This document shows positions 1 to 64,000 of a stretch of 64,000 nucleotides of DNA, piece after piece (position 1 is the first letter of the stretch; every line of letters begins with the position of its first letter). The position numbers and the translations under genes are program-made. The DNA is from Azolla caroliniana. Lineage: Eukaryota; Plantae; Polypodiophyta. The stretch spans positions 4,774,001 to 4,838,000 of the forward strand of contig JBHGNT010000018.1 in assembly GCA_043228905.1 (NCBI GenBank). Reading direction: 5' to 3'. The notes below the pieces were generated by a model, which saw nothing but the letters and a program-made list of their open reading frames with translations, was not told the DNA's origin and made no database searches.

Positions 1-2466
1 TGTATGGCTACAATAGGAATTAAAACGGACATGCCCCTTGGTACAAATAAGTCTCCCAACTTCAAATCACACAAAGCCACCCTAATCACAGAGTTTGCCG
101 GTGAGAACAACCTCAATGTCTCATACAATATCATTTCCACCTACAAAACATAAATTATTAGATTGTGCATATTAGATAAAAAATAAATCTTCTCAATGAA
201 ATCAACAAGCACAAATGTACATACATGATTCGTGCTCCATTGACTTTAGCATTGATAAAAGAACATGATGATAAACCTTGTACATCATGCGATCAAATGC
301 TAGGTGGGACGAAATGCTCGACAATATTTTCAAACTTTACATCACCATTATATTCCTTTTATGGTGCACAATAAATATGTACAAACAAACTAAGAGGAAT
401 GATATTTAAGCCTTAAATGGTCGACAAAAAAAACTTTCCTAAACGTGGCTACAAGTCAAAATGCCCCATAGAGAAAAAAGATGGAGAAGTACTTGTAAAT
501 GTGTAATGTTATTATGAATCCCTCAAGGAGACACTATTGTTTTTTACTATGCACATAGGTGTACAAAAAGAATGAGGTAATATGTTTAAAGCCCTTAATT
601 TGTAGACAAAGAGGTAAAAGACATTGATTGAAATCATATCTAAGACCTTGATCGACAAGAATCTTACTGTCTTCATCTTCGAAGCCGAATCGAAATCCGG
701 GAGCTTTGCCTCACACATGTCAACAACTTCCAACCGAGCTTTCTCTTGCCAACGTGTATTGTGGGCAAGTAGTAGCAATGCCCATGTCAAGAGCAATGCC
801 GTGGTCTCATGACCCGCAAAGAAGAAGGTTTTGCATTCATCCACGATTTGTTGAACACTAAAATTCTCGCCCTCACTTAACATTAAACCCAACAAGTCAA
901 CTCCATATGGTGATGACATATTTCCACCTAGTTTGGCTCGAGCTATTGCTTTCCGTTCCTCGACAATCTCTCGGATTGACGTCTCTACAACCCTTTTGAG
1001 ACTTCGTAGCTTCATAAAGATAGGGAGTGGTACATAACTGTAGTTCAAGCAAAATATAGATTGAATGACTACCATGGATAAGCACTAGCTACTTTGTCTT
1101 AGGTCAAGCAATAGGAAAGTATCACTTAGCATCGATGCCTAGCCTCAAATGTTTTAACATCATTTTGTATAAGCAGAGACTAGTATTATATAGCCTTACC
1201 TCATCCCAGGGATAGTCAATAGGTGCCCATGTTTGAAGACAAATTCCTTGAGCTCCTCGAGGTATTGGAACACCTTCCTCCCTCTCTCGTAGCTACTCCC
1301 GAACTGCGTGTGCGCAATAATGTCGGCCGTAAGAGCAACCATGCTCTTCTCAATATCAATCTCGAATTGTCCGTTGTGACTCTTGATTCCTTGACACCAT
1401 TCTTCCACCATAGCCATTGTGAGACCAACCATAACTTGAGAAAAATCCTACACAATAAGCACGAGCATGATTCACAAGGTGTACATTGAATACATCGTGG
1501 ATGGATCCATCCCTCGAGAGACGGGGGGGCCATGGCCAATCAAATGGTCATCCACATGGAGCTCAAACAATTTTGAACCAACCCCCTACCCCCCCCTGCC
1601 CCCCATGGGGCATTGTGAGGAAAAGAATGAAAACTTAGGAGTAAGACCTTTGTTTCTAAACAATAATTTAAAATAATCGCAGGTACCTTGAGCCTTAGGG
1701 AGTGGAAGGCAGGGGCAACAATTTTCCTCTGGTGTGCCCAAGTGTCACCATTGGCTAGGATGAGGCCACTAAGGCCCGTGATGGGCTCGAGGAAGCGTTG
1801 GAGCAATGGAGACTTCCCCATGGCCGATGGAGAGAGGAAATTGTTGTCATTGTACTCATTGCTCTTATTGTGTTTGTTTGTGTTGTTGGCATTGGCATTG
1901 GCATTGTCACTCTTAAGCATGGTAGTCGAAGACGACATGAGTAGTGTGTCCTTCACAACCTTCATGTCAGTAGTGACTACGTGCGGATCGGGACCAATCC
2001 ACATCAAGTAGTGCCGTTTCACACCATAGGCCCGACTCCACGTGACATGCTCAGGTAGTATACGTTGGAGCATATGACTGTGACTAAGGTTCATTGGTTT
2101 ACAATAACTAGTATTATTGGGATCTAATCCCATGAGTAATTCGTCATCCATGGCTACTTTGTCTCTCAGCCTCTTCATGTCTAATGTATTGCCCCATAGG
2201 AAAGACGGCTTGGGCCCTTCGATGCCTTGATCGTTGGCTATCCGAGAATAGTGATGAGGTCTCAACCATAGCATTTCCATGCATTCATAGGCTTGACTAA
2301 CAAGCAAGAATGTCATGGTGATGATGATGATGAATACTACATAATGGCTTGTTGGTGTTGCCATGAATCCAACGACAATAAGGATGATGGAGATGATGAA
2401 GGTTTTACATGCATAATTTCTAAGTGCCCTCATTAGGAGCAACACTAATGCTTTGTAAATCTCCAT
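1..2466 (-). CDS. Cytochrome P450, CYP72 clan (CYP735A/714/715-like); exons 2466(or 2363)-1687, 1447-1200, 1037-668, 140-<1; 3' end off window
   Basis: In-frame GT-AG junctions (RLK|DFSQ, GMS|YVP, MKT|VEM). Motifs: N-terminal TM, GPKPSFLWGN, WAHQR (WxxxR), LTADIIAHTQFGSSY, I-helix DECKTFFFAGHETT and ETLR (ExxR) in the 140-1 exon. Confidence 0.92.
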
Positions 2467-4899
2467 GTATATAATTGATGTAGTTGAGTCTAAGGTTCAA
2501 CGGGGTTATATATATAATACAATTATGGGCTAGTTTATTGGAGGGAGTGGGGGTATTTAGGGAACTATTATTTGTTGTTATGAGATGCTTGATGGAGAGG
2601 GATATTGAAAAGATGGAGATTATAAAAAATATTTCCTAATTAAAGGCCGTGGGCTCAAATCCTCCCTCATCCCTTATCCTCTATATAAATATAGTAACTT
2701 GTCCATAAAAACAAGCATCATGAACTTGTCCCTATTTAATTATATTTCCATACACAAAAACCCCCATAAAGAATGACATGACAAATTCATCTTACATGCA
2801 AAATTGAGTGAGAGCGTTAAATAGATCGATGGAGGAGGGTTCGAATATTATCAAATACTTTATTTTGTGTCAACGTGCATAAAAACAAAAATAAATATGT
2901 GATTGATGTTAGCCTAGCCTAGAACTCACGAGTACATCATGCATTCTGGCAATTCTTGATGCTAGCCTAGCTTGGAACTCATGGAACATCATGCATTTTG
3001 GCCGATAAGGTGTTTTTCATTGTATCAAGTGGTTGTGGTTGGCATATATGTATGTATTATAGGACCATGAGCCAATTGGGCCCATTATAAGTACATTTCT
3101 TTTATGTGTCAATGATCCATCAAGTCAACATCCAAGATGTGTTATGAGGATACTATAGTACAATATAGACTTCATAAAACCGCTAGCCCAAATTAGATTG
3201 GCTTGTCAATTCATGGATGGTCCTTATGGCCTTGGACATTATCAATATAACTAGTATAGTCCAAGATAGACATGTGGTTCCATTTAAGCTATGTAAAAGG
3301 GTTCTTTCCCTAAGGTGAGCTCATTTGTACATATAAATGTGATAGTTGGATAGGAATTGTTCTCTTATGGAACTTGATATCAACAAAGTTGAGGCTTTGT
3401 ACCAAAGTCCAACGGAGGCTTTAGAGGAGAAATGAATTAGAGAAGATATTGCGAAAAATGAAATTTTACAATACAAGAAAGTAGATTAAGCAAAATGATC
3501 AAGTTTGAGGTAAGAAATTTATTGAAAATACACTTCTAAGAAATCAATGAGGAATTCATACCAAAAGAGTAGAAATTATTGTTACAATCTTTGGATAAGG
3601 ATTTTAGCTAGTGGATTAATGTTTCAAACATGAAATGAAAGGACGTTATATAAATCATGTAATAGACCAAAAGAATCCTCATGAAGCAGTTCAAATCAAA
3701 TTGATTGAACGAATTTATGGGTATAAAACACACAGGTATAAATTTCAGGCTGATATTTCAAAACATTGCTTACTTTTGACGTATCTAATCTATAGATCCT
3801 TGTTTTATTGTGATCCTTCTAATAAAAATAGTTTTAAAGGTCTCAAACATCTTTGAAACTGTCATTTGGTGCTCATTGAGCCCTTTAGTTTCCTCCAATA
3901 CAAACTAGAGTAATTAAGGTTTTATCAACGAAAGCCACACCAAGCAAATACCCCAAATAAGAGGCCAACATCATTCACTTGTGTCGAAAAGCTTACAACA
4001 AGAGGCTACGAACATCTTTTAATTGCCCATCGAGACTTGTTACATTGGAGCATGTACTAAACATTATCTCTTAGAAAAGGAAATATTACTTGTCATGGAG
4101 AAATAAGAACCCTATAAATGCTTGATTTTTTATATACATATTCTCATACATGTTGAAGAAATGACTGTCACTTGACATAGGAACTAATGCACAAGCTAGG
4201 GATTAATTCAATCAAGCACTTAACTATTTACAATGAAATAAAATGTTGCGGAATTGGTCTATATAGCTCTTAAAATAAGTGGGAAACCTTGTATGTCACA
4301 TATGTACAAATTGAAAATTTGGCCACACGTCAATATTTTATTCTTCTATATCCAAGGGAAGGTGCCTTTGTATGAAAATGATCCTCACAATCTTCTGTAA
4401 AAGAAACATGGAAGAGCCTTTATAATGAAAGTTTAGTATGAGAATATATCATTCAATGAGCATTCTCATTGAGAGATGATCATATGGATTTAGACCCTTA
4501 CAATATGTCATTGTATTAATGATATTTAGACCATGAGTATAAGAATGGCTAGGAATATTTCTAGGAATGTGTTTCGAAGTGCCATAAAGGGCCAATATAG
4601 AGGAAGAATACTAGGCTTGCATTATATACTCTAGGAAACTCAAATTTAAGTTGTGTGATGCAATGAGCCATATGAGGGCTTCGTCAAAACCCCATCATAT
4701 AACATATCTTCGGTATGTACTTGGTAAGAAAGTAATAATAACATTAGTAAAATAATTCGTTGTGAGTATTTTTTTATTGTATCAGAACTACGACACGAGA
4801 AATGTTTGCAAATGAGAGTACACTAGTAAAATTATTGTTTTTAGTTTTTGTTGTTTGCGTAAAGACTATGTCAAGAAAACATCACCAAAGAGAGTACTT

Positions 4900-7500
4900 G
4901 TAGGAATGTGATTCTTCTATATTGGACATTATGTCAAACCATTAAACAATATCCATTAATAAACCTCTTTCAAGCATGTTTATGGTGTCTTTTAATCTTG
5001 TTAATGTGGTCATTTTCTGAAAACATTTTCCTCTCTCAACCCTTCGTGGGGCTTTCCACTTCATTTTCCTGTCTTCACCCATCTTCTCAACTTCTTGTAG
5101 TACCAACTTTGAATAATATTTTACCAATTCGGTTGTCTACCAATTCCCTTCTTTAATGTGTTTCCACCCTAGGCCATTTCATGCATAAATTACATTCGAC
5201 ATCATGGTGAGTGAAAGTGAGACCTTTTGTTTTGTATGCTATGAGTCTAAAATTGTTGGTGCTAGCTCACATAACATCTTCCTCAAACCTTGGAAGGAAA
5301 ATATGATTGTGATAATTGACAAAATGTTGCAAGACCATCTTTGAATTAGGATTTAGCATAGGTTAGTCCAATTTACAATAGTGAAGCCTTGAGTGAGATA
5401 TTTATACAATTGGTTTAACCCTCCCAATTTGTTCCCATCCTCAGTTCAATAACCTTAATATTGTGAACCATATTGCCTCAATGTACATACATGCAAGAAA
5501 TGCTCTTTGATCCATATAGCGACTTGCCAAACTACCAACAAACTATTAATGGTGACCAACTCTTTTTGAGATTCTTGCAAATATGTAATCGATATTTTTT
5601 GAATTCTCACTAGTCAAAATTTAACATTCTGGTAACTAGAACATTCATAGGATGCACATAAATGAAGGTCGTAGTTGTCAACTGGTTGACATGTGTTAAC
5701 AAAAGGAAATGGGTCTTGATCTAGCAACAAACACTAAACTCGATTAAATCACTGACCAACATCTTGACAACAATAAAGTAGAAGGGAGACATATCAAACA
5801 TCTTGAATACTTGTCATAAAATTCCTTGTGGTCCAAGAATTTAACAAGCGGCTAGACATAGTCCAAAAGACAAATTAATTTATAATGCGATCCTTGTCAA
5901 ATGTTCACATTGCTTATGGATAGATTATAATGTTGTTCTTCCTTTTAACTTTTTTTTTTCACTTTTACATTTCTATCAACTGTGTTGATAGTCGGAATGT
6001 TTCTTATGATGAAGTTGCATATGAAAATAATTCAAGAAAAGTGGTGTGGATTCACTAGGCTAAGCATGCATTCCGTAGCATTGCCTTTTAAAGGAAATTT
6101 TTTGAGATAATTTAATCTTGTTCGAAATTATTATGCAAATGTATAAAAGTCACAACTTAGATGTTTAATTTCCTCAAATTTTGATTTCGTTTTACTCTTG
6201 ACAAATAGTTTAGTATTTCCTACTCGATCTCCATCCAAGAACCTTGACAAATATATATTTTTGAGGGGCTTCCTTTGATAATAAAAAATTGGGTAGATTT
6301 TAAAATATTTTTTGAAATATGCACAACAATATTTATTTGAGAGTGCATATATCTCTAAGTTCTAACAATAATTGGAATTACCATAAGAAAAACGATCTTG
6401 TCTTACACGAGTTATTCTCTTATGGGGGATAATGCCATAATGCATAGCAAGGTAACCTTTTCTTTCGGGGATAATGGCATAATTCGTGACTTCGCAATGA
6501 TACGTGCAAGTAAGACCTAATAATTTGTAAATGAGGGAAATTGGTAGCTTGGAATTCAAAACCAATGTCTCTTCGCTGGATTGTGCGTAACAAAATGTGA
6601 TTAGAAGGATTAAAGATGATGAAATATGGAGTTCATGAGGTACAACTTATTGTTTAGAATGAATTTTGACGTCTATGTAAGTTCCCACTAGGCGTGTACA
6701 TTGATGGTCTCATTAACCCTTCATACACTATTTTTACGATGGCATTTCATCCCTCCACATTGAGCTATCATCAATCGCACCCCCAATTTCCAAGAATTTA
6801 AGTTTTTTCAAGTGAACGAACAAGACAAGCATTAGTTACCTTTGGTACTCACGAAGGAGTTCACCCCACTGACACTTAGCTCAACCATTACATTTTGAAG
6901 TGTGTATACTTAATATAATCTTCAAAATGGTCATTATTCATGCATTTTATGGTACGAAATACACCTTTTTTGGCCCTTAAAATTATGATTTACTGACCAA
7001 AAATGGGAAAACAATATACAACAATGATTCCCTTTAAAGGCTACAGAAAAAACATTATGTATGTATATCATGAAATAGACTAAGAGCACTTAATTAGCTT
7101 ATAACCAATGGATATTGGAAAGTGGGTATGATAATGAGGCTTTCATATGGTTTGGCTTGACTTTTGACCATAGGATGGGATTAATGCTTTCCTTAGTTGG
7201 ATGGATGGGCCCCAATATTATGGAAACTTCCTATATTTACTAACTGTATCAAAATTAGACTTGGACCAAAGAATGATTATAAGGGTATCTTTTAAGGTTT
7301 CAATTGAAGGTGAACGTTGACTCAATCCACTCCACTCTTGGCTATTTGAATGAGCTTTGTAATGCATAATACCATGTAGTAATTGTGTCGATTGAGTTTC
7401 TTTTAGAAATACTTCGCTTTTAGGCAAACAAACACTATTTTTATTACCGCCATGATATCAACTTGAGTTACCTTTCTAGGACATGTAAAGTAATGTACTT
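4900..7500 (-). mobile_element. Highly degenerate Gypsy-like pol remnant (RNase H/integrase-like scraps)
   Basis: Short minus-strand peptide scraps resemble RNase H (IGA near 6790) and the integrase C-terminus (KW-LG near 5170). No intact ORF; boundaries approximate. Confidence 0.3.
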
Positions 7501-8599
7501 TGATTAAAGCTCAAACGTTCTTACTAGACTTTCTTCGATTGTCACCACTATGTGTAAACACAAAAGGAAATTTTGATTATAATGCTAATAGAAAGGGGAA
7601 ATTAGTGGGAATATTTAGAAGCTACAACTAGACTTAGAAGCCGACATGTTTCACCTGATAGAGTGTCCCCTTCCCTCCCCCACATTATAAATAAAAGATC
7701 TTCACTTTGTGACAAGTTCCCCTCATTGTTTTTCTAATTCTCTTATTATATCCTACATTGGTATCCAATGAATGGACCAAATCGTCTTTACTTATTTCGG
7801 ACAAAGTTCTCATTATGATGATTTGAGCGTGGAGATGAAATACCAATATTTGATTTTTTAAACGTCTTCAAAGATTTTGTAAATTTATAGATTTTATTTG
7901 TATAATGTTGCATAGGTGGTCTCTTTCAAATAAGGTTTTTATTTTACTGCGCACAATGGAAACTTGAAGCATTTGAAAAAGTTAAACGACTTCCATTGGT
8001 CGCATTGACTCGTATTTAAGTGTCTAAACTATATTCAATTTATTTTGCTAATAGAATTAACAACTGTAGAAGTGTGTCGCTAAATGTGCCTTTCGTAGGA
8101 CCCATACTACATCAACAAAAGGATATAAAAAGTGTGTCTTGATTGTTTCTTACCCGTTCACATTAGATAGAGGAAAAAGAAAGACTTTGCCTATCTTTCT
8201 ACCTCCCACTCCACATAGTGGATAACCTCAATAGAAAAGCCTTCTAGAAAAGACAACACTTTTGTTTTGATTAGTTAGAGAGGAAAAAAATGTAAAATAA
8301 TTAAGATAGATGGAGAAGTAAATCAAATTCTACCAATATGTGTGAAATGTTTTGTTGGCAAAAGACAACTTTCCACTTGAAAAGGTGAAAACATCGATGG
8401 TGTTTTCCACCATTGTTGTGTGCACACAACGTTAATTCCTATACATTATTCTTTATTTAAAAGATGGGTTTCAGTTTGATTTCTCGGTCTCCCTTTCATA
8501 CTTGAGAACTGATATCCAAGTTAAATATCTGTATGATTTGCAACTGGTATACTTTACATATATCAATTTGTGTGTTTTAGTGTTGGGAATCTATTTGTT

Positions 8600-9250
8600 G
8601 GTTACATTCTTAATGCCTCGCCTACATAGATATGGTCGATGCGAGATAGGATGGGTCCACTATTCCGAACATCTGATTTGGAAAATAAGAGAGAGTCACT
8701 TTTGCGTTGGAAGTTGTCTGAATGCCATATATCGCACAGGTTAAGGTGGACACATAACTTCTCCCACTGTTTACGTTCCTCTCCTTGGAGAACATGTTGT
8801 TAGAACTATCGTGAAGGGATTCAATCATATTAAAATCCCTTCCTATGCACCTCTCCTCCTCACCTGCTACTTGTAAGCGGATACGCTCCTAGAATGTTGC
8901 CCAATCTATTCTACTATTTGGAGCATAAACATTCATGAAATTCCAATGTTGCCCTTGCATGGCCAACGTACAAAAATGCACCCTACCATGTATAAGTGAT
9001 TCCTGATGTCTTAAGTCTTGGGATAGATGTTCCCGAATCAATGTGCAAATACCACCATGGTTTCCATCATCACCTATTGCTGGTTCCCATATTGTTCGCC
9101 ACGAGCCTGGAAGAAATTGCTAAAGAACAATATGAATTCATAACGATGGGGTTTGGTTTACAATTGAATTTTTGTACTCGAAGCGGCCCATCCGAGGTAG
9201 GTTCCAAGAATACGGGAATTTTAGGAACTTACCTATTGGAAGGAATTCTT
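8600..9250 (-). mobile_element. L1-type LINE endonuclease (APE) remnant
   Basis: Minus strand reads WNFMNVYAPN (~8915-8945) and LSRIDHIYV (~8622-8650), both APE motifs; interrupted by stops and frameshifts. Confidence 0.6.
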
Positions 9251-9294
9251 CGATGATGTTGGAGTATATGATAAATTATAATCCAAAGAATAAT

Positions 9295-9740
9295 GAGATA
9301 CACGTTTCAATTTCAATTAAACACTTATACTATATTTACGAGTTGTCTTTGTGCATGTACATGACAACAACATTCCCGGACATAACTAACATAGCCCAAA
9401 TAGTAGATCTCTCCATAATTATGACATATGTAGGGAACCTTGGGCCATTGACGTAGTAGACCAAACTAGGTGGTTCATGAACTCTTTCCTTTCACATAAA
9501 TATCATTATGTTGCATTGTGTGATGATCCACAAAAAAATAGTAGATGACGACACACGTTTCAATTTCTGTGAGACACATACTAAATTTACAATTTCTCTT
9601 GTGCATGCATAATACAATAACCTTCTGTGACATACTATCATAACCCAAATAGTAGATCTCTCTGTCATTATGTTGTATGTAAGGAATCTTGGGCTATTAA
9701 CTTAGTGGACCAAACAAGGTGGTTCATGAACTCTTAGTGC
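9295..9740. repeat. Imperfect direct duplication (~250-bp period)
   Basis: acacgtttcaattt...cccaaatagtagatctctc...ggtggttcatgaactct occurs at ~9299-9486 and ~9553-9735. Confidence 0.75.
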
Positions 9741-10199
9741 GTCCCATAAATATAATTATGTTATAAGTAACTTGTGAACAACCCTACATATCATACGTAA
9801 AATGAAGATAAGGTTCTCATGCAACTTTGTCTTAATGTGTGTATTTGTATGTGTGTGTATGAATATGCATATGCATTTGTGGATGTGTAAATCACACATA
9901 TTCATATGCAGATATTTTGGTTGTGGATGTATAGTTTTCAATGTACGAAATCTATGTTGTCAAGCAATTATGGAATAATACATGAATAGAAATGATTGAT
10001 GATAGTGTAAATGCACATGTTTTTTTCTTCCTTATGATTGTAAAAAGAAAATATTGAATCTGCCCATCAATGTCCTTTAAGAAGATGTGTTATATGTCCA
10101 TGTTTTTATCAAGAAAATGATGTTTTGCACTAATTGTTTGTTGAATCATTAGAATATCATGAGTGGAAAATGATACATTCTCTTAGTTGATGTCTTTCC

Positions 10200-11100
10200 A
10201 ACTGTTTTTTTGTCAAACCTGATATGCTTGTCGACACATGATAAAAGAGACATGTTTATGATATATTTTGTCTCCCCTTTTAGGCTTGCTTTGAGGGTGA
10301 AATGTTTACATAGTATTAAATTTTATTGAATGTAGCTAAGTGACAAGCGTTATCAAGTTATTTTATAAAATCAATTTTACCTCTAAAAATAAAGCATGTA
10401 GTGCCATCTTATCCATTTCGAATCATTCAAGTTATAAAGCTTAAAGGCTCTACAAGTTTGTATATGTCTCAGATAAGGTGTTTTAAAACTAGGGGTTCAA
10501 CACAAGCTTGAATACATCTATTTTGAGTTAGATTGTGGCAAAACCATGTATTTGGTAGCTTGCGAGAGGAGCAAGGTGTTGTTTACATCAGAATATGAGT
10601 ATTGAACGCTATTCAAAGCTTTATTGGTTCTATATCGTCATTCTTGTTTCATATAAGAAGTTAAAAATATTGCTCAAAAGTTGTTACAGGTTGGTCTCTC
10701 AGTATCCAAACTTTATGGTATTGCTTTATGAAGATATGTATTGTCGTTTTTCCTATTTCTTCCTTGATTGTATGAGCATAATTCTTGAGATTGAAAATGG
10801 GAAAGGTCTAGATATTATTCTTGATATGTAACAGAAAAACTTGCAATACTATTAGGTGTATTGTGCTATCATCTTTCTATGTCACATGATTAAGAAATGA
10901 TGTTCACTTATAACTTTTCAATACTAAGCTCATAGAGTTCTATGAAATTGACATTTATGTTGCATACATAATGTTCATGTTAGTATTAGAGACTCATGGC
11001 AACTCGTAGAAAGTTATTTAATTATAGTTTGTAGCTAGCACAATTTAGTGGGAAAAATAACTCCTAACATGCTTTGTTTGAGATTACGAATACCTTCCAT
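10200..11100 (+). mobile_element. Possible degenerate Copia RT/RNase H remnant
   Basis: Scrap resembling the Copia RNase H 'STxExEY' motif near 10580-10605; heavily mutated. Confidence 0.25.
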
Positions 11101-12399
11101 TTTATCATCTATTACTATTCAATGCTATAACTTTTTGACACCTAGCCCAACTCTGCAGAAGATTCTTCTTAAAGAATGAAGGATAATGCTAATTGTGAGT
11201 GAACAAAATCAGGAAAAATTGTTGGAACTCAATCTTGGGCTTTTTTTGCATTTGGAGCATTCCTAAATTATTTCTTTCCATGAAAAGGAAAGACGCCATT
11301 GTTGGGAATGGGTTTGAAGTCTCCAATTATGAGACATTATGATATATCCAATTATAAAAATTTGGCAACATCTATTTTGTGTGTGGCGGACAAGGGTATT
11401 TTCGTTTAGAGGTTTCCCGTAGCACCTAGGCCAATAATTCATTTAGTACAGGGTTTTACCTACATCTCTACTGTGTTTAATGGGTTGCAAGACATAGGTA
11501 TTTTTGTTGAGAGCTTGCCTTTAGAGGTTTTCTTGTAGCACTTTGGTCAACAATTTTCAACCCTCACTATGTGTTAGAGAAACTCGGGTACCTATTAGTC
11601 TGCCTCAATTTAGTTGATCAATGCAATCAACTATGTTTAGGAAGCCAAAATTAGGTGATTTGATTCAATCACAAAACATTAATGTTTGGGATATTTACTT
11701 ATGACTGATCCTTTTCAAATATCCATAGCAACTTGGTTACCCATAATAAGTCTACCTGTATTTTGTTGGACGATGCAATCAACTATGTAGAAGAAACCAA
11801 ATCATAGGTGAACTTTAGTGCAATCCTTGAGCTTTGGTTGGTTGCTTCTTGAGACATCACATGGCTTTAGTGCCTTTTTCTAATACCTCGGCTACCACCC
11901 CATCCCATGGATATTAGCCCACTCCTTGCATGAGAATAAATTTGCATGATGCATGAGTAGTATTCGTAAATGGCTTTCTCATTTAGGTCTTGTTTGGGCA
12001 TGCATTACAATGGTGGGATTTTTTGTGTGCCTTACCGTTTGTGTGTTTGGGGTGTCTTTCTTTGAGTTGGGGTTGATGACTTGACAGAGGTCATAAATGT
12101 GTCCCAAGTCAGAGTTTGGAATTTGAAGCACATTGTGTTTAGGTCCAAGGTCTCAACTTGGGACTTAGGTATGAGTTTACTCACATGTTTCCCAATGCTA
12201 CCTTCTGTAGTCTTGGTTAGAGTTTTCTTTTTGAGCTTGTTGGAAGTCAGGTATAAATGACCTAAGCACTCGAATGATGTTATCATGTACTTACTCTTGT
12301 GATATTAATCTTCGTAAACTATACATGACTATCTCAAGGCTTTTGAGGATAGCACTTGTCCATATGAAGGGAGGTCTATCTAATGGCTTTTCTAATCAT

Positions 12400-14243
12400 A
12401 CAAAACAATTACCCAAGGCAGTATGTTGTAGGGCACTGGACCCCCATCTCTCTTCAACAACTATCCACAGTCATGGTGGCTTCTTGTTTGTAGACTAATT
12501 GAAATGGTGTATGACGTGTGGCTACTTTGTAAGAACTATGAGAAACCGATAGTGTTGCATGAAATTTTGGCCTCCAATATCTTGGTGTGGTGACTATTTT
12601 GGTGAGGACTTTATAGAGAATCTTGTTGGAGCTCTTTGCTTGCCCATTTTACCTAGGGTATTAAGGTATGCTCTTTCGATGGGTGACCATAAGCTCACCT
12701 AGAAGATGTGTCACAACTTTTTTAAGAAAATAAAAGCCATGTAACTTAATAGCACTAGGGTGAACCTAAAATGAACCATGTTTTTATATAGAAATTGGGT
12801 CGTAGTCCTAGCATCACTTTTTCTAGAAACCTTGTCTTCAACCCAATTCTTGCAATAACCACTTGCAATGATTATACGTAGGTTTTTACTTCTTGTTGGG
12901 CTAACTAGGCCAATGAAATCAATACCCCATTTCTCAATGGTTATTAAAACCATCCTAAGTGAGGGGTGGCTTATTGTGTTGACACTTGTCTCATCATTTG
13001 ACATATGCAAAATTGGGTCATAGTCCTAACATCACTTTTTCTACAAACCTTGTCTTCAACTCAATTCTTGCAATAACCACTCGCTAGATTATACACAGTT
13101 TTTTATTTGAAGTTGGGATAATTGGGCCAATGAAATCAATACCCATTCCTCAATGGTTGCCAAGCTACTACAAGATAGAGAGCATTAAAGTCATCCTTGA
13201 GGGGTGGCTAATTGTGTTGACACTCATCATATCGTTTGCCATATGCTTATGTATCCTTGAAAAGTGACATCCACCATAGCCCAAGTGAAGGATCTTCCTA
13301 GAGGTTACTCCTAAATGAAAATGTCCACCATGTCTTCCAAAATGTGCTTGTTCAATCATCGCAATCACGTCATGGTCCAAAACACATATGCAAAGGAAAT
13401 CATCTTTACCATGCCTATAAAAGTTACCCATTTTTGTTGTAAGCGGTTCACACTATTTCACCAATGAACAAGCAATTTCCTTGCTAAGTTGTGGCAAAAC
13501 CCATGAAGACCGTTTTGTTGATTAGATATAATAAGGTTTGGTGGTCCACATAGAAACAAAAGTGATAACAAGCGAATAATGCCAAAATTACATCGCCTTA
13601 TATATCATTGTCCATGCTTCGTGCTCCATCATCGAGTAATTTTGTGGAGTTGGGTTGGGTTGGGCTAGCAAATAGCATATGTAATAGGGAATCTAGCTTA
13701 CTATCCTCTATTTGAGCGAGGCTTGCCCAACAACAAAATCAAAGGCATCCTGTGGATATGGAATTCCTTATCCTAATTGGGTGACCTCAAAATGCATGTA
13801 CGTTCACTATACTTTGTATATTGCTCAATCTATTTAAGCCCATTAAAAAACACATAGAGAGGTCTTGCTTTCACTGCAAACATTTTGATAAACCTCCTAT
13901 AGTATTCCATATAGCCCATAAACCCTTGGAGTTGCTTTTTTTGGGTCAAGGATGGCATAACTAGTAGCTTCATCTGATGAAATATCTGACAGGAACACAC
14001 GCTCCCTAAGCACAATCGAGGCTAGGATCAAACACAGAAAACGGATAATGAACGCACGACACAATGAAGAGAAGAGTACACAGGATGTTTACGTGGAAAA
14101 CCCAAACTAGGGAAAAAACCACGGCAGCCCACAGGTTGCAAACTATCACTATGTTACAATGTACAACAGTAAAGCACCGAGGCAACAACCTCGAGCTTTC
14201 TATCTTCGCCACAGGCGGCGGTTACAACAGAGGCAACGACCTC

Positions 14244-14325
<82 letters not shown>

Positions 14326-15260
14326 CATAGTTACGCTCTCAAATCTTGCACCAACAAGAAATGACCACGTCTCTCGACTAAGTTTGCCCTAAGTCATATT
14401 TATACTAATATGACTTTTCAGCTATTTACAAATATAGCCCCGATGGACTCTCAGAAACATATTTACGAATATGTCCCTTCATCCGGTGGGCACTCCCCAT
14501 CGGGCCTGCATTATCCGGCGCTTGCCAGGCACACGTCATCCGGTTCTCACCGGGTCTACCGTTGCCGAGTACTCCACATCCGGTTTCGGCCTCGGCCGAG
14601 TTTGCTCATCATCACTGTTCTTTTCACTTCCCATCCGGAGGGACTTGTTTCCTAACAATATCATCTTCTGACACAATGTGGGGTGGGTGAGTCTATACTC
14701 TCAACTTCATTCAAAGATTTTTCACAAGAATGTGAGGTGTTCATGCCCTATCAAGTTGCAACAAAGGTCATCGATGTGGAATTCCACCCCTTTTAAGAGG
14801 TTCATGCAAAGATGTAGATGACATCTCTTCAAATACATACTTAGCATACGAGTGAGCATAATTGACATCTATTTATAAACAAATATACCAAATGATGTGT
14901 TCAAGGCCATCTTATGTTGGTCCTTTAAAGCCATTGCTATATGGTTATTACAAGAGAAACCTCTTGTGAAGCTATAGGCTTCTTTCCTCATCACGTTTTC
15001 TAGCAAATGCTCGATGTATAGGACTGATGAATGTTACGAATGGTGATGTTGACTCGTCAAATATGAATGCATATACATACCTTACCATTCCTTTAGCACA
15101 AAGAGAATAGGGAATACCCATGTTGTACATTTGATTTGAACATTTTCCAATTTCATCTGTAGCTTACTGGACATAATGTGGGTCCAAAGTCTTGCTCACA
15201 AAGCTTAAAATATGTTGGGAAATCTACTCATTCCACATTTTATGTGGGTTTAGATTTTCC
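12400..15260 (-). mobile_element. Degenerate Ty3/Gypsy pol remnant (RT, connection, integrase), interrupted by a solo LTR
   Basis: ORF fragments KWGIDFIG (integrase core), QAHFGRHGGHF (HHCC) and LQGFMGYMEYYRRFIKMFAVKARPLY (RT connection). HIVSED and xIDD-like RT sequence resumes to the right of 14662. An internal ~220-bp tandem duplication lies at 12792-13247. Confidence 0.8.
13987..14657 (-). mobile_element. Solo LTR (671 bp, Copia-like) with 5-bp TSD ATATC
   Basis: TG...CA ends (tgacagg/cctaaca), with ATATC at 13982-13986 and 14658-14662. Contains tttacgtggaaaaccc...aaaaccacgg, an internal (CT)n and a minus-strand TATAAAT near 14397-14404. Confidence 0.85.
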
Positions 15261-15444
15261 TACCTTAATTGAACTTTTAGGAGAAGTGTGTTGATGGCCA
15301 CTTCTAATAGAAAACATGCTACAAGTTTCTCTATTTTCGATGATTGGGTACACATACCCATTATTGTAATCAATTGTCCCAATTTTCTCTCTCTCTCTCT
15401 CTTTCTCTCTCTCTCCCCAATTTTCTCACTTCTTTACTTCATAT

Positions 15445-15537
15445 ATATCTCTTAATTCACTAGATGCCAATGTGGAATGTAGGGGTTGAACCCATGACCA
15501 CTTGGTCTCCATTGGGCAGCCTTACCAACTGAGCTAC
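15445..15537 (-). mobile_element. tRNA-derived SINE-like element, copy 1
   Basis: Minus strand gtagctcagttggtaagg (A box) ... ggttcaacccc (B-box-like). No acceptor-stem closure, so not a tRNA. Near-identical copy at 17692-17782. Confidence 0.65.
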
Positions 15538-15545
15538 ATCCATTT

Positions 15546-15598
<53 letters not shown>

Positions 15599-15629
15599 TA
15601 TGTCTCCCTTCTTTACAATTGAAGATATA

Positions 15630-17645
15630 TGCATAGGACTTAAGAAATTGTCCTCTCGAAAGGCAAGCGATCTTCAATGTATAAAGGTTTAAATGCTCAA
15701 ATGGACGGGAAAGGAAGCATATGTATGGATAAGAGATATGTTTAATGATGCATTGCAACATGGTATGTCGTATGATTGGACTACAAATTGAATCAAACCT
15801 TTACATAAAGGTGGAGATATAAATAATGTAAACAACTATCGAACCATCATGGTTGGCTCATTAATGGCAAAACTATTTGGAAATATAATGGAATCAAAGA
15901 TAAGTGTATGGGCTGAAAAAAATGGTAAGAGAGCTTATGGACAAGCTGGCTTTCGAAAACACCATACACCATTGATCACCTTGTCACCCTTCAAGTATTA
16001 ATGGAGGAAAGTCACCCTAGATGTAAAGATTTATATTGTTACTTTGTCGACTTTAAGAAAGCTTTTGATATCGTGCCTCGTGAGCATCTTTGGAGGCGAA
16101 TGGAAGAACTTGAGGTGCCAAGTGAATATATGCTTGCAATTTCCCGAATTTATGAGAAGGTTATATGCTGTATGCGTATGAGAGATAGACTTTCAGATTT
16201 TTTCAATAGCACTATTGGTGTTAAGCAAGGGTGCCCACTCTCACCAACACTATTTGGTCTACGCATTGATGAATTGAAAGAAATGGTTACCAAGTTTGCA
16301 AAGGAAGAACGTGTTGAAGAAGTTTCCATTGGGAATGTTATGATTATGCTTTTGCTATATGTCGATGATGTAGCGCTTTTTGCAAATACTTTAGGAGATG
16401 CACAAAAGGTTATGAAGGCATTGAAAAAAAATTGCATGCATACTAAATTAAGTGTCAATAGCTCTAAAACAAAGATTATTCTTGTGAAGAGCCAAAAAAG
16501 AGATAAACCATGCATTATGTACAACAATGAGCCACTCGAATGTGTGGAAAGCTTCAAATATCTTGGCCTTGAAGTTCCTTCAAATCATAGATGGAATGAC
16601 TATGCTACACACCGCTTAGAGGCGGGTAAGTGAGCATACTATGCATTTGAGAACACATGCAATCTTGGAGAAATTAAGTGTTGGGTCCTCAAGAAATATC
16701 TTTTTGACACTTTGGTGACACCGGTTCTTCTCTATGGGGTGGAAGTATGGGGCGATAGCATCCCTAAATCTACATGGAAAGAGTTTGAAAATGTCCAAAA
16801 ACAATTTCTTACAAAGTTTCTACAAGTTAAGAAACAAACGCCCTACACCCTCCTCCTTGAGACAGGATCGCTTCCCATTGAGATCATGGACATGGAAAAG
16901 GTTGTTGACTACATGCTTAAGGTTCAAAAAAGTCCCTCACATCGACTTCATAGAATTGCATGGGAAACAAGCAAAAAGATTCAAAAGACGCATAAAATCA
17001 AAATTTTGTGTTCCGATTGGATGCATATATAGAAAAATGGTTTTGGCAGATGGGATGTGAGACACTTGCTTTATGATGCATCAATAGATTCCTCTATAAA
17101 TGAGGCCTTTTTGCAACACCAATGTATCATGACATGGGACAAAGGTGGAGGCTCACGCTTCACACATTATACTACATATGTTGCACCTAACTACAAAACC
17201 ATATTCTTTACGGAACAAGGAAACCGTACACATCAATACATGTTAGAGGCTAGAGCCCATCCCATTATCTACCATTCGAACCATTGCTTCCATGCGACTT
17301 AGCTCACATTCATTGCGATATGAGATAGGGCGTTGGAGCACAAGTGATGAGAGTGGTCGACTATGCACACATTGCCCTAAACAAGTTCGTGAGTCTGAGT
17401 ATCACACTTTGATACAATGCTTTGCCTTTCATCATATTCGACCATGTTTTCCACATCTCTTCGACCGAGCCCAATCCTTGCACGATTTTCTTTCAGAACC
17501 ACAGTGTGCACTCTCGATTGCAACATTCATTGGTAAAGTTGTTGAACATCGAGCACTACTCACTTTCACACGTATCACGTGAAATGTAATATTTTTGGTC
17601 TCATAGGTCATACTTGACCTCCGAATACGATAATATAATCTATCT
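15630..17645 (+). mobile_element. 5'-truncated, frameshifted RTE-like LINE (RT and C-terminal region, 3' tail)
   Basis: NYRTI, QAGFR, FVDFKKAFD, GVKQGCPLSPTLF, LLYVDD, FKYLG, PVLLYGVEVWG and RLSSHSLRYEIGRW..C..C..E.E.H motifs; ends in an (AAT)n/(CTAT)n-like tail at ~17630-17650. Confidence 0.9.
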
Positions 17646-17691
17646 ATCTCTCTTTTATTGTAATTAGCTTATCCTAGTGGTAAGTTGTTAG

Positions 17692-17778
17692 ATATCTCTT
17701 ATTTCACTAGATGCCAATGTGGAATGTAGGAGTTGAACCCATGACCACCTGGTCTCCATTGGGCAACCTTACCAAATG

Positions 17779-17782
<4 letters not shown>
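17692..17782 (-). mobile_element. tRNA-derived SINE-like element, copy 2
   Basis: Near-identical to 15445-15537 and also abutting (CT)n. Confidence 0.65.
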
Positions 17783-17821
<39 letters not shown>

Positions 17822-18978
17822 TGAAATGAGTAATAAATGACGAAACCCTAATCACTCCATTTATATGAGGTCACCAACAAAACCCTTGAAACAACAAACT
17901 CAATCAACAATGTTAAGAGGTTAGTTTCACGATAAAAACACTAGCTTTCCTCTTTGTAATAGTTAATGGCATGATTATGCTTGATGACTTGATTTAGCAA
18001 ATGCAATGTGAGAAAGAAGCTGAAATGTTATGTTTTGATGTGTCCGTATTTGTTGATAAAAGATCACGTGAATATATCCGTGTATGCACATTTAAGTGTA
18101 TGTGTACATGTGTATAGAAAAGAATATTGTGTATTCCACATGCAATACGTACTCATGTTTGTGTGTAGTGATTATGTGAATGGATAGATATATGTGCTCA
18201 TGTGGTTACATGTATTACATTGGGCTTCTTTCTCTAGTTAAAGATTAGGGGGGAAAGGTAGAACTTTTGGAAATAGTTAAGTATGCAATTTATTGGTAAT
18301 TGAGAGGTATTTTGGGGAACATAAAGTTCCCCTTCCTCCCTTTTAGTTCATCGGTAGGTCTCTAAGTGTAACAAAAAAAGGGGTAAACTAGTGTTGAAGG
18401 GAGAAATTTTTGGGGTGTATGTGGAGGGCATAGGGTTCACCAAAGATGTCGTTAAATTCGAATTGGAGCATCGGGGAACTATACCAAGAAAGAACGCTTG
18501 TCAATGGCATTATCAAAGAAGAGTCGCAAGATTTGATGTGAAGCACCTACCAATTTGGCCTTCTTCAGACATTTGGCTTTTGGGGCAAATTAAAAACCAC
18601 AGTTAACATTTGGCCCCTTGTGTTACTAACTTCTATACAAATGAAAAATCATACAACTCCTCTATCCGACAAGTCTAAAATGGATAAATCCTTGAGATTG
18701 CCAATAACTAAGAGTTGTATAGCATAAACAAGGTTTCAAGACAAACAAGAGATATACGCATCAATGTATATAAGAAGCTTGAATTGAAGATGTGCATATA
18801 TGATTTCCCAATGCATAAAGCTAATTCAGCAATGTCAATCTGCATCTCAACATGGATTTTCTGGAGCAGGGCCAGAATTGAATTCAAGACACAGGTTGTG
18901 AAAGCCCCAACCACTGGGCCAGTGCAGGCCAATGCCCTTACACCCCCATTAACATCCTAGTGGGTGATATTTCAACTG

Positions 18979-21900
18979 CTATGTCAAACATGTTATAACA
19001 ACCTTACCGACTGTCAATCCACTCTGAAGACATCTTAATGCAGATTCAGCATTCTCAAACTCAAAAGTTTCCCCGACCAAAGGAGCATCGAGATTTAAAG
19101 AGGAGAGTTCCTGGAAGAGTACCTCTAGTTTTTCGGCTTTATCAAACATCCAGATCAAATTGAAAGCCTGCCATATGCATTGCAATATTAGTTTTAGTGG
19201 GGATGTTTTAATGATGAGGTATAGGAAAATAAAAAGAGAAATTTGGTAAGAGCTTACCATAACGCTTTTATTTTCACTCATCATTTTTAATGGATCCAAG
19301 ACAGGTCTCCTTATGTATTTCCATGCCAAAGCTAGCCAATTCGGAGAGTCACCAGATGGGGTCATGCTGGCCGCACCATACACTACATATCGTCCACCAC
19401 GTTGTCGTGAAGAAAACCGTCCATAGGCGGAATCGGCGCACCAAGGCGTGGGAACCGGTTCTTCACGCGCGCACGCTCCGAGTTGTACATAGAAACGAAT
19501 TGAGAGGATAATCGGCAGGAACGGGCCCTAACTCAAGTGGAGACAAAGACCGCGCGAACAGTCTTTTCGGTCGCGCGCGCGAACTGTACGAGTCGGCGGC
19601 GTAACTACGCGGATCCGTGAAAAACGGAGCGGATCCCTGTCCAAAAGGGACAGGGAATAAAGCTGACACGACGGCCTGTTCGTCGGCCTATATAAGGAGC
19701 GGGAAAGAGCTGTTGCAGGGATCTGGCGCGGAGAGGACGAAGTGCTGTCGGACCGTTTCTGGACGCTTCGCTCTCTCTGTTTCCTTCCTTCTTGAGCTCC
19801 AAAGCTTTCTGTGCAGGGTTCCGGGGAGGCTCGCGCTGTTTCGAGGAACGCCCGAGTGCTTCCGGCAGCACCTCCGACCTGCTACCCCCCCCCCATTTCC
19901 CCGTTTGTGCGTCGAAGCGAACAGGCATCGGCATCTGTTCGCCGGCCTGTTCGGTTGCAACCAACCTGTGCCCCATCGGGGGTTGTAGTCGTGTTAGCCA
20001 TTTTGTTAATACACATATTTAGTCATTCGCATCCGTCTGTGTCGGTGTCTGTTCGCGTTCTCCGTGCTGAAGGGCCGTGTCCCTGTGTATCCCCGGTCCT
20101 GCGTAGCCGGTTCTCTCTCTTTCTCCTCCCTCGCTTGCTCTTTGGTTCGAGACCCCCGCGGTCCCGCCTCTATTCCACACGCACTTGCGTAATATCTCGA
20201 CATCTTTGGTGAACCCGACGTGAAAGAGGCGGCAGAAGAGCAGAAGATGAGGGGGTCGGATCTCGCAGAGGCCATGGCTTCGGCCGTGGATCGGATCGTA
20301 AACGCGCGCGAGGGTACCGGTGCCCTCGACAGAGCTATTGAGGCGGTCGTCGGCACGATCGGCCGGTTCGATGGGAGGGATGCCACGAAGTATCTGGCGT
20401 CCTACGGTGCAGAAATGTTGATGCGGGACATTCCGGAAGAAAGGCGTCTTGCCGGTTTTCCCCGAGTGGCAATGCCGAGCATCCATGCGGAGGTGCTCGA
20501 GGTGCGGGCGGAGAGCCGTACCTGGGAGGAGTTCGAAGGTCGGCTCCTAGAGAAATACGGGCTGGACGACGCGCTCCGGCTTTCGAAGCGAAGGTTCATG
20601 GAATGGGTGGAGTTCCCGGGGAAGGGAAGAAACGCGTCGGCACTCCTCCGGGAGTTCGAGGAAAACTTTGCGCGCCTTTCGGCGCTCGACCGAACCATCC
20701 TGGACACGAGCCGGGTCTTGCTGTTTGTCAAGTCGGTCGACGAGCGGGATCGGGAGCAAGTGGGCCTCTTGCTGGAAACCGAAGACGGGCTCACTACCGA
20801 CTGGGCGGCTGTCAGGAAGGTCTGTGGCCGTTTCGACAAACGGCGAGAATGGGCGGATAACGGGGCGACTGGGTCGGGCTCGGTCGCAGCAAGGAAGCTC
20901 GAACCAGCGCCACAGGTGCGCAAGGAAGAGACCCGGGAGTGGTTGGAAACTGGTTCGGCTTCGACCGGCGTAGTCAGAGGCTCAACCGGAGGAGCGGCGC
21001 TGGAGGAATTGACGAAGGCGATAAAGGACCTCCAAATCGCGCAGGCCCGAAGGGAAGGAGGCGAACCGGCTCGTGACCGACGGCCGGCGGCAGGAAACAG
21101 GTGCATGTGGTGCGATGAAGTCGGCCACGTTCGGAAGGACTGCGGCGACTTCGCGGAGGCGCTGAGGGACCGGGTGGTGTACCTGTGGGAAGGACGGGTG
21201 CATGCCAGCGACACCCGAAGGGCCCTGAGCCGAAACGACGGAAAGGGTGGTATGAAAAGGTTGATGGAAGAGGCGGCGGCCCGACACGCGGAAACCGTCC
21301 ACTACTCGGCGTCGGCCGGCATTCGAGTCGGGGGCGGCGAGGCCCGAAAGGAAAGCAAAGCCGGATTCTGGCCGACGATGCTGGAAGGCCTTGCCGGTGC
21401 AGGGCTTAAAAGGGAGGAATCGGACCGTGCGGAGAAACGGGTACGGGAGATGACCGGGTGGAGCGACCCGGTCGAGGAAAGGACGGGCTTCGTGGAAGCC
21501 GCTTGCCGGAACTACGAGGCTCTGGTAGAAGAGAAGCGGGTGGGAAAACCCGGGACGACCGGGCCCTCACAACGATACGAGACCCGGTCCGGGCCACGAC
21601 GGGACGAAGCCGGCAGGGCCGGTACGCAAGATAAACCCCAGAAGGGCGGGTACCGTCTGGGGACGGAGATAGAAAGAACCACGGACTTACGAAAGGTCCT
21701 GGAGGAACGGATCCTCGACAGCAAGGTGGAGCTGTCGCTACGGGAGGTGCTTGGAATCGCCAAGAAGGAGTTCCACGACTCCATCGTGGACTTGGTGAAA
21801 CGGAAGAGGCTGTCAACGGAGACAGAACCGGAAAGACCGGTGGAAGTGCGGACGACGCACCTAGACGACATGGCGCTGGGAGACGAGTGGGCGGAAAGCC

Positions 21901-24900
21901 ACTATTCGAGACCGCACTGGGCCCGAGCGACCACGGAAACCCCGGTGAAGATCGGCGATGTCCAGGAACCGGTGATAGCTTTGGTGGACCACGGATCGGA
22001 GATCAATTTGATGTCCATGGACTTCTATAAGAAGGGCAAATGGCCGATCAACACCAAGCACGGGTGGAAAATAAGGGCAGCAACGCGCGCCACCGAGGAA
22101 CTGCACGGGGCATGTCCGAATGTGCGAGTCAAGATCGGCGACGTCGAGATTGACCAGCACTTCTTCGTGCAGGAGACGTCTTCGCATCCGGTCATACTGG
22201 GAGAGCCGTACATCACGGCGGCGCGAATGGAGACCAAGGTGCTGGACAATGGTTCGGCCTATGCGCGGGTCAAGAGCCAGGACGGCCGCCATTCGGTCCA
22301 GTTTTTGACGGTTAGGCCGAACCACGAGCGTAACCGCGACTCCCTCGGTTCCGATAACCGAGAGGATTTTTAGAGAGGGCTGCCAAGGCGTGGGGCCGCG
22401 ACAGTCCGGACACCCCGGGAAAACCCCACACCTGTACGATAAAACCGAAGAAACCTTGTACCATAGGTAGGGAATTTTTGTTCTCCGACAACGGAGCGTG
22501 TGCGATGGTCGGCATCGCCGGCCGAGAGAAAACAAAGACGGAGGCGAGACTTCGAGCGTGCGGAGTTCTCGGCCCGGACGAGGAAATCAACGGAGCCGTG
22601 GAGGCGGTCTCATTCGACGACACCTTGGGAATGCTTGGAAAGGTAGTCGAAGAAGGCCTTAACGACGACCGGACGATACCGGTGTGTTCCGAGGAGATGT
22701 ACGAAGTCATCGCGGACTTCGGTCGAGGGCTCGAGTCAGTTCGGACGGCCCACGTAAACACCAAGTACAAGACTGTGGACCGGAAGGTAAGGCCAGTAGC
22801 GGCACCCTTACCGGAGGACAGCGCGTCGAGAATCAAAGGGGTTGCATCAGACCCTAGTCTACGAGATCCGGCCTGCATAGGGCACACCTTCACTGACGAG
22901 ACGCTCCGAGAGCTCAAAATCGGTGGGGGCGGGTTCCTACTGCCGGCGGAGGAAGACCGGTTTCGGAGAATGCTCGGAAGGCACGGGAAAGCCTTCGCAT
23001 TCTCGCCGGAGGAAATCGGGTGCGTTGACCCGACGATCGTGGAGCCGATGGTGATATTCACGGTACCGCATGTACCATGGAATCTCAAGCCAATCCCGGT
23101 TCCGAGAGCTCACATCCCGAAGTTGATGGAGCTGCTGAGGCAGAAAGTTGATATGGGAATTCTCAAGCCGTCGAGCGCCCCATATTCGAATCGATGGTTT
23201 ACCGTACCGAAGAAAAACGGTTCGCTGCGCTTCATCCAGGACCTGCAGCCGGTCAATCGAGTGACCATTCGGAACGCAGGAATCGGACCGACCATAGACG
23301 AGTTCGCGGAGGCCTTCGCCGGAAGGTCAATTTACTCGGTCGGGGATCTATACTCAGGGTACGACCAGTTCCAGCTGGCCGTGGAGAGCAGAGACCTTAC
23401 GACGATGCGAACTCCCCTCGGCCTAGTTCGGATGTGTACACTGCCGCAAGGAGGGACCAACTCGGTGGCCCACATGGTGAATGCGATGAACAAGGTTCTG
23501 AGGGACTGTGTCCCGGACATTACCATGCCGTTTCTGGACGACATCCCGATCAAGGGATGCCCGGTGGAAGAAAAGGACGAGACGATCGGGCCGGACGGAT
23601 GCCGGCGATTCGTGGCGACGCACGTCGACGACTGCGAGAAGGTGCTGCAAAGGCTAGAGGATGCGAGACTCACCTTCTCCGGGGAGAAGTCGGCCTTCGG
23701 GCAGTCAGAAATCATGGTGGTCGGACACCTGTGCGGACCATATGGCCGGAAACCGTCTCCGGCGAAGGTAGAAGCCATCTCCGCGATGAAGCCCGACTGC
23801 AGCTCGGTCACGGAAGTACGGAGATTCCTGGGGGCATGCGCGTTCTACCACATATGGATCCCGCATTACGCACACGTCGTGGAGCCACTGTACGGGTTGC
23901 TGAAAAAGGGGCGAAGGTTCGAATGGCTAGACAAGCACGCGGAATCGGTCCGGAAGCTGAAAGAGGCCCTTGCAGCGGCACCGGCACTCCGGAAGGCGGT
24001 TTACGGGAAGGGTACCCCGGTATTCATAACGGTGGATACCAGTCCGACCGGGATCGGATGGGTCGTGAACCAGGAAGACGAGGACGGCAATCGGTTTCCG
24101 AACCGATTCGGCGCGAAAGTCCTCAGTGAACGGCAGCGAGGGTACGCCCAGGTTAAACGCGAACTCTGGGGTATTGTTTCGGCGGTTAAGGCCGACAAAG
24201 ACTACCTGATAGGGACGGAAGTGATCATCGAGACGGATTGCCTGCCGATTCTCGGTATGGTTTCCGGATGCGCGACTCCGGACCTGGCGATGCTCAGGTG
24301 GATAGCGTACATCAAGTCCCTGGACCCGGAAATACGACACATTTCCGGGAAAGACAACGCCATGGCCGACATGCTTTCGAGGGCGAGGTTCGACGACGAG
24401 GGCGGCATGGTTTCGGAAGACGAAGAAGTCGGCGTGGATTTCTTCGAGGCGGCATACATAACGACCGACGGGATGAGCACTCCGGCGCTTAACGAGTTCG
24501 ACGCGAGCAAGTACGACGGGGAATGGCTGCAGATCGGCGGGTTTTTGAAGACGATGACGCCCGATGCGTCATGGACGAAGGACGAGGCCAACCGGATCCG
24601 GAAGAAAGCATATCGATTCTTTCTCCGAGATGGGCATCTATGGAAGCACCCGAAGAAGAGGGACGGCGTCCCGCTCCGAGTGGTGGCGATGAAGGAAGAA
24701 CAGGAGGAACTGCTGACGGCCTACCACGACAGCCCTTGGGCTGGACACCGTGGAACATGGGCTACGTTTGAGAAACTAAAGGGGAAGTATTGGTGGCCGG
24801 GGCAGTACCGGGACGTGCATCGGTTCGTGACAACTTGCGGGAGCTGTCAGATGCACTCCATAGTCCGACATCGGGACGAGCTTCACCCCACGTACCCTCC

Positions 24901-27900
24901 GACCATCCACTTCAAATGGATGGTAGATCTGGTGACGATGCCAATGGGGGTAGGACAGATGCGGTACCTGGTCCTAGCGCGGGAGGATCTGACGAACCAA
25001 GTGGAAGGCCGGGCCCTTCCAAACAAAACGACCGCGGCCGTATGCCGGTTCCTAATCGAGGACGTGATATGCCGGTACGGGTGCGTCGGGAAGATCGTGG
25101 CTGACCGAGGGGAGTTGGACGCCGAAGAAGCCGCGGAGCTGTTCGACCGGCTGGGAGTCCAGCTCTCGCTCACCACTGCGTACAATCCGGAGGCGAATGG
25201 AAAGGTGGAGCGCGGACACGGACCGATCGTCAAGGCGTTGGTTCGGGCATGCGGAGGCCGAGCCGGTGACTGGCCGCGGCTGCTACCTTATGCTTTGTGG
25301 GCAGACCGGACCACGCACAGTTCGGTAACCGGGTACATGCCGACGGAGCTCATGTTCGGCCAGACGCCGATCATGCCAATTGAACGGACGATCTCCTCGT
25401 GGGCAACGGTCGACTGGAGGGACGAGATGAGCCGGGAGGAGTTGTTGGTCGCACGTATACGACAGCTCGAGCGGAGGCCGGAGGACGTGGCACTGGCTAC
25501 GGAGAAGCTCCGGGTGGCGAGGACAAAGAACAAAGCCCGGTTCGACCGAACGCACCGGCTACGACCGAAGAAAATCGAAGAAGGTGACTGGGTGCTCGTC
25601 TACGACAGCAGCCTCGACAACCAGCACCGAGCCACACGGAAGTTCGCACGAAGGTGGTTCGGGCCTTACGTGGTACGGAGCGCCAATGACAACGGGACAT
25701 ATCACCTGGCGGAACTTGACGGCACGAGAATGGCGATACCGGTTGCAGGGAAGCGGATCAAAGCGTTCAAGAAGCGACACGACGACGAGCCAGACCCGGC
25801 TCTCCTGGTCGGCAGTGACGAACGATCCGAAAATGAAGAAGAACCGACGGGCGAGGAATGAAGACGGGCCGGTTTTCTCCGTCCCAACTCTCTTGGCGCA
25901 TACCGGAGGATGCGCGGTTAGGTGGGGGCGGATGTCGTGAAGAAAACCGTCCATAGGCGGAATCGGCGCACCAAGGCGTGGGAACCGGTTCTTCACGCGC
26001 GCACGCTCCGAGTTGTACATAGAAACGAATTGAGAGGATAATCGGCAGGAACGGGCCCTAACTCAAGTGGAGACAAAGACCGCGCGAACAGTCTTTTCGG
26101 TCGCGCGCGCGAACTGTACGAGTCGGCGGCGTAACTACGCGGATCCGTGAAAAACGGAGCGGATCCCTGTCCAAAAGGGACAGGGAATAAAGCTGACACG
26201 ACGGCCTGTTCGTCGGCCTATATAAGGAGCGGGAAAGAGCTGTTGCAGGGATCTGGCGCGGAGAGGACGAAGTGCTGTCGGACCGTTTCTGGACGCTTCG
26301 CTCTCTCTGTTTCCTTCCTTCTTGAGCTCCAAAGCTTTCTGTGCAGGGTTCCGGGGAGGCTCGCGCTGTTTCGAGGAACGCCCGAGTGCTTCCGGCAGCA
26401 CCTCCGACCTGCTACCCCCCCCCCATTTCCCCGTTTGTGCGTCGAAGCGAACAGGCATCGGCATCTGTTCGCCGGCCTGTTCGGTTGCAACCAACCTGTG
26501 CCCCATCGGGGGTTGTAGTCGTGTTAGCCATTTTGTTAATACACATATTTAGTCATTCGCATCCGTCTGTGTCGGTGTCTGTTCGCGTTCTCCGTGCTGA
26601 AGGGCCGTGTCCCTGTGTATCCCCGGTCCTGCGTAGCCGGTTCTCTCTCTTTCTCCTCCCTCGCTTGCTCTTTGGTTCGAGACCCCCGCGGTCCCGCCTC
26701 TATTCCACACGCACTTGCGTAATATCTCGACAACGTGTTAACATCTCATAACCAGGGTAGAAGTAGTCTCCTTGTATAGCATCCAATACACAATCAAACC
26801 CTTCAATCCTAACCACACCAAGAAATTAAAATAATTATCAATAACCCTCTTCTTGAGCATAACACTGAACAAGCCCTGAATTTCCTAATATAATGGTCCT
26901 TGTTTGATTCCTTGCCATTAAAATGGGCAGTTTTAGCAAAAAGGATAAATGGTAAGAGGTTACATTTCTACACCTTCCTTTTTATTCAGAAATTCAAGTG
27001 TCAATAATAATCGTCATCAAAACATGATTATCAGGCTATATCAATATATAAGCCCCCTACTAAATCTTCCTTTTTATTCAGAAATTCAAGTGTCAACAAT
27101 CATCATCAAAACATGATTAGCAGACTATATCAATATATAAAACATTTAGCTCCCCACCCCCCTACTAAACAGTTACTCTGCCATATGGCATTTCAGCACC
27201 ACTGGCACTAAGTGTAAAGGAAATGATCTTGACTCTGTCAATGCAGACAATGTAATATACTAATGTATTATTTACATATTTATTTCTGGTAACAAATAAG
27301 ACAACAATAAAGATCCCTCCTCTGGAATCAAATATGAAAATATGTTGTTTTCTCATAGTCATTAGTAAATATATGCCTTAAGATTAGTACTTATATGGTC
27401 TCATTTTGTTTGATTATGTTCCTGTTTCCCTTTCCAGATATTTATTTTTTTCTTTAAATAAAATTCGTTCAGGCTTACGTACTACAGAGAAGTATTATTA
27501 ACTTACCCTCACTCCATCTACAAAATAAATATTTAACGACCTGTCTAGAGATGGTAATCAAAATAACTACTTTTACTTGAACTATTGAAACTCAATAAGT
27601 ATACAAAAACGTACCCCATTTGGGATAGGATTGAGGCCAACTGCTCCTTAAAAACTTTATTTCCACCTTTTCGAACAATTATACGCTCCTCTGGTAGGAA
27701 ATCAGAACCCCACCTATCCACTAGATGTTGAACCTGTTCACCTAGTAAGCACAGATAGTTAGTGACGTATACATCCATACATGCACACATGAATACATCC
27801 ACACAGCAAACATATTACAGAGATAATGTGTATTTATCTGTGTGTGTGAATATATACAAAAATAAACATATAGATAGGAGAGGTAAAACATGAGTGGATC

Positions 27901-30900
27901 AGACAACGAATTCTATCAAAAGATGATGCTGTATGACATCATGTCCTCTGTAATGAGTCACCTAGGGGATTACACCGTATCTTGGGCAATGTTACTATGC
28001 ATCCACTGATGCAGACCACAACTTTATGTGATAATCTGCATATCCCTGGGTGTCCAGAGAGCTAAATAGACTGCCTAATCAAGCAATATCCCTCTACAAG
28101 GTGTTACTTTCCACGGATGTCTCTTGCCATGGCCGTCTCAAGAAGTCTGAACTCTGACTTCGTCAGGCCCTGCTAATTCAAGAAAGATTCCAAATCTATG
28201 GATCTCTAGTAAAAACAGCCCCAAAAATCCCTGATCATAGAAATGCATGATCCGGGGGAGAATATCCCATCAGTGATGTGGAGAAAATGATCTCAATTGA
28301 AGGTCATCTTTGTAACTAGCTTCTGCGTATGTCTCGTCCTTATCCTCTTAGCCTCTAGCTGATCAAGCTTCTGCCTGATGACTTTGTTGATCTCTGAGTA
28401 AGAGAGAGAGAGAGAGAGAGAGTGTCTGTGTGTGTGTGATGTGTATGATTAAACCTCGAAATATACGTAAGATCATTGTCTGCCTTCAGACAATAAACTT
28501 TCATGGAACAGGCATGTATATGCTCCACTGGTCATTTCATTGTAATCTATTTTACTCTGTTTCAATTTATATCGATGTTTTACCTATGTAATATGAGGTA
28601 TTACAAGAAAAGACTGCATGTGCACATATATATATGTACGTATGTACATGTACATAATCTGTATAGAAGGAAGACATCTCATTTCAATTTCAATCATGCA
28701 AGTATCTATATTAAATCATGAGTTTTGACGTTCCACCACCAGCAGTACAGTAGGACCTTGGAAACATTGCCAACTGTTGCAATAACATTTATCTTGAGCT
28801 TTTTACAAATGCCTAACGCAAAAGAACCACAGCCTCCAGCAGCCGAATGCAGAAGAAGAGTTTGTCCTGCCTTCATGTTCCCTAACTCCCGAAGAGCATA
28901 TATCATGGTCAATCCCTGTCAATAAAACAAATTCAAGACCAAAGTTCAGAACAAAGTGACTGATGTAGAAAAATCCAAGAGTCAGACATCTAGCATGTTT
29001 TCCTTTAGACATTTTTAGGATATAACCTCAGGAGACAAAAGCATATACCTTTGTAAACTCCACATTTATGGGCCAAAAAATTGAGAAAGAAAGAAAGATA
29101 TATAACATCTTCTAAGAGGTCAAAAATGGCCTTTCAGACTGAATGAGATATTAGATCTTCTAGGGATGCAGACAGCTTGACCCATCTCAATCTCTAGCCT
29201 GTGTGACGATACTCTTAGCTAATTTATAGTACCCATGAGCTGTGGGACATTTCTATATAGGAATGACCTAGATTCACATTGTGATTTGTGCCTCTATTCA
29301 TGTCCATCAATCAGCTCAGCCAGTGTATCAAATGATACTCTCTGCAACAGTCATACAGGAGACCTATCCTTTGACTCATTATAAGTTCAGAAACTTGATA
29401 TTTGGTTGCCAAGAGGCTTGAAAGCTAAGGTCCGATATGCCAAAATGAGCAACAAAATGAATGAGCAACAAGAAAATATAATGCTTGCAAGGGGAGAGAA
29501 AGTAGAGAAGGAACTTAAAAGAGCACATCCTAGACAAACATGGAGAGTTAAGGCAACTGGCTGGTAAAGTAATGATTAGATCCAAAAATATACACATGAC
29601 ATCTACTGTTACGAGACATATTGCTACAAAAGTTCATACTTTTCATATGCAACCTCTGTTCTAACCAGAGGCAGATCTAGAAGGTCCTTTCTGCTAGATG
29701 TTAAAAGAGAAGAAATCAGACATCAGTAAACAATAAAATATTCCAACAACACAAGTTCCTGTTTGAACTGTAAAGATGCACATTAAACCTGAACAGGGAA
29801 GGCAGCTCCTTCTGCAAATGACCATCCATCTGGAACATCTCGCAGATAATTTATGTCCACATTGATTTGAGATGCATAAGCACCAAACCTAGTTACACCC
29901 ATTACTTTTCTACCCACATTTTCAGCATCAACTCCTTCACCAACAGCTTCAATTAGACCAGAAAACTGCAGAAAAGAGTGTACACAATCTTTCAACATTC
30001 TAACAGTAATTTAATAACAGAAATTTATCTGATGCTATTATACTTCATTCAGCCACACAACCATACACTAGACTTTACCTCTAGTCCAGGTGTGTAGCTC
30101 CCTTGAGGTGAGGCGGAGTATAAACCAAGACAAGTAAACACTGAAATTATGCAAATCCATATATAATAAGAGACCCGATTTGCTGTTAAACATCGTGCAA
30201 GAATCCCATTCTTTTTAACCTTTTTGAACACACTGAGGTCAGTAGACCTTGTGAAGTAAAACATATATTTAGCATTGGTACCAAACTCTCAAAAGTACAT
30301 GTGTGTATCTTAATTTATCTCTCTTAGATTTAATAGATAGATTGATTAATAGATAAATGGATGGATAGATACATTCATTCTGTACGATGATATACTTTTG
30401 TCATTAATCTAACATGACTTTTTAATAGTTTTAGTGCAAGATATTTTATTGTTCCTTCAAGAAACCTGGACCATTAATGAATCATTTAAAATAAGACAAA
30501 AAATATTTGAGACTTAAAAATACATATGTTAAAAATTAGCATCTCTTACAAGAAAGAATATCCATTTTAAAGTTTATGTGGTATGAGGGAGATTGTAATG
30601 AGAATGCCAATATGCAAACAAGGACACAACCAAAATCTATGGAGTTATGAGACCTCTTTGTTATTGAGAAATATGTCTAAATATATAGATTGATAGATAT
30701 GTAAGAAACTATAAAAAAATATACCATCAGCAAAGTTAAGTCCAATTGCTTTTACTGCAACCCTAGCTTCTCTCAATCCAGGGGCTGGTAACTTATCAGT
30801 GACCTACAACACAACTTCAAGTGCTGAGTTAACATGTGAAATAATTATGACTCAACCGATCATTTCCATATCTCTTTCTATATCTTTCTCCACTAACTTA

Positions 30901-33715
30901 ACATAGGAAGAATGAGAGATATAAATGTATTAACATCTTTTAAGAGGCCAAAATGACTTATCAGACCAAACAAGAGATTGCAATCAAATATCTTAAGTTT
31001 GAAGTTCCCTCCAAGCATAGATGGACTGAGCATGCTACATGCCTCTTAGAAGCAGAAAAGAGGGTAAAGTATGCATTTGAGTACATATGCATTGATGGAG
31101 AAATTAAATGTTGGATTCTTTTAAAATGCTTGTTTGACACATTGGTAACACCAGCCAATTGTAGACGGAATCAATGTGCAACTTATTGCTTAGAAGCAGG
31201 AAAGAGAGTTTCGTATGCATTAACAGATGCAATGGTTGAAAATTTGAATTTCTGGTCTCAAGAAATACCTCATTGACACACTATCGGCATTTGTGCTTCT
31301 CTATGGGGTTGAGGTATGGAGCTGTAGCATTCCCAAACTCTACTAAGGAGACTCGAAAAGTCCAAAAGCACTTTCATATTAAGTTTCTTCAAACAAGACA
31401 CAAACACCATACAGGCTTCTACTTCTTGCGACCAGATCACTTTCAAATGAGATCATAGCCATGGAAAGGGTCATTGTGTACATGCTTAAGGTTCAAAAAT
31501 ACCTTCACATCAACTTCCTAGGATTGCGTGGGAAGCAAGTAAAAACATTCAAAATATACAAGAACGCAAAATTTTGAATTCCAGATGGATGAAATATATG
31601 AAAAAATGGTTTGGACAATGGGATGCATCACATGCTACCTTTGTGAATTAAGTTTTTTTGCAACGCCAATGTATCACAGGTTGGGAAAGATTAGGAAGCT
31701 CATGTTTCACAGATATATTATATATGTTAGACCAAACTACAAAACCATCTCGAAATGGGGAAACCGCATTCATTGGTACATGCTTGAACATTGACAATGA
31801 TAAAATCTCTCTCTAGAGCGCATAACAAGGATGGATGGATTCATAAAGAGATCAAGGTACAAAGATACATGCATGCCCTATAGTGTAACAATGATTCACT
31901 TTTGGGTGCCATAGTTCATATTAACTTCCAAGGACAGTAATAAAATCTCTCTAGAGCTCATAACGAGGATGGATGGATTCATGAAGAGATCAAGGTATCA
32001 ACATATCTGCATGCTCTATAGTGCTTGCAAAGCAATAGACCAACTCAAAATTTCCTCCTACCTAGAGATCGAGGCAAGATGAACACTCACATACCTAGAG
32101 ATAAAAGATTCAACAAGTTATGTGAAGGAGAGATTTAAAGTGAGGAGGATTTTGTGTGTGGGTGCCTAACTTTCAACTACATCATAAATTATGCTACCCT
32201 CTACACAGACCCTACCACCATTCAACAAATGAAAAAGGCAGCTGACCCACGACAGTTTGGCCAAATGTTCCTCGAGCTTCAAAAGCATAGACAATCAGCC
32301 TTAAATTAGTATGCAGGATGCAACGAAAATCGCACAGCACTGATTTCGTCCATAGCTCTCTCCAATAACAACATGCCGAGGAGTCACCATAGCGGGAGCA
32401 GAGGAATGCCAAAACAACAAAGGAGACTGTAATTACTAGGGACAGCACATAAGCCATACAATCACCAAATTATGAACATAGTTGCTACCCACATCCAATC
32501 CTCAAAAAGGACACCCAAATTTACTTGTTAAACTTCATCGCCACTACTCTCATACATATTAGCTATGCACTTCATGCTTGTAAACCATCACAAAAATCAT
32601 TCCACCACATGTTATAGATCCTTAGAAAGCCCAGAACTTTTATCTTTGTTAGTATGGGTTACATGATTTCACCCATATTTATAACCATGATTTTGTCTCA
32701 TATGCAGATTTTTGTCTCTAGTAGAGATTAACGAGCATTGCAATTGAAAGTATCGATATACATTCAAAGAAAGAGAAGACTAAGAGAATTACCAGAAATT
32801 TCTCTACGCCCTAGAGAAAGCAAATGCATGTGGAGAAAGTAAATGAATGTGGAAATTTCGGAGAAACCTTAAGAGAAAACATGTTGAGAATTATAGTAGC
32901 TTAACTCTTATGGAATTCTGTGTCCATTGTAAGAACTTATATGAAATTCAAATGCACGAAAGACGAGGTGTTATGGTTATATTTCAAAACCCTTCCTACT
33001 CTACTTTTGTGGATGTATCCATAGGGCTTAAGAAATTGGCCATTTGGAAGGCAAGAGATCTTTGATATATTCCAGACTAAAATGCTCAAATGGACAGGAA
33101 AGGAAACACATGTTCGGATAAGTCATATGTTTAGTTGTGCATTGCAACATGCCATGCCTCATGATTGGAGTTTGAACATTGAGAGTCACTACTCAATTCC
33201 AAAAATATTACATAAAAATGTTTCTCTCTGTCTCTCTCACATCAATCGCATTTCCTACTTCTACAACCACATGTTTCTCTCTCTTTCGCAAATATTATGC
33301 AGAATAAGTAACAAGCACCTCCCAACAGCAACGTCCAAAAATCTTTAAGATTTTGCATCAACCACATCTCCTACTTCTCCAACCCATAGTTGAAACAAGT
33401 GGGTAAACCGAGAATGCAATATCTATTTTTCCTGCCAATTTAATAACCAAGAAGGCATTGATAACTCCCTTAACAGGGAGCTACCCCCCACTCTATTGGA
33501 TGGCAGTACCCACTCAAAGAAAGAGAGGGCAAGGAATTTTCTTGCCACATTATAGTCCATTGTTAAGCACGTGAAGAGCAAGGAATCGTATGTGGAGTAC
33601 TTACATTAATTGTTACCACGATGCATTAATCATAGTTCCCCCATGTGTTATACCCTCTTTCTCAATAAAATGTTATAGAATATATACCTTTGGTTGTGAT
33701 TGTAAGTAAGTCTGG

Positions 33716-33788
<73 letters not shown>

Positions 33789-34115
33789 CCTATAGATAGG
33801 AAGATAAGATAGAGAGGGAGATATGAACAAAAACTAGAAGGGTTACTTGGAAGCATACCAGTTGAAGTTCAGAAATTCTTCCTGTCTTGTTTGCCCTGTC
33901 ATATACACCAAAACCAAAACGAGTAATGAAGGAGAAGAAGAAGACTACAATGTGTATTTCCACCTCATACACAAAAAGTAAGGTTCTACACAGATACACA
34001 CAAACATACACATATATTTTAACACGTGCCTCCAAATCCTCCTACTCATCTCGTCCATCTTCTGAGGCGATGAAGCTGAAGGTGGTAAAGGGGCCGTGGC
34101 CATGGCCACAACCAT
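18979..34115 (-). CDS. MDR-family oxidoreductase (VAT-1/quinone oxidoreductase-like, ~374 aa), disrupted in this allele by a Gypsy insertion. Exons 34115-34030, 33895-33859, 30803-30725, 30140-30079, 29965-29789, 28915-28757, 27733-27615, 26808-26733+19398-19258, 19167-18979
   Basis: Spliced frame is continuous: [54 protein letters not shown] (Rossmann)..GFDCVLDA..GGRYVVYG..NKSVM-AFNLIW..TVGKVV. Removing the element plus one ACGT restores the frame. Confidence 0.88.
19403..20202 (+). repeat. 5' LTR (800 bp)
   Basis: Matches 25933-26732 with no difference seen by eye (the ORF track gives identical peptides at offset 6530); TATATAA at ~19689. Confidence 0.97.
20207..20224 (+). other. Primer-binding site complementary to the 3' end of cytosolic tRNA-Trp
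   Basis: TGGTGAACCCGACGTGAA is the reverse complement of TTCACGTCGGGTTCACCA, the plant tRNA-Trp(CCA) 3' end plus CCA as I recall it. It starts after a 4-nt spacer following the LTR. Confidence 0.85.
20247..22373 (+). CDS. gag: Retrotransposon Gag-protease ORF1
   Basis: Open frame from ATG 20247; CCHC knuckle CMWCDEVGHVRKDC; aspartic-protease-like ALVDHGSEINLM...VILGEPY near the C-terminus. Confidence 0.93.
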   Translation: MRGSDLAEAMASAVDRIVNAREGTGALDRAIEAVVGTIGRFDGRDATKYLASYGAEMLMRDIPEERRLAGFPRVAMPSIHAEVLEVRAESRTWEEFEGRLLEKYGLDDALRLSKRRFMEWVEFPGKGRNASALLREFEENFARLSALDRTILDTSRVLLFVKSVDERDREQVGLLLETEDGLTTDWAAVRKVCGRFDKRREWADNGATGSGSVAARKLEPAPQVRKEETREWLETGSASTGVVRGSTGGAALEELTKAIKDLQIAQARREGGEPARDRRPAAGNRCMWCDEVGHVRKDCGDFAEALRDRVVYLWEGRVHASDTRRALSRNDGKGGMKRLMEEAAARHAETVHYSASAGIRVGGGEARKESKAGFWPTMLEGLAGAGLKREESDRAEKRVREMTGWSDPVEERTGFVEAACRNYEALVEEKRVGKPGTTGPSQRYETRSGPRRDEAGRAGTQDKPQKGGYRLGTEIERTTDLRKVLEERILDSKVELSLREVLGIAKKEFHDSIVDLVKRKRLSTETEPERPVEVRTTHLDDMALGDEWAESHYSRPHWARATTETPVKIGDVQEPVIALVDHGSEINLMSMDFYKKGKWPINTKHGWKIRAATRATEELHGACPNVRVKIGDVEIDQHFFVQETSSHPVILGEPYITAARMETKVLDNGSAYARVKSQDGRHSVQFLTVRPNHERNRDSLGSDNREDF
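22364..22429 (+). promoter_or_regulatory. Predicted -1 ribosomal frameshift signal (G_GAT_TTT + 6-nt spacer + H-type pseudoknot)
   Basis: Heptamer lies directly before the ORF1 TAG, and the -1 frame is open into pol. Stem 1 pairs GGGCTG (22377-82) with CAGTCC (22402-07); stem 2 pairs GTGGGG (22390-95) with CCCCAC (22424-29). Confidence 0.75.
22370..25861 (+). CDS. pol: Retrotransposon Pol ORF2 (RT-RNase H-integrase), -1 frame
   Basis: RT (DLYSGYDQ, LPQG, FLDD), RNase H (VDTS, ELWG, ETDC, ADMLSR), integrase HHCC (HDSPWAGH..CGSC), DDE (VDL, ADRG, VERGH) and GPY; no stops from the slippery site to 25861. Confidence 0.95.
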   Translation, partial: LERAAKAWGRDSPDTPGKPHTCTIKPKKPCTIGREFLFSDNGACAMVGIAGREKTKTEARLRACGVLGPDEEINGAVEAVSFDDTLGMLGKVVEEGLNDDRTIPVCSEEMYEVIADFGRGLESVRTAHVNTKYKTVDRKVRPVAAPLPEDSASRIKGVASDPSLRDPACIGHTFTDETLRELKIGGGGFLLPAEEDRFRRMLGRHGKAFAFSPEEIGCVDPTIVEPMVIFTVPHVPWNLKPIPVPRAHIPKLMELLRQKVDMGILKPSSAPYSNRWFTVPKKNGSLRFIQDLQPVNRVTIRNAGIGPTIDEFAEAFAGRSIYSVGDLYSGYDQFQLAVESRDLTTMRTPLGLVRMCTLPQGGTNSVAHMVNAMNKVLRDCVPDITMPFLDDIPIKGCPVEEKDETIGPDGCRRFVATHVDDCEKVLQRLEDARLTFSGEKSAFGQSEIMVVGHLCGPYGRKPSPAKVEAISAMKPDCSSVTEVRRFLGACAFYHIWIPHYAHVVEPLYGLLKKGRRFEWLDKHAESVRKLKEALAAAPALRKAVYGKGTPVFITVDTSPTGIGWVVNQEDEDGNRFPNRFGAKVLSERQRGYAQVKRELWGIVSAVKADKDYLIGTEVIIETDCLPILGMVSGCATPDLAMLRWIAYIKSLDPEIRHISGKDNAMADMLSRARFDDEGGMVSEDEEVGVDFFEAAYITTDGMSTPALNEFDASKYDGEWLQIGGFLKTMTPDASWTKDEANRIRKKAYRFFLRDGHLWKHPKKRDGVPLRVVAMKEEQEELLTAYHDSPWAGHRGTWATFEKLKGKYWWPGQYRDVHRFVTTCGSCQMHSIVRHRDELHPTYPPTIHFKWMVDLVTMPMGVGQMRYLVLAREDLTNQVEGRALPNKTTAAVCRFLIEDVICRYGCVGKIVADRGELDAEEAAELFDRLGVQLSLTTAYNPEANGKVERGHGPIVKALVRACGGRAGDWPRLLPYALWADRTTHSSVTGYMPTELMFGQTPIMPIERTISSWATVDWRDEMSREELLVARIRQLERRPEDVALATEKLRVARTKNKARFDRTHRLRPKKIEEGDWVLVYDSSLDNQHRATRKFARRWFGPYVVRSANDNGTYHLAELDGTRMAIPVAGKRIKAFKKRHDDEPDPALLVGSDERSENEEEPTGEE
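25920..25932 (+). other. Polypurine tract
   Basis: AGGTGGGGGCGGA immediately 5' of the 3' LTR. Confidence 0.7.
25933..26732 (+). repeat. 3' LTR (800 bp)
   Basis: Direct repeat of 19403-20202. Confidence 0.97.
26975..27140. repeat. Intronic ~90-bp tandem duplication
   Basis: cttcctttttattcagaaattcaagtgtcaa...ctatatcaatatataa occurs twice. Confidence 0.8.
29000..29500 (-). mobile_element. Old RTE-like LINE 3' fragment in an MDR intron
   Basis: Minus strand SHRLEIEMG at ~29180-29210 resembles the RTE C-terminal motif. Confidence 0.4.
30950..31795 (+). mobile_element. RTE-like LINE fragment related to 15630-17645, in an MDR intron
   Basis: KYLKFEVPSKHRW..LEAEKR..GEIKCWIL matches the 16550-17250 region, with an internal partial duplication. 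Confidence 0.85.
33718..33785. repeat. (CT)n microsatellite; others at 14247-14322, 15547-15600, 17781-17817 and (GT)n 34335-34368
   Basis: Direct reading. Confidence 0.95.
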
Positions 34116-34332
34116 AGCAGTGTTTGAATAGGAGAAAAAACAAGAGTGAATGATGAAATAGCCCATTATGTATATCAATTGTGAGTGAGTGTGTGTGTGT
34201 TGATAGGGGGGGTAATTTTGGCGATATGCCAGAAATGTGAGGGACATCGGACTAAATAAAGAAAACTCGCTTCTTCGGGTTTCATGTATGTTTGTACCAT
34301 GTACAAGTGGCACTTCCACGAGCACCTTCTAG

Positions 34333-34371
<39 letters not shown>

Positions 34372-35633
34372 GGGGGTGGGGACTCGTGTCCCAAGAAAAC
34401 GGACGACCTCTCTTGTCCATAGGCAACTTCAGCTCTCATGTTTAAATTAGTCAAATGAGCACATTCAGACATGTGTATAAAATAAACCAAAGCACACTCT
34501 TGTGAAGTCATAGACCTTTTTCGTCATTTCTGTTGGTTCGTGGCCTTTTGTTGACACTCTGGCCCACTTGTACGCTCTATTAATGGGGCAAGATCTCATT
34601 CGGCATTCTCCACCAATGTGTGTTGGGCATACTTATATGTGGAAAGCATGCAAGGACTATTCTTTCCCAGCATTAACTTTTACATATTTGCCTCAAACGA
34701 AAAGGTAACTAAACACGTGTGTCATTTGCAAAGGTCTATTGCACAATTCATAATTGTACGTGTACATATCATTATGCAACCTTCTTTGTCAGTGGTTAAT
34801 GGATCCCAATTGCCATAACAAAACTTGGATTTAATAAAGACATTTTCTTAGGGTTACCACAACAGTTAGACGAATAAGCACTCTGCCCAAACCATGATAA
34901 AACATAAGATCATTGATCATATATTTTCCTGACAAGGATATTACATCACTAATCCCATCATTATTGACTATTAGATCACTCCAAATGAATGTAAATTTAA
35001 ACAATACACATACATTGCATTGTTACTTGGTAGATTTTCAAATGCTTTCCTATGGTGCGACTTCGTGGATTTTAGAAAAGCTTCTAACAGCCCCCAAGAA
35101 CAAAAATGTAGATAAACCAGCAACTCGGAAGAAGGTGATACGTAGCAAATTAAAAGTTTACAACTTACTCCCTCATATATGTTGATAATTTGTCACTACT
35201 CTACAAATGCTGTAAAATCTTTTCAAAACTTGTCTCATAGAAAGGAAACTCATGTTCAAACTGATGCCACCATTCTTAGGGTAGTACCTTTGAATCAAAC
35301 TTGGAAGGGTTCTGAAATCAATATCTCATTCTTCGTTTGCATTCCAAATGATTTATACCTTTGCCAGCTACTGAAATCCCAGAGAACAGATATCATCTAC
35401 AGATTTCGGAAAGTATCATTACATTTCCTTCTTTGTAAACAATATAGTGCCAAGCTAGGCATAAGAACGTACACAATGATATTCACCTCAAATGTATGTA
35501 CAGAATGATCCTGACCCAGCTAATATGATAGCCAAGAAAGGCACCAAAAACCTTGAAGCAAAGACTCTAAATGCAAACAAAACCCAATACCACCAAATTG
35601 TGGATGCTTTCAGAAGTTGTTGAAATGAATCTT

Positions 35634-37788
35634 CTAATCAATCTTAACACATGAGGGAGATCCAGAAACATGCTTCAAGGCAGAATCTCTCGCAGCTCGT
35701 CGTTTTGTTTGAATGAGACGCACATATTCTGCAATAACAAGATGTAATTTGGGCCCTGCAACCTTTGTAGCAGCAGTAACAACATTGTTATTAGCCTTTC
35801 TCACACCCCGTGTAGGCTGCTTTTGTATGTGAGCAGGACAATATAAAGGGACCATGGACCTCAGCACTGGTTTCCCACATGTTACAGTTCCATTCTGCCC
35901 ACTGCAAGCGCCAAAAAACATACAGTTTATAACCAAAGGAACAAGGAAAACAGATTTCATTTGTTACAACATAAGCTAAACCAGTGCAGCATGGATTGCA
36001 TATAGATGCCATTCGCATAACGTATAACTTCTAACAGAATGCTACAAGGATTATCGATTTCATCTCAAACCATATGTAACATGTATTTATTGATGATTCC
36101 ATTCTCAAAACATATGACTTCAATAAAGTCAGCAAAGAGAAGAGTCTTCATTCTCAAAAACGGTAATCTTCTGCTTCGCATTGACAAGGAGTTTCTTGAG
36201 TCCGTCAGTTCTGCTTACATAATAAATAGCTATGGTCTGACGCACATATTCTCAAATATATAATTCTTTATAAAATCTAGTTTCAAAGTTACAAAGGTTG
36301 GTTAATTAATCAATTTCAATAGCAAAATCTAAACCATAGGCAAATGGATTTAGCTTTAATTCTTGAGGACATACAGCTTGACCAAATGAAACAAGGAGAA
36401 ACGTTCCTTTTCATGAAATGTACTCTAGTTACCAAATCTCATAGTCTGATTAAAATGATGATACTCAAAAACACACACTAAATCAAATCAGACAGTGAGA
36501 AGAGATCTATATATAGTCTGTTAAATTCAAATCTAGATTCTAACTTGCCATGGTTATAATGATCATTCTCAAAAACACCCAAATTAACTCACTGCAAAAT
36601 GGAGAAAAATATTTCTTTAGTTTGTACCTGCTAGTTACAAATCTTCATACCCTCATACCCATGTTTAGATTTTATCAGTCTAGAAACCAAAGGAAATGCC
36701 AACAAAAGACTTGTTTACTAATAAAAGCTAATTACATGGCCAGGTTAAATTTTTCATTCTCCGGAACAGGACCTAAATCAAATGTAGCATCGTGGTTCTC
36801 ATTCCATGCCTCTAAATTACAAATCCACACGGCCATGGTCATAATGACCATTTTGGAAAGCAGAAAATGAAGAAGATACTTCTCTGGTGCATAACCTATG
36901 GTTCCAGTTTTATATGGCCATTGTTGAAATTATAGAAAACATAACCGAAACTGTATAATACAATACGGAGAAATAGAGTAAACCAACATGTGCTTACCTT
37001 CGGGTCACAAAGTTACAAGGCCGATAGAGCTGTTGCCGAGGATCTGAGAGGATATGTGAGAAGCAAAACATGCCAAGAGCCATTGGCTTTGACTTACAAC
37101 CTAGATTTGCGCATCGAATAATTTCACCTATAGTCTTTTCTGGGGTAAGAGGCTCTCTCATCAACCCTGCCACTACACCACTTTTGACAAGACTTTCATT
37201 TCCTTTGATCAGGACATTCTCATGTCCATTTGCATTCTTTTCATTTCCTTTGACCACACTGTCGTTTCCTTTTGCATTCTTCTCGCTTCCATCTGCTACT
37301 ACTTCCACTTCCATGTTGGCATCATTACCACCATTTTCATGCATCTTCTTCTCCTTCTCAGGTTCAACCTCGTCCCTCCATCCTCCTCTACCATGCTTGA
37401 TGTAGAAAACTCTATACTTGGACCTAAGCTCTTCAAGAAGACCCCAGTATTGCAAGCGATAAAGCTTCATCAGCTGTTTTACTCTGCGATTTCTCCGTCG
37501 CACAACTTCTTGCTGCGTGAGAGCCTCTGATTTCTTGAGTATTTCGTCCTCTCCAGCTCCATCGATGGCGAGGTCGCAGATCTCCGAGTCGTTGTCTGAT
37601 CCAGCTTCCGCTTCACGCTTCGCTTCTGCTTCGCTGGCGTTATTGTTAGGGTTGGTAGCAGCGGTTGTGCAGATAGCCATGGCTTCTGCAGACGCCAAGG
37701 CAGGAACTGTTGCAGAGATATCCGTTGCTACGGATGATATGGCCATGGCGGAAGATGATGAAGCTTCTTGAGGAAGCTTCCTCACCAT
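35634..37788 (-). CDS. INO80 complex subunit D / KANSL2-like zf-C3Hc3H protein (~352 aa); exons 37788-36998, 35901-35634
   Basis: EDEILKKSEALTQQEVVRRR..QLMKLYRLQYWGLLEELR; two C3H-type fingers (C..GCKSKPMALGMFCFSHILSDPRQQLYRPC and CGKPVLRSMVPLYCPAH); KLHLVIAEYVRLIQTKRR; in-frame GT-AG intron. Confidence 0.9.
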
Positions 37789-37821
37789 AGCGCTCTCTCT
37801 GTGTCTCTCTGAATGGTGCTA

Positions 37822-38030
37822 CAAAACCCTAATTTCGGCGAAGGGTCTCTATCTCTGTTCTTACAAAACCCTAGTGAGCCTTTCTGGAGATGAGAAAACG
37901 TGCAGGGGCATTTGGGTAAATAAATGAAATTATTTCATAGACCTCCCCGGAACAAATGATGATTTCAAAGTGCAGGGGCATTCCGGTAAATAAAGGAAAG
38001 TTCCATAGATCTCCCTTGGAACAAATGACC
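37822..38030 (-). promoter_or_regulatory. Putative promoter with telo-box motifs and a ~70-bp direct repeat
   Basis: AAACCCTAA at ~37824 and AAACCCTAG at ~37866; gtgcaggggcatt..gtaaataaa..catag..ggaacaaatga occurs at ~37900 and ~37970. Confidence 0.45.
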
Positions 38031-38109
38031 CAAGACATAGTGTTAAGACTTTAGTATTGTAACGATTTACCATTAGGGTATGTTAATTTACGATAAGAAT
38101 AAAAAAAGG

Positions 38110-38620
38110 TTAAAAGAAAGGTCTTGTGAGACCAAATTTGGCCCATGAGACAATTGATTACAATGATGGGATGTGTACCCAATCATCGGAAATAAACATA
38201 AATCAAAGAGTTTTTAGCGTGGTACAAAAAGATGTTACAAGATTTGACATGTTCTATTAAAGAAATGGTTATTTGCTTGGACTAGTTTCATTTCCTTCCA
38301 AGTCTCTCGAAAAAGAGTGGGGGGTTGAAGGGTTTCGATGCAGGTGTGGCCCATGGTCTCGATGTTAATGGTATCCCGACCATAACCTCTAGGTTGGGTA
38401 ACTCGCGTTCCTTTATCTTCTTAATTGCTTCTGCACAACAAGCGATTTTGAAGCCCGATATCTGATGCACACTTGGTTGTTCTTTGGTTTTCTACGTCAA
38501 CGAGGGAGAGATAGTGGTGTAGGTGTGTTTGCATTCATCATTCCCCCCTATCCCTAAAAAAAATCAATGCTAATGTGTTTGTGAATATTATAAAGGTCAT
38601 TCAGAGAGGGTTGTGTGCGT
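38110..38620 (-). mobile_element. Dispersed repeat, probably a LINE/SINE 3' end (related copies 53050-53540 and 15300-15385)
   Basis: Clear similarity to 53170-53540 (EAIKKIKERELPNLEVMVG vs EAIEKIRERELHCLEAMVG) and, inverted, to 15300-15385. Confidence 0.7.
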
Positions 38621-38959
38621 GTGTTGAAAGCAATATGAATGTGGCAATTTTATGTGTTGGTGGGTGTAAATTAAAACTCACAGCTTGGTGGAGTTTTCCT
38701 CTTGCATATTGGTGATTCAACAAATTGTACTACCCATGTCGAAGTGACACCACTCAATTGTGATACCTTTTTGCGTCGAAACCTATTTGGGGCATATTCG
38801 AGATTACTGTGTAGAACTATGTGATATTCAAAGACCGAGACATTTATCTGATTGAAATAAAAAAGGATGTCAACAGAGGTACCTAATACATTGATTCCCC
38901 CACCACCTCCACGTTAGCGTGAATCGATTAGGGCATGTGGGGGAGAGAGAGAGAGAGAG

Positions 38960-41760
38960 AGAGAGAGATTATGGTCGGTTTTTGGTTCTAGAAATCATGT
39001 TTATTGGCGAGGTTGTGTGCGTGGTTGAGATTTATGCCCCCAACCAACCCAATCAACGTATTACATTATGGGGCTCACTACTTCAAACCCTATGTGTGGG
39101 CCGTCCAAGATTACTTATGGGTGATTTTAACATGTGTGTTGATACATCTCAATCTACATCTGAACATTCAATCATGGATGATCCTGAGCAACTTGCTTGG
39201 GAGTCATTGGCTATGGAGGTTTTGAAGTTGGATGTTTGGACATGGTTGCATGGGAATGATCCAGGTTTTACTTTCCAATCTGCACAACATAGACAAACAT
39301 GGAGTCGATTAGATAGAATGTATGTGATGCACGATGGTTCTCTTTTACCAACATCACTTCGTATGGCAGTTCTACAAGATGTAGGAACTTCAATGTCAAT
39401 CTCATTTGTTTTTCCACGCATTACATCCTACTTATGCCGATCTAATGTGGTGCATGTGAAGCAATGAGATGAATGTATAGTGGATCCTTCTACAATAATT
39501 CAAATATGCGTTCAATACTTTAAGGAGTTGATTACCCCACAATTGTTAATGCTAAATGAGGTGACTCGAGCACGCTATGAGTTTTATGATGTGGCTGGAT
39601 GTATTGTGCACGAGCTCATTCATCATGAATTAAACTAGTTCCGAAGGTATGCCTCAAGCTTGGAAGGTGGGTCTAATTAAACTAGTTATGAATGTGGCAT
39701 CCCCCAAGTCCTTTCATTAATGGAGACCTATTTCTTTAATGGGGGGGGGGGGGGGGGGGGGGGGGTTGTATAAGATATTTACAAAGGTCTTGGCAAATAG
39801 ATTACAAAAGTATTTGCCAAAGTTGATACATCCTGCCCAATATGGTTTTATTGCAGGTAGGAATATATTGCATAATGTTTTGAATGTTCAAATGGTTATG
39901 GATTATGCACGAAAAAGAATGGATTATGGTGCAATTCGATTTGGAGAAAGCTTATGATCATGTTAATTTGTTCTTCATTTCTAGGTTAATGCATACAATG
40001 GGCTTTGGACCATGTATATCTCACCTCATATTTTTATTAGGACAAGATGCAATGTCTCAAATAATGCTTAACGGGGGAGTTACAATAGATATTGCCCTCA
40101 CAAAATCTATTCGTCAAGGATGCCCACTATCACAGACATGCCAACCGCATAGCTATAAGTGACGAGGCAAGAAACTCGGGAAGTTGGGGGCGACGAGGTG
40201 AGGAACTTAAGAAGTTGGGCATGACACAAAAGCATGAAGACAAAGATAAAGATCAAGGAGACAAGATGACGCGAAATTAGAATACTAGATTGATGTGTCA
40301 ATGACTAGTGTTGAATCCATTGAAAGGGACCAAGGAGGTTATAAGTATTTATATTGTGAGCTGAAGTACATGCATTAGAATATTCTAGTTCTAGAACTTT
40401 CTAAAAACTCTTAGAACTTGAATAGATAATCTACGAAGATATATATAACATGATCATGTAATGTCTGTGACACCCACTTAGCCCGTTGTTGTTTGCTATT
40501 GTTACTCATCCCTTGTTAGTGATGTTAACAAGGCTTGCAACAAATGGTGACATTGTGAGTTGAAAGTACATGCATTAGATATTTTGGAGAATATTCTCGC
40601 GAACCTTCTAGTTCTAGAACTTTCTAAAAACTCTTAGAACTTGAATAGATGATCTATGAAGATATACATAACATGACCATGTATTTGGATGTGTTGGCTG
40701 CAACATAACACTTGACTATAATACAAGAGGTCAAGAGTTCAAATCTTGATATAACTATTGTCATGTCTGTGACACCCACTTAGCCCATTGTTGTTTGCTA
40801 TTGTTACTCATCCCTTGTTAGTAATGCAATCAAGTGGTGACATTGTGGGTCTACACCTTCCGTCTAGAGGGCAACTAGTAGCACAAGCTCCGACTGATGA
40901 TTCTTTCATATCCCGCCTAATTATGGGTTTATCTGGCAACAACTACAAAATATTGCATTGATGCAAGGTCCCTTACCTCCACAAATAGGGGAACAACCAT
41001 GGGATGATTGGTGTTTACGGGGTCAGACGTCGTTTTTACAAGTGACTACTAATATTTTGTATCATTGCTCTATGGAGACTCTTAGATGGCTATCATCTAA
41101 GGTTGAAGAAGAATGGAAAATACACAAATATGATCATGGGTGGTGGTAGATCTTACAACGTAGTTGGCATTCTAAATTGCCACTTGTAGCAAAGGTCTTC
41201 ATTTGGAGAGTTTTGATTGAAGGATTGCCTTTGGGATTAGCTCTAAAGCATCGTGGACTAACAACGGGTAATTGCTTCTTTTGCATTGTTCAAATGGATG
41301 ATAGTACTCATCGATTTATATGATGTCTAATTGCTTGTCAGATTTGGAGTTACATTTCTCAAAATTGGCAAGTTTTATCACGGTGTTATTTGATACCTAC
41401 ACATTGGGTGTTTGCACAATTTACACAGGTTGACCCAAAATTAGAGTTAGAGATCTTTTTCCTATTTCTGAGATATTGGGGATTGCGTCATAATTGGGAC
41501 ATGTGCAACAATTTTGTATTTGATGGTATACATGGAGTGAAAACATATCTACGAAAGTTGAAGAGAGTACTAATGTGACAATTTTCTTTATTGGAGCAAG
41601 TTTGAAATTCTTTCCTCAATGGAGTGTTCGTCTTGCCTATTGGCAATTCAACATGTTCCATTACCCATGTAGTGTAGTTAGTGGGTGACCATACACCATT
41701 GTAAGTTGTGTTTTTTCACACACATTTATTAATATAATTGTGTGTTTTCACAAAAAAGAA
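38960..41760 (+). mobile_element. Degenerate L1-type LINE ORF2 (APE, RT, zf-RVT)
   Basis: IYAPN, MGDFN, WSRLDRMY; YKIFTKVLANRL, QYGFI, DLEKAYDHV, IRQGCPLSPLLF (split by an insertion); KVFIWR..C..C..H near 41190-41320; ends A-rich at ~41750. Confidence 0.85.
40128..40472. mobile_element. Small solo-LTR-like insertion with TSD CCCAC inside the L1 RT; right end duplicated at ~40550-40850
   Basis: Ends t(a)tcacagaca / tgtctgtgaca are inverted repeats. CCCAC occurs at 40123-27 and 40473-77, and removal restores GCP-LSPLLFAIVTHP. Confidence 0.8.
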
Positions 41761-43944
41761 GAAGATCTATGGAGTAATAGAAAGGTGAGAAATTTGGGTT
41801 TCAAACCCAAGATGTAGTGCAAATAGTGTAAATGACTTACCACTAGGGTAAGCTAATTACGAGCAAGATAGAGATAGAGAGCACACAAAATTACCTTTTC
41901 ACTTTCAAAGATACATTTTACATAAACAACCCTTACAATGTGTATGTGTCCATATCATGTACAAAGGAAGAAGAAGAAGAAGAAGTTCAAAGGAATGGAA
42001 AAAGAATCAACAAACGGTGGGAGTGGAACCCACAACGTCAGTGGACCAAGAAAGAGGCTTAAACATATCTTTCCGTAGAAGATAATTTACCTGAAGTCCA
42101 AAAAGCCTTCTAGCATTGCTTTACTCGAAGCATTCATGTGCTTCTTAATCTCAAGGATAAAAAGGCCTTCAAGGATTGATTGGTCTTCACTTGAAAACCT
42201 CTACCTCATCGATTAAGCACTCAAATACCCACCTAACCCTACATTTGTTTATTGGTCAAGTAAAGAAAGGGGCATATTCACATGACAATGTATGATTCTT
42301 ATTGGCTATCTATCATCTTATTAGCCCCATGTTCACAACATTTTATTCCTTTAATGTTTTAGCAATCACATGTAGTGATATCTAAACATTTATAACATTA
42401 TAATTTCGATTCTTAAAACATTTGTCAAAGTCATGACTACCAAAATGGGAAACAAGCATAAAATTGGACACAAAAGGGAAAAACATTCCAACTTTTAAAT
42501 TTTGAAATTGGGTTTGCCATTCTCTTTGAGTGATTGTCATTTGAAGACTTTTAATAGAAGAATGATATGTGGGCACCACCTTGTAAGCAAAAACAAGTTT
42601 GCATGTGTATATAGAACAAGAGGGCCAAAAACCATAACACTTTATCAAATATTCAAAAAGGAACAAAAAATAATATTTGACAATAGAACAAAGAAGCAAA
42701 CATGTAAACGTATATATATATATACACATATTAGGGAATCCAAGGCATAACATAGGAAAACTTGTTGCAATGAGATTTGGATTAACGCATACCTTTCCTT
42801 CTTTCAGTACATTGAGAGATTTAGGACAGATAATTAGAAGAGCAAGAAGAGATAACAGAAAACTCTACATAGCCATAAAGATACACTTTTCTCTTTTTTC
42901 TATTCTATTTAATGATACCTGTAAAATTACTTATTTTTGTGGAAGTTAGCCCTTTGAATTCTCTTTTTGGATTATTTCTTTAAGTTTTAGGTTAATCATA
43001 GCCAGGAAAGTATTTCCCAACCACATTGCTGGCGAGACCATACACCAGAATGTAGTTGGGTGCTCCCAAAACACTGAGCCCCCAAGAATGGGTTTCAAAA
43101 CTGAGTTCCCGATTGCATGGCTCAATACACAATTGCCATTTTCCGAATTTAGGATAAAAGTTCATGAATGGCAAGCAATCTCACAAACAATGCACAATGA
43201 GTGAGATTGCAAGAAGAATTGTATTTTAGTGAACAATTTGGCAACCTAAATTTTGTACAACCATCTAATACTGATGCTGTGGTAACACTAACAAACTGAT
43301 GCTGGTTAAGCTAACTATCATAGAGTTGTGATCATTAATGCATTAAATGAAAGTCATCAGATCTTAAAACTACTCTAACCTTGTAAACCTCAATTAATTA
43401 GCATAACATCAACAATAAAGTCTTAAACCACGTTTGAGATTTCAAGAAAACCTTGTTAGGGAAACATACTACAAAAACTACTTATTTACAATGCCCCCAA
43501 GAGCCAAAGAAGTAATGCAGTATCACCAGAAGCTCTTTTCTTAAACATTATCATACAACATCACCAGCAATAATGGCGAAATTAAATTGAACATGGCAAA
43601 CACTTTGTTCAAAGAAAGAATACATTCATTTGTAGATTTAACTTCTCATAGACAAACCAACCATCCAACAGGTAGGGATGTGTGATCTTTTGCTTTGACC
43701 TAGATACAGGTTTAATATCTTCACCACGTTGCAAATCAACAAGAATGCACACACATGAAGCTTACCCATGTGCCGCCCTTATTAGATCTGATATCCGAGT
43801 CTTTGCAGCCTGAAAACACACTCTAATTCTCCACATGCAATGTATAAGCTAAATATAGACATGGATAGCTCTTTCTACATATGGATAGCGTACACCAAGA
43901 ATTTTAGATTGAAACTGTATGACCTCATTTATTTCCAAAATCCC

Positions 43945-46900
43945 TCAAATTGCAAGTTGCACAAAATCTGGCCGTTTCTTGCTAGGCATATGAAGTAGAC
44001 CAACCATTTGGAGTTCTGAGGCTGCTTTGCAGAACCTTGCTCTAGTTGAATTATGTCAAGTAGAATCAATTTACTTATAACAAACAAAAAAGTGCGAAGT
44101 CCATTTACAATTAATAAAAAACAAGCAGTGGGAGATGCATACATGTGTGTGTGTGCGTGCGTGCGTGCGTGTATGTATGAGACCAAATTGAGGGATACTG
44201 TAGCAATGCACGATCCATTTTCTGAACAGTCTTTTTGGGGCTTTTCTGGCTCTTCCTTTTACTGCACGGTTCTTCACTTACGGGAGTCTCTAGAACAGCA
44301 GAGAATGACTGATATACCTCAAATAAGTTCACCTGATCGCCATGAGTTTGTGCAAGACAAAACCTGTCCACAAGAAAGTGTGAACTGAATGCTAGTCATA
44401 TGAGTGTTTTACACATAGGAATGCTAGTCATAAAGATGGATAACGTTGGGTCAGGACCACGCATGGCATTCATGTTATAAAACATTTTTGGGGAGCAAAT
44501 GGAGATCTGCATATATCAATAAAAATGGATGCAATCCATTAAATATTTCCAGTTTACATTACTTACAGAATGGAACTATCGTTCATTGAGTCTGATAGAT
44601 TGCCATTGTTTGTACAGCAACAATTACACTGCAAAGTTATCTGAGGATACTGAACATTTCTCTGAATAGCCTTTCTAGGCTCACCGATTAATGTCTGAAA
44701 GGAAAAAGCAAGAAATTGTAAGCATCCAGCAGCCCATAGCATGTATCGACGGATAATGTCTCCATGTTAATGTTATTGAACAAAGAGTTTATGAAGAATA
44801 AGAAGAACCCAAAGGTGCAATACCATTAAAAGACTCACATGTTCATAATGATACCCTGAAATTTGTCACAAATAAACATGCACACAAACACATTTAACAC
44901 TTTTACAGTAAAAAGACAATTTTCCAAGAAGAGTGCCTCCAGTGCAAGACTCAAAGAAGATAAGACTCGCAAAGCAAAAAACTATCCAGTAAGACTATTC
45001 TTATAGAACAGTAGTGTATAAAATTTTAAGATTTCTCAAAAGCACGTACCTGTTTTATGTTTCCAGCATTCCTGAAGCATATGATCTCATGAAATGGTAA
45101 GGAGTCCAGAGTTATCAGACATTCTCTGTACATGGACAGCTTATTGTGGTAAGCATAGATACATAATGACCACCTTCAAAACATTTTACTACCTTAATAT
45201 TGAAATTTTAGTAGCTCAGAGGACCATGTCGCAACAAAAATGACATCCATGTGATATTAAGTCAGAAACCAAAGGAGTTCATGCGTCAAGGTTACGCAAA
45301 ATCCATAAGAAAAAAATTTAAACCATGTTTATGCATACACATAAGATAAAGACCTACTTAGATTTCAAAATGATAATATTCCAACTGAAAGATCTAATAA
45401 GATTTTGCAGGACGGGGGACAGGATGTTCAACTATTTCTAGAGCCTTGAAGAACATAACAGAACACAAAAAGGCCTTTACTAAGCAAAAGGTAATGGATT
45501 GCTAATAAACATTCACCAAGCAGAACTTCTCTAGGATAAAGATGATCACTACAGAAAGAAGTGGTGCAATTATGGCGAAATTCGCCTCATCAAATTCTTG
45601 AATTAGATTCCTGGGAATCCTTATTTAGGTCATCTTGTTAGTAATAAGCAATTGATTTGCATTAAATTATTTAGCATGGGTATGCATGATCCAGTACTAC
45701 CCTTATATATACAAACATATAAAAAAAATTGAAGGACATCGAGAAATAGATAAATGTTTACTTCATCATCTTTTCAATGAAGTTTGCCACCATTTTACCA
45801 ATCACTCTGGAGCTCAGTTTCTTCTGCATTGCAGGGCTTCCACCAGCTCTGATAACAAGACATTGGATGATTAAATACTTACATTAAAATGTTTATGAAC
45901 TTGTGGATTTCCAGCTTTAACCGCAATCCACAAACTCCAAGATATTAAGGATACCTTGTCAACACAGCTTCATGATCCAAAATAGGCATTGCATGAGTTT
46001 CCCTGTTAGCATTTGAACAATCCACAGTAGCATTCTTAGTCAAGACTTCCTTGATTTTTGCTTCATCCTCAGTGGGGATTTCATCCACGGCAGTTTTGGG
46101 CTGTTTCTCTCTAGAAGCCTCAAATAAAAGTTTTTTCCGTCTTGAAGTATTATCGGAATCATTCAAGAAGCCTTCATCTATTGGAGTTTCTGACATGAAT
46201 TTCTGTAACATAGCTTGAACTTCAATCCTCCACTGCAAAGAAAAAAATGACCTTTATGGATTTCTATGTCCTTATTCTCATTATCATCAAAGGCATATTA
46301 GCACCACTTATCATTGAGATTAAAGATAAACGGCGAGTCTCATTTCCTAATACATTCAGAGGCAAATTGACACCAATTATCATATAACCATTGAGATGAC
46401 GGGAGAAAAGCTGAATTTCAATTGACTGGAACAATTTTGAATTTCTAATTGATGAGCTTTATCAAGCTTTATTGGTCATCCTAATCAGATAAAATATCTG
46501 TCTGTATCACAAACCTATACATCCCTTCTGCCACTTCTAAAAATTTGCAATACCTTTAGCAACACTGAGCACAAACTATATATAGCAATGCAGTACTAAT
46601 CGAGCATAGTTGAAGAGTAAAGATCAGTAAACTGAATTCAATCTTTGATCTATCTTCCTTGCAGCATAAGACTCAGATACTGGTGATTGCTTCATTGCTA
46701 AATACAATACATTAGCTCTGTGAGGAATTACTTGGACCTTGAGCCCATAGACTAGCCTAAGGTAGGCACCTTGAAATCTGTGCAAAAAATTCAAAATCAA
46801 CAAATCTAGTCTGGCGTTACAGCCGTTTTTATGTTCCACAACCATTTTGTAATATTTTTTATGGGGATCTTGTTCATTCTTTCTACTGAAGTAATGAAAT

Positions 46901-49900
46901 TATGCAACAAATCATGTGTCGTTGAGTGAGGACTATGATCACATCATTAAGTGAGTGGCTTTCTTCAACAGGAACAATCTCATGAGGAAGATCTTAAGGG
47001 CTCGAATAGATGATTTATTTACGTATTTGTGTCTGATTTACATGGTAATAAGTATTACTATATCACATAACAGCTGCACACCTAATCATTATCAGAATCA
47101 TACTTAAATAGACATAGACATCTTATTAAACTTTATAAGGCATGATTAAAAGGGAATCAGAAACATTCAATACTGAAACCAACCTCTTTTGAGTTTTCTG
47201 TCCGCTTCATTAATTTTGTAAGCATCTTATGCATAGTCAGTTCTGAAGCATCTCTGTTCCAATGCATACATAAATTCTCAATCGAAATCATAATCAGCAA
47301 ACATTATGGGGGTAAGCATCCCTTACCTTATTCTTTTAAACAAAGTAGCTATTGCACTATTTTGTTCACTATAGCCATATTGAATACCATCCCCTTTTGA
47401 TGTGATGAACTCTTGTGACAATGTTTTCTGTATTTGAATTTCGAGCACCTCAGATATAATCTTAATGGAATCCAAGCTAAGCAATTTCGCTGCTGCAAGG
47501 AGACACTGTAAAGAAAAAGTATGCACAATCATATACATATCAGATGATAACTCCGTAATAGGATAGAGTATTGTTATCAAAACAATTATGCATCCACTAT
47601 ATCATCACTTGATGTGTGTCCAATTTCAGCCCACGTTGTAGAATCATCAGAATAAGTTTTAAAGAATTCTAATTGGATTAACATATAGAAAAGAGTTTAA
47701 ACTCCCCAAACCTTACACACCAATTACATATAGTTCCCATCTTTCACAAAGCCGATACAATCAGAATATAAAAGTGTTGGTTCATAAATTCTTTACAAAC
47801 AATAATACCATTTCCATGCAAGAACATTCACATGCCCTATAAAAATATCAGCCATTATTAAGAAGCAAAGACTAAGTTTATTTATCATGCATGTCCCTTG
47901 CCTAAACAATGCTTTCAATTTGCATATAACAAACAAAAGTGCTGTATACAAGACTAATTATACAACTTAAAACATTAGAATCAAGTATTCGCACAAAGAA
48001 CCAAAATTAAAAACCCAAGAAATTATTTCCTGATCATGTCTTGAAGTGAAAAAGAAAACTTACACGAAGAGTTGTACACCACCTTCTTCTTTGTTCTCGC
48101 AGACTGCCAACTGCAGTTGCCAACTCCTTGTGAATGTCATGATTAGCATCCAATTTCAAGCTTAAATTTACAGCAAAAGATGAGAATTTAGTCAGCGATT
48201 TACAGGAGACACTAAGAGAACGAAAAAAAAACTGATGGTTTGAGGATTGTTCAAAATATGCTCAATATTCAAAACAAATATGCAAAATACGTAGATAATG
48301 CTGTCATAAAAAAAATTTATACCAAACGCTCATAATACTTTGCACAGCTTGCGCACATCAATCATATATCACTTTAATTGATGGTTTGTCATACATTATG
48401 TTCTTTTCTGGAGTATATGATCATTTGCATATCAAAACTAAGGCAACTTGGAATCAACAGTACTCAAGCTGAGAGTCACTTTTAATTCATCATCAATAAA
48501 TGTGCAGAACACTCATACATCTTTGTATAGACTGTGGATACTAATATATCAAAACTAAGCCAACTTGAAATCAACAGTACGCAAGCTGAGAGTCGTTCTT
48601 AATTCATCATCAATAAATGTGCAGAACACTCATACATCTTTGTATAGACTGTGGATACTAATATATCAAAACTAAGCCAACTTGGAATCAACAGTACGCA
48701 AGCTGAGAGTCGTTCTTAATTCATCATCAATAAATGTGCAGAACACTCATACATCTTTGTATAGACTGTGGATACTAATATATCAAAACTAAGCCAACTT
48801 GGAATCAACAGTACGCAAGCTGAGAGTCGTTCTTAATTCATCATCAATAAATGTGCAGAACACTCATACATCTTTGTATAGACTGTGGATACTAATATAC
48901 CATGCACCTTTATTACTCACTTAACTTGATGTTTTGTCATATGCTACATTTTCTGGAGAATTTCAGTGATCTTTGTATGCCATCTAAATTTGTGATACCT
49001 TGGATTTAGTACTACTCAACCTCTGAATCATATTTAGCCTATCATCAGATAACGTGCAGAAGCTCCAATAATTTGCATTTTTAAATCCTATTTGACTTGA
49101 AAATCTACAGCTTTCTATCTACAAGCTGGCTAAAAGAATGAAAGTAAGAATTAAGTTCTCCGGATACCTAGATGTCAACATAGGACTCTCTTTGCCTCAT
49201 CTTGAGGAATCAACAAGATAGCAGAAATGTTTGCTACTCATATTGAAATTTCATATAGTATAGATTGTATAGACATGGCTTGAAGGTTTATTGCAAGGTC
49301 TCATCATATGGCATTAGATGAAGAAGATATAAGGGATGAATACATTAGGTAAAGAAAAGATAAAATAGAAAAAAGAATTGTCAAACTCCCTCTTAGATTC
49401 CGGAACATCCAAAAATGCACATAATTCAGCTAAATTAATAAAGACAGATTTCATAGTTGGAAGTCATTCTTTGATCAAAACGAGCTGTTCGTATTTATGA
49501 GAGTTTGCACCTTTTAACTGATGGAAGCTCAGATGCATATTGAAGGAGTATTCCTTTCACAGAATCAAGGGAACCTTCTACACTAGTCTGTAATAGAAAT
49601 GAATACATCCTTATTGTCAGATGACGTAACTCCTTATTGTCTTCAAATGGTTGGCAAAGCAGACAAACCTGGTTAGACTCTAGTATTCTTGTACACAAAA
49701 AGCTTAGTGGTTGTGACCAAAAATGTTCCATGCAGGCCATCTATCCATACAAGTATTCTTGATGAAATAACTGTTTCCAAAGAGCATAGCTTTGAAATAC
49801 ATAATTTGCTTTTGCATCTAACCATGGATAAACAAGTCATACCTTCAAAGCTCTAAGAAACGAGGTTACAGTGCTGTCATATTTCTCATAGTAAGCAATA

Positions 49901-52551
49901 AGAAACTTGAGGGTGTCACAGCAAATGTCGAACGATATAGTCGGATTAAGGAGTGTTGCTTTGATAACACCTTCCAGGTATTCATTAGGTGATGGTAATG
50001 TGAAAGTATGCAAATGTAGACGTCGGGCAGCTGAGGCAGGAAGAAGCCTTCTCATGGCATCCACAGATGTTGCCATTCCCAATATGAGTACAAGTGGCAG
50101 TTGAGCTAACCATTCACTGAAATCAGAACTAATTCTGTGTTATGATTGGACACATCAATTGTAAACGTAAGTAAATTTTGGCCTCCTGGATCATTTTGGC
50201 CTTTTATAGACGTTAATACAACTTTCTTTCTTTCTTTCTATTAGAAATTATAAAGCACATAATGGTCATAGAGAAGGGCACCTAAGAGTAATGATAAAGT
50301 CTGCCAACACCTCTGCATTGCATAACTCTGCATCTTCTATTATGATCACAATTGGAAGCTTTGCATTTTCTGGTTCTCTATGCCAGGAAGCCAAAACATC
50401 CATGTCTGCTGTCTGCACGACGATGCATTCTATTTATTTACAGAAACTTTTAAGGCATATGAAAAAAAAATTATATAAGCTAATCCACAGGAAAATTTTA
50501 CATAAGCTAAACCATGACATACATCAGGATTAATCTTCACAATCTGTTTCAGCATGCTATATAGGGCAGAACCCATTCCACCTTTGCCTGAGAAGTTCTG
50601 TGGTAATAAATTTGCTACGTGGCAATTGTTATTCTGTAAGTAGCTATTTAGTTCAATGAAGGTGGTAGTGTGATCAGAGGAATCAACATTGCCTGAACAA
50701 ATAAGCATATGAGTTTCTTATAAGTTTACTTGCACTCCAAACAATGCTCAGAACAATTAAAATCTGGGAACAAACAGAAATGTTGTGTAACAAGAAGAAG
50801 AAGCAGAAACGATGTATTATAAGATCATACAATCTGTATTGCACAAGAGAAAGCAGAGAAGAGCAACAGAAACATTGCATTCATTATAAGAAGAAAAAAA
50901 CAAAAACAAATAGCACAAACTTCGTTCTATATGATCATATGATCTTGCTTTCACTCAAATCAAGCAATACAAAAAAAAGCAGAAACGTGTTCCAAATTCA
51001 TGTAATCTTATTCGCACTCAAACAAGTTCAGAAAAATAAAACAGAAATAAATAATTGAAAAGTTCAATTGCATGATCATACGAAAAATAAAACAGAAATA
51101 AATAGTTGAAAAGTTCAATTGCATGATCATATATACGTACGCAAATAAAGTAATGCAGCATTCAGCTGTTTGCTGACTCTCGCACTGGAGGATGACATTG
51201 GAGATAAATAGAGCTGAAGTTGGGCATCGCAAAAGATCGAATTGTGAACATACTTATAAATTTCCTTGAAAACTTTCATGTTCCGAGATTTAAAGACATC
51301 CTGTGGCATCAGTCAACACAAACTACTAAATAACATTCCAATGCAAACTTACAAATTTTCTTGAAATCTTCATGTTGCAAGATTAAAAGACGCCCTATAG
51401 CACCAGGAAAACAGCTAAATAAGCTTTGAATCATTGTTTAATGGAGAAAACGTATGAAATGCCTTTGAAAACTTTTGAATTACGAGCTTCAAATACATAA
51501 ATAGCACCACAAAAATAACGAATGATCTTTAAAAACCTTAATTTCTGTGCAAACTTAAGAATCTTCTTGAACTTTGACATGACCTTCCTTTGAAAACAAC
51601 GAACTTGAAAGACATCTCACAGCATTAGAACAGCAGCTAGATAACCTTTGAGATATTGAATTGTGTACAAGATTCTGGGTCTCCTTCAAAACTTTTGAGG
51701 TTCTGACCTTAAAAAAGACATACATGAAATAGCTATACAGCCTTCAAAAGATTGAATCACTTATAAGTTCCCTTGACATTATGTGATATTACAAGCTTTA
51801 AATTGCATTTTTTATCATCTAATTAGCCTTCAAAAGATTGAATCATTCATGAAATTCATCGAGAAGTTGATGTTATGAACTTCAACGACATCCTTCACTA
51901 TAAGAAAACCACCTACAAAAGGCTTCAACGGTTGAATCGTTTACAAAATTAGGAATTTCCCAGACCTTTTGATGCTATGCATCAGAAAAGAACAGCTAAT
52001 GGTAGCCATGTTCGAATAATCGTAAGGACTCACTTCATTAGAGGTTAATGTAAGTCATCCTAACCTTCACACTTTCCTCAATCTTCTCCCATGTAGATCG
52101 AAACGCTTCAGCGCGCCATAGTCCACATTCCGGCGGTTCGTCTGCTACGCAAGGAGGGAGAGGCACCAAGAACTCATGCTTGCTTCCTCGTTTCCGCTTA
52201 TTACCGGCATGGCTCGTCTTCGTAGGCGTATTCTCTGCTCCTTTCAAAACTTTGGAGGAACCAGAATGGAGGATAAAACATACCTATTAGGCAGAGACCA
52301 AAGAAGAAGAGGAAGATAGTGATGAAAATGGTGATGATTCTAAAGATTCTTTGAGAATCGAGAAGAAAGAAGGATGAAGGATGAAGAGAAAACAAAAAAG
52401 AAGAGAAGGCGAGGAGAGATAGAGGTACCTGTGATGGGGCATCTTCGAGAGCAGTCCCTCCTCCTCCTCCTTCTTCATCTTCTTCTTCTACTTCTTCTTC
52501 GTCTTCTCCTTCTTCTTCGCAGCGATCGGCCATGGGAGCTGCAGAAGGCAT
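43945..52551 (-). CDS. ORC3: Origin recognition complex subunit 3 (~844 aa, 16 exons: 52551-52429, 52283-52065, 51300-51141, 50692-50523, 50412-50282, 50116-49843, 49740-49511, 48211-48064, 47505-47327, 47253-47184, 46232-45955, 45848-45762, 45125-45050, 44694-44567, 44363-44199, 44041-43945)
   Basis: All junctions are in phase (2535 nt total). Motifs: FRSTWEKIE, NVDSSDH, PIVIIIEDAE..VLADFIITLSEW..LPLVLILGMATS, ALKMACMEHFWSQPLSFL, LPFHEIICF, QCNCC, AQTHGDQVNL..YQSF and the C-terminal QARFCKAASELQMVGLLHMPSKKRPDFVQ. Confidence 0.93.
48429..48899. repeat. Intronic tandem repeat, 4 x 117 bp
   Basis: Units start at 48429, 48546, 48663 and 48780 (atatcaaaactaag...gatactaat). Confidence 0.95.
51032..51132. 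repeat. Intronic ~50-bp tandem duplication
   Basis: aaaataaaacagaaataaata.ttgaaaagttcaattgcatgatcata occurs twice. Confidence 0.85.
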
Positions 52552-52839
52552 TTTTCCTGACAATCGATCGATCGATCAAATCGCGCGGGAAATGTAGAGA
52601 GAGAGAGAGAGAACGTTTTGTAAGCCCAAATTTTGGCTCAAACAAAATAATAATAAAATCGAAAATAAAAATATTTTTAAAACTTCTTTTTTTTTTCCAA
52701 AAAAAAATCTACTGTTCTCGTATGATATTGTGAAATGCTCTCAAGAATAGCCTCCATTTCATTATGTCTCAAGTTACATTTTATAGACTCTCTCTTAGCG
52801 TGGAGGGTGTTCTCCCGCTCCAATTAGCTCTACTAATTA

Positions 52840-52962
52840 TGGGGCTTGGTGGGGGCCTAGTTTGGGTGTGGTGCATGAGGCTTGGTAGGGGCCTAATTTG
52901 GGTGTGGTCTATGTGTGGTGCATGGGGCTTGGTAGGGGCCTAATCTAGGTGTGGTCCATGTG
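52840..52962. repeat. Short G-rich repeats (ggggcttggtaggggcctaatttgggtgtgg, ~3 copies) upstream of ORC3
   Basis: Direct reading. Confidence 0.7.
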
Positions 52963-53049
52963 ACCACCACAATACATACAATAAATCTGATGGTGCAATG
53001 CATGTATTATATTTTATAAAGGGAATGCATGGATGGATGGCTATGGGCT

Positions 53050-53540
53050 ACGACTAGTTCCATTTCCATCCAAGTCTCTCGAAAAGGAGTGGGGAAGTCA
53101 AAGGGTTTCGATGTGGGTGTAGGTTGTAGCCCAACATATTCTATAAAAGAAAATGGCTATATGCGCTTGAACTAGTTCCATTTCTAGCTAAGTTCTCTCG
53201 AAAAAAAACAAATTTTATTTTATTTTATTTGGCGGGGGGGGGGGGGGGGGGGGGGGTCAAAGGGTTTCGATGTTGGGTGTGGCCCGTGGTCCCGATGTAA
53301 AAGGTAGGTACCCCGACCATAGCTTCTAGACAGTGTAACTCACGTTCCCTTATCTTCTCAATTGCTTCTACACAACGAGTGGCTTCGAAGTCCGACATCT
53401 TATGGGTGTTTGGTTGTGTCTTTGGTTTTCTGCTCCAGCGAGGGACAGAAAGAGTGGTGTAGGTGTGTCCACACTCATCATCCCCTCCTGTCCCTGCAAA
53501 CATTTCATTGGTTAAATGTTGTGAATATTAACAAAGTTTT
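53050..53540 (-). mobile_element. Dispersed repeat, same family as 38110-38620, with a partially duplicated head and a poly-G run
   Basis: ctagttccattt..ctctcgaaaa..gggtttcgatg..gtggcc..cacaac..ttggttgt..catcatcccc is shared with 38280-38600. Confidence 0.7.
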
Positions 53541-53699
53541 GGTTAACATTTTGTAGCTTATTCTCTCTATGTTGTTTTAGCTCTACGATATACATCTACT
53601 TAGTGTCTTTATTATATCTAGGGTATTAAATAGTTTGGAGAGGGAGGTAGAGGGTCCTAATATGTTGACGTAAGTTGGACACTTGCATGAAAAGTGATA

Positions 53700-56600
53700 C
53701 TCATCCTCTTATCTCTATGTGACATAATCTACGTATCTTCTCCATGAACTCATCCTCGATCTCAAGTTGGTGAGATGATACTCTAAGTTGTCCAATGGCA
53801 ACCCTTAGTGCATTTCGTAAGAACGCATCTCAATATTTTGATTGTATAATAAAACCTAACTTAGAAAAGACCATGAAGTGTTATTTATGGTACAACAGTT
53901 TATATTAGAGTAGCTCTGGTGGGTTGATACATTTATGTTGAGTGTAAATTTACCATATTTCTTAGCATATTACTTTATTACGATCCTCATGAGAGATAAT
54001 ACTTTTGTTGCCTCTTAAGGAGCCCCTGTCTGGTAATATGTTGCCTCCTCACATTAGTGAGTCAATTCGTTCTTGTACATGACAGAGGTTGTGTGTGTGT
54101 AATAGCTATTAGTTGCCCAAGATAGCTTGCGACCAAATGATCTCTCTAAAATGTTGATGTCATACTCTTCAATAGGGTGATGGTGCTCCCTTCTTTGGAA
54201 AGAGCTAACTACGTAATCCTTAATAGTGTTTTCAAGCGCTCCCAACCAACAACACGATGTTGCAACAAAATACCCTTCATTTATTCTTGCTTTCGCAACA
54301 TCGCGATGCAAGGTTTGTATTCAATACCGAGTTTTGTTCTAGTTTCACGTAATACCTCAACACCTCCAACACCACTTATATTTGCGATATATGAATCGGT
54401 TTTGTTTTCACACTATAAATCAAATCATTTTTTTATAATGGCCTATTCATTATGATCATTAAGTGACTCCCTGCAAAATAGTGTAGACAAAGTAAGTTGA
54501 TTTATTATTGCTTATGTATCACCTCTTGAAGCGTTAGACAAGTATATTGGCGTGTTTACTAAATGCTTACCTCCAACCTTAGCCTCGTGAAATGTGTAAC
54601 ATGCAAAGTATATATCGCCTCTAGTAAATCCACAAGTAATCCCAATTATTGTCTGATGTGTGATGGAAGTGATAAATGCACAAGTAATCCGAGTTATTGT
54701 TGGACGTGTGATGGAAGTGAGGGAAGCCGAAACATCGCTTACACATAACCTTCGACCATGCTTTATTTGTCCACCTAGTTCGATCCTATGACCCTCCATG
54801 TGTTGATGTATGTGTGACTTACATGTGCTCATAATAATAAACTAACCTCTAATACCCTTTAAGATCGATCTCTTGCCAAGATATCATAGAGTTGTTTGAG
54901 AGAAGGGATGTGAACATTCTTTTGCCATTATGCATGCATGGCAATGACCTTTGGTTTCACTATTGCTCTTAACCACGTCTATGAGGTATATTATTAGTGC
55001 ACTTAATTTGTCATTTTAAGAAATAATATGTGTTTCTATCTCCAATTATATACCCCGAGATAGTAAAATACTCAAGTAGTTAAACCATCCCGAAAAGTTA
55101 TTTATTTTCTACGGGCTTATGCATTGTATGTTAAAGGCACGAGTATGTTTTTCTTTGCCAGTATGATGCTCTCCTTTGGTACCAAAAGGGATGTGATTAC
55201 TATAAAGCCATTCCTATTGCTTTTGCCTCAAAATTCGAATGAGTTTTAAGTCTTCTTTGGATCATCCAACAATCATTGCAAGTTTGTTAGGGATTATTGG
55301 AAGACAAGCAATCCCGTGATTACCCATTCAAGGAAGAGATGCAATTCATTTTCTTGTGGGGGTCTAGAACAATAGAGTTTTGAGATGGTCTAGGCAACTA
55401 TCTCTATAAGACATATGGATCCAAATAGATAAATTGTTTTTTAAACTTATGCTATTCCACGTAATATGGGTCATGTGAATCTAATATGGGAAACATGTAC
55501 CACGTTTAAGGGTAAAAATTGGACAAAGACCATAGACAGGAGTCATGAATATGCATATGCACCCAAAGTCTTCTGTTTTTGTGCATTCTTTTGAGTAATG
55601 AGATCATTACTTATATGACATGTTGACATTTGAAGCTTACTCATTGTAAGAGTAACAAATTGTATCAATAGAAAGGACCTCAAAGGAAGGTGTGTTGAAC
55701 TCGTTTCCATTCATGACTTATGCCTTGATATGGTGACGTTGATTGAATAAAGTCGATCCCATTAATAGTCATTCAATCAACGTAATAGATAACCATTTCA
55801 TGCATCTATTTTACCTACAACAACTCGTAGATTTGCTTGGCATTGCATAATATTTGAAATTCTCCTTACATGTAGATTTGCACCTCCCAATTCGACTCTT
55901 TGTCTTAAATTTAACTTGCATTGTTGGATAAGTGATCTTGGACATTATTTGACTTCATTTATATGAACACTAGCCCTTATAAATTACTTCCTTACTTTGA
56001 ACATAGAGAAAAGTATTCCTTCGCTACTTGAAAACAATTTGCAACTATCTAAAAGTATCATTGACCACATCTACAAAGTCATAGTTGATGATGATGTTCA
56101 CCTTGTAAACTCAAACACGATGCATGGCACTATCACACATCTCCATTCATAAATGAATTGGACGGTGGCACATATGTTGGATTCACATTTCTTGCACAAT
56201 AAAGTTCATATAATTTCTTGCACAACAATGTTAGTAAGGATCCACAAATATTATCCTCAAATTCTCTTACATATGCAATCCTGGATTTGGGTGATATTTC
56301 CCAATGCTCACCAAGATTCATTACATAGGTCATACGTGTTGTAGACTTGCATGGAAATGAATCCATCACATTGTTTGAGGCAAATCTTTAACCATTTATA
56401 AGGAATCAAATGTTATGTCATAAAAGATTCCCATATTTGTTTTAAAGGACAAACGAACATTTGATAAGGATGGTGGGGGAGGATGATTATATAATGGATG
56501 GTTAGGATGTTAGTTAGTGTCTTGTCGTAGAGACCCAATATACGGAGTCCTCATAGTCATGCCTCTTAGCACTGATCGATTTATATCAGTCACAACATTA

Positions 56601-56990
56601 CTCGAACACAACCAAACATTGAATTACCGAAGTGCGCCACCCCATGAAACCGAGCTTCTTCCCATAAGATAACCACCAATTACAAGGAAGTGGACAACTC
56701 TTTGTGGTACAAAAGTGTTGTTGAAATGGGAGTAGATGTCATGACCAACCCACACTAATGCAATGTCATGAAGGATTACAACACATTCAACACCTTCTCA
56801 TAAGGAATCAATTTCTTCCATTCCTTCCGCTGTATGGTATCACGTCCACGGAAGATGCAACGCCTACGTATAAATTTGTGCCGCGCCATTACAAAGTTTG
56901 CACCATTATCGGGGTTCAAGACGGAACATGCTTGATTTGTCAACATGATTATTCTCTATATGTATTTGATACATGATGCCATAAAGAGAG
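53700..56990 (-). mobile_element. Possible degenerate MULE-like DNA transposon coding remnant
   Basis: Stop-riddled region with Cys/His scraps (GSL..L.C...N near 56170-56245; QGEHHH near 56090-56105) resembling non-seed-plant Mutator-like transposases. No TIRs found. Confidence 0.3.
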
Positions 56991-56992
56991 TG

Positions 56993-58070
56993 ACAAGAGG
57001 ATGTGTATGAAGAGGATATGCATGGTGAATGTGTGTCTTGAGAAGCTATGGTGAATACTATGAATGTGTGTGAAGAGGAGGATATGCACGGTGAATGTGT
57101 ATTGAGAAGCTATGGTGAATACTATGAATGTGTGTGAAGAGGAGGATATGCACGGTGAATGTGTATTGAGAAGCTATGGTGAATGCTATGAATGTGTGTG
57201 CCGAAGAAGTTATGTATGGTGAATGTGTGTGAAGAGGAGGATATGTATGGTGAATGTGTCTTGAGAAGCTATGGTGAATGCTATGAATGTGTGTGAAGAA
57301 GTTATGCATGGTGAATGTGTGTGAAGAGGAGGATATGTATGGTGAATGTGTCTTGAGAAGCTATGGTGAATGCTGTGAATGTGCGTGAAGAAGAGGATAT
57401 GTATGGTGAATGCATGTGAAGAGGAGGATATGTATGGTGAATGTGGCTTGAGAAGCTATGGTGAATGCTATGAAAGTGTGCGAAGAAGTTATGTTTGGTG
57501 TAAATGTGGGTGGAGTAGCCATGGTGAGTGTGCATGAATTGAATGCTGCGACAAATGTGTCTGAAGAAGCTATGTATAATGAATGTGTGTGGAGAAGCTA
57601 TGGTGAATGCGCATGAATTGAATGCTAGGCATGTGTGTGAAGAAGCTATGGATGGTGAATGTATGTGAAGAAGCTACGTATAGTGAATGTGTGTGGAGAA
57701 GCTATGGTGAATGCGCATGAATTGAATGCTAGGCATGTGTGTGAAGAAGCTATGGATGGTAAATGTATGTGAAGAAAGCTATGGATGTGAAGAAGCTATG
57801 TATAGTGAATGTGTGTGGAGAAGCTATGGTGAATGCGCATGAATTGAAGGCTATGCATGTGTGTGAAGAAGCCATGGATGGTAAATGTATGTGAAGAAGC
57901 TATGTATAGTGAATGTGTGTGGAGAAGCTATGGTGAATGCGCATGAATTGAATGCTAGGAATGTGTGTGAAGAAGCTATGGATGGTAAATGTATGTGAAG
58001 AAAGCTATGGATGTGAAGAAGCTATGTATAGTGAATGTGTGTGGAGAAGCTATGGTGAATGTACATGAGT
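56993..58070. repeat. Complex minisatellite built from gaag(ag)ctatg(tat)ggtgaatgtgtgt-type subunits, with higher-order units
   Basis: Direct reading; two sub-arrays (~56993-57500 and ~57530-58070) have different higher-order units. Confidence 0.95.
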
Positions 58071-58347
58071 GCCAGGCTATGCTTTATATACATGAGGCAT
58101 CAGTGCTCGTCTATGCAGAATGGTGATGAGAAAAACATGGCTAAAACCCTAAATCTTTAACCTGGTATGTTATGAACGTCATGAGTAGAACAAGGGAAAA
58201 AAATGGGTGATGGACAGCAGGATCTCAACCAAGAAGAAGGAGAAGAAGAAGAAGAAGAGGAAGAAAAGAAATCAGAAGAAGGTTTTGTACAGAATATTTA
58301 GCATGGCTACTCTGATGATGTTGCATCGGGCAGCCTCGCTCCCCTAG

Positions 58348-61111
58348 TCACGTCTCCCCTAACCATGTCTCCCCATTGATGTATCTGAGCTGAAGGAAAG
58401 GCTGAGCTTCTTCATCACTCAGTTGATGTGACCATGGAACCCTTCTGCTTGCCTCTGCCCCCGCCCCAAAACACTTGTATTCACCATAGTAAGCAGTGCT
58501 GCAACACACATCAAACCAAGCTTCTGTTGTATGTATGAACTAGCAAACCCTAATTGCAAATTTTGGGTTGTTGAAATCGCCAAACCACAACTCTAAATGC
58601 AACATGGATTTGTTGAAATCTATGTGGATATATATTTTCTAACTTCTCAGCATTTTTGTGTGTGTCAGATTGAATGGGCAGTATCATCACACAGTTTGTG
58701 AATATATCAACCAAGCTTTCAAAAAGGTATGGAATCAAAACCCTAACCATAAATATAACAAGTCATTTAAAAATATGTGAGGTATGCTTTCTGTGGATCT
58801 TTGTATGTTTGCACAGAGTATCGCACAAAATTGTGCGATACTCTGCGCAAACATACTAAGATTGTGATGTTAAATCCCAAAGTATGTGTGGGTTGGATAA
58901 GGTATTTCATGATGATAGCCTTGTGATGTTGATTATAGATGGGCTAATACGGATAGCAGCTGAGCACATTCATAATATTCAAGGGAAGTTAAGGATGATT
59001 CTCTATTAACAAGAGATTGTGATTCGGCACCAGGTGTGTGAATGCCCTCTTAGTTGAAGTGAGGGAGGTCGGGGGGAAGCATCCCATTAACAAGAGATGA
59101 GACCTTAGGATCCCATTAACAAGCACCCTTGGTTGAATGAATAGCAGTTATCTCTATATATAACCGAAAGGAAATTTTAAAATTTTAAAATGTACCTCTG
59201 CCTTGAGGGTATCTCGAAATCACAGACCATCCTTCCAGGAGCGATTACAGAGCTCATGTATGTGTATATGACCATCCTTGGTTTTGGGGTCCCATTCATA
59301 ATAGATCAAATCTCTGGTTTGTGGATGTGAACTTAGCTGATGGAAAGTTAAAGGAGGGAGGTATTGTATAGGACCCTAAATAGCTTTCTTCCTTGATTCA
59401 TGAGTCATACATATAGTATGACTAGGTCTAGAAGATCAAGCAAACCGAAAAGAAATTTGAAAATTTTGAAATGTACCTCTGCCTCGAGGGTATCTCGAAA
59501 TCGGACCATCCTTCAGGAGTGATCACAGAGCTCATGTATGTGTACATGAAAACTACACGTGAATATGTGCCCCACGCTCGTCCCAAGTACACGTCACCTG
59601 ACCCTGTGATGTTGCATTCAATGAACACAAAGCCACTTGCATCGATTGGGTTGTCTCGGTTTTGTGCCGTGATGGAGCCCGAGAGGTAGCCGGGTTGTGC
59701 CTTCACATGGAGCTCACAACTCTACACACCTCACATGGATTACATTAAAGTCTCGCACTCATATACAAGCCTCAACTCGCATGTTTGTGCATGTTATGTA
59801 TGTTAAGGCTTACCTTGTAAGTAGATTGACCATGACCGAATATGAAATCAATGGAGCCCTCAATGTAACAACCCTTGAAATAATGCCTGCCTTGGTAATC
59901 GAAAAGGGTGTCTTGTGCTCCATAGAATCCACAATCATAAAAGGCCATCATGTCCCCTGCAAGAAGAACAGCAACTGCTTGGCCACCTGAAGCCCCGGGT
60001 GGTGGGGCTGATGCTCCATTCTACTAAACAAAAAACATCTCAATTACATGATCATTCTGATTTCGATGAGCATATTCACACATGGGTACCGCTACATTTA
60101 TCAGTTAGAAAAGTATATATATGTATATATATGTAATAATGTATGTATGTATGTGTCTTGAGTGAGTGTGTGGGTATTGCATACCTGGAATCCAATTCCT
60201 CTAGCAACAAAGTTGTTTGCATTAGCTGAGAAAGTGGCACTATCTGCTGTCCCATAGCTGATGGCCCTTGCATTCCAGCTTATGATTGTAGACATTCTGC
60301 CTGCTCCTTGTAAGATGATGTTTGGCTTTGTATATGGGATAGTGACTTTTTCACTACATATTCCAATAGATGAGATTTCATCTTAGAGTTACTCATTGTA
60401 GATTCAACGATAGGTTTATGGTTTGAAAGACATAGTTCATCATGTATGACATGGTCATGCCTCATCATTTCTCACACATACAACGAAACATTACACATAC
60501 AATGAAAATCAGAGGATCTGGAGTTCATCCAAACATGATCAGAGTTCTAGAATTCATGTTAACCTGTTCATGGCTCAGCATGGTAACACATGCATTCATC
60601 ATCATGGTAACATTGCATATAAATATATTGATATTCAGACGATATAGAGTTTGTGCTAACATGAACATGGTCCATCATGTTAACATCACATATACAATGA
60701 AAATTGGAGTATCTAGAATTCATGCTAACATTCTCATTTTTCATCATGCTAACACACACACACACACACACACACGTTTCATCACACGTTTCATCATGGT
60801 AACATTACATATACAATAAAAACTGGAGGATCTTACAAGTACACTGCAGCATTGATCTTAATGTACACCCATTGCATGTTGTTTTTAGGTACAGAATCAA
60901 TTGCGGCTTGCACGCTCGTATATTGGCCTCTGCCATACTTGTCCACAATGATGTATTTGGAGATGTTCGGTGGTTGATTGTAAGACGATATTGCAGCATT
61001 GCATCCATCCTCAGCAACAACTGATTTAGATGTTATAGTTTGAGTATGCCCCACACCGAGCATTGATAGCATGGCCCAATGAATAATGACATGGTATCGA
61101 TGAACTTTCAT
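58348..61111 (-). CDS. Pectin methylesterase (no PMEI pro-domain, ~348 aa); exons 61111-60837, 60353-60185, 60020-59814, 59721-59477, 58498-58348
   Basis: Signal-like N-terminus; [67 protein letters not shown] and INGETWL; in-phase GT-AG junctions (1047 nt). Confidence 0.95.
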
Positions 61112-62879
61112 GATTGGTGAGTGTTGAGTGAAATTTGCGCACTATAAGTAGAGGGTTTCTAAGTTTATGTGGTATTCACTTTCAAATTGGCCACTAACAT
61201 ATAACAATTTTATGCACTAGGTCTGTTCAATCATAAACAAGAGCACATTCGATCTCTGATTGAATTCGATTGTTCAAATCGTCTATTTGATCCGACAATT
61301 ATTGATGGATGAATTGTCCTTAGTGCCACATCTAACGTGCAATATGTGTTAAGTAAGATATTAAAAAATGGCAGCTGAAAAAGACACATCAGCCTTTCCC
61401 ACTACTTCATGTATGAATTCAGCTGATTCTGATGCCTTACTTCAATTCACCGTCATCATTGTCAGAAAGTTTGCTTTTGTTCATTGGTATGAATGAGAGA
61501 AGATCTCAATTTATCTAATAATAGTTTCCTTTTCTCTTCATATATGTCCGTATAGGAATCTAAAGTTTTTTGAGGAAGGCATAAATGTGACTTTCACATG
61601 ATATTCGTTAATGACATTATTCCTCGTACTCATTTGATCTCTTTTTGATTTGATAGTGCATTTGCACATATGAGCAAAGCACCACCACATAAACACATAC
61701 ACAAGGCCATGTTCTAAAAGGAGTCGTAGTATGTACATTGATGTTGATTATTAGCCTTTTTAAGCCTTGCATTATGGGCAAAGTGCTAGACTATAATTTT
61801 CTCATGTCATACAAAACCTATACGCTAGCATGTTAAAACCTTGTTTTTACATGTTAAGTTACATGCTATGATATTCTAGCTAAAACAATCAATGGAGTTA
61901 AGCCAACCTTTTTTTGTTCTTTTCCTAGAAGAGTGATAATACCTATTTGTCGATGGTATCATGTAACTCATTGTGATAGTGGAGTAAGAAGTGATGGCCC
62001 TACTACAATGCAATATTATTACTCACAACATTGTGACATGATGCTTACACCCACTTTGTTTGTTCTCATCCTTGTGGCATTTCCTAGTGGAACCAATATT
62101 TTTTTATTCTGAGCAGAAATGCCAATGTGAAGAAAATGACATTGGCATTGCATTGTAGAATTATGTTTAAAATTTCCATTTTTAAGTTGTAGAAGTTAAT
62201 ATGTTAAAATAATATTGTGCTTTATATGCACTTTGGAGTAACTTATGTTAGGGAAAAGCTACTTTCAAGACACTTTGATTGCAACACAAGCTAGGGAGAA
62301 TGTCACAATCATTCATTGTTTCGTATACAAGGTAGCTAAAAAAATATATGATCCACTCGATCAATATCCTATTTGTACCTTTGATAGTATAAACATGTTG
62401 AATTGATTATTCATCCTTCATTGCTTATCAAATTGAGTCATAAGGTCATGTCCTAAATCAATTATGAGTTACATAAAACAATTAGTTTGTGGCATGTCGC
62501 TAATAGTTAGAAGTCATCACATCATGTACTAGTAGCTCTATGTATTTTCATTAAGAAAAACAAACTCTTTATAGAGTCCAATTTTGAATAATTATATCAT
62601 TTCTAATGGTACAAAGTACTAAACCAAACTTGTTGTGTTTTGTTCTAGAAGTCCCTTTCCACGAGTTTGTTATAAAGGTGAGAGTTTTGTCAATGCCAAA
62701 TAACTTTATTCATAGACACACCACAAAGAAAATCTTAGCCCTCTTAAGACTTATTCATATCCTTCCCAAAAACCCATTGTGTTTAAACTTTACCTATTTG
62801 TACATGTTTGAAAAGAGGCTTCCTATGTGTAATGTTAATGTATTAGGTTAGGGTAATCAACATTTGAAAATTTTATGGA

Positions 62880-63600
62880 GTGTTCTTTGATTTCTTGTGA
62901 CTACTTTCTAGAATTGCTTGGGAAGCAAGCAAAAGATACAAAAGGTGCATAAAAGTAAAATTTTGTGTTCAGGTTGGATACAAGATATGGAAAAATAGTT
63001 TGGTAGACGGGATACAATACACTTGCTTCATGATGCATCACTAGATTCCTTTGTAAACGAGGTCTTTTTGTAATGCCAATGTATCATAACATGAGACAAA
63101 TGTGGAGGTTCGCGCTTCACCCATTATACTACACAGATTGCTCCTAACTACAAAACCATATTCTTCGCAAAATGGGGAAATTGCACACATCGATACATGT
63201 TAGAGCCTATCCTATTGTCTGCTATTCAGACCATTGCTTCCATGTGACTTAGCTCACATACATTGTGATGTGAGACGGGGCTTTGGGGCACAAGTGATGA
63301 GAGTGGTCAACTATGCATACTTTGCCCTAAACAAATTCAAGAGTCCATGTATCATACATTGATACAACACTCTGCCTTTGATCATATTCGACCATGCTTT
63401 CCACACATCTTCAACCAAACCCAATCTTTGCACAATTCTTCTCTTGACCATAATCTACACTCTCGATTACAACATTCATTGGTAAAGTTCTTGAACATCA
63501 AGAGTCGTTACTCACTTTCAAATCTACTATGTGAAATGTAATATTTTTGATCTCATAGATCACATTTGACCTCCAACGACGATAATAGAATCTCTCTCTT
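62880..63600 (+). mobile_element. RTE-like LINE 3' fragment (same family as 15630-17645)
   Basis: Colinear similarity to 16950-17640, including the 3' end tctcatag.tca.a.ttgacctcc..cgataat. Confidence 0.9.
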
Positions 63601-63639
63601 TCTCTTTCTCTCTCTCTCTCTTATATATATATATATATG

Positions 63640-64000
63640 CTTCAAATCATAGCTGGAATGAATGTGTTGCACGCCGCTTAGAGGCGGGAAATCGAGCATA
63701 TTATGCATTTGAGAACACATGCAATCTTGGAGATATTAAGTGTTGGGTTCTCAAGAAATACCTTTTCAACACTTTGGTGACACCAATGCTTCTCTAGGGG
63801 GTTGGAAGTATGGGGTGGTAGCGTCCCTAAATCTACTTGGAAAGAGTTTGAAAATGTCCAAAAACATTTTCTTACAAAGTTTCTACAATTTAAAGAAACA
63901 AATGCCCTACACCCTCCTCCTTGAGACAGGATCACTTCCCATTGAGATCATGACCATGGAAAGGGTTGTTGAATACATGCTTAAGGTTAAAAAAAGTCCC
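63640..64000 (+). mobile_element. Second RTE-like fragment, runs off window end
   Basis: Colinear with 16578-16937 (cttcaaatcatag...gcttaaggtt.aaaaaagtccc). Confidence 0.9.

What the first reader, a model, noticed from the sequence alone, without database searches (positions are those of the whole stretch)
19403..26732. Intact Gypsy element with an atypical package: tRNA-Trp priming, 4-bp TSD, Gag-PR in one frame, -1 frameshift into RT-RH-IN
Seen: 800-bp LTRs with no visible difference, both ORFs open, a 4-bp ACGT TSD (independently supported because removing the element plus 4 bp restores the host exon frame), the protease at the end of ORF1, an FLDD RT motif and no chromodomain after GPY. 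Known: the common angiosperm Gypsy lineages (chromoviruses, Athila, Tat/Ogre) usually make 5-bp TSDs and prime with Met-i, Asp, Arg or Lys tRNAs, while 4-bp TSDs occur in some fungal elements such as Ylt1. Inference: a currently or very recently active member of a poorly described, fungal-like Gypsy lineage in a land plant.
Basis: partly seen in the sequence, partly recalled or inferred. Interest (0 to 1): 0.82.

Follow-up and report, generated by a model that had tools for sequence, protein, structure and literature searches.

The report
Young Phygy-type retrotransposon with frameshift pseudoknot
This is an intact, freshly inserted jumping gene that likely belongs to the known moss-type 'Phygy' group, whose 4-base target and tryptophan-tRNA primer are already on record; the new part is a conserved slippery site with a predicted RNA pseudoknot that would let ribosomes shift frame to make its enzymes.

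Summary
In detail: a 7,330-bp Ty3/gypsy element with identical 800-bp LTRs, two open frames, a 4-bp ACGT duplication and no chromodomain. Three of four laid DNA runs carry the empty site, so the insertion is recent and polymorphic; it splits an exon of a host quinone-reductase-like gene. The package is not atypical, however. REXdb's Phygy clade is defined in print with 4-bp NCGN duplications (100%), tRNA-Trp priming (81%) and no extra domain. The protease region groups with Physcomitrium, Riccia and Adiantum elements, and other copies also follow NCGN. Membership rests on traits and the protease tree, because no REXdb or Physcomitrium RT was in hand. What is added: REXdb left Phygy's frame organisation undetermined, whereas 32 of 39 related loci end ORF1 at G GAU UUU plus stop, followed by a covarying stem and a predicted H-type pseudoknot. 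The RT's next relatives include Chara elements and fungal Ylt1-like elements, but a transfer from fungi is not shown. Verdict: new member of a known kind, modest interest.

The parts
19399..19402 (.). left copy of the 4-bp target-site duplication (ACGT, fits NCGN)
   Evidence: empty-site joint
19403..20202 (+). 5' LTR, 800 bp, TG...CA; TATA-like word at 19689
20207..20224 (+). primer-binding site, likely for tRNA-Trp, 4 nt after the LTR
   Evidence: sequence; Rfam RSV_PBS weak match, 16 of 18 letters; exact complement of a CCA-ended plant small RNA; present in 27 of 30 loci with a Gag match
20247..22373 (+). ORF1, Gag-protease, 708 aa: CCHC knuckle at 21102, DUF4100, aspartyl protease motif (DHG) at 21981
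22364..22370 (+). predicted -1 slippery heptamer G GAU UUU, directly before the ORF1 stop (22371-22373)
   Evidence: invariant in 26 of 26 aligned rows; 32 of 39 loci with both PR and RT matches end ORF1 this way
22377..22429 (+). predicted H-type pseudoknot: stem 1 22377-22384 with 22400-22407; stem 2 22390-22395 with 22424-22429
   Evidence: stem 1 covariation; stem 2 pairing against shuffles
22358..25861 (+). ORF2 (-1 frame): about 230-aa pre-RT stretch, RT (FLDD 23531), RNase H, integrase (HHCC 24725, DDE, GPY 25661); no aRH, no chromodomain
25920..25932 (+). polypurine tract abutting the 3' LTR
   Evidence: sequence; same G-rich tract in related loci
25933..26732 (+). 3' LTR, identical to the 5' LTR
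26733..26736 (.). right copy of the target-site duplication (ACGT)
26733..26808 (-). 5' part of the interrupted host exon (MDR-family, VAT-1-like quinone oxidoreductase); splice boundary inferred by eye
   Evidence: neighbouring exons match VAT-1-like and quinone oxidoreductase structures
19258..19402 (-). 3' part of the interrupted host exon; splice boundary inferred by eye

Best explanation
It is an intact, very recently inserted Ty3/gypsy retrotransposon, likely a member of the Phygy clade of seed-free plants, which likely primes reverse transcription with tRNA-Trp, is predicted to make its RT-RNase H-integrase protein by a -1 ribosomal frameshift at G GAU UUU stimulated by a predicted pseudoknot, and inserts with a 4-bp duplication that likely favours CG-centred (NCGN) targets. 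Shown: structure, open frames, 4-bp TSD, empty site in other individuals, conservation of the slippery site and of stem 1, NCGN bias of flanks. Inferred: most ribosomes stop at the ORF1 stop and give Gag-PR; a minority slip back one base and give Gag-PR-RT-RH-IN, which sets the capsid-to-enzyme ratio; the protease then cuts the polyproteins; the second strand starts at the PPT; integrase makes a 4-base staggered cut. This copy landed antisense in an exon of a host MDR-family gene and likely knocks out that allele.
For: REXdb table: Phygy, 186 elements, TSD 4 bp 100% (NCGN), tRNA-Trp 81%, no extra domain, frame organisation ND. Empty site in X1, X3, X13. Loose 5' flanks of other copies give a majority line ending in ACGT in 2 of 3 runs (16 and 18 contigs, agreement 0.43-0.44). 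8 of 10 5' flanks upstream of a PBS in related loci are NCGN (13 of 29 raw rows), against CG dinucleotide frequencies of 0.054 in the loci and 0.015 in the host flanks. 18 Physcomitrium proteins are among the 120 listed ORF1 hits; the DUF4100-protease tree holds Physcomitrium, Riccia, Adiantum and this family on one side, SH-aLRT 99. RT-RH nests with Riccia elements at 65-69% identity. Stem 1: 98.1% of cells paired, 4 of 8 pairs with changes on both sides, 0/500 shuffles for score. Stem 2: mean 5.0 pairs against 3.8 +/- 0.17, 0/1000. 65 of 93 unnamed ORF1 homologues end in Asp-Phe-stop. G_GAU_UUU is a known shift site in pea enation mosaic virus (PMC5009743).
Against: No REXdb Phygy sequence and no Physcomitrium RT could be obtained, so the defining RT/RH/INT test is open; that the Physcomitrium proteins are Phygy is inferred by elimination. 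Length 7,330 bp lies below the Phygy range of 7,656-9,968 (the paper calls size of little use for classification). The protease tree has long outgroup branches and carries warnings. Minimum-energy folding of the window's own stretch does not beat shuffles (z -0.12; the program cannot fold pseudoknots), and one stem-1 pair is mismatched in this copy. Stem 2 pairs about as well across families as within them, so it shows conservation, not covariation; the region also codes for protein. The 80 loci come from few related assemblies, and shuffles ignore kinship. X13 showed no flank row at the LTR start. Two of 10 flanks were not NCGN. tRNA-Trp is indirect: the Rfam match is below the family threshold. 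Frameshifting was not measured.
Confidence: 0.82

Rival explanations
1. A distinct, unnamed lineage that is sister to Phygy and shares its traits by descent, so it works like Phygy but would need its own name.
For: Only 53-58% identity to Physcomitrium proteins over the DUF4100-protease region; the family forms its own 16-row group; shorter than any REXdb Phygy; REXdb described Phygy as specific to P. patens.
Against: Same TSD length, same NCGN motif, same primer; Physcomitrium elements sit among Riccia and Adiantum elements and not apart from them; Phygy has since been annotated in a liverwort (PMC12885004).
Confidence: 0.1
2. A fungal Ylt1-like element that entered this plant lineage by a fairly recent horizontal transfer.
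For: GC 60% and CpG o/e 1.20 against 37% and 0.44 in the host flanks; fungal and Ylt1 RTs share the PQGxxNS and F[LIV]DD motifs and one long branch with it.
Against: Named fungal RT-RH are only 35-38% identical against 65-69% for Riccia; relatives exist in moss, liverwort and fern; a tree that joins Chara and land-plant elements is not rejected (AU p 0.49).
Confidence: 0.04
3. Pol is not made by frameshifting but from a spliced transcript or by re-initiation, as in Ogre; the conserved motif has another role such as packaging.
For: [quoted passage not shown]
Against: The frames overlap with no spacer; the heptamer is invariant, in the right register and 6 nt before a covarying stem; RT lies in the -1 frame in 36 of 38 same-strand loci.
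Confidence: 0.06

Closest known systems
Phygy clade, non-chromovirus Ty3/gypsy (REXdb; Neumann et al. 2019, PMC6317226)
   Same: 4-bp TSD, NCGN target motif, tRNA-Trp PBS, no chromodomain, no aRH, no extra ORF, coding region fills the interior; homologous Gag-PR in Physcomitrium
   Different: 7.3 kb against 7.7-10.0 kb; host is not P. patens; intact frames reveal GAG-PROT overlapping RT-RH-INT, which REXdb lists as not determined
TatI (REXdb, club-mosses)
   Same: 4-bp TSD, tRNA-Trp
   Different: [quoted passage not shown]
Selgy (REXdb, Selaginella)
   Same: 4-bp TSD, no extra domain, overlapping frames
   Different: tRNA-Ala primer, 4.4-6.7 kb, overlap lies between GAG and PROT
Ylt1 clade of fungi (Yarrowia Ylt1; PMC2864245, PMC3248453)
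   Same: related RT-RH-IN with shared motif variants; no chromodomain
   Different: 35% RT-RH identity; the Yarrowia protein is one 2,621-aa frame; not sister to this element in either tree
Alpharetroviruses (Rous sarcoma virus), as a functional analogue
   Same: PBS resemblance; tRNA-Trp priming, Gag-PR in one frame and a -1 shift into RT-IN (recalled)
   Different: no envelope gene; unrelated Metaviridae-type RT; the likeness is convergent

Membership tests
Phygy (REXdb) | RT, RH and INT group with REXdb Phygy references | tested here: inconclusive
   REXdb FASTA too large to read; no Physcomitrium RT found. Substitute: DUF4100-protease tree groups it with Physcomitrium proteins, SH-aLRT 99, with long-branch warnings; pre-RT stretch 56-60% identical to Physcomitrium proteins.
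Phygy (REXdb) | 4-bp TSD | tested here: met
Phygy (REXdb) | NCGN target motif | tested here: met
   ACGT here; majority flank line of other copies ends in ACGT in 2 of 3 runs; 8 of 10 PBS-anchored 5' flanks
Phygy (REXdb) | PBS for tRNA-Trp | tested here: met
   Indirect: 16 of 18 letters match the Rfam RSV PBS model, E 0.026, below gathering (that RSV uses tRNA-Trp is recalled); 10 letters shared with a Drosophila tRF-Trp primer; exact complement of a CCA-ended plant small RNA. No host tRNA gene seen.
Phygy (REXdb) | no chromodomain, no aRH, no extra ORF | tested here: met
TatI (REXdb) | [quoted passage not shown] | tested here: not met
   no Pfam match in the 234-aa pre-RT stretch at E<=1; one RNase H only
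Selgy (REXdb) | tRNA-Ala PBS; GAG overlapping PROT-RT-RH-INT | tested here: not met
   protease lies in ORF1; PBS resembles a tRNA-Trp site
Tcn1 chromoviruses | chromodomain, 5-bp TSD, self-priming | tested here: not met
Ylt1 clade (fungi) | RT-IN nests inside the Ylt1 clade | tested here: inconclusive
   One branch (100) holds this family, the Yarrowia protein, three other fungal and two Chara elements against five unnamed canonical-motif rows; the order inside is unresolved; no labelled Athila/Tat rows
-1 programmed ribosomal frameshift signal | X XXY YYZ-type heptamer in register, 5-9 nt spacer, downstream structure | tested here: met
   pattern recalled, heptamer known from PMC5009743
-1 programmed ribosomal frameshift signal | measured frameshift product | not testable with these tools
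   needs a reporter assay or ribosome profiling

The most novel reading that the evidence does not exclude
Phygy is not a moss-specific sister of Athila/Tat but the seed-free-plant branch of the fungal Ylt1 radiation, spread through mosses, liverworts and ferns, and it is a plant retrotransposon lineage with a retrovirus-like, pseudoknot-driven -1 frameshift between protease and RT and an integrase that seeks CG dinucleotides in a CG-depleted genome.
Probability: 0.45. Interest if true: 0.52.

Novelty: new member of a known kind. Interest (0 to 1): 0.32.

Why it matters
As a classification it is ordinary: the traits that looked odd are the published signature of Phygy. Its value is as an intact, very young copy of a clade known mostly from decayed elements. 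It fills REXdb's 'not determined' entry with a specific, testable frameshift signal; a 2016 review reported only +1 arrangements for plant elements in a 2003 survey (PMC5009743), although REXdb lists overlapping frames without direction for other clades. It also offers a handle on a question REXdb left open, how plant non-chromoviruses relate to non-plant lineages, and on the only sequence-selective plant LTR integrase noted there. The PBS is the exact complement of the abundant plant small RNA called miR894, whose role in silencing elements was left open in PMC5846777.

Tried and rejected
No whole genome is held, so genomic copies could not be listed. No RNA holder listed; this is no evidence on expression. 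No tRNA gene in the window. The PBS complement in viral contigs (31 loci, ARAGORN 0 of 31) and in prokaryote genomes (120 loci, ARAGORN 0 of 120) gave chance matches only. Plain folding of the frameshift region was no better than shuffles. The search with the host P450 exon gave 2 unnamed hits, so the host lineage was not fixed; 'fern' comes from earlier unchecked notes. The Atlas gave results only for a Riccia homologue (best clusters fungal or chordate by few records; a lead only). The sigma-70 promoter scan is not relevant to a plant LTR. The element has no other copy or solo LTR in the window. Summed contig depth over the element (thousands of times the flanks) was not used as a copy number. 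Sequence and word look-ups in earlier findings were blank. The 2003 recoding survey and the original Ylt1 paper were not held, so Ylt1's 4-bp TSD is unverified. Paper search returned only irrelevant listings. A recent fungal transfer was considered and rejected. The exon-frame argument for 4 bp was downgraded because 1 and 7 bp also restore the frame.
Full report
Observation. The element spans 19403-26732 (7,330 bp). The two LTRs are 800 bp, identical at every base and end in TG...CA. ACGT lies on both sides; a 5-bp duplication does not fit. ORF1 (20247-22373, 708 aa) carries a CCHC knuckle, a DUF4100 match and, at its end, an aspartyl-protease motif with weak Pfam support. ORF2 (22358-25861) is in the -1 frame and carries RT (FLDD), RNase H and integrase with HHCC, DDE and GPY; Pfam finds nothing in the 234 aa before RT or in the last 73 aa. 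An 18-nt PBS starts 4 nt after the 5' LTR and a G-rich tract abuts the 3' LTR.

Age and host site. Contigs of 3 of 4 laid DNA runs (X1 and X3 of organism A, X13 of organism C) join 19398 to 26733 with 4 letters fitting both sides, at about the depth of the flanks; X2 shows no such joint. This confirms the 4-bp duplication and shows that the insertion is absent from other individuals. Zero differences in 800 bp give an upper bound near 0.2 million years at the rate of 9e-9 quoted in PMC7466625. The site is an exon of a minus-strand MDR-family gene whose other exons match VAT-1-like and quinone-oxidoreductase structures. Removing the element plus 4 bp restores the frame, but so do 1 and 7 bp. 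The host carries P450, ORC3 and pectinesterase genes, so it is a land plant; earlier unchecked notes call it a likely fern, which my one search could not test. 22,697 to 37,405 contigs per run were laid on the region, nearly all on the element, so the family is abundant; this is not a copy number.

What is known. Neumann et al. 2019 (PMC6317226; I read passages, sections 13 and 15, Additional files 2 and 5 in full; Additional files 1 and 3 were too large and would bear directly on membership) list Phygy as 186 elements with 4-bp TSDs in 100%, an NCGN target motif, tRNA-Trp in 81%, no extra domain, 7,656-9,968 bp and undetermined frame organisation. Passages of PMC6911290 repeat the 4-bp TSD and PMC12885004 annotates Phygy in a liverwort. 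TatI also has 4 bp and tRNA-Trp but carries aRH; Selgy uses tRNA-Ala; Tcn1 has a chromodomain.

Target motif. ACGT fits NCGN. Contigs that enter the LTR from other genomic sites give a majority line ending in ACGT in X1 (16 contigs) and X3 (18), with overall agreement of 0.43-0.44 as expected of mixed flanks; X13 showed no such row among those listed. In the 80 related loci, 13 of 29 raw LTR-start rows are preceded by NCGN; many of the rest are reversed LTR ends or internal words. Of the 10 starts upstream of a PBS on the element strand, which I picked by hand, 8 are NCGN, against a CG frequency of 0.054.

Primer. The same PBS occurs in 27 of 80 loci, and in 27 of the 30 with a Gag match, 1-8 nt from the LTR. 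The best Rfam match in the element is the Rous sarcoma virus PBS model, over the PBS, 16 of 18 letters, E 0.026 on the short stretch and below the family threshold; that this virus uses tRNA-Trp is recalled. The exact complement is the most abundant 'miR894' form, ending in CCA, in PMC5846777 (passages), and 10 letters agree with a Drosophila tRF-Trp primer (PMC10094720, one passage). No host tRNA gene was seen.

Relatives. Pol hits are unnamed metagenome proteins up to 82% identity; among the 120 listed of 279, the named ones are Riccia (up to 65% over the whole region) and one Adiantum protein. ORF1 hits include 18 Physcomitrium, 5 Adiantum and 4 Riccia proteins among 120 listed of 233. The Physcomitrium proteins hold Gag-PR and the pre-RT stretch but no RT. 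A quick IQ-TREE tree of the DUF4100-protease region (58 rows chosen by me; two fungal rows gave no alignment) puts all plant rows and this family on one side at 99, with long-branch warnings. RT and RT-RH trees (114 rows after thinning 231; 53 chosen rows) nest the element with Riccia elements. The next tier, 32-41% identical in RT-RH, includes Chara, Tilletia, Phenoliferia, Zalerion and a multi-copy 2,621-aa Yarrowia protein that I take to be Ylt1 by size and copy number. All share one branch at 100 against unnamed rows with canonical motifs. The order inside is unresolved, and a clade of Chara plus land-plant rows is not rejected (AU p 0.49). No labelled Athila or Tat row was available. Passages of PMC2864245 and PMC3248453 describe the Ylt1 clade from fungi only.

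Frameshift signal. Of 39 loci with both protease and RT matches, 32 end ORF1 at GGATTTT plus stop; 6 have earlier stops (5 of them keep the motif) and 1 is rearranged; RT is in the -1 frame in 36 of 38 same-strand loci. In 26 distinct rows the heptamer is invariant. Six bases later an 8-bp stem is paired in 98.1% of cells, with changes on both sides at 4 pairs (0/500 shuffles for score, 2/500 for pairs; slid controls 18-44%). The loop pairs with a downstream C-run (mean 5.0 pairs against 3.8, 0/1000), but about as well across families as within them, so stem 2 is conserved rather than covarying. Plain folding of this copy is not better than shuffles. More widely, 65 of 93 unnamed ORF1 homologues end in Asp-Phe-stop, 18 more end a few residues later, and three Physcomitrium proteins end in that later way. 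G_GAU_UUU is a known viral shift site, and the same review says that plant elements with separate frames in a 2003 survey were +1 (PMC5009743, passages from the first 300,000 of 449,034 characters). Searches listed no description of such a signal in Phygy; I read listings only for most hits, and subscription journals are missing. The loci come from few related assemblies, so counts overstate independence.

Mechanism and verdict. Most likely the LTR drives one transcript; tRNA-Trp primes the first strand and the PPT the second; Gag-PR is the main product and a -1 slip gives the full polyprotein; integrase cuts with a 4-base stagger and favours CG-centred sites. Structure, TSD, polymorphism and conservation are shown; priming, frameshifting, expression and gene knock-out are inferred. 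It works like a Phygy element and is likely one, with the defining RT test still open. It is a new member of a known kind, with one useful addition, the frameshift signal.

Noticed in passing
window:21981-22001: The protease active-site motif is D-H-G rather than the usual D-T/S-G (usual form recalled); Physcomitrium homologues have the same D-H-G.
   Followed up: partly
window:20207-20224: The PBS is the exact complement of the abundant plant small RNA annotated as miR894 (PMC5846777), which is likely a tRNA-Trp 3' fragment; a possible silencing link.
   Followed up: partly
window:19403-26732: Element GC 60% and CpG o/e 1.20 against host flanks 37% and 0.44; a CG-seeking element in a CG-depleted genome may favour exons or other GC-rich elements.
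   Followed up: no
run X2 on window:18752-19054 and 27414-27703: Organism B holds two flank haplotypes at equal depth, one like the window and one like organism C, which suggests a hybrid or allopolyploid.
   Followed up: no
L004:977 and 7495; L078:28 and 3808: Two PBS-bearing LTR ends in one contig: tandem or nested copies, or assembly collapse.
   Followed up: no
window:22400-23050: About 230 aa between the frameshift and RT have no Pfam match; the last 110 aa are conserved (56-60% to Physcomitrium proteins).
   Followed up: partly
window:15900-17650, 31000-31800, 62900-64000, 38900-41600, 12000-14000: Decayed LINE-like RT and endonuclease pieces and what looks like a decayed second Gypsy element (by eye).
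   Followed up: no
window:57000-58110 and 48312-49013: Tandem arrays (about 104-bp and 117-bp periods); the first has extreme GC skew (0.69).
   Followed up: no
window:515-2496, 42400-52500, 58300-61100: Host genes on the minus strand: cytochrome P450, ORC3, pectinesterase (extents by eye).
   Followed up: partly
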